Below, piece by piece: positions 1-52,359 of a stretch of DNA of 52,359 nt (within the stretch, counting starts at the first letter, position 1; each line of letters opens with the position of its first letter). The translations under genes were made by a program, and so were the position numbers. Source of the stretch: a virus. Its lineage: Duplodnaviria > Heunggongvirae > Uroviricota > Caudoviricetes. Where the stretch lies: the IMG/VR virus record IMGVR_UViG_2706795377_000001, positions 1 through 52,359 of that record, one strand, 5' to 3'. The notes under the pieces were generated by a model. It was not told where the DNA came from. It saw only the letters and a program-made list of their open reading frames with translations, and ran no database searches.

Positions 1-160
1 GTTCGACTCGTCAGGCATTGAATTATAAGGGACGAAACGACTTCATATATTAATGTAAAACAGACACACAAAAACACACGCACATAGGAGAAAAAATCAA
101 AATGAATAAATATGCATTTTTGATGCATAAAAATACATTTACATAAAATACCATTCTAAT

Positions 161-221
161 TGATAATGATTTTCGATTTCATTTTCATAATGGTTTTCAT
201 TTCCATTGAGAGTGATTATCA
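161..221. promoter_or_regulatory. Three near-consensus Fur boxes
   Basis: TGATAATGATTTTCG (161-175), TCATAATGGTTTTCA (185-199), TGAGAGTGATTATCA (207-221) versus Bacillus consensus TGATAATnATTATCA: 2, 3 and 2 mismatches; starts 24 and 22 bp apart. Confidence 0.65.
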
Positions 222-464
222 TTCTATTTTCACATAACTAGAATTCTGTGAACGGTTTTTAAGGTGGTACGGGGGGTGGTTTACAGGAAAATATTGATAA
301 TGATTATCAATATCGGCACGAACACACCCAGACAGCAACTCGACGCCCTCTTCGATACGACCGAAATCCTTATCGTAATCACGATAGAGCCTCATCGTTT
401 GTTCTGCTGAATGTATATGATATTCATCCTTTCCATCTTCACCACTTTTCAATCCCATATCCAT
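219..464 (-). CDS. Hypothetical protein (81 aa), doubtful in its 3' half
   Basis: ORF with plausible upstream purine-rich RBS, but it runs over a perfect Fur box and an inverted repeat. Confidence 0.3.
   Translation of the reverse strand: MDMGLKSGEDGKDEYHIHSAEQTMRLYRDYDKDFGRIEEGVELLSGCVRADIDNHYQYFPVNHPPYHLKNRSQNSSYVKIE
227..254. other. Imperfect 11-6-11 inverted repeat resembling a tyrosine-recombinase core site
   Basis: TTTTCACATAA-CTAGAA-TTCTGTGAACG; arms match those of the 8462-8486 palindrome. Confidence 0.45.
291..313. promoter_or_regulatory. Perfect Fur box
   Basis: TGATAATGATTATCA at 295-309 inside the 11-1-11 palindrome ATATTGATAAT-G-ATTATCAATAT. Confidence 0.85.
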
Positions 465-526
465 ACCTTCTAACCTCTTCTCGACGATAGTTCTGAAATC
501 TTTTTCTAAGAGGGGAACGACAAGAG

Positions 527-539
527 CTAAATAAAGTAC
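527..539 (+). promoter_or_regulatory. Repeated operator-like motif, copy 1
   Basis: CTAAATAAAGTAC; GAG prefix shared with the copies at 6086 and 12166. Confidence 0.6.
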
Positions 540-602
540 TTATTATAAATATTCCATTCTCGTCTATTCCCCTGTCTTTTATTCATCATCTCTCGATGAT
601 TT

Positions 603-911
603 CTACCAGTTTCTTATCAATCTGCATGACTCTACCATTATGTTCCAAGTTAAATCTCTCCAAGTCTCGCCTACTACTTCTATTTCTTTTCCTACTATAT
701 TATTATGCCAATCATACTTAACCTCTTTAAACCGTAACTTCTTAGCACCAGTGTGCAACTTATTTTTTATAGGTTTAATAAGAGAGTAGACTGTATCGAC
801 ATTCTTTCCCTCAGTAAGCGTAATGGCTCCATTATCAATTTTAAGAATGTAGTCCCATCCTCCAAGATGACCTCGCTCTGAATAGGAGCCTGTCCCATAT
901 GTTAATTCCAC
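603..911 (-). CDS. Hypothetical protein (102 aa), possibly longer at the 5' end
   Basis: GTG start after AGGGAAAG; the frame stays open upstream. Confidence 0.5.
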   Translation of the reverse strand: MELTYGTGSYSERGHLGGWDYILKIDNGAITLTEGKNVDTVYSLIKPIKNKLHTGAKKLRFKEVKYDWHNNIVGKEIEVVGETWRDLTWNIMVESCRLIRNW

Positions 912-1340
912 ATCTTTCCCTACTTCAATAGCAAAGAGAATTTCGTTCAGAACATCAGATTTCTTCTTTTCGTTATAACGCGAACTAGACCATTTGATAA
1001 GTTTTGATAAAATTCGCCTTAGTAGCTTTGATATCCATAATACTCCACCACCATGTATATTAACTTAAAAACATGTCTACAATGATAGCAAGGTCATTAT
1101 GTCGCTTCTGTAGTGATTTGGGAGATTTGGCTGACATGCTTCAAATGTGTCCCTAGAGCCATTTCGCCTAAGTCCTATAAGGGGTAAGCTGATGCTCTAA
1201 AGGGACACGTAGAGCGTGACGCAAGCTAGAATCTGTTTTGACCAACAGACCGACATAATTGAAAGTACAGCAGTACTTAATAAGGTTCCAAACAACCATC
1301 TCTTAAAGTGTCAAAACGGACGAGGGATGGTTTGTCATGC

Positions 1341-2717
1341 TCAAAATGGTCTATCTTCATCATATCTCAATTTCTTCACAATTTGCTCCTGTGCCTGTCT
1401 CTTCTGTTCTTCTCTTTCCTTAATTTTTTTGAGCGTCTGCTCAATTTCTTCTTCACGTCTACGATTGTATTCGTCTAATAGATAGCATTGCTTCGTATAC
1501 TTGTGATAACTTTCGTCAAGATGTTTTTTACCATAAGCATCTAAATAATTATATTTTTCTTCCAGAACCGCCAGAACATGCTTCTTAACCATATCTAAAC
1601 TGGCATAAGGACACTTACGTAAATAGATGTCTTCTAGGGTAGGAATTTCTGATTTTGCTTGTTCAAGATGCTCTTTATTTAATTGCTCTACTTTGTTCAA
1701 TTTGTTCATGAAGCCAGCTTCAACCCCATGAGGAATAGGTTTATTCAATTTTGTAGATAACTTTTCATTTCTAGGGCTATTAGGAACAGCACTCGCATTC
1801 CTTCTGGAAATGCTGATAGAACGTTCTTCAACATCGTAACCTTCCATATGAAAAGAAGCCAGTGAATGAAAAAATGTTTCTCTTGCACTCTTATAAGCAA
1901 AGGCACACATTTCATCGACAGAAAGGTCTTGATTACTATGTTGACGCTCTTTCCATATTTGCCAAATTCGTTTGCAAATATTTGCTCCCATAGTGATTAA
2001 ATCATTTTTTTGAAGGACAGACTGTTTGATAGACTTCCATGCTTGTGTAATTTTCTGCCAGATATTTCTAAGTCTAAAGTCGAAAATATTGGCATATAAT
2101 TCATTAATCTCTTGTGGAACATATTTAATAAACTTTTTGGATGAAGAATCCGTTTTTACATTTGATTGTAAATCCATTTTTTGATGGTGAAGAGAAGCTA
2201 AAAGCAAGGTAGAAAGATTTTTAGAGTCTTCATCCTTAGAGTCGCAAGGGATTTCGAAGCTTTCAGCTTTCTCATTTGCTTTCTCTTCTGGTTTCCACTT
2301 TAAATTCAGATATGTATTGTAGTGCTGGAAGTATGGGTGTTCAGTAAAAAAGTGTACGGGGCATCCCAAGCCGTTCTGTTTACGAGATGTACGATTGACC
2401 TTTACTAGAACATTTGACTCCCTCATAGCCTTTAACGCTTTATAGATAGTAGACTTGCCGATTCCTGACTTAGTAGCGATATGTTCTGGACTAGCATAGA
2501 AATAGCCTTTCTCAACTGATAGAAAGCACAAGTAGTCTACAGCTTGTCTAGTCTTCTGGTTAAGATTGAACCACACATCACCAAATACACGCTCCACAGC
2601 GTCTATCAAGGCGTATTTGAGTGATTTCTTACTGTTTTCGTCATTAGGAGCCACATATGGCTTCATATGAGTCAAATAATCGAACTCTAAACTAGTAATT
2701 TTACGATTTTGGGTCAT
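1341..2717 (-). CDS. rep: Putative replication initiator (N-terminal wHTH, charged helical C-terminus)
   Basis: HTH-like ASPEHIATKSGIGKSTIYKALKAMRESNVL followed by NGLGCPVHFF; lies next to DnaD-like and par genes; start placed at MTQNRK (ORF track begins at 2807). Confidence 0.65.
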   Translation of the reverse strand: MTQNRKITSLEFDYLTHMKPYVAPNDENSKKSLKYALIDAVERVFGDVWFNLNQKTRQAVDYLCFLSVEKGYFYASPEHIATKSGIGKSTIYKALKAMRESNVLVKVNRTSRKQNGLGCPVHFFTEHPYFQHYNTYLNLKWKPEEKANEKAESFEIPCDSKDEDSKNLSTLLLASLHHQKMDLQSNVKTDSSSKKFIKYVPQEINELYANIFDFRLRNIWQKITQAWKSIKQSVLQKNDLITMGANICKRIWQIWKERQHSNQDLSVDEMCAFAYKSARETFFHSLASFHMEGYDVEERSISISRRNASAVPNSPRNEKLSTKLNKPIPHGVEAGFMNKLNKVEQLNKEHLEQAKSEIPTLEDIYLRKCPYASLDMVKKHVLAVLEEKYNYLDAYGKKHLDESYHKYTKQCYLLDEYNRRREEEIEQTLKKIKEREEQKRQAQEQIVKKLRYDEDRPF

Positions 2718-2951
2718 TCTGCTCTTAATTAGGCAATAATTAAAGATATGCATGGCAAATAAGCGTTTTTCAAAGAAAAAACAGCAAAAAATAGCAAAAA
2801 CAGTCATAAATGAACGAATTTAAATAATTTTTCGTACAATTATGACTGTTAGGCATGAGAAATAGCAACTTTTTAAGGGTTTTTGACTTCTTTTGGGAGA
2901 TTTTTTATCTCGTTTATCCAAATATTTGTAAGTCAAATAAGCCTTTATCAG

Positions 2952-2980
2952 TTGATTTTTCAACGCATTATTAGTATAAT
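2952..2980 (+). promoter_or_regulatory. SigA-type promoter antisense to the rep leader
   Basis: TTGATT-N17-TATAAT. Confidence 0.6.
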
Positions 2981-3135
2981 AAAGGTACGAAATCAGATAT
3001 TTACTTTTGGAAGGGGTAATATCTGTAATTGGAACTACGATTAAGATTTGCCATTTGTTTGCTCCTATCGTACTGCTAATACGATTAGGGGCTATCTTTT
3101 TGCCTAATTTTCCTCCTTCCATATATTGATGAGGG

Positions 3136-3172
3136 TACGCCCTGAATTCTTCTGCTAAAAGAACAGGGCGTA
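3136..3172. terminator. Hairpin, probable terminator
   Basis: TACGCCCTG...CAGGGCGTA just past the stop of 3177..3521. Confidence 0.55.
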
Positions 3173-3176
3173 AAGT

Positions 3177-3521
3177 TTAACTTGTCAGTTGTTCGTATCT
3201 ATTAGCCATATCTATCATTGGCTTGAAATTATAAATAGTCCTATTTTCTCTTTTAATGACTTTTGTCTCTAGTAACCCTTTATTTTTAAGGTCAGCAATC
3301 ATTACTTGCACGTTTCTAGTAGACATGTCCAGCATCTCTGCCAGTTCAGATTGATGAGGAACTTCCTTCCCCTCTTTTTGCAATGTCTCGATAAGGCAAT
3401 AGAGCGACCATTCATTTGGTTTTATACCAATTTTGATGTAGTTCTTTAATAGACTCTTCGGGAACCCTATTGCTTCCTCGGAATCGTTCAACTGCTCTAT
3501 TAGATTTTTAATAACGCTCAT
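3177..3521 (-). CDS. DnaD N-terminal-domain-like winged-helix protein (114 aa)
   Basis: LLKNYIKIGIKPNEWSLYCLI...PHQSELAEMLDMS...KGLL...YNFKP follows the pattern of the B. subtilis DnaD N-domain; RBS GAAGGGAAGGTG upstream of ATG 3521. Confidence 0.65.
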   Translation of the reverse strand: MSVIKNLIEQLNDSEEAIGFPKSLLKNYIKIGIKPNEWSLYCLIETLQKEGKEVPHQSELAEMLDMSTRNVQVMIADLKNKGLLETKVIKRENRTIYNFKPMIDMANRYEQLTS

Positions 3522-3633
3522 TGAACGGTTCACCTTCCCTTCTGTCAACACTATCAGTCATTTCTTTTGTCTTAGGGCAATCTTAACACACAGGAAAATC
3601 TGTGTAAATAGGGTTAAACGCAAAAATTTTCAG

Positions 3634-3662
3634 TTGACAAAAATTAAATACAAACGTAAAAT
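3634..3662 (+). promoter_or_regulatory. SigA-type promoter
   Basis: TTGACA-N17-TAAAAT. Confidence 0.55.
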
Positions 3663-3809
3663 ATTATATTTTTATTATTGCACGTATAATCACATGTAAG
3701 ATTACAACTATTTTCAATATCAAAAATACAAACAAAATCATATATCTAATCAAAAACAATTTAATGAACAAAAACGATTACAAAAATGCTCTTAATTTTG
3801 AAAATGCAA

Positions 3810-4400
3810 TCAAATTTAAAAATACATGTATTCTTAGATGTGTCAATATAAATAATCTTAAATTGAAATATATTAATATAATTAAAAACACAAATAAAAA
3901 TGTTTGCGAAAATACAAATAAAAGTAATTGTATTTTTACAATATATAAATACATGTATTTATGCATGGTGGTTGCAAATAAGGATTACTTACCTTTGTAC
4001 GAATATTAATAGATTGAAAAATGTTTTTGTTATAACAAACGATTATATTTATATAAGTATAATTATGAACTATATTAATCTTATTTATACAAATAAATAT
4101 ATAATTAAAATTAAATATACAAATAAAATTAATTATATACTTACAAGTATAAATACATGTATTTATACTTGTAAAATTATTTACTAATCATTAATAGTAA
4201 TACCCGTACTTGCAAGGATATATTTAGAAATAAAGTCGTTTGCGTAAACAAAAATACAATTGCAAATAATAATGTAAACTTAAACATATATATTAATAAA
4301 AATAATAATATAAGCATTAATACAAATAATTTTGTTTGTATAAATACATGTAATTTGGATTGTACAAATACAATTAAAAATACATGTATTTATACAAGCG
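3810..4400. repeat. Centromere-like (parC/parS) array of AAATACATGTA(T)TT palindromes in a very AT-rich region
   Basis: TACATGTA at 3823, 3950, 4154, 4345 and 4381 plus many AAATACA half-sites; directly upstream of parA. Confidence 0.7.
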
Positions 4401-4408
4401 ATAATAAT

Positions 4409-4438
4409 TTGACAAACATAACTGGAAACATATATAAT
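4409..4438 (+). promoter_or_regulatory. parA operon promoter
   Basis: TTGACA-N18-TATAAT, then RBS GGGAGG before ATG 4486. Confidence 0.75.
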
Positions 4439-4485
4439 AATGGTTATAGATATAGAAACAATCATAGAATTGGGAGGACTTACAA

Positions 4486-5349
4486 ATGGCAAAAGTTATA
4501 ACCGTAGGAATCCAAAAGGGTGGTAGTGCAAAGACCACAAGTACCGCAATTTTTGCATACATATTAAGTCAGAAAGGCTATAGAGTTCTGGCGGTTGACA
4601 TGGATTCTCAAGGTAACTTGACACAAATGATTACGGAGATTGATGACGTTTACATGTTCAGAAATAAAACGGTATTAGAGGCTTTAAAAGAGCTTGATGC
4701 AAGACCATTTATCGTAAAGATGAGCGACAATTTGCACGTGCTTCCTTCCAATGATTTGCTTGCTACGTTTGCAAATTACATCTACAGTGGTAAATCATCA
4801 GCTACAAATAAAAACGTCATAATGAAAGAAACACTAGAAAGTGTAGCTGATGATTATGACTTTATTTTAATAGATACTCCACCAGCACTTGGGGAACAAA
4901 CTATCAACTCTATCTGCGCATCTGACTACGTTATTGCAATGTATGAAACCAGTAAGTTCTGTCACTCGGCTTTGCCAAGATTCTATGAAACTGTTATTCA
5001 TTGCCGAATGAGTGTGAATCCTAACCTTAAAGTTTTGGGGATGCTTAGAACACTTATTGATGGTCGCAGAACTGACAATAAATACTTAATGCAACTTGTT
5101 GAAGAAGAATATAATGGTATATGCTTTAGTAATATCATTAACCGTACCGCATCAGTTGGAAGAATCTCTATCATGGGTTTTGTAAACAATTCAGAGTTAA
5201 ACAGCGCACTATCTCAGTATGTTCAAGTAGTAGACGAAATGCTAGATAGAATAGAAAATAAACAAGACGATATGGATAAATGGGTTGAATTAATCGAGAG
5301 AAAACTGGTTGAAGAATGGAGTGACGAAGAAGACGATGAGCAAGAATAA
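4486..5349 (+). CDS. parA: ParA/Soj-family partition ATPase
   Basis: Deviant Walker A QKGGSAKTT, DMDSQGNLT, Walker B ILIDTPPALG. Confidence 0.95.
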   Translation: MAKVITVGIQKGGSAKTTSTAIFAYILSQKGYRVLAVDMDSQGNLTQMITEIDDVYMFRNKTVLEALKELDARPFIVKMSDNLHVLPSNDLLATFANYIYSGKSSATNKNVIMKETLESVADDYDFILIDTPPALGEQTINSICASDYVIAMYETSKFCHSALPRFYETVIHCRMSVNPNLKVLGMLRTLIDGRRTDNKYLMQLVEEEYNGICFSNIINRTASVGRISIMGFVNNSELNSALSQYVQVVDEMLDRIENKQDDMDKWVELIERKLVEEWSDEEDDEQE

Positions 5350-6010
5350 TTTGGAAGATAAACTCAGAAAAAAATTCGAAAGTAAAAATAGCCCACATGC
5401 CATTCTAATGGGAACTGGTACAGTAGACAATGATAAAAAACCTGACGATAAAAAGAAACAATCAAAAGAAAAAGTAGCACCGAAAATCGAAGGCAAGAAA
5501 GAGCAAGAACCATTAAAAAAGGAACCTGAACAACAAAAAAATGATGAGCCTCAGCCTTCTCAACAAGAAAATAAAAAAGAACCAGAAGGTAAAAAAGGGG
5601 AGTCAAAGCAAATAACTAGCGAAAAAACTGACAGTAAAAAGGCTCCTGATAATGATGATTCAAGTAACAAAACAAAACAGACAGAACAAGAAGAAAAGAC
5701 GGAGCAACGAAGCAGTAGAGGTGGCGGAAGAAGAAAAAAGAAGGAAGAGTCTAAATTAAAAAGTTTCAAAAGGAAAGATAAATCCTTTACTGAGAACCAC
5801 ATTCAACAATCATTCTACGTTAATACTGACATTTGGGATGCAATGGAAGAGATTCTTGTTTGGGGAGAGAAGACAAATTTTATAAACGAGGCTTTACGTA
5901 AACTACTTCTTGGCGATGAGGATTGCGTTGCATACTTGGAGTTGGAAAACAAAGAATTGCTTACTAGATTGAAAAAATTACCAACTCCATATGATTCAAG
6001 AGCCTTATAA
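5336..6010 (+). CDS. Partition partner with long charged disordered N-terminus and C-terminal ribbon-helix-helix (type Ib ParG/ParB-like)
   Basis: Overlaps the parA stop; HIQQSFYV strand followed by two helices (TDIWDAMEEI, KTNFINEALRKLL). Confidence 0.65.
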   Translation: MSKNNLEDKLRKKFESKNSPHAILMGTGTVDNDKKPDDKKKQSKEKVAPKIEGKKEQEPLKKEPEQQKNDEPQPSQQENKKEPEGKKGESKQITSEKTDSKKAPDNDDSSNKTKQTEQEEKTEQRSSRGGGRRKKKEESKLKSFKRKDKSFTENHIQQSFYVNTDIWDAMEEILVWGEKTNFINEALRKLLLGDEDCVAYLELENKELLTRLKKLPTPYDSRAL

Positions 6011-6015
6011 ATATT

Positions 6016-6042
6016 AACTCCGTCTTTGTGGCGGAGTTTTTT
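6016..6042 (+). terminator. Intrinsic terminator
   Basis: AACTCCGTC-loop-GGCGGAGTT followed by T-run. Confidence 0.8.
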
Positions 6043-6071
6043 CTTGATTCGAAAAATATGACATAATTAAG

Positions 6072-6101
6072 TTGACGATTTAGAGCTAAATAAAGTACAA
6101 T
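6072..6101 (+). promoter_or_regulatory. SigA promoter overlapped by operator motif copy 2 (6086-6098)
   Basis: TTGACG-N18-TACAAT; CTAAATAAAGTAC overlaps the spacer and -10. Confidence 0.7.
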
Positions 6102-6129
6102 ATTTTCATTGAAAATGCGAGGTGACATA

Positions 6130-6894
6130 ATGAATAAAGCAGTCCTGATAAATTGGTTAAGAATAGAAGACTCAGTAAATATTCAAATACCTAATGAAAT
6201 ATTCAAAGATTTTGATAAAGCAGATTTTAAAAGCTTCCAGCACAAATGTTTTGGTTATGCTTACTACTATCTTGCGACCTACTTATACAGAAATACTTTA
6301 TTTGGAAATAGTGACATTGAGAAATACAGTCAGCAGAAAATTGTGGAGCTATTTGTCAGTAACAACACAATAGTTTCTTATATCACTAAAAAGAATGGTC
6401 TTCTGGATAGTATAAGGTATACCAAGACCACCAATAATTATCCAACATCATTTTACGTTAACAATGGTTTACTGGAATTTAGTTATGTCAATGATTTAAA
6501 GGAAAGGATACCAGACTATACTGTAAAACACAGTCCAAGATTTTTTGTGAAGGAACCAGTAAAGGCTCTAGTTAGATTTGACAATGAGGATTTTACTGGT
6601 ACTTTTTACAGCTTTCAAAACACTCATCGAATTGATATTAAGACATTTATTGATATCATTAGTGATAAACAACTAGGACATGTTGGCTTGTATATCTATG
6701 GATATCTCTCGATGATGTGTGATAAATTTCCTTTAGGGTATCAAATATCAAATCAAAGATTTGGAGAGATTATCGGTTGCTCAGATAGAACCATAACCAA
6801 ATATACTACTCAATTAGAAAAAGAGGGATTAATAAAAAGTGAGAGGAAGCTTTTGGGGTATAAATTGTTGGAAAAAATATATAGAGTGACCTAG
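6130..6894 (+). CDS. DNA-binding protein with C-terminal winged HTH (possible second initiator or regulator)
   Basis: ISNQRFGEIIGCSDRTITKYTTQLEKEGLI; RBS GAGGTG. Confidence 0.7.
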   Translation: MNKAVLINWLRIEDSVNIQIPNEIFKDFDKADFKSFQHKCFGYAYYYLATYLYRNTLFGNSDIEKYSQQKIVELFVSNNTIVSYITKKNGLLDSIRYTKTTNNYPTSFYVNNGLLEFSYVNDLKERIPDYTVKHSPRFFVKEPVKALVRFDNEDFTGTFYSFQNTHRIDIKTFIDIISDKQLGHVGLYIYGYLSMMCDKFPLGYQISNQRFGEIIGCSDRTITKYTTQLEKEGLIKSERKLLGYKLLEKIYRVT

Positions 6895-6972
6895 TAGTCC
6901 GAAACAGGATTCCTTATTTGTATTTGTATAAGCAAATACCTTTTCATATGCATTAACAGTTTTATAATCCAT

Positions 6973-7020
6973 TTTAAATGTAAAAATACATGTATTTATA
7001 TATGCATTTTTACATTTAAA
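6973..7020. repeat. Satellite centromere-like site
   Basis: TACATGTA at 6987 inside the inverted repeat TTTAAATGTAAAAAT (6973-6987) / ATTTTTACATTTAAA (7006-7020). Confidence 0.6.
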
Positions 7021-7228
7021 TATATTTGTACTTACACATGTGTTTCCCGTACCGTTGGGTTGAAGGGAATAGGTACTGCGCATCGTGTGCATAGGACGCT
7101 ATGGTCGCCTTCTGTGGCTCGATAGTGGTATCGGAGGCATAATTGCATTCATGACGATAAAGATGGCTTATAACACCCTTGAAATGCGTGTACGAAAGCG
7201 AGAGGTACTTTATTAGGTTTTATTATAC

Positions 7229-7378
7229 TTTTCCCCAATTATGTCATTTTTCGCGGAGCCTTATATAAATAGATATATAATATACTATATATATTATCAT
7301 ATTAATAATATAGTATATAAATAATAATATTTCTCTATTTATATAAGGTGGCGAAAAAAATGACATAATTGGGGAAAA
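7229..7378. repeat. About 45-bp inverted repeats around a 60-bp AT-rich spacer (origin-like)
   Basis: 23-bp perfect outer arms (7229-7251/7356-7378), 15-bp perfect inner arms (7259-7273/7334-7348); 4 G/C in the 60-bp spacer. Confidence 0.85.
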
Positions 7379-7417
7379 AACAATTTATTACAGGGAGAAG
7401 GGCAATCTGTAACTGGA

Positions 7418-8443
7418 TTACCCTTTGTTTAAAATGCGAATCAATTCAAATTTAGAACTGTCACTCATTTTTGATATAGCTTGCAATAATTCTTCGTGAG
7501 ATAAATGCTGTATTTCATTTAGGATATCAACCTCTTGGTCGATAGTGTAAGAAGGTTTTTGAGTTAAGTCATCTTTTACTACAACATAATAATTGTTAGT
7601 GGTTTCAAGACACTTATGCTTTCCTTGCAGTTGAGCTTTAGTCAAGTCACCAGTTTTTTGAAGAACTCTGTTTACACCACACTTTTTGAAACTATGAAAT
7701 TTAATATTTCGCTTTGGGTCAATTTTAAAATATTCAAGAATATCTTTTAATAGTTTTCCAACTTTGTGCTTATATAGACTAGGGAATAGTTCCCCTGTTG
7801 TTCCAAGCAAAGTGTGAAGTTCATCATAGAAAGAATCTGAGATAGGAGTCTGGTGACGAGTCTCCTTGTCAACAGTGTCGATATAGTTGACCATAATGCC
7901 ATTCTCGTTTTTTGTTCTAAAATTCTCTTCCCAAGTTAGAGAGAGAAGAGCTTCCAGACGAATGGATGAAATGCAAGCCAATTTTAAAAGCATAGCCATC
8001 TCATTGCTTTGTGCTTGAAACGCATATTCGATAAACAGGAAAGCTTCATCCCATTCGATGTTTCCATAACCATTCCTGTCATTGTTGACATTTTGTAATG
8101 GAAGGTTGTCGAAAATGTTTGCATTTAATTGTTGATAATCAACTTTCATGAAATTTAAAAAACTTCTCATAGATTCTACTTTGCGTTTAATTGTAGCATT
8201 CTTAGCATTACTATCTTTTAAATGATTAAAAAATTTTGTTGCCTGAAGGCTTGTAAGAGAAAGAAGTTCATCAAGTAAAACGTAGACTGGTTCTTTGCCA
8301 AATGTAAATTTACAGAATTGTTTGATGTCAGTGCGATAGCTACTAGCTGTATTCGGAGAAGCTTTACTTTTTAGAAACTCTGTAAAGTAATTTTCAATAG
8401 TAGGACGCAATTGTTCGACGTTTTTATGTGCTAGATTAGTCAT
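7418..8443 (-). CDS. Tyrosine-recombinase-fold protein with HxxR changed to HSFK
   Basis: SAM-like N-domain (NTASSYRTDIKQF), SIRLEALLSL, FHSFKKCG, GKH...TNNYY. Confidence 0.85.
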   Translation of the reverse strand: MTNLAHKNVEQLRPTIENYFTEFLKSKASPNTASSYRTDIKQFCKFTFGKEPVYVLLDELLSLTSLQATKFFNHLKDSNAKNATIKRKVESMRSFLNFMKVDYQQLNANIFDNLPLQNVNNDRNGYGNIEWDEAFLFIEYAFQAQSNEMAMLLKLACISSIRLEALLSLTWEENFRTKNENGIMVNYIDTVDKETRHQTPISDSFYDELHTLLGTTGELFPSLYKHKVGKLLKDILEYFKIDPKRNIKFHSFKKCGVNRVLQKTGDLTKAQLQGKHKCLETTNNYYVVVKDDLTQKPSYTIDQEVDILNEIQHLSHEELLQAISKMSDSSKFELIRILNKG

Positions 8444-8461
8444 TTATATCAACCTCCGATT

Positions 8462-8486
8462 TGTTCACATAACTGTTATGTGAACA
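8462..8486. promoter_or_regulatory. Perfect 12-1-12 palindromic operator
   Basis: TGTTCACATAAC-T-GTTATGTGAACA between the promoter and RBS of the recombinase-fold gene. Confidence 0.75.
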
Positions 8487-8515
8487 TCTTACCATCTAGC
8501 TAAACCGTCCGTCAA
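8486..8515 (-). promoter_or_regulatory. SigA promoter for the recombinase-fold gene
   Basis: TTGACG-N18-TAAGAT with extended -10 TG. Confidence 0.6.
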
Positions 8516-8537
8516 TAAAAAAATAGATAATTTTTGG

Positions 8538-8566
8538 TTGCCGAAACCTAAATAAAGTACTATAAT
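8538..8566 (+). promoter_or_regulatory. SigA promoter for recD with operator motif copy 3 (8548-8560)
   Basis: TTGCCG-N17-TATAAT; CTAAATAAAGTAC fills the spacer. Confidence 0.75.
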
Positions 8567-8598
8567 GTTTATATAAATAAAACGAATGGAGGAAAGAT

Positions 8599-10887
8599 AT
8601 GGAATTAAACCTGATTGATGTTGTTTTGACGCCAGAGAAAAAGCTATATTATTCAGATTCGTCCAGCTTTGGTATTTATGCAGTTCGTATTGATGAAGCT
8701 GAAAACATGAATGAAATAGAGGTTAATTCATTTGGGAATGTGTCTATCAAAGGAAGTATGCCTATCCTTGAAATAGATAAGCCATATATCGCAAAAATAA
8801 GTCCAAAGAAAGACCCGAAATATGGAATGGGTTATGAAGTAAAAACCATCTATATGAAGCCTGTGACAACCATAGAAGAACAGCATAAGTTCCTTGCTTC
8901 GATTCTGACAGACTTTCAAATTAAGTCCATTTCTGAAGCTTATCCAGACCAGAATGTTATTGACCTAATAAAGAATGGGACATTTGATGTTTCACTCACA
9001 AAAGGAATTAAGGAAGCAACACTTGAAAAAATCAAAGATAAGATATTAACTAATGAAAAATATCAAAATGCTATCATCACTTTAACAGGTGAGTTTGGAG
9101 TTCCATACAGTGCTGTTAAGAAGCTTTCTGATAAGTATGGCTCTCCTGACCTTCTGGTGCAAAAAATTCGTGAGAATCCATATATACTTACTGAGATTGA
9201 TGGGTATGGATTTAAAAAAGTAGATGACTTGGCATTGCTGATGGGGGTTGAAAAAAATTCACCTCATCGAATATTGTCATGCATAGAATACGTTTTGGAT
9301 GAGCAAGCAAACAATGGTCACTCATGGATGAGAGAAAAAAAAGCAATTACAGAAACATTGAGCCTTTTGAATATTGGTCTTTCTGAAATTGAAGAGGTAG
9401 TAAATAAAAATGCGAAAAATGGAAAGTTTAGTACAAATGATAAAAAGGGAATTATTTATCTTGACCAAAATTATTATTACGAAGACCAAATAAAGAACCA
9501 TTTAAAAAGATTGTTAGCATCTGAATTCAATCATAAAATAAAAGATGTTGAAGGGAAAATTGCAGAAGTAGAGAAGAAGCAGGGATTCAAGTTTACTGAC
9601 GAACAACGAAAAGCGATATATCTAGCCATTGAGGAAAATGTTCTTGTTGTAAATGGTAAAGCAGGTACAGGTAAAACATCTGTAATTAAAGGGATAGTTG
9701 AAGTTCTGAAAGCAGTAGAAGGATTAGGGATAGAGTCCGCAGATATCATAATTGATGAGCCTTGGGCTGTTATGACGAATCCAAGTGTTCTCGAATATGC
9801 GACTTGCGCCCTTTCTGGTAAGGCAAGTCAACGCATCCAAGAGTCAACAGGGTTAGACTCTTTCACAATTCATAGGTTGCTTGGATTCCATCCAAAGCTT
9901 GGATGGACATTTAATGAAAATTGCAAGCTACCAAAAGATATCATCATCCTTGACGAAGCATCAATGGTTAATACTCAATTGTTCTATTATTTATTAAGTG
10001 CAATTAAGGATGGAGCGAAGTTAATCATCACAGGGGATACAGGACAGCTTGAACCAATTGGGGTTGGCAATGTTTTGGTAGATATGATTGCCAGTGGAAT
10101 CATTCCTTCTGTAGAATTGACACTCGTTCATCGTCAGGCTCAAAAGTCAGGAATCCTGTCTTGTGCAAACATGGTTCGTGATGGTAAAAAATTCTTGACT
10201 GAGACTGGAAAGAAACGTCTAGGTGAATTACAAGACCTTCATACATATTCTTACGAAGAAAGTGATAAGGTCTACAAAGCTGTAATAAGCATAGCGAAGA
10301 AATATAATGAGAACATTTTAGACTTTCAGATTATTGTGCCAATGAAGTCGAGAGGCAAGCTATCAACACAGAACATCAATAAAGAATGTCAAAAGATATT
10401 CAATCAGAATCCAGAAGATGTTGACCCAAGAAATAAGATTGAAAGAAAAGATGTTGTATTCATGGAAGATGACAAGGTAATCATCAATGGTAATAACTAT
10501 GATAAAGGTGTATTTAATGGAACAATAGGTATCATAAAATATATTAACTCTACTTATAGTGAAGATGGTAAGGTTGTTGGCGAAATAGTAATTGATTTCG
10601 AGGGGATTGGAGATATTCGATTCTCGAAAGAAGAGATGGCTCAGATTGATTTGGCATATGCAATCACAGTTCATAAATCACAAGGTAGTCAGTGGAAATA
10701 TGTTGTATTCGCACTTGATTATTCATCATATGTCCTTAACAACCGTCAACTAGTATACACAGCTATGACAAGGGCAAGTGAGGGACTATTTATGCCAGTT
10801 GAGTATAGAGCATTACAAAAGGCGATAGATACAGATAATTCATCTAAACGTTGCACGTTCTTGGAAGAGATGCTAAAAGTTGCATAA
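8599..10887 (+). CDS. recD2: RecD2-like SF1B helicase
   Basis: GKAGTGKT, ILDEASM, GDTGQLEPIG, LAYAITVHKSQGS. Confidence 0.93.
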   Translation: MELNLIDVVLTPEKKLYYSDSSSFGIYAVRIDEAENMNEIEVNSFGNVSIKGSMPILEIDKPYIAKISPKKDPKYGMGYEVKTIYMKPVTTIEEQHKFLASILTDFQIKSISEAYPDQNVIDLIKNGTFDVSLTKGIKEATLEKIKDKILTNEKYQNAIITLTGEFGVPYSAVKKLSDKYGSPDLLVQKIRENPYILTEIDGYGFKKVDDLALLMGVEKNSPHRILSCIEYVLDEQANNGHSWMREKKAITETLSLLNIGLSEIEEVVNKNAKNGKFSTNDKKGIIYLDQNYYYEDQIKNHLKRLLASEFNHKIKDVEGKIAEVEKKQGFKFTDEQRKAIYLAIEENVLVVNGKAGTGKTSVIKGIVEVLKAVEGLGIESADIIIDEPWAVMTNPSVLEYATCALSGKASQRIQESTGLDSFTIHRLLGFHPKLGWTFNENCKLPKDIIILDEASMVNTQLFYYLLSAIKDGAKLIITGDTGQLEPIGVGNVLVDMIASGIIPSVELTLVHRQAQKSGILSCANMVRDGKKFLTETGKKRLGELQDLHTYSYEESDKVYKAVISIAKKYNENILDFQIIVPMKSRGKLSTQNINKECQKIFNQNPEDVDPRNKIERKDVVFMEDDKVIINGNNYDKGVFNGTIGIIKYINSTYSEDGKVVGEIVIDFEGIGDIRFSKEEMAQIDLAYAITVHKSQGSQWKYVVFALDYSSYVLNNRQLVYTAMTRASEGLFMPVEYRALQKAIDTDNSSKRCTFLEEMLKVA

Positions 10888-10898
10888 ATTTAAAACAC

Positions 10899-10931
10899 TC
10901 CTAGCTAGAAATATGGCTAGGATATTTTTTT
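10899..10931 (+). terminator. Intrinsic terminator
   Basis: TCCTAGC...GCTAGGA plus T-run. Confidence 0.7.
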
Positions 10932-10952
10932 GAATAAAATCAATTTAGTACG

Positions 10953-10981
10953 TTTGCGGAAACTAAATAAAGTATTATCAT
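10953..10981 (+). promoter_or_regulatory. Promoter-like site with operator motif copy 4 (10963-10975)
   Basis: TTGCGG-N16-TATCAT; CTAAATAAAGTAT. Confidence 0.55.
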
Positions 10982-11015
10982 TTAAATATAACATTGAGTC
11001 GGAGGTTGATGAAAA

Positions 11016-12119
11016 ATGAAAGTATCAGATAGATTGGATTATAAGCTCGAAAGAGTTGAAGATAGATTGAATCATGTTAAAAAAATAATTGCTGACACTG
11101 ATGAATATCTTGTTGATTTTATGGATAATCGTTACAATCCACATATCAACCAAACAGGATTGATTTGGGAAAATACAAGAGTGGGAAAGGACTTGGAATC
11201 TATAGCAAACTATTTATTATATGCAAAAGATAGCGACGCATCAGATGACACAATAACTGATTATCGCCAGAAGAGAAATAGCAACAGAGAGGCTTCTATT
11301 GATAAATTATTGAAAGTCCGAGAGATACGAAAAGAAACAAATCGTTCTATCATTAAAGTACCTAAAATCAAAGTAAACAAACTTGACAGAGCTTTGTATC
11401 CAGAGCTTCGTGAAAGTGGACAGGCAATTAAAATACTTACGAATCAAATTAAGACAGGTGTTGATTCTAAGGGGAATAAGCTTTCTCAGGATGAAATTAA
11501 AAAACTTAAATGGATTCGTACAGATATTCAAAAGGATGAAATTGCAGTAAAGAATGAATTAAAAGGATATATAAGATTTCAAAGTATAATGAAGTCTGAG
11601 CCTGACTATCATGCACTGTCTTACCTTCAATTTGATGATGTTGAAATCATCCGAATTTTAATTAAGTATTACCAAGAGTTTAAATATTCTTATGACGATA
11701 CATTTGGATATCTTAAAAGCATTCTTTTCACTTTTGAAAACTTAGTTGAAGCAACTGAAATCAAAGGCTACATGAAAGACATCTTTGCTTGGAAAGTTAA
11801 AGATTTACCTTATGATGTAATGATTAAGAAACTTGATGAAGAACATGGTATTAAAATGACTAAACCTCGTTTGAGTAAGATTACAAGAGAAACGCTTCCT
11901 TCAATGATTGTTGATACATACAAGCAACAGCGTGAAGATTGGGCTTACACCTATATACTAAGAGGAAAATATAAAGCTTGCAGTAAATGTCAAAAGAATT
12001 ATTTAGCTATGCAGAAATACTTTAGCCCTGATAAGAAATCCAAGTCTGGTTTTCGGTCTGTGTGCAAAGAATGCAGGAAATTGAAGTACAAAAAAGACAC
12101 ACACGCCAAAAATGAATAA
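11016..12119 (+). CDS. Phage protein with HTH-like segment and C-terminal Cys4 Zn finger (putative transcription regulator)
   Basis: DIFAWKVKDLPYDVMIKKL...KPRLSKITRE and CSKC-x24-CKEC. Confidence 0.6.
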   Translation: MKVSDRLDYKLERVEDRLNHVKKIIADTDEYLVDFMDNRYNPHINQTGLIWENTRVGKDLESIANYLLYAKDSDASDDTITDYRQKRNSNREASIDKLLKVREIRKETNRSIIKVPKIKVNKLDRALYPELRESGQAIKILTNQIKTGVDSKGNKLSQDEIKKLKWIRTDIQKDEIAVKNELKGYIRFQSIMKSEPDYHALSYLQFDDVEIIRILIKYYQEFKYSYDDTFGYLKSILFTFENLVEATEIKGYMKDIFAWKVKDLPYDVMIKKLDEEHGIKMTKPRLSKITRETLPSMIVDTYKQQREDWAYTYILRGKYKACSKCQKNYLAMQKYFSPDKKSKSGFRSVCKECRKLKYKKDTHAKNE

Positions 12120-12165
12120 ATTTTTGGGTTCAATTCATTATTAAGAATGTAGGAGTGTATGAGAG

Positions 12166-12178
12166 CTAAATAAAATAC
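12166..12178 (+). promoter_or_regulatory. Operator motif copy 5
   Basis: CTAAATAAAATAC followed by TATAAG upstream of the HU gene. Confidence 0.55.
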
Positions 12179-12240
12179 TATAAGTATCTTACTTACAAAT
12201 AAAAATTTAAACTCGAAAAGAGTAAAAGGAGAGATTTTTT

Positions 12241-12525
12241 ATGACAAAAGAGCAATTTGTACGCACAATGGCAGAGAAAGAGGATATTAGCATTAAACAA
12301 GCGCGTGAGGAAGTAAATCGAGTTTTTGGACATGTCTTGGAGGTAGTGCCAACACTGGCAGATGGTGAGAAATTAGACATTACTGGTACTTTGCAGTTCG
12401 TAGTGTCAGATGTTCCAGCTCGTACTGTTCGCAATCCAAAGACAGGTGAGCAAGTACAGAAAGAAGCTACTCGTAAGGTAAATGTTCGCGCAATGGCTTC
12501 CTTGAAGAAAGCTGTCAAAGGATAA
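12241..12525 (+). CDS. hup: HU-family histone-like protein
   Basis: MTKEQF... and ARTVRNPKTGE signature; same position as SPbeta yonN. Confidence 0.93.
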   Translation: MTKEQFVRTMAEKEDISIKQAREEVNRVFGHVLEVVPTLADGEKLDITGTLQFVVSDVPARTVRNPKTGEQVQKEATRKVNVRAMASLKKAVKG

Positions 12526-12537
12526 TAAAATCAATGA

Positions 12538-12580
12538 ATAAAAGGACAAGTCTCTGATGAGTGACTTGTCCTTTTATTTT
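12538..12580 (+). terminator. Intrinsic terminator
   Basis: ATAAAAGGACAAGTC...GACTTGTCCTTTTAT. Confidence 0.8.
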
Positions 12581-12597
12581 TATTAGGGGGCGACTTA

Positions 12598-13791
12598 ATG
12601 CTTAACTTTGATGAAATGAAGCCTTGCGTTATTGACACAAATACTCTTATTGAAGACCCATATCTTATTCGTAAGTATCAAGTTGTAGTAACGAGTCATG
12701 TTTTACGTGAAATCGAAAAGCTTGAATTAACACACAAACAAGACAAAGAACTTGTTAAGAAAATCATTAAAGCAAAACAAGCAATGGATGAGGTTGAAGA
12801 CACGCTATTCGTAGACTTAAAAGATTATACTTGGAGTATCAACGATTCTTACGACAAGCAATACGTTGACAACATGATTCTTCAATGTTGTGTTGAAAAT
12901 GATTATGGTCTAATTACAAGAGATAAATTACTTCGTATGAAAGCTAAGATGTATAACATCCCTGTTATTAAGCCAGAAAATGAATCGTCTGAGCAATATA
13001 AAGGTTACAAAATTGCCATATCTAAAGATGAAGAACTTGATTATCTGTATTCGAATCTTTCAAAGAATGTCTATGAGCTATTAGTTAATCAGTATCTCAT
13101 TTTACGTAATGAATCAGGAAAGACAGTCGATATTAGACGTTGGGATGGCAAGTCTCATGTTGAGTTGAAGATTCCCTATGATGTTATTAAACCAAAAAAT
13201 GATTTGCAAGCATGCGCCTTAGATACTCTTTACAATGATGAAATTCCTGTAAAGTTTATCTTAGGTACTTATGGTTCTGGTAAAACGTTCTTGGCTACAA
13301 AGATTGCTGTTGACAATGTAGTTGAGAATGGAAAGCGAAACACACTTATGGTTATTCGAAATCCTATCGGTTCTGGAGAACAAATTGGATACCTTTCTGG
13401 TGACTTTGGTGAGAAGACAGACAGGTTTTTCAAGCCTATCGTACAGCACTTGGATGGTGGAGAACAAGAAGTAGAGATTCTTGAAAAGCGTGGAGTACTC
13501 AAAAAAGAGATTCCTTTTTATATGAAGGGACTTAGTGTTGATGAAACTTTTATGATTTGTGATGAAGCAGAAGACCTTGATATAAAAATGATTAAACTTA
13601 TCGGTACTCGTATGGGAGTAAATTCTGTTCTCACATTTTGTGGTGACTACAATCAGGCAGAAGGAAAGTTTATCAATAACAATGGACTTATGCACGCAGT
13701 AGAAGGTCTTAAAGGAAACCATTTAGTTGGAGTGGTAGTCCTTGACCTTGATGTTCGGTCGGAAGCAAGTAAGATTTTCGCAGACCTGTAA
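12598..13791 (+). CDS. phoH: PIN-domain plus PhoH ATPase (PhoH2/YlaK-like)
   Basis: VIDTNTL...DNMIL...ITRDKLLR (PIN); GTYGSGKT, GYLSGD, CDEAED, CGDYNQ (PhoH). Confidence 0.9.
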   Translation: MLNFDEMKPCVIDTNTLIEDPYLIRKYQVVVTSHVLREIEKLELTHKQDKELVKKIIKAKQAMDEVEDTLFVDLKDYTWSINDSYDKQYVDNMILQCCVENDYGLITRDKLLRMKAKMYNIPVIKPENESSEQYKGYKIAISKDEELDYLYSNLSKNVYELLVNQYLILRNESGKTVDIRRWDGKSHVELKIPYDVIKPKNDLQACALDTLYNDEIPVKFILGTYGSGKTFLATKIAVDNVVENGKRNTLMVIRNPIGSGEQIGYLSGDFGEKTDRFFKPIVQHLDGGEQEVEILEKRGVLKKEIPFYMKGLSVDETFMICDEAEDLDIKMIKLIGTRMGVNSVLTFCGDYNQAEGKFINNNGLMHAVEGLKGNHLVGVVVLDLDVRSEASKIFADL

Positions 13792-13798
13792 CACCAAC

Positions 13799-13826
13799 GC
13801 CTTGGGTAGAAATATCCAAGGCTTTT
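13799..13826 (+). terminator. Intrinsic terminator
   Basis: GCCTTGG...CCAAGGC-TTTT. Confidence 0.65.
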
Positions 13827-13857
13827 ATTATGAATCGAGACAAAAGGAGATGTTGCT

Positions 13858-14052
13858 ATGTCCAAAGTAAAATCAACTAAAAGCCTTGGATACTCACTGA
13901 AAGGCATTCTCGACCTTGAAGCAATGACTATTACAGAAATTCTTGAAGATGAAGAGGTTGTTCATGATATTAAACCTATTCTCGAATCCTTCCATGACAA
14001 AGAAGTTTCTTTAGCAATTAAAATGACTGATAAGCTTAATGGTGACGCATAA
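13858..14052 (+). CDS. yonK: YonK-family small protein
   Basis: KGILDLEAMTITE...HDIKPILESFHDKEVSLAIK; same position as in SPbeta. Confidence 0.8.
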   Translation: MSKVKSTKSLGYSLKGILDLEAMTITEILEDEEVVHDIKPILESFHDKEVSLAIKMTDKLNGDA

Positions 14053-15305
14053 TGAGGTCGTATACAAACTTAGAGGGGGAGATTGTAGAAGTTTCGCAAG
14101 GTCATCTAAATACAGCAGTCCAGATTAAGCGAGAATTACAAATGTCAACTCCAAGTCATCGTTGCAATTGGCATCAGCACAAAAAACTCATGGAACAGGA
14201 AGGGTTCTATGATTCGGAGGTAAGTGAAAACTACCGCCAGATGATTAAAAGCTATCAGGGTAGTATTGGTCAACTAGATAGCAAAGAAAAGGTTGCAGAT
14301 TTGGTAAGTACATCAAAACTTTCTTCTATTAAAGAAGCAACAGGAGAACTGTATTTTACCAAGCGTGAAATCCAAATGGAATCTTTGAAGCTAAATCGAC
14401 TAAAACGAGAGTTGACACTATTCGGAGTAGTTGCAGAAGAAGTTCGTGACGCTATTCTCAATAAGCTTAATCAAGCAGTTCCTACTTACACATATCAACC
14501 TCGACTTCCAGTTGGGAAAGCACGAATGATAGTTTTCCTTTCCGATTGGCACATCGGGGCAACCATCCATGATGTGAATGGTAATAGCTACAATTTCAGT
14601 GTATCGAAAAAACGAATCGCAAAGTTCATTACTAAAATTAAGCGTATCGCAAAACAGGAAGGCATTACAGATATTGATGTAGTTTGTCTCGGAGATATGA
14701 CTGAACACATCTCTATGCGTAAGATTACACAAAGTTTTGAAGCAGAATTTCCACTTGCTGTCCAGATTGTCAAAGCCTATGAGTTGATTCGTGACTTTGT
14801 TGTAAACTTGTCAGAAGACTTCAATGTTTCCTATCGTGGAGTTAGTGGCAATCACGACAGAATGAATGGAAATAAAGAAGACAATATTGATTCTGATTCA
14901 ACTATTTTCGTAATCAACTTCATGATGAAAGAGTTTATTGAAAAGACAAATGCTCCAAGGATTGTATATCATGAAGTGGATAATATCAATTATAGCGCCA
15001 CTCTTGAAGTAAATGGAATCAATATCAAATGTGTTCATGGCGATAATGAGAAACAGAACAGTAAACTTTCTAGTCATAGTGATATGGATAATAAAAATTA
15101 CAATGTTCTTGCAATGGGTCACTTGCATCACCATTCTGTAAAAGAGGTTGGACAGAATAAGTACGAAGTATATTTTGGTTCCCTGCAAGGGGTAAACAAT
15201 TATGCTAAAAAGGGGAAATTCCTTTCCAATGCTTCACAGGGCTTTCTGATTGTAGATGAATATGGTGATATAGATATTCGGAGAGTTGACCTACAAGAAT
15301 ACTAA
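14052..15305 (+). CDS. Calcineurin-like metallophosphoesterase (YonJ-like)
   Basis: SDWHIG, LGD, GNHDR, VHGD and GHLHH motifs. Confidence 0.88.
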   Translation: MRSYTNLEGEIVEVSQGHLNTAVQIKRELQMSTPSHRCNWHQHKKLMEQEGFYDSEVSENYRQMIKSYQGSIGQLDSKEKVADLVSTSKLSSIKEATGELYFTKREIQMESLKLNRLKRELTLFGVVAEEVRDAILNKLNQAVPTYTYQPRLPVGKARMIVFLSDWHIGATIHDVNGNSYNFSVSKKRIAKFITKIKRIAKQEGITDIDVVCLGDMTEHISMRKITQSFEAEFPLAVQIVKAYELIRDFVVNLSEDFNVSYRGVSGNHDRMNGNKEDNIDSDSTIFVINFMMKEFIEKTNAPRIVYHEVDNINYSATLEVNGINIKCVHGDNEKQNSKLSSHSDMDNKNYNVLAMGHLHHHSVKEVGQNKYEVYFGSLQGVNNYAKKGKFLSNASQGFLIVDEYGDIDIRRVDLQEY

Positions 15306-15306
15306 T

Positions 15307-15350
15307 AAAAATAAGGGCTACCTAATTGATGGGTAGCCCTTATTTTTTTT
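15307..15350 (+). terminator. Intrinsic terminator
   Basis: AAAAATAAGGGCTACC...GGTAGCCCTTATTTTT. Confidence 0.85.
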
Positions 15351-15436
15351 GTTTAAAACCAAATCACAAAAAAAGTAGCGAACAAACAACTATTAAGGGT
15401 AGAGGAAAATTTTAAGACATAGAAAGAGGTGAGATA

Positions 15437-16330
15437 ATGGCGCAAAGAAAAAAATGTAATGGGTGTCAGAAAGATAAGCTGATTAACGACTTTTATACAT
15501 CGACCTCCATCATGTTTTCAGATGGCAGGGTTCCACTATGTAAAAAATGCTTAAAGGACATGATTGATGAAAACAACGTTGATTCAGTGAAAACGACATT
15601 GCAACGAATTGATAAGCCATTTATCGCAAAAGTTTGGAAATCGGCAGAAGAGAGCGACAATGATACAGTTGGAATTTATTTCCGAATGATTAACTCCTTG
15701 CATCAGTACAAGAATGCTAGTTGGGCTGATAGCGACTTTGAGGGAGAGAAAGAAACAGATATCTACAGGCATAAATTTGATGACGTAGACAACGTTGATG
15801 AGATAGTCACTGACAATGGAGTCATTAAACTTAATAAAGATATCGCTATGAAATTTGGCTCTGGTTATACCAATCGTGAGTATCTGACTATGGAAAAATT
15901 CTACAATGATATGACGATGACCCATAAAGTCGAAACACCACAGCTTAAAAAACAACTTGTATATCTTTGTAAATTACAAATTCAAATGGATAGAGCATTA
16001 GAAAAAGAAGACGATGGGGCTTTTAAAAACTACAACGATAGATATGAGAAGATTCTTCAATCTTCTGGTTTTCGACCAATTGACAGAAAGAGTTCCAGCG
16101 AAGCTAGTGGATTAATATCATTCTCATCTTTATTTGAACAAGTGGAGAAAAATGGTTACATTGAACCAAAGCCAATAGAAGAAAGAATGGATTTAGTTGA
16201 TGTTGCTATCTTAACACACCTTAATTATATTCGTCAGTTGTTGGGTCATGAAAAATTTGCTCAAATTCCAGATGAAATTCACGATGCCCTTGAAAGTGCC
16301 AATGGAGAACTGGGTGGTAGTTATGAGTGA
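15437..16330 (+). CDS. terS: Putative terminase small subunit with N-terminal Cys4 Zn finger
   Basis: Directly upstream of and overlapping terL; CNGC-x24-CKKC. Confidence 0.65.
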   Translation: MAQRKKCNGCQKDKLINDFYTSTSIMFSDGRVPLCKKCLKDMIDENNVDSVKTTLQRIDKPFIAKVWKSAEESDNDTVGIYFRMINSLHQYKNASWADSDFEGEKETDIYRHKFDDVDNVDEIVTDNGVIKLNKDIAMKFGSGYTNREYLTMEKFYNDMTMTHKVETPQLKKQLVYLCKLQIQMDRALEKEDDGAFKNYNDRYEKILQSSGFRPIDRKSSSEASGLISFSSLFEQVEKNGYIEPKPIEERMDLVDVAILTHLNYIRQLLGHEKFAQIPDEIHDALESANGELGGSYE

Positions 16331-17993
16331 CAATAAGCAAAACATCAAATCATTTGAGCAAATGCAAGGTGACTGGAGAAAATATCTATCATTGTTTCGA
16401 AGTTATCCAGACTTGTTTATCGACTTTATTTTACCAAAAGATTCAATGTTTAAATTATTCTTTTACCAAAGAATGATTTTGAGAATCATGTTCAGATATC
16501 GGAAGACATATTTTACACTCACGCGAGGTAGTTCTAAATCATTCTTACAGGTGCTTGCAAAATATATTGAGTGTATCTTATACCCTAATATAAAAATCAT
16601 GATTACAGCACCGCAGAAGCAAATGGCATCACAAATTGCACAACAGAACATAGAAGAGATTTGGAAATATGTCCCTATCCTAAAAAATGAACTGCGACAA
16701 ATTAGATTCGAGAAAGATTATACAAGACTTATTTTTCATAATGGCTCTGTACTTGATGTGGTAGCTAACTCTGAGTCGTCGAGGGGTTTGCGTAGACATG
16801 GACTTTCTGTTGAGGAAATTATTCACGAACGTTTTGATGAAGAAAATTTCAATACAGTTCTTTTGCCTATCATGGCAAATAATCGTAGACCAGCGTATGG
16901 TGAGGAAGACCCATACGAATTGCATAAAAAAATCACTGTTGTTACAACAGCAGGAACAAAGCAATCGTTCGCTTTTAATCTTCTAAAAGAGTATCTTTAT
17001 GACATGATTTCTGGTAAGTCAGCTTATGTTCTTGGTGCTGGATATGAGCTTGCAACAAGTTTTGGACTACTATCACTTGATTATATTAATGACTTAAAAG
17101 AATCTCCAAATTTTAATCCAATTTCATTTTTACGAGAATATGGTAGTACTTGGTCTGGTAGCTCTGAGAACTCTTTAGTTGACCTTGAGACATTCCGTAA
17201 AGCTAGGGTTATTAAAAATGCAGAGGAGAAGGCAGTAAGCGACAAAAATATTGAATATGTACTTTCATATGACGTTGCTCGTAGTGAAGGTAATGCTAAC
17301 GCTCAATCTGCTTTGGTTGTCATCAAGTTGATTCCAAAAGGAGATGGAACATACTCCAAACACGTTGTTAATGTATATACATTTGAAGGTACGCATTTTA
17401 GAGAGCAGGCTTTGTTCTTGAAACAGAAAGTAAACGACTTCCGAGCAAGAGTACTTGTAGTCGATGCCAACGGTTTAGGTAAAGGTCTGATTGACCAACT
17501 CGTACTGGAGATTGATTCAAACCCTCCATATGAAGTAATTAACGATGATAGATATGCAAAATTCAAGACAGCTAATAGCATTCCAATGATTTTCGCTATT
17601 ATGTCCCAATCAAAAGAAACAAACGCCAGTGATATTCACAACTTGTTTATTAGGTGGATTGGCAACAGCCAAGTGAAGTTCCTTGAATCCGAATCGCAAG
17701 CAAAAGCCAGATTTAAAAACAAGGACGATAGTAAGTTGATTGAATACCTCAGACCTTATATGATGACAGATTTTCTTCAAGAAGAGGTTATGAATTTAGA
17801 ATACAAACAGTCTGGTCACAGAACTGAGGTCAAACAAGTCTCCAAATCTATTCAAAAGGATAGGTTTAGTGCGCTGGAGTATGGACTGTTTTGGGTGTAC
17901 CTAGAAGAACAACGAAACAAGACTATGAGAGAAGAGAACATCGGAGATATTGAATCTTTCTTTATGGGAAGAGGTATTAAACGATTATTTTAA
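16323..17993 (+). CDS. terL: Terminase large subunit
   Basis: TRGSSKSF Walker A, RGLRRH, VEE, nuclease YDVAR, VDANGLG, KDRFSA. Confidence 0.92.
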   Translation: MSDNKQNIKSFEQMQGDWRKYLSLFRSYPDLFIDFILPKDSMFKLFFYQRMILRIMFRYRKTYFTLTRGSSKSFLQVLAKYIECILYPNIKIMITAPQKQMASQIAQQNIEEIWKYVPILKNELRQIRFEKDYTRLIFHNGSVLDVVANSESSRGLRRHGLSVEEIIHERFDEENFNTVLLPIMANNRRPAYGEEDPYELHKKITVVTTAGTKQSFAFNLLKEYLYDMISGKSAYVLGAGYELATSFGLLSLDYINDLKESPNFNPISFLREYGSTWSGSSENSLVDLETFRKARVIKNAEEKAVSDKNIEYVLSYDVARSEGNANAQSALVVIKLIPKGDGTYSKHVVNVYTFEGTHFREQALFLKQKVNDFRARVLVVDANGLGKGLIDQLVLEIDSNPPYEVINDDRYAKFKTANSIPMIFAIMSQSKETNASDIHNLFIRWIGNSQVKFLESESQAKARFKNKDDSKLIEYLRPYMMTDFLQEEVMNLEYKQSGHRTEVKQVSKSIQKDRFSALEYGLFWVYLEEQRNKTMREENIGDIESFFMGRGIKRLF

Positions 17994-18012
17994 TTAAGAA
18001 AGGAGGATTTTG

Positions 18013-19491
18013 ATGCATAACGAAAATCCTATTAGCTTTATAAGAGAGAATGTTCTACTTGACTATGCGAAGGTAACTGAGCTGATAGTAAAAGACCTAA
18101 ATAAATCAAACAATCCGACTACAAAGAAGTTTACAAGAGATAATATTGTAACTTATCTTGCGAATCCAATACGATATGCAAAAGAATTGCAAGTTCTAAG
18201 TTCTTCACTTTATAATGCAAGCTCACATTATCGGAGGTTAATAAATTACTTTGCCAAAATGCCTACATTGGACTATTACATTGAGCCATATGGTATTGAC
18301 ACCTCAAAAAGCGTGAACACCAAATCTCTACGTAACAGCTACAACAAAGCATTAGACATTGTTGAGTTAATGAACCTTCGTCACGAATTTGGCAAAGCTT
18401 TAGTGACAGCTTGGAAGGTTGGTACATTCTATGGTTTCGAGATTTATACAAAGGATTCCTATTTCATCATGGAGCTTCCTTACGACTTCTGCCAAATCAG
18501 TGGAATAGCAGATGGCGTTTACACTTTTAGTTTTGACGTAAGTTATTTTGACAAGAATCCAAATCAATTGGTCTTATATCCAAAAGAGTTTCAAAAAATG
18601 TACAAATCTTTCAAAGGAGGAAGCAAACCGAAGTGGCAAGAAGTTGACCCATCAAAGTCGATTTGCATTAAGGTCAATGATGAAACTTACAATGATTTTC
18701 CTCCATTTGCAGGATTATTCACCGATATTTTTGATATCGAGGATTACAAATCTTTACGTAAGGTCAATGAGGTTTTAGGAAACTACAAGTTCATTGTAGA
18801 GAAGATTCCAATGAGGGAAAAGAGCGACAAGAATAATGACTTCTTGGTTGATTTGAAGACAGTAGCAATGTTTCACAACAAAACCGCAAACCTTTTGCCA
18901 GATGAAATTGGAATTTTTTCCACTCCTTTCGATGTTGATACTGTCGAGTTCTCCAAAACCAATTCTGATAAAGATGCAGTTGGAGATGCAGAGCATAGCT
19001 TTTATTCTGCAAGTGGTACAAGCCAGTTGCTATTTAATGGAAGCAAAGCTTCGCAAGCGAACTTGGCAAAATCAATTAATGTTGATGAAGCAGAAGTGTT
19101 TAGTGTTTTAAGACAGCTTGAACGAATTGTTACCCTTAAAATCAAAAACGAGGTTAAAGGAACATTCAATTTTCGTTTAAGATTTCTCAACAACACAATA
19201 TTCAACAAGAATGAGAACACTGAAACTTTGTTGAAAAATGCTCAATTTGGGTTGCCTGTAAAAATGATGCTTTGTGCTTCTCTTGGACTCAGCCCTAGCG
19301 CATTAATTTCGATGAGTTATCTCGAAAATGAAGTGCTTGGATTGGCAGACAGTTTCATTCCATTGGCTTCGTCTCACACTCAAAGTAAAGACAACATAGA
19401 TGCAGGTGGAAGACCACAGTCTAATGAAGACCAATTATCGAATAAGGGTGAAGAACAGCGCGATAGAGCTGACAACGAAAATAGAGCATAA
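18013..19491 (+). CDS. Portal protein
   Basis: About 490 aa directly after terL; strong RBS AAAGGAGG. Confidence 0.8.
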   Translation: MHNENPISFIRENVLLDYAKVTELIVKDLNKSNNPTTKKFTRDNIVTYLANPIRYAKELQVLSSSLYNASSHYRRLINYFAKMPTLDYYIEPYGIDTSKSVNTKSLRNSYNKALDIVELMNLRHEFGKALVTAWKVGTFYGFEIYTKDSYFIMELPYDFCQISGIADGVYTFSFDVSYFDKNPNQLVLYPKEFQKMYKSFKGGSKPKWQEVDPSKSICIKVNDETYNDFPPFAGLFTDIFDIEDYKSLRKVNEVLGNYKFIVEKIPMREKSDKNNDFLVDLKTVAMFHNKTANLLPDEIGIFSTPFDVDTVEFSKTNSDKDAVGDAEHSFYSASGTSQLLFNGSKASQANLAKSINVDEAEVFSVLRQLERIVTLKIKNEVKGTFNFRLRFLNNTIFNKNENTETLLKNAQFGLPVKMMLCASLGLSPSALISMSYLENEVLGLADSFIPLASSHTQSKDNIDAGGRPQSNEDQLSNKGEEQRDRADNENRA

Positions 19492-19511
19492 GAAAGGGGT
19501 GAGAAGATTAC

Positions 19512-21107
19512 ATGAAAGTTTTGACAACTATTCCAGTTCATTTTGAGGAGGTCAACCAACTCGATAGCAGATTTACCAAAGTGAAAGTTTGGTTGATGCA
19601 CTTGGGAAAGAACTACAACGGTAGTATTTTTACCAAAGAAGCAGTTGAATCTGCAATGGATACATTGAAAAACACTCCAATCTTGGGCTATGTCGAAGAA
19701 TCGAAACTTGGTGAAAAAGATTTTAGAGGTCACGAAGTAGAGTTGGTTGTTGAAGGTGGAAACCTCAAAACCAAATATATAGGTCAAGCGTATGGAGTTA
19801 TCCCTGAGAATTGCAATCCTCGTTTCGAGGTCAAGAAGGGGGACTTCAATAACGACTTGGAGTATCTGGTTGTCGATGGTCTTATGTGGACTAAGTTTGA
19901 CGATGCTATCAACATTCTCAACAGTCATCAAGAAGTATCTCAATCTATGGAATTGCATGATGACTATGATGGGTATTGGGATGAGGAAAAGAATTTCGTA
20001 TTTACGAAGTTTTCCTTTTATGGGGCTTGTTTGCTAGGTCAAGACGTTCTTCCTGCAATGCAGAAGGCGAGTGTTGAGATTTCGTTCTCTAATGATGTCA
20101 GTGTTTACCAAGAAGAAATTGCTAAAAAGCTTGAAGAATATATGATGTCTTTCAATAATGGGCAGGTCAAGGAGGTGGAAGATGTGACGATTGAAGGATT
20201 GCTAGCTAAGTTCTCTACGACTGTAGAAGCCTTAGCTGAAAAGGGTGTTGATGTTAATACTTATTCTGTTAAGGAACTTGAAGTAAAACTTACCGAACTG
20301 TTCGAACAAGGAGATAGCTCTGAGAAAGAGACAGATGACATTGGTGCAGATACAGGAGAGGATGAGGGAGACGAAGGTTCTGATAACTCCGATACTGACG
20401 AAGGCGGTGACGCTAGTGAAGGTAATGGAGATAGTGCAGAAGGTGGAGATGGTCAGGGATTCTCAAAAAAAGATAGTAATGATGCAACAGATAAACTCCA
20501 ACTCAGTTTTGAGTTGTCACATGATGATGTTCGTCGAAAGTTGTATCAAGGTCTTGATGAACACATCCAATCTTGTGTTGGCGGTGACTCTAGCTGGAAC
20601 TACATTGTTTCGGTTTTTGATTCCTATTTCATCGCAGAAGATGATTATGGTAGAAAATTCCATATGATTGGATATCAGAAAGATGGAGACAGCATCGCTC
20701 TTGGTGAAGTGAAAGAAGTATTCGCAATGTTTTTGACGCAAGAAGAGAAGGGCGCATTGGAACTAATGCGTTCTAGCTTTGAACAATACAAGGCTGAGAA
20801 TACTGAATTGAAAGCATTTAAGCAATCTGTATGTAAAGCGCAACATGAAGCGCAAGCAGAGGAACTGTTTGAGAAATTTAATAAACTTTCCGCAGAAGAA
20901 GTGGCTGACCTTCGTGAAAATGTTCATAACTTCACCATCGAGGCACTTGAATCCAGTTTGTTCGAACGATTAGGTCGTAAGACAGCCAACTTCTCTGTAT
21001 CTAAACCAAATACGACTTATAATCTTAAAATTAATATTGCTCAAACAGAGGATAAAGATGCTGGTGGCTACAGTCATCTTTTTAAAAAGCATGGATTTAC
21101 TAAATAA
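19512..21107 (+). CDS. Prohead protease/scaffold
   Basis: Between portal and capsid; PILGYV...DFRGHE, GACLLGQDVLPAM; acidic linker and coiled coil. Confidence 0.75.
   Translation: MKVLTTIPVHFEEVNQLDSRFTKVKVWLMHLGKNYNGSIFTKEAVESAMDTLKNTPILGYVEESKLGEKDFRGHEVELVVEGGNLKTKYIGQAYGVIPENCNPRFEVKKGDFNNDLEYLVVDGLMWTKFDDAINILNSHQEVSQSMELHDDYDGYWDEEKNFVFTKFSFYGACLLGQDVLPAMQKASVEISFSNDVSVYQEEIAKKLEEYMMSFNNGQVKEVEDVTIEGLLAKFSTTVEALAEKGVDVNTYSVKELEVKLTELFEQGDSSEKETDDIGADTGEDEGDEGSDNSDTDEGGDASEGNGDSAEGGDGQGFSKKDSNDATDKLQLSFELSHDDVRRKLYQGLDEHIQSCVGGDSSWNYIVSVFDSYFIAEDDYGRKFHMIGYQKDGDSIALGEVKEVFAMFLTQEEKGALELMRSSFEQYKAENTELKAFKQSVCKAQHEAQAEELFEKFNKLSAEEVADLRENVHNFTIEALESSLFERLGRKTANFSVSKPNTTYNLKINIAQTEDKDAGGYSHLFKKHGFTK
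20184..21107 (+). CDS. Putative nested scaffold from an internal start
   Basis: AAGGAGGTG 6 nt before an in-frame GTG at 20184. Confidence 0.55.
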   Translation: MTIEGLLAKFSTTVEALAEKGVDVNTYSVKELEVKLTELFEQGDSSEKETDDIGADTGEDEGDEGSDNSDTDEGGDASEGNGDSAEGGDGQGFSKKDSNDATDKLQLSFELSHDDVRRKLYQGLDEHIQSCVGGDSSWNYIVSVFDSYFIAEDDYGRKFHMIGYQKDGDSIALGEVKEVFAMFLTQEEKGALELMRSSFEQYKAENTELKAFKQSVCKAQHEAQAEELFEKFNKLSAEEVADLRENVHNFTIEALESSLFERLGRKTANFSVSKPNTTYNLKINIAQTEDKDAGGYSHLFKKHGFTK

Positions 21108-21139
21108 AAAATTGAGATTTATTGAAGGAGGAAATATAA

Positions 21140-21622
21140 ATGGCAGTTATTCGTTTGGATAAAATCGCAGGAGTTCACCTTGAGTCTGTAGTACACACAG
21201 CCGAAATGAAGAATGGTTATTTTGTACAGCTTGGTGCATTGGTAGCAGGAGAGACAGAATTGTACGAAGTTAAAGTACCTGCTGTAGATGCTGACTTGAA
21301 GAAGGAATTTGTTCTTGTATCTGCACCAGAAGTTATGGTTGACCCTCGTAAGGCTGGATTAAAACACTTCGTAATTGAAGCAGGAACTACAGCGCGAGCT
21401 TATCATTTAGTGAAAGGTGACGTAATCACACTGACAGAAGACTTGATTGATGGTACTCCTGTTAAAAATCAATTTGTTGTACCACAAGCAGGTTCTATGA
21501 AATTAGAAGCTTCCGCAGATGGGGGCAGTGTAGAAGTTAGTCTAGTATTAGAAGTAGTTCGTGAAACCACTCTTGGTTATGACAATACTAAGGCTTTTCA
21601 ACTACGTGTTATCAAAGCCTAA
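21140..21622 (+). CDS. Head decoration/structural protein
   Basis: 160 aa, beta-rich, immediately before the capsid gene. Confidence 0.65.
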   Translation: MAVIRLDKIAGVHLESVVHTAEMKNGYFVQLGALVAGETELYEVKVPAVDADLKKEFVLVSAPEVMVDPRKAGLKHFVIEAGTTARAYHLVKGDVITLTEDLIDGTPVKNQFVVPQAGSMKLEASADGGSVEVSLVLEVVRETTLGYDNTKAFQLRVIKA

Positions 21623-21662
21623 TAAAAAATACTTCGATTTAATTCGATAAGGAGGAACTGAA

Positions 21663-22640
21663 ATGCACGATATTGCTAAATTGGCTATTGATGTATATAA
21701 AAATCAAGGAGATGTTACTAAATTCTCTCGTAATGAAGCTATGGAAGTACTTCGTCGGGAATTGGTAGAGGCAAACGGAGGTTCTGACAAGCTTACACCG
21801 AAATCCTTTCGTAACAACCCTCAATTATTTGCAATCTTGGAGGAAGCGCTCGATATTTTGATTGAAGAAGGTTTGAAAGGTCAATTCGATACATTTGTTG
21901 AGACAATTGTAGTAGACCACGGAGACACTAAGGTTTTCACAGTAGAAGAAAACCGTTTGTTCGACGTTGCTATCATTTCTGATGGTAATGGTGACCTTCG
22001 TCGTGACCGTTTGGATACTGGCGAACTGACTATCAAGACTTCCATCATGGGTGTCGCGGTTTACGAAGAGCTTGCGCGTCTGCTTGCAGGTCGTCAAGAC
22101 TTTGCTAAACTGGTTGAAAATGTTGCTCGTTCCTACGACAACAAAATTCAAAATCTTATCTACGATGCTGTGTATAACAGCTACAACCAACTTGGTTCTA
22201 CTTACGCTGTTTCTGGTTCGTTTACAGAGCAAAAGCTCGATGAACTGATTGCGCATGTAGAAGCCTCAACTGGCATGGAGGCAATGATTCTTGGTACAAA
22301 GGCGGCGTTGGCTAAAATCAACTATGGAACTGCTTCCGAGAAATCCAAGCAGGAGAAGAATGATTTTGGTTTCTATGGAAACTTTCATGGAACTCCAATG
22401 ATGGTGATTAAACAGGCTCACAAAGTCGGCTCTACCGAGTTCGCCATCGACAATAGCTTTCTGATGGTTGTTCCAAAAACTCCTGATAAGATGGTTAAAC
22501 TCGTCCTTGAAGGCGACTCCATGATTATCGAGGGTGATGGCTCAAACCGTAAAGACATGCAACGTGAGTACACCTTCATTAAGAAGGCTGGTATTGCGGT
22601 GCTGTCTAGTGCGAAGTATGGCATCTACCGCCTGACCTAA
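21663..22640 (+). CDS. Major capsid protein
   Basis: 325 aa, position in module, strong RBS AAGGAGG, codon usage of a highly expressed gene. Confidence 0.85.
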   Translation: MHDIAKLAIDVYKNQGDVTKFSRNEAMEVLRRELVEANGGSDKLTPKSFRNNPQLFAILEEALDILIEEGLKGQFDTFVETIVVDHGDTKVFTVEENRLFDVAIISDGNGDLRRDRLDTGELTIKTSIMGVAVYEELARLLAGRQDFAKLVENVARSYDNKIQNLIYDAVYNSYNQLGSTYAVSGSFTEQKLDELIAHVEASTGMEAMILGTKAALAKINYGTASEKSKQEKNDFGFYGNFHGTPMMVIKQAHKVGSTEFAIDNSFLMVVPKTPDKMVKLVLEGDSMIIEGDGSNRKDMQREYTFIKKAGIAVLSSAKYGIYRLT

Positions 22641-22706
22641 TGGCTAGGCGGTTTACTTTGGGTCTTTGCACTAGACGCGTCTGAGCGTAGCTTTACTTGA
22701 ATCTTA

Positions 22707-22742
22707 AAAGCAAGGGGAGAAAATCATCCCCTTGCTTTATTT
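22707..22742 (+). terminator. Intrinsic terminator
   Basis: AAAGCAAGGGGA...TCCCCTTGCTTT. Confidence 0.8.
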
Positions 22743-22773
22743 TGCATAAAGAGATAAAAGGAGTGTTTTGATA

Positions 22774-23550
22774 ATGACAAAAAAAGAACTGGTTGAGGAA
22801 ATCCTAAGCATTAAAGAAGTGGACTCGAAAGCTAACCTTATGAAGAAGTCAGCACCACAATTGGAAGGCATTCTGGAAGGTTTGAAAACTTCTCAGACGC
22901 TTGATGCAACCCCTGTACCTATAACAGTGACATCAGCTAATACTGCACTTCAAATCGACGTTCAGACACTCACAGCTCAAATAAAAGAGCAGATGCTTGT
23001 TGAACTAAGCGAACAAATCCGTAAGGAACTTGATGCAGAAGTGAAGGCTGATATCGTACAGCAAGATACAGTTGAAATCCCTGTAAAACCTAAATCTAGC
23101 AAGCGAGAAATCGACCGATTTGAGCAAATTCCAGTAATGAATTGTACGAACGGACAACTTATTTACGCATCTCGCAAAACAGGTGCAGAGTGGTTGTTTA
23201 CCAATTATGGCGACATTGAATATATGGAGTTCCAAGAACTTTTGACAATGCGTAGTTCTCAACGTCGATTCTTTGATGAGCCTTTTATCATTGTTATGGA
23301 TGATGATGCAGTTGAATATCTTGGTTTGACTAAGATGTATGCAAATATCAAAAACCCATCTCAGATTGACGCTACATTCAAATTGGCACAAACAGATTTT
23401 GAACAAGTGCTTGAAAAGTCTCCAAAAGGTATTAAACATTTGATTATCTCAAGAGCTAAACATTTGTATGATAGTGGTGAATTGGATTCTATCAAAAAAA
23501 TAAATTATATCAATGAAAAATATGGAACTGATATTGGACAAAGGGGGTAA
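22774..23550 (+). CDS. Conserved phage head-region protein
   Basis: ORF with RBS AAGGAG; same position as SPbeta yonA. Confidence 0.7.
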   Translation: MTKKELVEEILSIKEVDSKANLMKKSAPQLEGILEGLKTSQTLDATPVPITVTSANTALQIDVQTLTAQIKEQMLVELSEQIRKELDAEVKADIVQQDTVEIPVKPKSSKREIDRFEQIPVMNCTNGQLIYASRKTGAEWLFTNYGDIEYMEFQELLTMRSSQRRFFDEPFIIVMDDDAVEYLGLTKMYANIKNPSQIDATFKLAQTDFEQVLEKSPKGIKHLIISRAKHLYDSGELDSIKKINYINEKYGTDIGQRG

Positions 23551-23555
23551 TTTCT

Positions 23556-23981
23556 GTGGCGACACCCCTGACTGAAATATATGATTCTTTTTTGTCTAAG
23601 GTAACAGATTACTCTTTCTTGAAGTTGAACGAAGAAGGGGTTCTTGAGGAAGTGTTATTTAAACATCTTAGAGCGTCAATTGTACGGTTTACCAACTGCA
23701 CAAAAGAGCTATTAGTAGATGAAGCAAGTCAATCATTTACTTTAGACCTTGACCCATTTGAAATTGAAATGTTGGCTACTCTTATGACATTAAGCTATGT
23801 CTCTGGAAAAATTTTAAATGTCAAGAATACAGAGCAAATACTTTCCGACAAAGATTATAAAATCTACTCTACTGCAAACTTTCTTAGTCAATTAATTGCT
23901 CTCAAACAGGAACTTCAATCCGAGTCATCTCATTTGATGAACGCATATTCGTTAAAAATTGGATTGGAGGAATTGAAATGA
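23556..23981 (+). CDS. Putative head-tail adaptor
   Basis: TPLTEIYDSFLSKVTDY...; helical; position in module. Confidence 0.6.
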   Translation: MATPLTEIYDSFLSKVTDYSFLKLNEEGVLEEVLFKHLRASIVRFTNCTKELLVDEASQSFTLDLDPFEIEMLATLMTLSYVSGKILNVKNTEQILSDKDYKIYSTANFLSQLIALKQELQSESSHLMNAYSLKIGLEELK

Positions 23982-24274
23982 TTACAAAATTTGGCGACCT
24001 TGATAAAAATAAAATTGACGTTTATTTGACAAGGTTAATAGGTAGAGTATTTAAAATTATTCCTATGAATGAAGAAGGGTGTAAAACACTTGATTTATAT
24101 ATCGACTCTTTGGTAAGAGAGATTTTTAGCAATTCATTTATTATTCAAAGTGATGAGCTGTTGGAAATTTGTGGAACACTCAAAGGCATAAATTTTGAAA
24201 GTCATAAGCTAATGAAAAGCGATGTGTTTAAGACAATTGATTTGATTTACCAAGCTAAAAAGAGAGTGATGTAA
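23978..24274 (+). CDS. Hypothetical phage protein
   Basis: Overlaps the upstream stop; lies in the neck cluster. Confidence 0.65.
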   Translation: MITKFGDLDKNKIDVYLTRLIGRVFKIIPMNEEGCKTLDLYIDSLVREIFSNSFIIQSDELLEICGTLKGINFESHKLMKSDVFKTIDLIYQAKKRVM

Positions 24275-24275
24275 T

Positions 24276-24935
24276 ATGGACTTGTCTCTATATCAAAAGA
24301 TGATTGGCGCTAACAACACAAGCCTTTCTCAAGCTTACATCAATGACACTATTGCACATGAGAATGAGTTTTTCAATGATTCTCCTTCATTTAAAACTGT
24401 TCTCGTCAATCACACTCAAATGGATTGTATTGTTAGTCACACCAAAAAATCTACTAAATTAGAATTGCTGTTTAGACCAAAGAGCGTTTTAGGTAAAGGT
24501 ATGTATATAAATTATAAATCCGATGTGTATTTAATTACTGAGTTTATTCCAAATGAGATTTATCCAAAGGCAACCATAGAGTTGTGTAACTCAGTTCTGA
24601 AATGGAAAGACGAAACTGGAAAGGTTAAAGAACACAGATGTGTTGTGAAGAGAGACACTTACAATGAAAAAGAAGATAGGCAAGTTAATACATCTGATTC
24701 GGAATTGTTGGCTATAGTACAATACAATGATGACACAAAACGAATAAAGCCAACACAGAGATTTATGTTTGGCTCGTCCGTATACGAAATTATTAAGTTT
24801 GACGATGTTTCCAACGTATACAATGAAGATGGATATATTAAATTTGGATTGAAATTTACAAATATGTCAACAACTGATGATGTTGAAAATCAAGTTGCCG
24901 ATAATAGTGGTAATTCAGGATGGGGTGGTTGGTGA
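24276..24935 (+). CDS. Putative head closure/neck protein
   Basis: Beta-rich; position in module. Confidence 0.6.
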   Translation: MDLSLYQKMIGANNTSLSQAYINDTIAHENEFFNDSPSFKTVLVNHTQMDCIVSHTKKSTKLELLFRPKSVLGKGMYINYKSDVYLITEFIPNEIYPKATIELCNSVLKWKDETGKVKEHRCVVKRDTYNEKEDRQVNTSDSELLAIVQYNDDTKRIKPTQRFMFGSSVYEIIKFDDVSNVYNEDGYIKFGLKFTNMSTTDDVENQVADNSGNSGWGGW

Positions 24936-25420
24936 TGGACTTTGAGAGACTTTCTTCTAATATTATTAGCCTTATAGATGAGGTTCTAAAAAATAAAAAT
25001 CTTGTAAGCTATATAGGATTTGATGGAGATAATCCATCTGTTCAATCTATTTCACCAAAGAGCATTGCACCCAAAGGCGAAAAAGAAAGGATTTTACCAT
25101 ATCCTTTTGACGCAAGTTTCAGTGAAGATATAAGAACTCAGCTTCATATCTATTATCCAAACCTTGTTTTTCAAAATAATGGTCATGCAAGTCAAGTTGT
25201 AGTTTTTATGGACATTGTGGTTCATAAAAGCATTTGGTTGCTTACTGACAAAGATAAAAAACTTATCAGACCATATCAGATTGCCAAATACCTAGTCGAT
25301 ACGTTTAAGGATAAAGATATTTTGAATATAGGCAAAATCCACTTTGTTGAGGGTGTACACACAGTAATAAATAATCAATTTGAAGGATTTAGGCTGGTCG
25401 CTACATTCACAGAGTTTTAG
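24935..25420 (+). CDS. Putative tail terminator/completion protein
   Basis: TGATG coupling; position before the tube gene. Confidence 0.55.
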   Translation: MDFERLSSNIISLIDEVLKNKNLVSYIGFDGDNPSVQSISPKSIAPKGEKERILPYPFDASFSEDIRTQLHIYYPNLVFQNNGHASQVVVFMDIVVHKSIWLLTDKDKKLIRPYQIAKYLVDTFKDKDILNIGKIHFVEGVHTVINNQFEGFRLVATFTEF

Positions 25421-25430
25421 GTGATTTAAG

Positions 25431-26186
25431 ATGGAACACATTGACCTAAAGTTACGTTTATTTGGTGGATTGCCTGTTGAAGCAAAAGGGTTTGGAATAA
25501 TTGAGCCATTAAAAATTAGGGAGATAATTGAGTTTGGATATAGTGACTATATGAAATGTCTGAACCTAATCAGTCTTGAACTTTCTGATATAGTTGATGA
25601 TAAAGAGATATTAAATGATGAAGAAATTACACCAATTGATTTTCTCTTAGCATTTGGTGGAGAAGAAATTGAACGTATGATTGAAAAGGCATTATCGCTC
25701 TTTTTAAAAGGGGAAGCAATTGTTGACAAGGATAATCTGCAAGTTCTGGTTAACAGAGACGATGCAGTTTGTGCTGTTAATCGAGACAATTACATCAATA
25801 TCCAAGATATTATCAAATGGCAAAACTATGTTAATAGCTTCGAGGAAAAGAATCTTGACAATTTTAATCCAGCTAATGAAGAGGCTAGAAGATTCAAAGA
25901 AAAGATGGAAAGATTGAAGAAAGAGAGAGAGAAAGCAAAAAAGAGAAAAAGCGAAGCCGATAATGATGTCGATGATGGTGGTAATATTGATTTTTTCGAT
26001 ATTCTTAGCTCCATCTCTTCTATGTCCAATAGCATCAATGAACTAAATGTATTAGACCTAACAATCTATCAGGTTTATAGGAAATTTAAACGTATGCAAA
26101 TTATCGACCAATATGATATAAGCATCAAATCTACTTTAGCAGGAGCAAAAGACATTAAAATCCGACACTGGTCATCTAAAGGGTAG
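25431..26186 (+). CDS. Conserved phage tail-region protein
   Basis: ORF ending GAKDIKIRHW; same position as SPbeta yomV. Confidence 0.65.
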   Translation: MEHIDLKLRLFGGLPVEAKGFGIIEPLKIREIIEFGYSDYMKCLNLISLELSDIVDDKEILNDEEITPIDFLLAFGGEEIERMIEKALSLFLKGEAIVDKDNLQVLVNRDDAVCAVNRDNYINIQDIIKWQNYVNSFEEKNLDNFNPANEEARRFKEKMERLKKEREKAKKRKSEADNDVDDGGNIDFFDILSSISSMSNSINELNVLDLTIYQVYRKFKRMQIIDQYDISIKSTLAGAKDIKIRHWSSKG

Positions 26187-26268
26187 CCTCTTATCCAAAA
26201 GTGATAAATTTACGAAAGGCAAAGACTATTATGTATGATGGAGACGAAATCATAAAATGTTTCACTTG

Positions 26269-26296
26269 AAAACAACTCTTTTGAGTTGTTTTTTTT
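26269..26296 (+). terminator. Intrinsic terminator
   Basis: AAAACAACTC-TTTT-GAGTTGTTTT plus T-run. Confidence 0.7.
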
Positions 26297-26341
26297 AGTT
26301 TTTATAAAAAATACAAAATTTCTTAAAGGAGAGGATTATAT

Positions 26342-27097
26342 ATGCCACGTTTTGGTGTGAAAGAAGTTGCAGATGTAACTTTTTACAATCTGCTTACTGG
26401 CAAGCCTGAGTTGTTCTTGGACACTCTTAAACTTTCTAACCTCGAAAGTAATGCTGAAACTGTTTATGCGAATGGTGGTAAAGGCGCACCTCGTCTAGTA
26501 GGTTGGGATTATGGACGCACAGCCACCTTCAATGTGCAAGAGGCTTTACTGAATCCGAAAGCTATTGCAATGCAAACTGGTACACAATTAGAGAAAAAAG
26601 TCGAAAAAATTTACAAGCGTGAGTTTTTAGTTTCTGTAGACGATGGCTCTAATAACAGCAAGATTACTCTGGAACAAGCTCCTCTTGCTGGAAGTATTAC
26701 TGTATATGAAACATCTGATGGTTATGGTCATGACAAAGAGGTTGCTACTGCATCTATTACTGTTTCTGGTAAAGCTATCACCATCCCTTCTGCATCTCTT
26801 GCAGTTGGCAAACAAGTAATTGTTTATTATCAGTATGAGACTACTTCTGATGTTGAAGTATTGAAAATTCAATCTGACAAATATTCTGGTTTCTACCGAA
26901 TTGTTGGTGACACTTTCTGGCGCAATCAAGCTACACTTTCTGATGAGAAGGTGCAAATTGTCATTCCAAAAGCTAAAATCATGTCACAGTTCACATTGAC
27001 AATGCAACCTGATGGTGAACCATCAGTATTTGACTTCAATCTTGATGTCTTTAAGGATACTAACACAACTGACATGGTTAAGATTGTTCGCTACTAA
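26342..27097 (+). CDS. Major tail tube protein
   Basis: GVKEVADVTF...ANGGKGAPRLVGWD...FTLTMQPDGEPSVFDF; strong RBS. Confidence 0.85.
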   Translation: MPRFGVKEVADVTFYNLLTGKPELFLDTLKLSNLESNAETVYANGGKGAPRLVGWDYGRTATFNVQEALLNPKAIAMQTGTQLEKKVEKIYKREFLVSVDDGSNNSKITLEQAPLAGSITVYETSDGYGHDKEVATASITVSGKAITIPSASLAVGKQVIVYYQYETTSDVEVLKIQSDKYSGFYRIVGDTFWRNQATLSDEKVQIVIPKAKIMSQFTLTMQPDGEPSVFDFNLDVFKDTNTTDMVKIVRY

Positions 27098-27140
27098 TCG
27101 TTTGCACAAACGACGAAAAAAGTAGTGCTTAAATTACTTT

Positions 27141-27179
27141 ATGGTGAAAGGGATTAAATTCTCTTTCACCATTTTTTTT
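27141..27179 (+). terminator. Intrinsic terminator
   Basis: ATGGTGAAAG...CTTTCACCAT plus T-run. Confidence 0.85.
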
Positions 27180-27234
27180 ATGCTTTCTCAATAAAATATT
27201 TATTTCATCTTTTAGAACAAAGGGAGGAATTGCT

Positions 27235-27735
27235 ATGCCAGAAACAATGCAGATGCTTAACATGGAATTGATTGAACAGGCTAGTGATAAATATGCAAAC
27301 ATCAGAAATGTTGTAATACAAGTCGAAATGGATGGTCAGGTTCGTCCATTCATCGTTGAGATGTACAAACATTTTAGCCCTGTAAGCATTAAAAATTGTG
27401 TAAAAGAATTTGTAGACAAGATGGATATGGTAAGAGCGCGAGACAAAGATGGTTTTGGTGATATTATGATGCCATACCTGACGTTTTTGATGATTCGTCA
27501 CTTTACTACATTGTCATTTCCACATACATTCGCTAAACAGTTAAAGGCAATTGAACATATGTTAAATACTGGAATTATGTTTCAAATATTGATGCACTTC
27601 GAAGACAAAGAAGTAAAGAAAGTTCGTGATGAATTGGACTTTATTCTTGAAAACTTCGATAGTAAACTTCCTGAGATTGAATCCTTAAAAAAACAAATCA
27701 AAGAAAAACTTACTGATAAGACATTGGTCGATTGA
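27235..27735 (+). CDS. Putative tail assembly chaperone
   Basis: Helical protein directly after the tube gene. Confidence 0.55.
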   Translation: MPETMQMLNMELIEQASDKYANIRNVVIQVEMDGQVRPFIVEMYKHFSPVSIKNCVKEFVDKMDMVRARDKDGFGDIMMPYLTFLMIRHFTTLSFPHTFAKQLKAIEHMLNTGIMFQILMHFEDKEVKKVRDELDFILENFDSKLPEIESLKKQIKEKLTDKTLVD

Positions 27736-27736
27736 T

Positions 27737-28234
27737 ATGGCATTCAAGAATTTCGCAAACCTAAAAAAATCTATATTGGAAAAGGCAAAAGAAGGTGTGA
27801 ATAAGGCTGTCTTGCCAGAAGTACAAGAGAAAATGCAAAAATCTATTAAAAAAGTTGTATATGATGCCTATAATCCAATAGAGTATCACAATAGGCGAAT
27901 GTTTAACAATGGAGGTTTGGGTGACAAATCTAAAATCAAAGGAAGGATTGTTAATGACAGGGGAAATGGATTTGTTTTTAGTATTCGAAATGAAGCGAAA
28001 GCTAAAAATCAGAATGGTGAACTTACACCACTCATTGTTAAAGGTCAAGCATGGGCTTTAGAGGCAGAATATCAGGTTTATCACCATAAGTTAGCCAGCT
28101 ACGACAAAATGCTTTTGTACAATAAAACAGGTTTTACTCCATATTTCGAGCCAAGAGATTTCATTTCTCATACTAAAAAAAATCTTAACAAGAGAGAACT
28201 GGCAAAGAAGCTAGACTCTTACATGAATAAATAG
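27737..28234 (+). CDS. Phage protein (neck/tail completion-like)
   Basis: Basic protein, KKVVYDAYNP...RR motif; position in module. Confidence 0.5.
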   Translation: MAFKNFANLKKSILEKAKEGVNKAVLPEVQEKMQKSIKKVVYDAYNPIEYHNRRMFNNGGLGDKSKIKGRIVNDRGNGFVFSIRNEAKAKNQNGELTPLIVKGQAWALEAEYQVYHHKLASYDKMLLYNKTGFTPYFEPRDFISHTKKNLNKRELAKKLDSYMNK

Positions 28235-28246
28235 GCGGTGAAAGAT

Positions 28247-29248
28247 ATGGAGAAGAGGAAATATATCCGATACGTTACCAAAGAAAAGCTTAATAAAGTA
28301 CTAGAAACCAATAAAGTTCACATACAGAAGTATTTTAATTACAAAAATATGAATTTGAGTGAATCTTCAAAAGCTAGTTATGAATCAGACTTCAATCAGT
28401 GGTTGGTGTTTATTAATGAGAGATACAACAAGGGAGGCATACCTATAGAGGATATTTTGAAAATCCTCAAAGATGAAGATGGAATTGAGGACATGGTTGA
28501 CCTAATTGAAGACTACATGGCTTTCTGTGTCACATTTCTCGGAAATAATGAGCGCAGGATTCAAAGAAGGCTCAGTTCAATTTCTTCATTCTTCATCTAC
28601 CTACTGAAGAAACGTAGGATTAAAGCCAATCCTTTGGACTACATTGAGCGTCCTTCTGTAAGGGCAGGAGAGAAGCCACAGGTCAAACAAACCTTTCTCA
28701 CAGAGCAACAGGTAGACCAAATTAGAAAGCAATTAAAAAAAGTTGGAAACATTCAATTAGAATTATATTTTGAACTATCTCTCTCAACAATGTTGAGAGT
28801 CAATGCTGTTTGCAACATTAAAGTGGAACAGATTGACTTTGAAGATGGAATGGTTACAGGCGTTAAAGAGAAAGAGGGTTACGTTGTCGATGGATACTGT
28901 TCGGATTTGACGATGAAGTTAATCAAAAAATGGCTTGATTATCGTAAGGAGAATGGTATCGAGTGTGAATATCTATTTGTAACCAAATATAATGGTGAAT
29001 GGAAACAAGCCAGTAAAAACACGATGCAAACAGTTTGGACGAAGAAAATTGGAAAGTTGATTGATATACCAGAACTTCATCCCCACGATTTCAGGCATAG
29101 TGGAAGCTCTTTATTGTTTAACAAAGGAATGGCTTTAGAAGATATACAAGACTTGCTTAATCATAGAAGCCCTGATACGACATTGAAACACTATATCCAG
29201 CGCGACAAGAAAAAGTTACAGGATGCTAAGAAAAAATTTGAGTTGTAA
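28247..29248 (+). CDS. Tyrosine recombinase with intact catalytic set (position of SPbeta yomM)
   Basis: LRVNAV (R), KEKEG (K), HPHDFRHSG (HxxR), LLNH, TLKHY. Confidence 0.92.
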   Translation: MEKRKYIRYVTKEKLNKVLETNKVHIQKYFNYKNMNLSESSKASYESDFNQWLVFINERYNKGGIPIEDILKILKDEDGIEDMVDLIEDYMAFCVTFLGNNERRIQRRLSSISSFFIYLLKKRRIKANPLDYIERPSVRAGEKPQVKQTFLTEQQVDQIRKQLKKVGNIQLELYFELSLSTMLRVNAVCNIKVEQIDFEDGMVTGVKEKEGYVVDGYCSDLTMKLIKKWLDYRKENGIECEYLFVTKYNGEWKQASKNTMQTVWTKKIGKLIDIPELHPHDFRHSGSSLLFNKGMALEDIQDLLNHRSPDTTLKHYIQRDKKKLQDAKKKFEL

Positions 29249-29268
29249 GAGATAAAGGAGAGATGTTT

Positions 29269-29691
29269 ATGAGAATCAAAAACGGCGACCTTGAAGATTT
29301 TGCTAAATTCCTTATGAGTTTTGAGTTAATTGGTAAAGAATCACGACTTCGCACGCGCCTTGTAAAGATTTTGATGGAGAAATTCAAGGCTGTCACAGAA
29401 GAACACAATGACCTCATTCGACAATTCGCTCGTTTCGATGAGGATGGAGAACCTTATATTATCGAGATTAATGGTCAACGTGCGTATGATGTTCCTGATA
29501 GACAGGCTTTCAATAGAGAATACTTCCTTTTGATGAATGAGGACACTATTATCGAAGAGAACGAAGAACGAAAGGAAATGCTACTCTTTATAAAAGAGTT
29601 AATTTTGAATTGTGATAAGACTTTTAAGGGTAAGGAAGCTTTCGAATATGACAGTTGGTGTGAAATTGTTGAAGGAATCAAATATGAATAA
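29269..29691 (+). CDS. DUF1617-like phage protein
   Basis: MRIKNGDL..FL..L.GKESRLRTRLVK pattern. Confidence 0.6.
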   Translation: MRIKNGDLEDFAKFLMSFELIGKESRLRTRLVKILMEKFKAVTEEHNDLIRQFARFDEDGEPYIIEINGQRAYDVPDRQAFNREYFLLMNEDTIIEENEERKEMLLFIKELILNCDKTFKGKEAFEYDSWCEIVEGIKYE

Positions 29692-29700
29692 TTTAACATA

Positions 29701-29728
29701 GGGAGTGCGCAAACACTCCTTTTTTTTG
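29701..29728 (+). terminator. Intrinsic terminator with an alternative RBS-pairing option
   Basis: GGAGTG-loop-CACTCC plus T8. Confidence 0.65.
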
Positions 29729-29762
29729 TTGTTCATCTGAATAAAAAGGAGTGTTTGTAAAA

Positions 29763-32700
29763 ATGGAAGACTTTAGTATTTTAATTGGTGTCGATATGAG
29801 TGACGCTGAATCAAAAATAGAATCCACAATTAAGAGCATCGGAACAAAATACCCCCTCAAACTTCAACTCGAAGTAAGCGATGGCGATTTGAAGAATATC
29901 CAGAAGCTTTTCAAGGTACTTGAACACATTGATGTTGATTTGGGTCTTGAAAAGGATTCCAAAATCCTCAAAGATATGAAGCAATCCATTGAAAAAATCA
30001 GTAAAACTGATATCTCTAATGTTGGCGATGAACTTACAGATAGCTTAAAAGAGGCTAATAAGCAATCAGATGCGCTCAATAAATCGTTTGATAATTTGAT
30101 GAAAAAGCGCGAAGCCAAAAATCCAAAGAAGAGTACTACGACTGAAAAAACAGGGAACAAGTTTGATAACATTACAGTAACAACTAACAATCAAACTGGA
30201 AAAGAAGAACTTCGTGAACATAATCGTGACTTTGCTGGATTGGCTGATTATCAAAGCAAAGCTATAGATAAGCTTTCTAGCTTTAAAAACATTGACACTA
30301 AAAAAGTTGAAGAATTACAGAATCGCATTCAAAAGCTAAATCAAATGTTAGAGTCAAAAGACCCTGCCTTTCAAGACGAATTGAAAGACATTCAAAAGCT
30401 TATTAAAAGTTACGATGCGCTTGAACGACAAGTTGTAGAAGAAAAGCAAACTCAAGTAAGACAAACAAAAGAAGCGATTATTTGGGAGAAGAAGCTTGCT
30501 GAAATTCGTCGTGAAGGGCTTTCTAATCCTGCATCTGTCAATGCTTTAAGCAGACGAGTTGATGCACTTAAAAATGGTAACTACAAAACTAATGATGATT
30601 TAGAAAAACACCTTCAAAACATTAATAAACAACACGCCAAAGTTATTGGGTCGAGAGACGAAAACAAATTTAGACGTAAAGCTGTTAATGAAGGCGAGAA
30701 GATGAAGAAGAAATTCGATGACAATATCGACGAAAGTCTCGTTGGCAGTAAGGATTTCGCTCAGATTCAACAAAATCTAAAAAAGATTTTTAGTGCAGAG
30801 ACAACAGTACAACTTGAAAATGCAATAAAACGCGCTATTGAGTTATATGATAAATTGCTTCAAAAACAAATTGATGTTGCTCGTCAAAACAAGATGACGA
30901 AAGGTTTAGATGAATGGTCTGTAAAGATAGATGAAATCAAATCTAAAGGTTTTGTTAATGAAAGCGATTTTAATGCTGTTCGTAGTATGATGGCGAAGCT
31001 CAATACAGAATCAAAAGAGTTTGAAGCTAATCTTAAACAAATTGAACAAGAGCTTAATAAAGTAAACTTCATCTCAAATCAACGTCAAGGGAAAAATGAA
31101 AAGATAAATGTCACAAAATATCAGAACAATAACAAAGCTGATGATATGTTGTCTAATGGTCTTGTTCCTGAGTCGATGATTAGTGATTTCAAAGCATTAA
31201 ACAACATGCTTGATTTTGCATCATCTAAAGAAGACGTCGCTATGATTAATAGAGAGTTGCAAAAACTTGTTCAATTAGAAGGACAGATTAAGAATGCTGG
31301 AAGAGAAGAAGCTAGAATTAGAGAGTTGATTGCCCAAGCACAAAGAGACTCTATAAAGGCGACTGATAAGTATTCAGACATTATTGATTCTGTTGTTCGG
31401 AAATCCAACGAGCAAATTGCTGATATTCAACGAAAAAACGAAGTTGAACAAGAAGCTACGAGAATCCTACAACAAATCAATGACCTAAAAAACAGAAGCA
31501 CACAAATTTCTTATGATGAACATAGAGCAATTCAGCAACAAATCGCAGAGCTAAAACGTTTACAACAGGCTCATAAAAATGTTGAAGCTGAAGAAGAAGC
31601 AAGGTTGAATAAAATTAAGCAAATTAATGAGAAGTTTGAAAGCGTAGATTATAGGTCTAAACGAGGATTTAAAGACGGAAGCCCTGAATATGATGAAATT
31701 AAAAGAGAGTCAAATAGAATCAGAGGCAGAAAAGACAATTTATCAAGTCTAAGTGGAGAAGATTTTAAACGTGAAGCGAAAGAGATTGAGGAAGAAATGA
31801 ATCGACTCAGTACTCGCGCAAGTAGACTTCGCGACCAAGAAAGAGATAGAAATGCTTCGTTCTTCGGTCAAATGCAGAATGCAATGAAGAAGGTTCCAAT
31901 TTGGGTTTCTGCAATGTCAATTTTCTATGGGGCATTATCGCAAGTTCAACAAGGTTTTAGATACCTTCTCGACGTTGACAAAGCAATGACAAACTTAACG
32001 AAAGTAACAGAAGTCAGTAAAGGTGAACTCGAAGAATTCAAAGCGACAGCCTCTCAAATGGGCAAAGAGCTTGGTGTACTTGCGTCAGAAGTTATTAAGG
32101 CTACTACAGAGTTCCAGAAGCTTGGATATAATTTGGAACAAGCATCTCAACTTGGTCAAAACAGTATCTTATATGCAAACGTAGGAGACATGGGAATCGA
32201 AGAGGCTAGTCAAGCCCTCGTTTCAACAATCAAAGGTTTTGGTGTCGAAGTTGACAAACAGGGAAATAACGTAAGAAAAATCGTTGATATGTTTAACGAA
32301 GTAGGCAATAACTTCGCTGTTAGCTCTGAGGGTATTGGTGAAGCCTTAAAGCGTTCATCTGCAACGTTAAAAGAAGCCGGAAACTCGATGGCTGAGTCCA
32401 TTGGTCTGGTAACAGCCGCGAACTCCACTATACAAGACCCTAAAATTGTAGGTACTGCTTTAAAAACAGTGTCGATGAGGTTGAGAGGCGTAGATGAAGA
32501 AGGTAAGGTTGTAGCAACCCTTATTCCAGAAATTCAGAAGACATTCGATAGGATTAATAGAGACCTTGGAAAAAATGAAGGAAATGGTTTAAATATTCTA
32601 AAGAATGGTGGCAAAGATTTTAAGTCAACATACGAAATCATGAAGGATATTCGTGATGTATGGGATGAATTAAGCGACATTGAGAGAGCGAACCTTGTTG

Positions 32701-35700
32701 AAGTTATGGGTGGTAAACATCAAGGTAACATTGTAGCTTCCATTATTTCAAACTGGAAAGATGCTGAAAACGCAACAAATACTGCTATCAATTCTGCTGG
32801 TTCTGCATCGCGAGAGTTTGAAGCTTATATGGAAAGTTTTGATTACAAAATTGGACAGCTTAAAAATGCTCTTGAATTATTCTGGACTACGCTTGTCGAT
32901 GACGATGGCGCAAAAAATCTAATTGATACTTTGACAGAAATCATTAACACCATGACTGAATTAGTTAAGGTAATGGGAGCAGAAGGCGTTCTTGGTGCTT
33001 TCTTCGGATTGCTAACACTGTTTAATAAAGGTGTACGTGATGCTCTTCTTTTGGGTGGTGCAGTCAAAGGGCTTGGTGGAGCTGTGAAAGGACTTGCCAC
33101 AACAGTAATGTCCTTCGGTAAGATGGCGTTACGATTTGCTGGATGGATTGGTTTACTTGTTGTGGTAGCAGAGGGTATTGGGAAAATAGTTGACATGAAG
33201 AACGAAGAAGCAAAAAAACGAAAAGAAAATTTGGATACCATACAAAAAGAGATAACAGAACTAGAAAACCTCAAAAAGTCTTATGAAAACTTTGATGATA
33301 AATTCAAAGGTGGTATTGATAGATACGCTCAACTTGAAAACATGGGAAATAATAAGACAAACGAAGAATATGCGGAATATATCAGGATGCAAGAGTATAT
33401 TAAAAATGAAATGCCACAAATGATATCTCATTACAATGAGTATGGTCAAGCCGTTTTAAAATCAGCAGACCAGATTAAAAATTTGCGCATAGAAAATGAA
33501 AAGCTACTTGCCTCCAAAAAACGTGATGAATTTAAGTTTGAAATGGAAGATGCAGATTTTGATGAGCTTGAAAAAAGAATGAAAGAGTATCAGGAACATA
33601 AAGACAGAGTGACTGCTTCTGAAACTTCTGCCAAAATTAGAGATATGGTTAAAGATTATGTCAAATCTGACCTAGAAGGTTTAGATAGAACATCAGAAGA
33701 ATATCGCCAAAAACTCATAACGTTAAATAAGATGATAGAAGAAGAAGTTGGGAAGTTGTCTGAAAATCAACAACGCTTAATTTCATTCGATATGAACTCT
33801 ATCGCCACAGCTTTAATGAATCACGGAGATACGAACGGTATTGTAAAAGAAATAGATTTCTTGGAAAAGTCTGTAGGAGACAGAACTAAACGAATGACTG
33901 AGGGAATGAAACAGTCTAAAGAAGAAGTCAGAAAAAGCATGACAGGCTTTAGCGACATGCTTCAAAAACAACTTGAAATTACCATGAGAGAAAAAGGTAT
34001 TGGAAGAAACGATAACAAATTTATATTTGCAGAAGAACTCAAAAAGTCGATTGAAAATAATTTTGTAGAGCTTGGTGGGGAAATTCCAGACATCATTAAT
34101 AATTTCGGTACAACATTCGATATAGCATTGAAAAACATGAAAAATAGTGGTGTTGACTTGACTAATATGTTTAAATTCGATGCCAATACTGCAAGCGCTA
34201 CTTTGAAGCAGATTGATGACGCAATAGAAAATCTCCAAAATAGTGGTTCTGCAAATGTTAACATTCTAATTCAAGTACTTGAAGTATTTAGGGCAAAACA
34301 TGCTGAACTTATCCAGCAAGTTAACAATAGTGTTCCACACTTTGATTGGGTTACAAACGTGTATCCAGTTGTAGATGGTTTTATTGGTGGAATAAAAGAT
34401 TTGGATAGTGCATATAGAAATCTTGCCGATGGTCAAGAGCTTTCTATTGCAAATACTATGGAGATTGTTGCGAAGTACCCTAAGCTCTTAAATTACCTCG
34501 AAAGCGAAAATGGAGCATTGAAACTCAATGCAAATGCTATCAAGGAAATGGCGAAGATTAAAGAGGAAGAATTTAAGAGAGATTTGCAAATGAAAAAAGA
34601 AGAAGCGATTAACGCTAAAAATAAAGCAGAAGCAGTAATTCAAGCTATTCTCTCAGAAGCAAAAGCCACACAACTTCTTGCAGACATTAAGGCTAAAGGT
34701 GCAAAACAAACTGCTGACCAATTGGAAAATTATCGTTTTATGGCTCGAAAAATGGGTGAAGATGACCTTGTTGATGAATATGCAAAACAAATTGATGCTG
34801 TACAAAAAACTGGGAAACAACTTGAAGAAGTTGCAAAGATTGATGAACAGATAGCGAATATTGAAAAGCTCTTGAACATGGATTGGACTTCTAAGCTTGG
34901 TAGCATCACAAGTAGTCCAAAGAAAAAAAAGAAAAAAGAACTTCAAGATGCAATCTATGTCACTGATGAATACAAGAAAAAAATGGATGAGCTTAATGCT
35001 TCTATCGCGGAACAGCAAAGACTCCAAAAACTAAATGCTCAGTACTCTGGTGCTTATAGATATGCTCTCAATGAAGAAATCAAATTGACTGACAAGAAAC
35101 GTCAAGCTATTGAGAAACAAATTACGGCTTTACAAAAGCAAGTTGACAATAAAAAGATTCAAAAAACAGGTTTAATTACTCTAAGCAAAGATGACAACAA
35201 GACAGCGAGAGCGAAACAAGCTGAAATTCAACAAGAAATTGACCAAACGATTGAAAAAGTCAATCAGCTCAAGCAAGAGTATATCTCTGTTGGAGAAACG
35301 ATTAACTCCTTACGTTGGTCTTTCCTTCAATCAAATGTTGAACTCTACAACATTCAAAGAGAAATGCTTACTGATGATATCTCATACCAAGAATATGCGA
35401 TGGAACTGTATGACGAATCCTCTGATAAATATAGAACTCATGCGCGAGAGAAATTGAAGTTTGTTAGAGAACAACAAGAGTGGAATAAACAAGAACTTGA
35501 TTACTTAGAACGCGAAAAGGCAATGAACTCTGCATTGACTGACCAACAAATCTCTGAGTTAAATCATCTTATTAGAGAAAAACGTAAAGCAATTTATGAG
35601 ATGGCTCAAACCATTGACGAAGTTGAGAATGCCATTATCAACTCTCACTTCGAAGAAAAGATGGCAGTATATGCTTCTGAAAGTAAAAAATATGCTGATG

Positions 35701-37349
35701 AAATCAGAAGAATTGAAGACCAGATAAAGTACGACACAAAAGAAGATGACTACGCTGGAAACATTAAGTACTTAAAAGAAATCGTAGGTCTTCGTAAAGG
35801 AGAAATTACTGACATCAAAGCCACACTCGCTGAACTTTATGCAATGAAAAATCGTCATAAAGACAATTTAGAGATAGTAGGAAAAATCAAAGATGAGATT
35901 GAACAGTGGGAAGATAAACTAAAAGATTCTCAATCTGCTGTCAAAGAGTTGAATAAGCGAATTAAAGATGTTTACGAAGAGCTTGCTGATAAAATGGTTG
36001 ACCTCTACAAAGAACAGCTTAAATTGATGCAGAAAGCCGAAGAAGACGCATATAAAGACATGATGGATGCGGAGCAGAAACGTCATGAACAACGAATCAA
36101 GAACATTGAAAAAGAGCTGAAAATCCTTGAAGATGCCTACAATAAACAAATGAAGATGATTGATAGAGAAGAGGCTACTCGCGATTATGAAAACGACACA
36201 AAGAAAATGGATGACGAAATCAAACAACTTCGTGAGCAAATCAATACATTATCTCTTGACGATTCTTATGAAGCAAAAGCTAAGAAGGCAGAACTTGTCA
36301 GACAGTTAACAGAAAAAGAAATGGAACTTGCGGAAGTACAACATGACAGAGAAGTTGATTTAAGAAAAAATAATCTTGAAGATGACTATGAAGCTGAGAA
36401 AGATAAGCTAGAAAAACGTAAAGAAGGATACGAGGACGATTTTAAAAATTGGAAAGCGATGGAAGAGAAAAAACAAGATGAACGTAAAAAGTATTGGGAA
36501 GACGAACTCAACAATGAGAAGAAATTCGCAGAACTAAGACAAGAGGTGCTTGATGGAAATTTTGAAGGGATGCTTGAAACAGTAGCAAACTGGTCTGAGA
36601 ATGTATCAAGTCATATGGGAGAATTGGGCGAAACGATTACTGAAAACTTTACTTATAAGGTAGAGCAAGCAATTGAAAGGCTCAAAGAACTATCAAGTAT
36701 GGGACTGCCATCTTATAACAGAGTTGTTGACAGCACAAACCCAACAAACCTTGATGGCGATAAACCAGAACATATTGAGAATCCAAAAGGCGAAGGAAAC
36801 CTAAGCGAATTATCATCATCAGAAACTAATATTGTTAAAAAAATGATGGGAAACAGTGATAAATGGCTTGATGCAACAGACCCGAAAAAGAAAGCTGAAC
36901 TGCACCAAAAGAATGTTGATTTATCTAAAGGTATCAGTGGAGCATATTATCAAAATGGAACTTGGTACAAAAATGGGAAAAAACTTTACAACCTTGTACC
37001 TTTTGACACTGGTGGTTATACAGGTGATTGGGAAGGGGACAAAGGTAAACTTGCAATTCTTCACAAGAAAGAGCTTGTCTTGAATGAACAACAAACCAAA
37101 CACATCCTTGATACTGCTCGTCTTTTCGAAAAAATTAAAAACATTACTCCAAATATTAATCTTAGTGGACTTCAAGAAATTATATCTCAGAAACAAAAGC
37201 AAGAAACAATTGTTCCTACGCCTATTGAACAAAACGAATATACACTTAACGTCAATATTGAGAGAATGAATGGCGATAAGAAGAGCGCAGATATTGTTGC
37301 TGGTCAAATTATCAATAATATTAAGCGTACTAAGGGAGGACGATTCTAA
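29763..37349 (+). CDS. Tail tape measure protein (about 2528 aa)
   Basis: TP901-like core (VDKAMTNLTKVT...TEFQKLGY...ANVGD), long coiled coils, C-terminal PFDTGGYTG...AILHKKELVLN. Confidence 0.93.
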   Translation: MEDFSILIGVDMSDAESKIESTIKSIGTKYPLKLQLEVSDGDLKNIQKLFKVLEHIDVDLGLEKDSKILKDMKQSIEKISKTDISNVGDELTDSLKEANKQSDALNKSFDNLMKKREAKNPKKSTTTEKTGNKFDNITVTTNNQTGKEELREHNRDFAGLADYQSKAIDKLSSFKNIDTKKVEELQNRIQKLNQMLESKDPAFQDELKDIQKLIKSYDALERQVVEEKQTQVRQTKEAIIWEKKLAEIRREGLSNPASVNALSRRVDALKNGNYKTNDDLEKHLQNINKQHAKVIGSRDENKFRRKAVNEGEKMKKKFDDNIDESLVGSKDFAQIQQNLKKIFSAETTVQLENAIKRAIELYDKLLQKQIDVARQNKMTKGLDEWSVKIDEIKSKGFVNESDFNAVRSMMAKLNTESKEFEANLKQIEQELNKVNFISNQRQGKNEKINVTKYQNNNKADDMLSNGLVPESMISDFKALNNMLDFASSKEDVAMINRELQKLVQLEGQIKNAGREEARIRELIAQAQRDSIKATDKYSDIIDSVVRKSNEQIADIQRKNEVEQEATRILQQINDLKNRSTQISYDEHRAIQQQIAELKRLQQAHKNVEAEEEARLNKIKQINEKFESVDYRSKRGFKDGSPEYDEIKRESNRIRGRKDNLSSLSGEDFKREAKEIEEEMNRLSTRASRLRDQERDRNASFFGQMQNAMKKVPIWVSAMSIFYGALSQVQQGFRYLLDVDKAMTNLTKVTEVSKGELEEFKATASQMGKELGVLASEVIKATTEFQKLGYNLEQASQLGQNSILYANVGDMGIEEASQALVSTIKGFGVEVDKQGNNVRKIVDMFNEVGNNFAVSSEGIGEALKRSSATLKEAGNSMAESIGLVTAANSTIQDPKIVGTALKTVSMRLRGVDEEGKVVATLIPEIQKTFDRINRDLGKNEGNGLNILKNGGKDFKSTYEIMKDIRDVWDELSDIERANLVEVMGGKHQGNIVASIISNWKDAENATNTAINSAGSASREFEAYMESFDYKIGQLKNALELFWTTLVDDDGAKNLIDTLTEIINTMTELVKVMGAEGVLGAFFGLLTLFNKGVRDALLLGGAVKGLGGAVKGLATTVMSFGKMALRFAGWIGLLVVVAEGIGKIVDMKNEEAKKRKENLDTIQKEITELENLKKSYENFDDKFKGGIDRYAQLENMGNNKTNEEYAEYIRMQEYIKNEMPQMISHYNEYGQAVLKSADQIKNLRIENEKLLASKKRDEFKFEMEDADFDELEKRMKEYQEHKDRVTASETSAKIRDMVKDYVKSDLEGLDRTSEEYRQKLITLNKMIEEEVGKLSENQQRLISFDMNSIATALMNHGDTNGIVKEIDFLEKSVGDRTKRMTEGMKQSKEEVRKSMTGFSDMLQKQLEITMREKGIGRNDNKFIFAEELKKSIENNFVELGGEIPDIINNFGTTFDIALKNMKNSGVDLTNMFKFDANTASATLKQIDDAIENLQNSGSANVNILIQVLEVFRAKHAELIQQVNNSVPHFDWVTNVYPVVDGFIGGIKDLDSAYRNLADGQELSIANTMEIVAKYPKLLNYLESENGALKLNANAIKEMAKIKEEEFKRDLQMKKEEAINAKNKAEAVIQAILSEAKATQLLADIKAKGAKQTADQLENYRFMARKMGEDDLVDEYAKQIDAVQKTGKQLEEVAKIDEQIANIEKLLNMDWTSKLGSITSSPKKKKKKELQDAIYVTDEYKKKMDELNASIAEQQRLQKLNAQYSGAYRYALNEEIKLTDKKRQAIEKQITALQKQVDNKKIQKTGLITLSKDDNKTARAKQAEIQQEIDQTIEKVNQLKQEYISVGETINSLRWSFLQSNVELYNIQREMLTDDISYQEYAMELYDESSDKYRTHAREKLKFVREQQEWNKQELDYLEREKAMNSALTDQQISELNHLIREKRKAIYEMAQTIDEVENAIINSHFEEKMAVYASESKKYADEIRRIEDQIKYDTKEDDYAGNIKYLKEIVGLRKGEITDIKATLAELYAMKNRHKDNLEIVGKIKDEIEQWEDKLKDSQSAVKELNKRIKDVYEELADKMVDLYKEQLKLMQKAEEDAYKDMMDAEQKRHEQRIKNIEKELKILEDAYNKQMKMIDREEATRDYENDTKKMDDEIKQLREQINTLSLDDSYEAKAKKAELVRQLTEKEMELAEVQHDREVDLRKNNLEDDYEAEKDKLEKRKEGYEDDFKNWKAMEEKKQDERKKYWEDELNNEKKFAELRQEVLDGNFEGMLETVANWSENVSSHMGELGETITENFTYKVEQAIERLKELSSMGLPSYNRVVDSTNPTNLDGDKPEHIENPKGEGNLSELSSSETNIVKKMMGNSDKWLDATDPKKKAELHQKNVDLSKGISGAYYQNGTWYKNGKKLYNLVPFDTGGYTGDWEGDKGKLAILHKKELVLNEQQTKHILDTARLFEKIKNITPNINLSGLQEIISQKQKQETIVPTPIEQNEYTLNVNIERMNGDKKSADIVAGQIINNIKRTKGGRF

Positions 37350-37939
37350 TGTTAGAGGGAGTTAATTTTTACTACGATGGTATCTATTCAGTTGACATGG
37401 GGGTTATCAACTGCCAAATTGATGGAGGGATGTTTGAAGAAGCATTCCTTCCTTCAAGAAAAATTGAAGAGGTATCTGTGAATGGACGAGTCAAGCCCTA
37501 CTTTCAAAACGTAGGGCTTGAACCTCTTGAATTTGAAATGACATTTGCATTTGAGTTTGGCTATGACGAAAGACGATTGAGAGAGGTTGCACGATGGCTT
37601 CATCAAGACTACTATAAGCCTTTTTATACAATCGACAATCCAAATCGAATCTTTTATGTCATGGCAGAAGGCGATTCAAAATTGGTTCATAATGGAGGCA
37701 AGCAAGGGTACATAACACTCAAAATGAGGTGCGATAGTGCTTATAGTTACACTCCAAAGTTCACCAAAGAAAATATGAAGTTTGAAGGCACAAAACCAAC
37801 AAAAACTATTGCGGAAAACACTTTTAGTAGTGGGATGGGTCAAATGGAAAATATCGAAATTATAGGTAATCAGCTTACAGTAAAAAAGTATGCTACAACT
37901 TGGCATGCATTTGCAGGGAAGAAATGGAGTGATTTGTAA
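37349..37939 (+). CDS. Distal tail protein (Dit), N-terminal part
   Basis: TAATG-coupled to the tape measure gene; F.YDG..S.DMG...PLEF...RWL.QDYYKP...RIFY...GYITL.MRCDS.YSY.P. Confidence 0.8.
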   Translation: MLEGVNFYYDGIYSVDMGVINCQIDGGMFEEAFLPSRKIEEVSVNGRVKPYFQNVGLEPLEFEMTFAFEFGYDERRLREVARWLHQDYYKPFYTIDNPNRIFYVMAEGDSKLVHNGGKQGYITLKMRCDSAYSYTPKFTKENMKFEGTKPTKTIAENTFSSGMGQMENIEIIGNQLTVKKYATTWHAFAGKKWSDL

Positions 37940-38826
37940 TGATTCTAACGCATAGATTGAGCCTAATTATGCCTCAAGTATCTGATAAGGTGCAAGATAC
38001 AATCGACTGGTTAGCGCAAAACTTCCAAGCCCTTGACGACAGTTACGATGAAATTATTTCGGATTTAGATTCCAATCTTAATATTGGTACAGCATATCAG
38101 GTAGGGAAAAAGTACTGGAATAAATCAGTTCACTTAGGTGGCTTTGTCGGATGGGTCAATACAAGAACAGGTGTATTTGCTCCTACATGGAAGTCTCAAA
38201 AAACTTACAAAGCAGGAGATGCTGTGACAGCAGTAGATGACAATGGTCACTACTTTGAATGTGTTGTTGGAGGAACAAGTTGCGTTAATCATCCTGCCCT
38301 ATCTACTGTATCAGGAGACACTACTTACGATATTAATGGACATTCAAAATGGACAGAATCATATGTATACAGCTTAAATGATGTTGTAATTGCAAGTGAT
38401 GGCAACATGTCTTATTACTACAAATGTATTATTGAAGGAACCTCATCTACCAAAGAGCCAGTTTGGAATAACGTAGAAGGTACTACTATTATTGACGGTA
38501 GTGTTCACTGGTATGTTTATAAAACTGTTCAGTGGAAAGAAAAAGGTGTTAGTTGTAATTTTATTCCGTTTGGGAATATTGGTATAGATGCAAAAACAAA
38601 TGGATATACAGCTAAATTCGTTCAGAGCATTGGGGATGGCACTTCTACGTCTATTGCTGTAACGCACAACCTTGGAACACAGGACGTTTTGGTAATGATT
38701 CGTGAAGCAGATTCCCCATATTCTAAAGTTGATGCTGATATTCGAGTTTCTGATAATAATAGCATCCTTATCAACTTTGCAGTCGCCCCTACCAAGAATC
38801 AATATCGAGTAGTAATTGTGGGATGA
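37939..38826 (+). CDS. Tail protein with two CBM5/12-like repeats and a C-terminal beta domain
   Basis: TWKSQKTYKAGDAV...YFECVVGGTS and KWTESYVYSLNDVV...YYKCIIEGTS; IGDG...VTHNLGTQDV. Confidence 0.7.
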   Translation: MILTHRLSLIMPQVSDKVQDTIDWLAQNFQALDDSYDEIISDLDSNLNIGTAYQVGKKYWNKSVHLGGFVGWVNTRTGVFAPTWKSQKTYKAGDAVTAVDDNGHYFECVVGGTSCVNHPALSTVSGDTTYDINGHSKWTESYVYSLNDVVIASDGNMSYYYKCIIEGTSSTKEPVWNNVEGTTIIDGSVHWYVYKTVQWKEKGVSCNFIPFGNIGIDAKTNGYTAKFVQSIGDGTSTSIAVTHNLGTQDVLVMIREADSPYSKVDADIRVSDNNSILINFAVAPTKNQYRVVIVG

Positions 38827-38832
38827 TAAATT

Positions 38833-38858
38833 AGGCTACCTTAGTAGGTAGCCTTTAT
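38833..38858 (+). terminator. Hairpin, probable terminator inside the split Dit locus
   Basis: AGGCTACCT-TAGT-AGGTAGCCT followed by an AT/T-rich tail. Confidence 0.6.
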
Positions 38859-38882
38859 TACTTTTACAAGGAGGTTGACTAC

Positions 38883-39521
38883 ATGACCACTTGGGCTGAA
38901 TTATATAAAATGAAAGGTACTTACATTTCTCAAGTATATGATGTTTCCTCAAATTTTGAAACCTACTTCGATAGGTTTCTTTATTACTATGATACAAATG
39001 ACGGAACAGTAGATGTATATTTGAGAATATCGTTTGATGGATACAATTGGCAGGATTGGATTAATATTAATAATCAAGCCTATGAAGATTTATTTAGAGA
39101 TGAGTTTTATAATCTTGAATACTGTAAACTTCAATATAAAGTTGTAATGGTAAACGAGGGTGACATCAGTCCAGTATTCAAAGAATTTTCCATAACTTTG
39201 ATGGGTTCTTATATGGTATGTAATAGTGGAGATGTAATCTGTAAACCAGAACTTTGGATTACCAAGAGAAATGGTAGTGGAACAGTAAAGCTTACTAATG
39301 AAAGCAATGGACAGACTTTAATACTCGAAAATCTTAATAACAATGAAGAGGTTTACATTGATTGCGAGAATGAAGATATCGTTAGTAATCTGCCATTAAC
39401 TTATAGATATAATGCTCATAATAATGTGTTTTTGGAATTTGAAGTTGGAGAAAATTTGCTTACAGGGGAAGGTGATTTTGACCTTGTAATGCGATTCGAG
39501 TTCAAGACCCTACAAGGATAA
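38883..39521 (+). CDS. Protein carrying the Dit C-terminal domain
   Basis: NSGDVICKPELWI...LTNESNG...IDCENE...FLEFEVGENLL. Confidence 0.7.
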   Translation: MTTWAELYKMKGTYISQVYDVSSNFETYFDRFLYYYDTNDGTVDVYLRISFDGYNWQDWININNQAYEDLFRDEFYNLEYCKLQYKVVMVNEGDISPVFKEFSITLMGSYMVCNSGDVICKPELWITKRNGSGTVKLTNESNGQTLILENLNNNEEVYIDCENEDIVSNLPLTYRYNAHNNVFLEFEVGENLLTGEGDFDLVMRFEFKTLQG

Positions 39522-39539
39522 AAATGGAGGTGCTTCTTG

Positions 39540-42500
39540 ATGGTAGCACGATTAGGAGAAATTGATTTTAAGAAAAAGCCCGTTAAACCACAATTGTTTC
39601 TGTGTAAGCCAAACAGACAAATCATTTCAAAAATGAATGAAGCCTACAATATTAATTATAGTCAGAAGTTAGGCGCGTTGAATGAACTGACATTTAGACT
39701 TCCTGTTTTTATTGACAAGCATCACACAATTGATAGAAATGAGAATGCAGATATTATTAAGGGAAGATTTTTGGTTAAGTTGGTTCTAAATAAATATGAG
39801 GAATATTTCATAGTCAACCAACTTAAAAAAATAGGGAAAGACGATGGCGAATTTATTGATGTTAGCTCTCTATCTTTGGGTTTTGAATTAAATGACAAAA
39901 TCATTCGTGATTATGAAGTGGAATCAAAGACAGCAACTCAACTTCTTAACGACATTTTTATTAATACAATTTGGTCTATTGGCTACGTTGACTCTGAATT
40001 TGACTTAAAGTATAGAGGGTTAAAAGTATCATCTAATACAGTTTTAGAACTTGTATTTGAGATTGCAAAAACGTTTAACGCATTGGTTGTTTGGGACACA
40101 TTGCAACGTAAGGTAAGTTTTACAAGACCAGAGAACACAGGTCAAGATAAAGGATTCCGAATTAAATATGGGAAGTATTTAGAGGGATTGAACCAAGAAG
40201 ACAATGCAGAAGAAGTTATTACTCGACTAAAGTTATATGGGAAAGAAAACATCAGTATTCATGGAGTCAATCCAACAGGTACATCATACATTGAAGATTT
40301 TCAGTATTACATGTATCCATACAAGGAAGTAAAAAATTCCGATATTCAAAAAATAACTTCAAATGAAATAATGACCACATGGTTTGGCGACAAGCAGGAT
40401 TGGATGGAACAAAACGGAAAAATGAAGCTATTCTATGCTAGACCATCTCAATCTATTATTTACAACAAAAATGCTTTATTTAATAAAAATTATAGAATCA
40501 ATGCTACATTTCGCACGCACATTGACGATAATGTTTTTGGTGTGATTGTGAGATATCAAGACAATCTTAACTACTATTATGTTGGATACAACTCAGGAAG
40601 AGTAGATGGTGGTCTTGGATGGGGAGAAAACAACGTTCGTATTTACAAGGTTATCAATGGTGTTCATACACTAATAGCTCAAACAGACAGAATTGCTGGA
40701 TGGAGTCAAAACAATGATTATAATATTGGTGTTGAAGCTAGCAATGATACTATTACAGTTTTCATTGAAAATAATCTTGTATTAAGTGTCAGAGACAATA
40801 GTTTGGCAAGTGGTGCTTATGGATTCTATGGTCAAAATCAAGTCTTCACTGTTGGCAATGTAGAAATCGTTCATAAAGAGTACACAGTACTCGAACACAG
40901 TGATTTTATGTCTGATGAACTATGTCATGCTATTATTGCCTACAATGATTTGCTTCAAGCTAATAAAGATAAATTTGAACAGTTTAGAGGCAAGAAGGAA
41001 GCGTTTGATGGAATCCTCGATGTTAAAAATAAGGAACTTAAAGAATTGCAAACACAACACAAGATTCTTCTTGATGAACGCGATATGCTCAATACTCGAA
41101 TTGCACAGATGGAAGACGTTGTTGACCATACAGATAACCAACACGAAGATACCTCAATAGTAGAAGCAGATTTGCAAGCTTTGAAGAATGAACTAGATGT
41201 TAAACTCTTAGAAATAAAAGCAAAGGAAGCTGAAATTAGTCAGAAGGAAGCTGAGATAATCATCGAAGAACAGAATCGTCAAGGTGTTGACAATGAAATC
41301 TTAGCTTTAAAAAATCTTTTGAGCGTTACAAACAACTTCACCAAAGAGCTTCTCGAAGAAAGGAATCAGTATGAGATTGAAAAGGAATGGCAAGACAACA
41401 ATATTATAGACCCAAAAGATTTGTTGCAAGCAGGTATTAAAGTATTTAATGAATATAGACAACAAAAGATTACTTTAAAAATTGATGTTGTTAACTTCCT
41501 TGGAATGATAACCGAACAACGAAATTGGGACAAGTTGGGATTGGGTGATACGATTAACATTGAACATGAAAGATTAAAAGTTCTATTCAAAGCAAAATTG
41601 ACAGAAATCGAATACGATTTTGAGGATGATTCTATCAATATCACCATTAGCAACGTAAAAGACGCATATGCGAATAAAGATAAGTTATATGAGATGCTAT
41701 ATAAGTCTTATAACTCTTCGACTCAAATTACTATCGACTCTTGGAAATGGGATTTGTCACTAGAAAACAAAGGCTCTATCAACCAAATCATAAACAACAT
41801 TTGGGATGCGAATAAACAAGCAATTGTGGGTGCAAAAGACCAAGTTATTGAGATTTCGGATAGAGGTTTAATTATCCGCGACCCAAAAGACCCTAATAAC
41901 TATCTAGTTGGCATCAACTCAATGATTGCAATAACTAATGATGGCGGTAATACATGGAAACACGCCATCACATCCACAGGTATTGTAGGGGAACGTATCT
42001 ACGGGAAGGTCATTATGGGTGTCAATTTAGCTATTGAGGATGAACATGGCATCGTTAAATGGCAAGGCTCGAAGGGTGAAATTTTTGATAGAAACGGAAA
42101 GCTGGTAATGAATCTTGGATTAGTGTCTGAGAACCCTGATTGTTTTGGCATGATGGCTTTTAATGACATTACAAGGGTCAAGGTTACTGATTGTGAGGGC
42201 TTTGCTATCGAACGTGCAAATCGTTCCAGACCTGATGGCTGGGAGAAGATAATGTGGGCTGACCAGAGCGACGGTACGCTTTATACGCATGACCTTGTTG
42301 CTGAGAATATTAAGATTGTTAACGATGTTGGAGAATTGATTCTAGATGCTGAAAATCACTATCTCAACATTGGAGATTTTAACAATATTGTAATGGATGG
42401 AAAGCTTACTACAATGGAGAAAATCACTATTATTCAAGAATTGTATAAAATCCATTCTGGTTACAAACGTATGCTAGAGCAAGCTGAAAAATATAGACGC

Positions 42501-44372
42501 TCTACTAGAGATGACACTGTAAATATAGATTCCCAATTTCTTTCTAGCACCCCAAGTACTATTGACAGACTTTCTACAGCACCACTTATGAACGCTTATC
42601 TCGCCTTGATTGAATATATGAAACAGTATGTTAAGGTCAAGTCTATAGACCCATTAGAGATTGATGTGAATGACCCACTTACTGAGCAAACAAGCGAAAT
42701 CCCTGACAGAGCAACTTTCATCTTGAAATTCAAAACCTACTATGATGAAGAGAAAAAACTAAGAAACGCAATTGAAGACTCGATGTTCTATACTGGACTT
42801 AATATGGGCAAATTTTACAATAATGTTGTTATTGGTAACTTTGGCTTCATTGCTTTAAGAAATGATGGCAAGTACAGAGCTTACCTTAATGCAACAAATG
42901 GACTAGCATTGCAGAAATGGGAAAGTGGAAGATGGGTAAACAAAGTATATGCTTCTCTTGGCAACAGAGAGTATCCAGATGGGACACTTATTGCAGAAGA
43001 CCTTGTTGCAAAACGATTGAGAATAGAAACTAAGTTTGGTGATGTTTTGCTGGACTTTGATTCATTGAATCTTGACTTTACAGTGCTTGATAGTATTGTT
43101 TTGGACGATGTAATTATGTCTCCTGAGAAAATCACCTTGCTCAATCAATTCAAGAGTATTACACAACAATACAATACGCTAAAACAGCAAATTTCTAAGT
43201 ACGCAACCACTATATATAATGACAGAGATTCTACTTATTTCGGATTAGATACAGCTAAAAATAATCTTGTGACCGCAGGGGATGAATTGGATACGTCCTA
43301 CAATGAGCTAAAGACTTACTTGAATCCTGTCTTCGCAGACATGAATGCGAAAACCCATGTCGTTAATGATTTGCACTCTAGTAGATATGAGTTTCATATG
43401 AAATGGGAAACCTTCTACAAGAAATATGAAAATGCTAGGTCAAAACTAGCAGACTTCTTAGAAAAGAGTTCATTGCAGTTAGGGAGAAACTATAATAACA
43501 CTGTAATTGATGCACAAAATGGTATTGTTGTAACAAGAGGTAACATCAAAAATCGAACTACCCTAAACGCTACAGAAGGTATCAAAATTGAGCGTAATGA
43601 TGGTACTGCTGGTTCACCACGTTGGACAAAGGTCTTCTACGTTGATTTAGAAGGCAACTTATTTGCAGAAGACATCACTACTAAAGGATTAAAAATCGTT
43701 AGCGCTAATCTTGGAGACTCAATTGAGTTCGATGCTACTAAAGGTATCACTATTAGGGGCGATAATGGAGTTGTAATAAGGCTAAATAAAAAAGATGGCA
43801 TAAAAATTGATGTATTTAATGACCCAAGGTTCTGGATTGCTCCTGACGGAACGTTGAGAGCAAAGAAATTAATTATCAGTACTGATATGGAAGCACCAGT
43901 GGAACTGCCAGATGGCTCATTTATTTCTCAATTAACTGTATCATCAGTGAGAACGCTAGAAAACAATAATGCACAAGATTACGTTTGGGTTAAAGACCAA
44001 TTCATCAGGTTCATTTCTGGCGATGGCTCTGGTTCTGACCAAGAAAAAATGGCTATCTATCTTGAGTCTTCTACAGGAAGCATGAACGGAATCCCTGTCA
44101 TCAAGATGGGTGATGGTTCTGGTAATGGTAATGAAGTAGGTTACATTAGAAAGGATGAAAATGGTTTTCATTTCCTATACAAAGCCTCTGGTGGATACGA
44201 TAGAAACATTGTAATGCCAGCCACAGGTTCAGATGGTGTAATTCTTACGTCTATGGGCGCGAGTATTAGGCTTACTTCTGATAATACAATCAGACTCGAA
44301 GTTGGCTCAAGCTATCTTGAAGTTTCAACATCTGGAATTAAGATGGTTGGTTCTCGAATTGATATTAACTAA
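39540..44372 (+). CDS. Tal/baseplate hub fused to lectin-like insert, coiled coil and C-terminal beta-spike (about 1610 aa)
   Basis: Prophage Tal N-terminus (ITRLKLYGKENISI..VNPTG.SYIEDF); ConA-like insert; C-terminus SIRLTSDNTIRLEVGSSYLEVSTSGIKMVGSRIDIN. Confidence 0.85.
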   Translation: MVARLGEIDFKKKPVKPQLFLCKPNRQIISKMNEAYNINYSQKLGALNELTFRLPVFIDKHHTIDRNENADIIKGRFLVKLVLNKYEEYFIVNQLKKIGKDDGEFIDVSSLSLGFELNDKIIRDYEVESKTATQLLNDIFINTIWSIGYVDSEFDLKYRGLKVSSNTVLELVFEIAKTFNALVVWDTLQRKVSFTRPENTGQDKGFRIKYGKYLEGLNQEDNAEEVITRLKLYGKENISIHGVNPTGTSYIEDFQYYMYPYKEVKNSDIQKITSNEIMTTWFGDKQDWMEQNGKMKLFYARPSQSIIYNKNALFNKNYRINATFRTHIDDNVFGVIVRYQDNLNYYYVGYNSGRVDGGLGWGENNVRIYKVINGVHTLIAQTDRIAGWSQNNDYNIGVEASNDTITVFIENNLVLSVRDNSLASGAYGFYGQNQVFTVGNVEIVHKEYTVLEHSDFMSDELCHAIIAYNDLLQANKDKFEQFRGKKEAFDGILDVKNKELKELQTQHKILLDERDMLNTRIAQMEDVVDHTDNQHEDTSIVEADLQALKNELDVKLLEIKAKEAEISQKEAEIIIEEQNRQGVDNEILALKNLLSVTNNFTKELLEERNQYEIEKEWQDNNIIDPKDLLQAGIKVFNEYRQQKITLKIDVVNFLGMITEQRNWDKLGLGDTINIEHERLKVLFKAKLTEIEYDFEDDSINITISNVKDAYANKDKLYEMLYKSYNSSTQITIDSWKWDLSLENKGSINQIINNIWDANKQAIVGAKDQVIEISDRGLIIRDPKDPNNYLVGINSMIAITNDGGNTWKHAITSTGIVGERIYGKVIMGVNLAIEDEHGIVKWQGSKGEIFDRNGKLVMNLGLVSENPDCFGMMAFNDITRVKVTDCEGFAIERANRSRPDGWEKIMWADQSDGTLYTHDLVAENIKIVNDVGELILDAENHYLNIGDFNNIVMDGKLTTMEKITIIQELYKIHSGYKRMLEQAEKYRRSTRDDTVNIDSQFLSSTPSTIDRLSTAPLMNAYLALIEYMKQYVKVKSIDPLEIDVNDPLTEQTSEIPDRATFILKFKTYYDEEKKLRNAIEDSMFYTGLNMGKFYNNVVIGNFGFIALRNDGKYRAYLNATNGLALQKWESGRWVNKVYASLGNREYPDGTLIAEDLVAKRLRIETKFGDVLLDFDSLNLDFTVLDSIVLDDVIMSPEKITLLNQFKSITQQYNTLKQQISKYATTIYNDRDSTYFGLDTAKNNLVTAGDELDTSYNELKTYLNPVFADMNAKTHVVNDLHSSRYEFHMKWETFYKKYENARSKLADFLEKSSLQLGRNYNNTVIDAQNGIVVTRGNIKNRTTLNATEGIKIERNDGTAGSPRWTKVFYVDLEGNLFAEDITTKGLKIVSANLGDSIEFDATKGITIRGDNGVVIRLNKKDGIKIDVFNDPRFWIAPDGTLRAKKLIISTDMEAPVELPDGSFISQLTVSSVRTLENNNAQDYVWVKDQFIRFISGDGSGSDQEKMAIYLESSTGSMNGIPVIKMGDGSGNGNEVGYIRKDENGFHFLYKASGGYDRNIVMPATGSDGVILTSMGASIRLTSDNTIRLEVGSSYLEVSTSGIKMVGSRIDIN

Positions 44373-44384
44373 GAGGTGATATTA

Positions 44385-44822
44385 ATGCCAGCAATTGCGT
44401 TCAACGGAAGTAAAACTAATGATGTTGTTACCAACGATATTAGCTACAGACAATGGAACCCATGTAAAACACGAGTTTGTGATGACAAAGGGAATTGTTG
44501 GTGCGTTGGTGGATGGGACAGCTATAGTGGCGGTTCCTCCACTATCTCTGGCACTGTTGTTGCAACATCATCCAATGTTTTTATTAATGGAAAACCTATT
44601 GCAAAACAAGGTGATGATGTAACAGAAACGGAACGCCCAAATGTGAATGGTGAACCAATCGCAAATCACACAGGGGGTACAGGGAAAGTTACTATAGGTA
44701 ATTCTCGAAATGTATACTCAGGTGGTCAGTCTGTAGCAATCGTAGGGAGTCAAGTAAAAACACACTCGACTCCCTACACTACTGTTAAAGATGGTTCAAG
44801 TAATGTTTTTATTGGTGGTTGA
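44385..44822 (+). CDS. PAAR-repeat spike-tip protein
   Basis: MPAIAFNGS..., SSNVFINGKPIAKQGD, GNSRNVYSGGQSVAIVGS, GSSNVFIGG. Confidence 0.85.
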   Translation: MPAIAFNGSKTNDVVTNDISYRQWNPCKTRVCDDKGNCWCVGGWDSYSGGSSTISGTVVATSSNVFINGKPIAKQGDDVTETERPNVNGEPIANHTGGTGKVTIGNSRNVYSGGQSVAIVGSQVKTHSTPYTTVKDGSSNVFIGG

Positions 44823-44840
44823 TTTTAAGGAGGTGAAATA

Positions 44841-45992
44841 ATGCCATACTCAGATTACTCGTACTTTGACCCACTGCACATTGTATGGAGAAGAGGTACA
44901 CCAGAAGACCCATATCTCGATAGGATTGAATATCTAAAGGTACTCAACCATAAAGTGGTCTTAGCTGAAATCCCTGATAGGTTTACAAGGGTTAAAATAG
45001 CAGGGTTAATAGAGATTAACTACGATGGAGTACCAAAAAAGAATATTGCACCTGATGAATTTTGGGTGAATTATTCTACTGGCGTAATTGAAGTTCATCC
45101 ATCGCAGGAGTCCAACAATCTTAATATCAGCTATAAAGGAAAGGGATTTATTCAGTATCCATCCAGTCGAATCTATCACCAAGACCAATTCAATGATGTT
45201 GTTGAATCTCTCGACAAGATTATTGATAAAGCTATTGATAGTTTGAAAGATGTAGACCATAAAGTATCTGACTATAAAAGTGTTCGAGATAAAATTCTAC
45301 AAGCAATAATTAAAGCTGATGTAGCCGCGACTGATGCGAAAGAGGCAACAGAGGACGCAATTGTAGCTACTGATAAAGCTTTAGACGCTTATGCGACAAC
45401 AAAATTGGTATTCAAACCATTTGTTTACACCTATAATGATATCTTTAAAAACTATCCATCACCAAAAGCTGGTTGGACTACACAGGTTTATGATAGTGGC
45501 ATTAGGTATAGATTTGATGGTATTTCTTGGGTTCCGATTGATTTATTTGGTGGAAACATTCCATTAGCGAATGATAACATCAATGGTCTAATGTCTAAAG
45601 AGGATTATATTAAATTACAAACTTATGATGACAGATTGAAAGAGAGAGTGATTACATTTGTAATTCCTCAGTATCCAGATATTGGTGTTCAGCATATTAA
45701 TGCTAGGTTCCCATTCAAAGGGGAAATTACAAATATTAGAGGTATTTGCGGATATCCAGACGCGACTACAGATACTGAAATTTCGATTCAAAAAAGCAGT
45801 GACATGATTAATTGGTACAACATTTTAAAAAGAAATTTGGTTTTTAGAAGGAATGAACATTTTGACGATGGACTGAAAGACATTCAAACCTTCACTATAA
45901 ATAAGGATGATATTTTCAGACTGGAAATCATGCAATTGGGTCGAGACCTACAAGATGTGACCATTGAAATTATGATAAAAATTGTTCAATAA
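44841..45992 (+). CDS. Baseplate/tail fibre attachment protein (YomF-like N-terminus)
   Basis: RRGTPEDPY...LAEIPDRF...FWVNYSTG...YKGKG..YPSSRI; coiled coil. Confidence 0.65.
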   Translation: MPYSDYSYFDPLHIVWRRGTPEDPYLDRIEYLKVLNHKVVLAEIPDRFTRVKIAGLIEINYDGVPKKNIAPDEFWVNYSTGVIEVHPSQESNNLNISYKGKGFIQYPSSRIYHQDQFNDVVESLDKIIDKAIDSLKDVDHKVSDYKSVRDKILQAIIKADVAATDAKEATEDAIVATDKALDAYATTKLVFKPFVYTYNDIFKNYPSPKAGWTTQVYDSGIRYRFDGISWVPIDLFGGNIPLANDNINGLMSKEDYIKLQTYDDRLKERVITFVIPQYPDIGVQHINARFPFKGEITNIRGICGYPDATTDTEISIQKSSDMINWYNILKRNLVFRRNEHFDDGLKDIQTFTINKDDIFRLEIMQLGRDLQDVTIEIMIKIVQ

Positions 45993-46014
45993 ATAGAAAA
46001 GGGGAATGATATAT

Positions 46015-46554
46015 ATGGCAACACCTATTATTAAATGGTATGATGTTCTTCACGCAAATGAAGTTGTAGCGCCTTTTGACTTCGGTGTAATTGACGCAGG
46101 AGATACCTCACCTGTTTATACATTTAACATTTGGAATAATCGCGGTCTGGCGACAGATGTATCCAAGATGGAAGATTGCACAATTACTACAAGGGACATG
46201 TCTGGTGGTACTGGTGATACTGTAGGCTCAATTGTAGAGGTTGTACGCGACAACTGGTTTCACGCACAGGTAGACTCATTGGGTGAAGCAGACATCGACC
46301 AACCAACTTCTGCAATTGGCAAAGCGTACTCTAAGCCAATTGGTACAACAGGTTCTACAAAGAAAAACAATGCTGGCGCACCAATCACCCCTGTAACTCC
46401 TGCAACACAAGAAATTCTTGGACTCAACAATAATGGGAATCCAGCAGACTCCGCAGGGAACTATGTTACTGTTTCCCTGCAAGCTGATGTTCCTCTAAGT
46501 GCTTCCGCAGGGCGACAAGACTTCAAACTTCGTGTCAGCTATCGCTATGTATAA
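46015..46554 (+). CDS. Hypothetical structural protein
   Basis: Beta-rich, Thr/Gly/Asp-rich; RBS AAGGGG. Confidence 0.65.
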   Translation: MATPIIKWYDVLHANEVVAPFDFGVIDAGDTSPVYTFNIWNNRGLATDVSKMEDCTITTRDMSGGTGDTVGSIVEVVRDNWFHAQVDSLGEADIDQPTSAIGKAYSKPIGTTGSTKKNNAGAPITPVTPATQEILGLNNNGNPADSAGNYVTVSLQADVPLSASAGRQDFKLRVSYRYV

Positions 46555-46557
46555 GAA

Positions 46558-46596
46558 AAAAATGACAGGCTTGAACTTTACAAGCCTGTCATTTTC
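46558..46596 (+). terminator. Intrinsic terminator
   Basis: AAAATGACAGGCTTG...CAAGCCTGTCATTTT. Confidence 0.85.
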
Positions 46597-46612
46597 TATT
46601 ATACTATAAGAA

Positions 46613-46665
46613 CCAAATAAAGTACAAATTACTAAATATAATACCAAAGCCAAATAAAGTACAAA
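46613..46665 (+). promoter_or_regulatory. Tandem operator motif copies 6 and 7
   Basis: CCAAATAAAGTACAAA at 46613 and 46650. Confidence 0.65.
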
Positions 46666-46695
46666 AAATACTTCAATACAATGGAGGTAAAGGAT

Positions 46696-47313
46696 ATGAT
46701 TTTTGCTAAAAGTAATGGTACTCATCCAATTCAGACGCAAGAATTCATTTGGGTAGCAGACTACCACGATGGAACTTCTTTGACTGAGTTTGACTTGCAG
46801 ACGCATACGTCAGACCCATACAGATTCTATTCAATCGACAAAAGTAAGCTGATTCGCTTCGGGCTGATTGGGAACGGCACAAAGATGTTTTTTGAAGTTG
46901 CTAATGGAGTCTTTAATATTAATGGTCATCAGTTCAGAGTATATTACGTCGTAGACGGTAAAGAGTACAACTTGTCTGGTAGTGCATTGATTTATAATGA
47001 CATTATCACATATAAGGATTGTGTGAGTGAAGCAATTCCCTTATTGAGTGCAAGCGAAGGGGCTTTTGACAATAGAATCCTGCAATACAACTACGGATAC
47101 AAGAAAACCCTCACGGTTCACGGAGTAGAATTTAATTATCAAGCTATTGTGTCTGTACCATTTAATAAAGAAGCTTATATGAGCATCAAAATAACACCTG
47201 ACCATGACCTAAATGGAAAGATTGTAATTCGTAGAGGTGGAGCGATTGTAGATGAGTTCGAAGCACCTTTGAAGGCAGGATGTAAAGGGAATATTAATTG
47301 GACATTACGATAA
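46696..47313 (+). CDS. Hypothetical protein
   Basis: RBS GGAGGT; beta-rich ORF. Confidence 0.7.
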   Translation: MIFAKSNGTHPIQTQEFIWVADYHDGTSLTEFDLQTHTSDPYRFYSIDKSKLIRFGLIGNGTKMFFEVANGVFNINGHQFRVYYVVDGKEYNLSGSALIYNDIITYKDCVSEAIPLLSASEGAFDNRILQYNYGYKKTLTVHGVEFNYQAIVSVPFNKEAYMSIKITPDHDLNGKIVIRRGGAIVDEFEAPLKAGCKGNINWTLR

Positions 47314-47327
47314 GAGGTGAAAACAAT

Positions 47328-47669
47328 ATGGCAAATTTAAGAGTTTGGGGAACCAAAAGCATTCGCGGTGATGTGACAATTACGACAGGTGTTAATGACA
47401 CACTTACAGTCGATGTTGACGGTATTGGCTATACAATTATTTTGAGTGGAAAGGCATACAAGACAGTTAGAGAGTTGCATAAATCTGAACTTGTTGACGA
47501 ATTAAACAATGCTTTTATGTCGAAAGGCGTTCCAGTGGAAGTGAAATTGGGCGGAGCATTAAACGACCAAGGGAAAGTGAATTACGTTGTTTTTATTCAC
47601 AAAAACAGTGCTGGTTCAGAGAGAATTGAAAACTTTGCAGGCAATATGAAATCTCTAATCTTTGCATAA
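47328..47669 (+). CDS. Hypothetical protein
   Basis: RBS GAGGTG. Confidence 0.65.
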   Translation: MANLRVWGTKSIRGDVTITTGVNDTLTVDVDGIGYTIILSGKAYKTVRELHKSELVDELNNAFMSKGVPVEVKLGGALNDQGKVNYVVFIHKNSAGSERIENFAGNMKSLIFA

Positions 47670-47684
47670 TTGGAGGTGTAAACA

Positions 47685-49817
47685 ATGGCAAGCTCAAACA
47701 AGTACGCTATTAAGCTTAATGGTTCTAACAATTATATTTCATTGGGAACAGCAGGGTTGCCAACTGGTGACTCTCCAAGAACAGTTGAGTTCTGGATGAA
47801 GCCAGAAGAAAAAGATTCTAATTCTATGATGGTGTTTTGTTATGGTGCATTAAGCGATACAGGTTCATTTGACATAGCCATAAACCCAACAAATGAAATA
47901 TCGTCAAAAGGTAAGGTTGGAGTTCATGCGTATGGAGATTTTTTAATGACCAAGAATGTAGTAATTCCAAAATGGAATGAATGGTATCATTTGGCAGTGA
48001 CGTATGATGGTGGTGGCTTAACAGATGGATTGAAAATTTATATTAATGGCATCAAGCAAGATTTGATGCCTGTCTACGGATATGGTAACACAACTCCTTT
48101 AAAAACAATTGCATCAAATTTCAATGTCGGACGAAGATATGATGGATATTATTATCAAGGAATTGTAGATGAAATTAGACTTTGGAACTTTGCAAGATTG
48201 GAAGCACAAATTATTGCAGATAGGTATAGGGTTCTAATAGGAACAGAAACAGGTCTTGTTGGATATTGGCGCTTTGAAGAAGGTGTGGGTGTATTGGCAC
48301 AAGATTCTTCTGTCTCTAAAAACAACGGAAGCTTGCAAAATGGTGCTTCATTTGTGTCAAGTGAGATAAACCTTCTAAGTGGTCAAAAGGTAGAAGAGAT
48401 TGGTCTTCCTATTGATATTAGTAAGGGAACATTTAATAATATAGTCTACATGAATGGAAGACTTCAACTTAAACCATTATATGAAATTACTACAAGTGTA
48501 GGGAATGACATTGCCTATGTCGGTGAAGGGACAGAAAGTAAACCTTACTTAATTAGAGATGCTTACGATATCTATAAAATGAGATTTCAACCTTACGCAT
48601 ACTATAAGATGATGAATGATGTTGATATGGGGATTTCTCCATTTGATAGTGGTTTTTATTTTGGGTTTGATTTTTATGGTACTCTCGATGGAAATGGTTT
48701 TAAAATAAAGAATTTTAAGCAGTTGGCTAAAAGAAGTTTTACAGGACTTTTCACTAGAATGTATGGGTCATCTTTAGTTAAAAATCTGTTCATCGAAGAT
48801 GCTTATGTCGAATGTATTGGCTACATCAGCGAACAAGGAATTATTGTTGGTCAAATGTATGGAACATCATCCATTAGAAATGTGATGGTAACTGGAACGC
48901 TGAAAACAAGAGGGAAGTCTGGAACGATTTATGCTGGCGTCATTGGTTACATGTCAGGAAACACTACAGTATATGATTGCTATTTTGGAGTGAACATTGA
49001 CCTTGATGAAGCAGGATTGTCAAAAGAATACGTTGGAATTATCACAGGAAGATTAGATGATGGTTGTAAAGCTGAGAGAGTGTTGGTTGAAGGAAACATT
49101 GTTGGAACAGTAAATAACTATAATGTTATTGGCATTCTAGTTGGATACAACTATGCAAGTGGACTAACTGACCTTTACTATAATAAAGACCTTGCTTCGT
49201 TAGGGATTCCTGCAACAAACAATGTTGTCATTGATAATGCAGACAAATCAAATGTCCAGTTACAAGACACTATTCTCTATGAAAGATGGAGCATTGACAT
49301 TTGGCGAATTAAATTATTCTCTAAACCAAAACTAAGAATCTTCGATAGACCAACCCATGCATTAGCTGAGTATGGTGAATGGGAGTCAGATGTTATTGAC
49401 TTAGTAGATAAATACACAGATTTCAAAAATCTTGTTCGAGTTCAAAATGTGTATGAGGGAGCGAATGTTATATTTATGACAAAAACATCTGATGACAACA
49501 TTGTATGGAGTCCATACTCTGCTGTTAATCCAGATGGGAGCATAACAAGCCCAAAAGCTAGATATGTTAGAGTAAAAGTACGAATGTATTCTGGTAGAAG
49601 TAGAGAATCTACTGTCGTTGAAAGCTTTAATGGGAATACACATTACGATAAGACTCCATTCATAACAATCATTGATGGGAAGTTGGCTGTGCAATACCAA
49701 TCTATTTTAGGCTTTACGAAAGAAGATAATTATACAGGTGGCGGTTTTTTATACAAGACAAAAATTCTTGCTGAAAATATAAGACAAATTGATAAATTAC
49801 GAATAAATTCTTGGTAA
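47685..49817 (+). CDS. Putative fibre/receptor-binding protein: LamG domain plus GLUG-like beta-helix
   Basis: TVEFWMKP...WYHLAVTYD...LKIYING...GIVDEIRLWN...GYWRFEEG; LDGNG..IKN..GLF. Confidence 0.8.
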   Translation: MASSNKYAIKLNGSNNYISLGTAGLPTGDSPRTVEFWMKPEEKDSNSMMVFCYGALSDTGSFDIAINPTNEISSKGKVGVHAYGDFLMTKNVVIPKWNEWYHLAVTYDGGGLTDGLKIYINGIKQDLMPVYGYGNTTPLKTIASNFNVGRRYDGYYYQGIVDEIRLWNFARLEAQIIADRYRVLIGTETGLVGYWRFEEGVGVLAQDSSVSKNNGSLQNGASFVSSEINLLSGQKVEEIGLPIDISKGTFNNIVYMNGRLQLKPLYEITTSVGNDIAYVGEGTESKPYLIRDAYDIYKMRFQPYAYYKMMNDVDMGISPFDSGFYFGFDFYGTLDGNGFKIKNFKQLAKRSFTGLFTRMYGSSLVKNLFIEDAYVECIGYISEQGIIVGQMYGTSSIRNVMVTGTLKTRGKSGTIYAGVIGYMSGNTTVYDCYFGVNIDLDEAGLSKEYVGIITGRLDDGCKAERVLVEGNIVGTVNNYNVIGILVGYNYASGLTDLYYNKDLASLGIPATNNVVIDNADKSNVQLQDTILYERWSIDIWRIKLFSKPKLRIFDRPTHALAEYGEWESDVIDLVDKYTDFKNLVRVQNVYEGANVIFMTKTSDDNIVWSPYSAVNPDGSITSPKARYVRVKVRMYSGRSRESTVVESFNGNTHYDKTPFITIIDGKLAVQYQSILGFTKEDNYTGGGFLYKTKILAENIRQIDKLRINSW

Positions 49818-49883
49818 ACTACTAAAGCCATAAAAAGAACTTATATCTCAATTGAATATGGATTTTATTTATGGGGTGATTGG

Positions 49884-50048
49884 ATGATTTTATTTATTTC
49901 AATTATGATTTATCTACTAATTGGATTTTACTTTAAGAAACCAGAAGAATGGAATTTGGCAACAAAAATACTTGTTCATATCTTCTGGCTACCAATAATT
50001 CTTTTTTTAATTATTATAATCCGATTCATTGGCGTAAAAATAATGTAA
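49884..50048 (+). CDS. 54-aa membrane protein with two hydrophobic segments (absent from ORF track)
   Basis: MILFISIMIYLLIGFYFKKPEEWNLATKILVHIFWLPIILFLIIIIRFIGVKIM; RBS GGGGTG. Confidence 0.6.
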   Translation: MILFISIMIYLLIGFYFKKPEEWNLATKILVHIFWLPIILFLIIIIRFIGVKIM

Positions 50049-50064
50049 CTCAGGAGTGATATAC

Positions 50065-50760
50065 ATGACAAGACCAAATACGAAAGGTGTGCTTCGAGAA
50101 CATATCTATGAAATGGAGATTGGAGATTACTTTGCAATGCAAACTGGTGAAGCTGACTTTTCTGGCTCCAATACAGATATTCATCGACTTGATTGGCAAG
50201 CATGGGGAAAAGATGTATGGAAAGAAGAAATTCCAACGTTACCAAATCAAGGTTATACGACTTCCAACGGAGTATTTTATTTTATCAAAGTAGATGATGG
50301 ATTGCTTATCGCTGATAGGAACATTAAAAATTCAATGTCTCATTATCATCTACGGACAAGTGAAAATAATTATATTCAAGGAAGACTTATGACAATTGAT
50401 GGAGTGGCTGGTATAATGCGCGTTCCCACTGGTGGAATCGCGTGGGCTGATGAAAGGGGAAACATTGCGTATGTTCCCCCTAAAAAAATGTCAGGTGGAT
50501 ATCCATTAGATAATGAGTGGGACAAATATATTGTCAAATCAAACTTAGGCGGAAAGGTTGTTCCTAATGACTCAACAGTTTGGAATCATCTGACTCATGA
50601 AACAATCACTCAACAGTTGAAATGCAGAGGCACAACACAATACATTCTTAGAGGTGGAAGTGGCACAGGTTTAAATTTAAATTTTAGAGATTTGTCTGCA
50701 AACCCTTGGGAAGCCTCTTTTAGACCTGTGTTTGATTTTGGGTATAAGAATAGATATTAA
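50065..50760 (+). CDS. Protein with C-type-lectin-like signature
   Basis: IKVDDGLLIADR...NEWDKYI...VWN...LRGG...SFRPV. Confidence 0.7.
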   Translation: MTRPNTKGVLREHIYEMEIGDYFAMQTGEADFSGSNTDIHRLDWQAWGKDVWKEEIPTLPNQGYTTSNGVFYFIKVDDGLLIADRNIKNSMSHYHLRTSENNYIQGRLMTIDGVAGIMRVPTGGIAWADERGNIAYVPPKKMSGGYPLDNEWDKYIVKSNLGGKVVPNDSTVWNHLTHETITQQLKCRGTTQYILRGGSGTGLNLNFRDLSANPWEASFRPVFDFGYKNRY

Positions 50761-50774
50761 GGGGTGTTTTATAA

Positions 50775-52359
50775 ATGGCTCTTACATTGAATAATGATGT
50801 TAATAATTTAAAAATTGGTGATTATTTTTGGGCATATTTCAACTGTATCGACTGGAACTTCTCCTATATTTTTGGGAAGAAGACAAAAGTAGATAGTGAT
50901 ATTAAATACAGGTGGGGTATATCTGACATGGCAACCAAAACAGATGAAGAGGTTGCTGAAAAGTTAATTGACCCAAGTTTATGGACGAAAGAAACAGGTG
51001 GATATTTCAGATTTATTGTTGTAGATACTAAAGAGAATGGTGATGTAATTTGCATAGCAGATAGAAATGTAGCGTACTTTGGAAGCTATCAACAATTAGA
51101 TTGGCAAGATGGTATTATGCAAATAGGAGCAAATATTGATAATTTTTCACTTGCACCTGCAACAAAAAATTTATGTGTTGGTGGTACTGGAATTGCTTCT
51201 GGATATAGCAATGGTCGTGTTGCAAATAATGCATTTGATGACAATCTCTCATCTTACTGGGAAGCAGGACAAAACGCAAAAGTAAGTGAAAGCTGGATAG
51301 GATATAAATTTCCCAAACCTGTGTTGGTTCACAATGTTGGGTTTTCATCAGGCTGGAATCTTTATGCGGGTTTAGGAATACCATATGTTCACTTGGAATA
51401 TTCTGATGATGGAGAGAGTTGGACTAATCTAGCTACATTCGATTATGCAAAATATAATTGGAATGGCGCTGGAAGTACAACTTTACAGTATCTTGAATTT
51501 GACCATAACCATATATCTAGTCATTTGTACTGGAGAATTAGATTTGAGAAAGGAACATCTGTTAGCACTCTTGATGTCTATCAATGTTTAATGTATCAAA
51601 GGATGACTTACAACGGTTCAATATTCACTGATTACACTCCAATTATTACTGCACCCACTAGTTTTAGTAATCCGAATGAAGTAATTCTTGAACAAGACGA
51701 TTGGGACAGGTATATAAACAACTCTGTTGAAGAAATCACAAATGTTTTTGGAGATAATTCAATTTGGAATTGCAAATACCCATCTTTCACTTCAACTTAT
51801 GGATACGATGCTGTTGAGTATGTTGTGATTAGAGGCGGTAATGATGGAGATGTCTCATACGCAAACAAAGTTTCGAGTTATTCAAACTATGGTGAAGGCT
51901 TAACGACTGGTGTAGGATTTAGACCTAAGTTGATTTTAAAAAAGAAAAATTATGTTGAATCAGCAAAGTTCTTTCATAACAATGGTCAATATAAAACGTA
52001 CAGTTTAGGGAAGCAACCTATCTTTAAAGATGTTCCACATATTCCTGATTTTACTCCCGACGACTCTATCACAGTAAGTATACAAAATGGCTTCTCTATC
52101 ATTGCTGATACTGGTACAAAAGCCTACAAACTATTAAATAGGGCAGAAGGAACTTGGCTATCTACAGATATGGAAACTACTGCCGAAATTATTTTTGATT
52201 TTGGCATTGGCAACGATAAAAGAACTGGCGGATATGTTGTTGAATACCTATTTGATGGCAATGGCTACAACTATGGAGAATCTACTTATCAAGGAATTTA
52301 TTGTGCGCCAAGAAATTGGGAGGTTTATGGTTCTGCAACTGGTGCTGAGTGGGTTCTTG
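50775..52359 (+). CDS. Multidomain putative receptor-binding protein (CLec-like with F5/8 discoidin domains), cut by window end
   Basis: Open frame from ATG 50775 to the end; IADRN, AFDDNLSSYW, LEYSDDGESWT, YWRIRF, IRGG...GFRP, PRNWEVYGS. Confidence 0.8.
   Translation, partial: MALTLNNDVNNLKIGDYFWAYFNCIDWNFSYIFGKKTKVDSDIKYRWGISDMATKTDEEVAEKLIDPSLWTKETGGYFRFIVVDTKENGDVICIADRNVAYFGSYQQLDWQDGIMQIGANIDNFSLAPATKNLCVGGTGIASGYSNGRVANNAFDDNLSSYWEAGQNAKVSESWIGYKFPKPVLVHNVGFSSGWNLYAGLGIPYVHLEYSDDGESWTNLATFDYAKYNWNGAGSTTLQYLEFDHNHISSHLYWRIRFEKGTSVSTLDVYQCLMYQRMTYNGSIFTDYTPIITAPTSFSNPNEVILEQDDWDRYINNSVEEITNVFGDNSIWNCKYPSFTSTYGYDAVEYVVIRGGNDGDVSYANKVSSYSNYGEGLTTGVGFRPKLILKKKNYVESAKFFHNNGQYKTYSLGKQPIFKDVPHIPDFTPDDSITVSIQNGFSIIADTGTKAYKLLNRAEGTWLSTDMETTAEIIFDFGIGNDKRTGGYVVEYLFDGNGYNYGESTYQGIYCAPRNWEVYGSATGAEWVL

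What the first reader, a model, noticed from the sequence alone, without database searches (positions are those of the whole stretch)
39540..44822. VgrG/gp5-like spike with a PAAR tip on a sheath-less, non-contractile tail
The tail has a tube, a 2500-aa tape measure, Dit and Tal, and no sheath gene lies between capsid and fibres. Yet Tal ends in short periodic beta-strands closing with GSRIDIN, as gp5/VgrG/P2 gpV spikes do, and the next gene is a clear PAAR protein. PAAR tips are established for contractile systems (T4 gp5.4, T6SS, R-pyocins), so a siphophage puncturing tip of this kind would be unusual. That the two proteins assemble into a spike is inference.
Basis: partly seen in the sequence, partly recalled or inferred. 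Interest (0 to 1): 0.8.

Follow-up and report, generated by a model that had tools for sequence, protein, structure and literature searches.

The report
PAAR tip on a sheath-less phage tail
A large Brevibacillus phage with a long, non-contractile tail encodes, right after its tail-tip protein, a genuine PAAR "spike-sharpening" protein known so far only from contractile injection machines, and the tail-tip protein ends like the spikes that PAAR caps.

Summary
ORF 39540-44372 is a siphophage Tal (YOMG_N and Prophage_tail domains). ORF 44385-44822 is a true PAAR protein: Pfam 46 bits against a cut-off of 27, and its AF2 model matches T4 gp5.4, c1882, VCA0105 and phiKZ gp163.1.

The complete 134,270-bp genome has no sheath gene. 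Its length, GC content, and ParA, PhoH and PAAR genes match Brevibacillus phage Sundance, which EM shows as a siphovirus with a 404-nm tail. The relative Perkons, with the same gene order, also has a non-contractile tail by EM.

The last ~55 residues of Tal resemble the ends of VgrG/gp5-type spikes. The evidence is sub-threshold DUF2345 hits in 8 of 18 homologues, hhalign E=4.5e-5 to genuine spike ends, and a shared terminal ..R-I-D-L/I-N.

All 16 loci with this Tal ending carry a PAAR gene just downstream. Three relatives without the ending have none. Tal-linked PAARs form one clade (95/95) and share a ~45-residue, variable, Cys-rich insertion, modelled here as a beta-hairpin.

I found no description in the searched literature; the Sundance paper reads the gene as a virulence factor. 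I class it as a new variant of a known kind. First-stage notes of this scan flag similar loci in three other genomes.

The parts
29751..37349 (+). Tape measure protein, 2532 aa
   Evidence: Pfam PhageMin_Tail 88 bits. At 1.5 A per residue the length predicts about 380 nm, against 404+/-37 nm measured for Sundance.
37349..37939 (+). Dit N-terminal half (DUF6558), a separate gene
   Evidence: Pfam DUF6558 36 bits and phrog_33 Dit. The same split occurs in relatives.
37939..38826 (+). 295-aa gene between the two Dit halves; its C-terminal ~80 aa is shared with 'head decoration' PHROGs
   Evidence: phrog_20658 and others. A gene of similar size sits at this position in relatives.
38883..39521 (+). 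Dit C-terminal half (DUF6558_C / SPP1_Dit C-domain)
   Evidence: Pfam DUF6558_C 35 bits and SPP1_Dit 24 bits.
39540..44372 (+). Tal (tail hub plus central fibre), 1610 aa
   Evidence: Pfam YOMG_N 92 bits and Prophage_tail 79 bits at aa 22-262; phrog_6211 minor tail protein.
43854..44369 (+). Tal C-terminal all-beta domain (aa 1440-1611 of P0001), ending in the spike-like strands and GSRIDIN
   Evidence: 33 homologues among 1.8 billion representatives, nearly all at protein C-termini. Near-invariant terminal G-x-R-I-D-L-N. DUF2345 hits in 8 of 18 members. hhalign E=4.5e-5 to spike ends. AF2 model is all-beta, with pLDDT about 90 over the last 30 aa.
44385..44822 (+). PAAR protein, 145 aa
   Evidence: Pfam PAAR_motif 46 bits. 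AF2 pLDDT 87.7. Foldseek top hits are T4 gp5.4, c1882, VCA0105 and phiKZ gp163.1. PDB profile hit 4jiw_D at E=2.7e-4.
44424..44549 (+). Lineage-specific insertion in the PAAR protein (aa 14-55): long beta-hairpin with four Cys (C27, C32, C38, C40) around the turn
   Evidence: Strands 14-32 and 38-59 in the AF2 model. Absent from the 93-126-aa PAARs of short-spike loci. This is the least conserved part of the protein, 0.59 against 0.75.
44841..45992 (+). 383-aa gene that always follows the PAAR gene; its counterparts in relatives carry Pfam YomF_N
   Evidence: phrog_11315. YomF_N (PF27067) appears on the gene in the same position. A strong RBS lies 8 nt upstream and there is no terminator.

Best explanation
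The window is the structural arm of a large temperate-type siphophage, very probably Brevibacillus phage Sundance. Its Tal forms the trimeric hub that closes the tail tube and continues as a central fibre of about 740 residues. The last ~55 residues of that fibre form a short, blunt, VgrG/gp5-like beta-structure. One copy of the 145-aa PAAR protein, translated from the next cistron, caps that blunt end and so becomes the most distal part of the virion.

No sheath is present to drive a stab. The tip therefore most likely works passively. It seals and stabilises the free beta-edges of the fibre end, gives a narrow wedge that can pass through the S-layer or peptidoglycan mesh, and presents its variable Cys-rich hairpin to the envelope as a contact or trigger surface. 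This would act ahead of Tal opening and tape-measure ejection.

Shown here: gene identities, absence of a sheath, similarity to spike ends, and strict co-inheritance. Taken from the literature: EM morphology. Inferred: the physical cap, presence in the virion, and the passive-tip or trigger role.
For: - PAAR identity: Pfam 46.1 bits against 27; PDB hits 4jiw_D and Tas1 PAAR; AF2 model pLDDT 87.7, with its best Foldseek matches all PAAR proteins bound to spikes.
- Tal identity: YOMG_N and Prophage_tail.
- Spike-like ending, sequence level: DUF2345 is the only Pfam family hit repeatedly, by 8 of 18 homologues, best E=5.5e-5. In the profile-vs-PDB search, 4 of the 9 listed hits are phiKZ gp164, two VgrGs and the VgrG C-terminal fragment 3wit, aligned up to the chain end. 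hhalign against C-termini of genuine Phage_base_V and Gp5 spikes gives E=4.5e-5 with end-to-end register.
- Spike-like ending, fold level: VIA hits at Z 5-7.5 include phiKZ, phi92, AFP, PVC and Francisella spikes.
- Co-inheritance: 16 of 16 loci whose Tal ends ..R-I-D/N/H-L/I-N have a PAAR gene 0-3.7 kb downstream. Tsamsa, SPbetaL4 and KKP_3916 have a homologous Tal N-terminus but another ending and no PAAR.
- Tal-linked PAARs form one split, 95/95.
- Operon context: 12-nt gap, own RBS, no terminator.
- Non-contractile tail: no sheath (with positive control); EM of Sundance and Perkons.
Against: - No direct evidence that the two proteins touch or that the PAAR protein is in virions. The Sundance and Perkons papers, as searched, contain no mention of mass spectrometry.
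- Every similarity of the Tal ending to VgrG/gp5 is below curated or conventional significance when taken singly: DUF2345 17 bits against a cut-off of 30.7, PDB E 0.03-0.3, Foldseek E>0.1, VIA Z<8.
- The monomer model cannot show a triple helix.
- No OB-fold (Phage_base_V) was detected in Tal.
- The protein has only two His, so the canonical 3His+1Cys zinc site (recalled from Shneider 2013) cannot be formed as such.
- The Sundance preparation also contained myovirus tails from the co-isolated phage Powder.
- That the window is Sundance is inferred from length, GC and gene content, not from an alignment, because the record was not available.
Confidence: 0.7

Rival explanations
1. The PAAR protein is a virion or assembly protein, but it caps another trimeric beta-structure rather than Tal. 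Candidates are the always-following YomF_N protein or one of the lectin-rich fibres. Alternatively it acts only as a transient assembly cap for the Tal trimer and is absent from mature particles.
For: The order Tal - PAAR - YomF_N is conserved, so linkage to the downstream gene is as strict as to Tal. No interaction test could be run.
Against: The spike-like terminal motif shared with PAAR-preceding spikes sits on Tal, not on the downstream protein. In contractile systems the PAAR gene likewise follows the spike gene.
Confidence: 0.17
2. The PAAR gene is a moron or host-benefit gene, that is, a secretion or virulence factor for the lysogen. This is how the Sundance genome paper and the PHROG category read it.
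For: [quoted passage not shown]
Against: It has no toxin or effector domain and is only 145 aa. It sits inside the tail operon with coupled translation signals and no promoter or terminator of its own above background. It is co-inherited with a particular Tal ending across loci as low as 31% identical. From established knowledge, T6SS, the only cellular system that uses PAAR, is not known in Bacillota. True moron islands in relatives lie between Tal and PAAR and leave PAAR in place.
Confidence: 0.04
3. The phage is in fact contractile, with a sheath too divergent to be recognised, so the PAAR spike is ordinary.
For: Many structural ORFs have no family assignment. Myovirus tails were seen in the Sundance preparation.
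Against: The authors attribute the myovirus tails to the co-isolated Powder and measured Sundance tails of 404 x 13 nm without a sheath. Perkons shows a 381 x 12.7 nm non-contractile tail. A 2532-aa TMP, Dit and a Prophage_tail-type Tal make up the siphophage set. No ORF of sheath size lies between the connector genes and TMP. The sheath HMMs work on control phages.
Confidence: 0.02

Closest known systems
T4 gp5-gp5.4 and T6SS VgrG-PAAR spike complexes (PDB 4ku0, 4jiw, 4jiv; Shneider et al. 2013)
   Same: The PAAR fold and motifs are shared. The gene lies directly after the gene whose product ends in short beta-strands. The terminal ..(V/I)(D/N)(L/I)N is shared with genuine OB-fold spikes that precede PAAR genes.
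   Different: There is no sheath, baseplate wedge or OB-fold. The carrier is a 1610-aa siphophage Tal behind a 2532-aa tape measure. The PAAR has a ~45-aa Cys-rich hairpin insertion and only two His. The host is Gram-positive, so there is no outer membrane to pierce.
Siphophage Tal / central-fibre proteins (SPbeta YomG family; from established knowledge T5 pb3-pb4 and SPP1 gp21)
   Same: The N-terminal YOMG_N and Prophage_tail hub is shared, as is the TMP - Dit - Tal gene order. A long C-terminal extension is expected to form a central fibre.
   Different: SPbetaL4, Tsamsa and KKP_3916 Tals end differently and their genomes have no PAAR. I found no report of a PAAR cap on any siphophage tip.
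Psychrobacillus phage Perkons ORF187/186/185 + ORF184 (MT325768; PMC13245101)
   Same: The module is the same at 38% identity: TMP, split Dit, Tal ending ..GTVINLN, a PAAR homologue, then a gene in the YomF_N position (not family-tested in Perkons). EM shows a non-contractile tail.
   Different: The Perkons Tal is annotated as three ORFs with an inserted 266-aa gene. ORF184 is annotated as hypothetical, and the paper does not mention PAAR.

Membership tests
PAAR (Pfam PF05488) | Match to the family HMM above the curated cut-off | tested here: met
   46.1 bits against 27. 14 of 15 aligned homologues carry PF05488 in precomputed annotation.
PAAR (Pfam PF05488) | Three PAAR-type repeats giving a pseudo-threefold cone | tested here: met
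   The repeats are MPAIAF.., NVFINGKPIAKQGD and NVYSGGQSVAIVGS, plus a terminal GSSNVFIGG. Invariant columns fall in these repeats. The AF2 model superposes on gp5.4, c1882, VCA0105, P1 and phiKZ PAARs with TM (by target) 0.60-0.77 and probability 0.99-1.00.
PAAR (Pfam PF05488) | Zinc site near the apex (3 His + 1 Cys in VCA0105/c1882; recalled from Shneider 2013) | tested here: inconclusive
   The protein has only two His (H95, H127). All four Cys lie in the inserted hairpin. No His or Cys column is invariant in A1. A different metal or disulfide arrangement is possible.
PAAR (Pfam PF05488) | Binds the blunt end of a trimeric beta-helical spike | not testable with these tools
The only support is co-occurrence.
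PAAR (Pfam PF05488) | Part of a contractile (sheathed) injection system | tested here: not met
   No sheath in the complete genome. EM of Sundance and Perkons shows non-contractile tails. This is a known context of the family rather than a structural criterion.
VgrG / gp5 / Mu gp45-type central spike | C-terminal triple-stranded beta-helix | tested here: inconclusive
   DUF2345 hits are sub-threshold (17 bits; 8 of 18 homologues, best E=5.5e-5). PDB profile hits to phiKZ gp164, VgrG and 3wit have E 0.03-0.3. hhalign to spike ends gives probability 69% and E=4.5e-5. VIA gives Z 5-7.5 to several spikes. A monomer model cannot show a trimer.
VgrG / gp5 / Mu gp45-type central spike | OB-fold (Phage_base_V / Gp5_OB) that plugs the hub | tested here: inconclusive
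   No Pfam hit to PF04717 or PF06714 anywhere in the 1611 aa. No structure search was run on the middle of Tal.
VgrG / gp5 / Mu gp45-type central spike | Protein ends at the last beta-strand with ..(V/I)(D/N)(L/I)N and is followed by a PAAR gene | tested here: met
   Tal ends ..GSRIDIN. Genuine spikes upstream of PAAR genes end ..GGKVNLN..ASRIDLN(P)..GGKVNIN and ..APRVDIN.
Siphophage Tal (Prophage_tail PF06605 / YOMG_N PF24049) | N-terminal hub domains above cut-off, encoded after TMP and Dit | tested here: met
   YOMG_N 91.8 bits against 27 and Prophage_tail 78.7 bits against 31.3. The gene order is TMP, Dit halves, Tal.

The most novel reading that the evidence does not exclude
A clade of large Bacillota siphophages (Sundance, Perkons and many prophages) ends its flexible, non-contractile tail in a PAAR-capped beta-helical needle. 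The PAAR module, probably taken once from a contractile-tail spike, has been re-used without any contraction engine. Its added Cys-rich hairpin acts as the envelope sensor or receptor contact that triggers Tal opening. This would make PAAR a general tail-tip cap rather than a hallmark of contractile injection.
Probability: 0.35. Interest if true: 0.8.

Novelty: new variant of a known kind. Interest (0 to 1): 0.66.

Why it matters
PAAR proteins are treated as a signature of contractile injection machines: T6SS, myophages, tailocins and eCIS. They are explained as sharpening a spike that is driven through a membrane by sheath contraction.

A conserved PAAR-tipped fibre on sheath-less tails of phages that infect Gram-positive cells has two consequences. 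Either PAAR has a role independent of mechanical punching (edge capping, wall probing, triggering), or long-tailed phages use an unrecognised piercing step. It also corrects database labels ('moron', 'virulence factor', 'T6SS Zn-binding protein') for this gene in phage genomes.

Two culturable models, Sundance and Perkons, are available for a direct cryo-EM and genetic test.

Tried and rejected
- Foldseek of the Tal C-terminal model against PDB gave nothing at E<0.1. Spike entries (phiKZ, R2 pyocin, VgrG1) appear only among weak rows.
- phmmer of Tal 1100-1611 against PDB returned only chance haemoglobin hits. Tal 1-900 returned nothing.
- megablast of the region against the phage collection found nothing. 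The KT151959 record is not held, so identity with Sundance rests on length, GC and gene content.
- Six of the seven literature searches run (PAAR with siphovirus, siphophage, non-contractile, Siphoviridae, Tal/Dit; and YomG) gave mostly author names (Paar, Paarmann) or myophage and T6SS papers. None describes a PAAR on a non-contractile tail. Subscription journals are not covered.
- A strict 8-residue periodicity of the ending was not supported. Only beta-type lag-2 alternation and broad peaks at lags 7-10 were seen.
- The contractile-phage reading and the moron reading were considered and rejected; see the rival explanations.
Full report
**What is there**

The window is the first 52,359 b of a complete 134,270-b viral genome with direct terminal repeats. 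On the + strand a head and tail module runs from terminase and portal to:
- a 2532-aa tape measure at 29751-37349, with PhageMin_Tail;
- a Dit split into two genes, 37349-37939 (DUF6558) and 38883-39521 (DUF6558_C / SPP1_Dit), with a 295-aa gene between them;
- the 1610-aa Tal at 39540-44372;
- a 145-aa ORF at 44385-44822;
- a 383-aa gene at 44841-45992;
- at least eight lectin-rich genes (Laminin_G_3, F5/8 type C, SPRY, CBM96), ending at an amidase endolysin.

Each of the three central genes has a strong Shine-Dalgarno site. The gaps are 12-18 nt, and no terminator lies between them.

**Identity of the phage and its morphology**

Genome length (134,270 bp) and GC (35.5%) equal those published for Brevibacillus phage Sundance (PMC4909266, Table 1). 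ParA and PhoH genes lie early in the window, and Sundance has ParA as gp7, PhoH as gp15 and a PAAR protein as gp40. The GenBank record is not in the held collection, so this identity is very probable but not proven by alignment.

That paper reports a siphovirus with a 404+/-37 x 13 nm tail and no sheath. It notes that myovirus tails in the image came from the co-isolated phage Powder. The TMP predicts about 380 nm at 1.5 A per residue.

The nearest cultured relative is Psychrobacillus phage Perkons, at 38% identity. It has the same gene order including a PAAR homologue, ORF184. Its EM shows a 381 x 12.7 nm non-contractile tail (PMC13245101).

The two Pfam sheath models find nothing in the whole genome. 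No ORF between capsid and TMP, or downstream, resembles a sheath. The same model detects sheaths in 3 of 5 PAAR-bearing contigs of the short-spike type, so the negative result is meaningful.

**The PAAR protein**

- Pfam PAAR_motif scores 46.1 bits against a cut-off of 27.
- PDB sequence and profile hits are c1882 (4jiw_D) and the Tas1 PAAR domain.
- With 15 homologues the AF2 model reaches pLDDT 87.7.
- Its best Foldseek matches are exclusively PAAR proteins solved on spikes: T4 gp5.4, c1882, a Klebsiella phage KP1 variant baseplate chain, VCA0105, P1 and phiKZ gp163.1.

Compared with those ~95-aa proteins it carries a 42-residue insertion (aa 14-55). The insertion is predicted as a long beta-hairpin with four Cys around the turn. 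It is the least conserved part of the family. The protein has only two His, so the classical 3His+1Cys zinc site cannot exist as such. I could not determine the direction in which the hairpin points.

**The Tal ending**

The C-terminal 172 aa have only 33 homologues among 1.8 billion representatives. Nearly all of them sit at the C-termini of 600-1600-aa proteins and end in a near-invariant G-x-R-I-D-L-N.

Several independent but individually weak lines point to VgrG/gp5-type spike ends:
- DUF2345 (the VgrG C-terminal domain) is the only Pfam family hit repeatedly, by 8 of 18 members, best E=5.5e-5.
- In the profile search of PDB, 4 of the 9 listed hits are phiKZ gp164, two VgrGs and the VgrG C-terminal fragment 3wit. 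In 3wit..GITIVGGSVFIN aligns with ..GIKIVGSRIDLN.
- The all-beta AF2 monomer (pLDDT 71 overall, about 90 at the end) gives VIA Z 5-7.5 to spikes of phiKZ, phi92, AFP, PVC, Algoriphagus CIS and Francisella VgrG. These hits are mixed with other single-layer sheets.

The most direct evidence came from the more distant PAAR loci fetched from viral contigs. There the upstream proteins are genuine spikes (Phage_base_V, Gp5_OB and Gp5_C, and a family whose name is masked in the output) and end ..GGKVNLN..ASRIDLN..GGKVNIN and ..APRVDIN. A profile-profile comparison aligns the last 54 columns of the Tal family with these spike ends in end-to-end register, at E=4.5e-5 and probability 69%.

**Co-inheritance**

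Sixteen distinct Tal-type loci end in this motif. They are the window, Perkons, Brevibacillus and Paenibacillus prophages, and metagenomic and IMG/VR contigs, with identity down to about 30%. Every one has a long-type PAAR gene 0-3.7 kb downstream. Wherever downstream sequence and Pfam annotation were available, a YomF_N gene follows it.

Where extra genes intervene, the PAAR gene stays. Examples are a Bro-N/ANT island in B. brevis and single ORFs in two other loci.

Tsamsa, SPbetaL4 and Alicyclobacillus phage KKP_3916 share the Tal N-terminus but have other endings and no PAAR. No sheath model hit occurred in five further Tal-type contigs, although these are fragments.

In a maximum-likelihood tree of 32 PAARs, the 16 Tal-linked proteins form one side of a branch with 95/95 support. 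The caveat is that the short-spike sample was itself retrieved by similarity to the Tal type.

**Interpretation**

The simplest reading is that one PAAR caps the blunt trimeric end of the Tal central fibre and forms the distal tip of a non-contractile tail. Without a sheath the tip cannot be driven. I therefore favour a passive role: edge-capping and stabilisation, a narrow probe through the S-layer or peptidoglycan, and contact or trigger through the variable hairpin.

The 2026 phage 812 paper notes that rigid beta-helix spikes are associated with piercing Gram-negative outer membranes, whereas that Gram-positive myophage uses enzymatic spike domains (PMC13433997). That makes this tip unusual in a second way.

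The capping itself, presence in the virion and the function remain inferences. The complex predictor was not available.

**Novelty**

The Sundance paper lists the gene as a possible host virulence factor. PHROGs files the family as a moron. JGI names homologues 'Zn-binding protein involved in type VI secretion'. The Perkons paper does not mention it.

The literature searches of the held library found no report of a PAAR on a siphophage tail. A jumbo-phage survey explicitly ties standalone PAARs to Myoviridae (PMC7824862).

First-stage notes of this scan flag the same pattern in three other genomes. One of them quotes the ending ..IKLNGSSIHLN, which I also saw in locus L023. I class the finding as a new variant of a known kind.

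Noticed in passing
window 28238-29248 (+): A tyrosine-integrase-like gene (phrog_1, 179 bits) sits inside the tail module, between the putative tube/chaperone genes and the tape measure. Perkons has the same arrangement (ORF195), and its paper discusses multiple integrases.
   Followed up: partly
window 37349-39521 (+): The Dit is split into two genes (DUF6558 and DUF6558_C / SPP1_Dit C-domain). A 295-aa gene lies between them, and its C-terminal ~80 aa match 'head decoration' PHROGs. The split is conserved in all relatives examined.
   Followed up: partly
L002 16541-17338 (Perkons ORF186); L018 2910-3962: In Perkons and one metagenomic relative, the Tal is broken into an N-terminal hub gene and a C-terminal fibre gene, with an inserted ORF between them (266 aa in Perkons; 350 aa with DUF7487 in L018). 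This looks like a mobile insertion at a domain boundary.
   Followed up: no
L004 6357-9883 and L003/L021 (Brevibacillus prophage-like loci): A ~3.7-kb island lies between Tal and the PAAR gene in close relatives. It holds a Big_5 protein, an opposite-strand Bro-N/ANT antirepressor and small ORFs. It is a swap-prone spot that nevertheless leaves the PAAR gene in place.
   Followed up: no
window 47685-52359 and G000 52751-61670 (L008): A run of at least eight large genes carries Laminin_G_3, F5/8 type C (four of them, one below cut-off), SPRY and CBM96 domains before the lysis genes. This is an unusually large set of carbohydrate-binding tail appendages.
   Followed up: partly
window 44463-44504 (PAAR aa 27-40): A four-cysteine cluster, C-x4-C-x5-C-x-C, surrounds the turn of the inserted hairpin. 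The Cys/His content of this stretch varies strongly between homologues. It may be a metal knuckle or a set of disulfides.
   Followed up: partly
window 12598-13791 (+): A PIN_4 domain is fused to a PhoH-like ATPase. This corresponds to the 'PhoH' listed for Sundance gp15.
   Followed up: no
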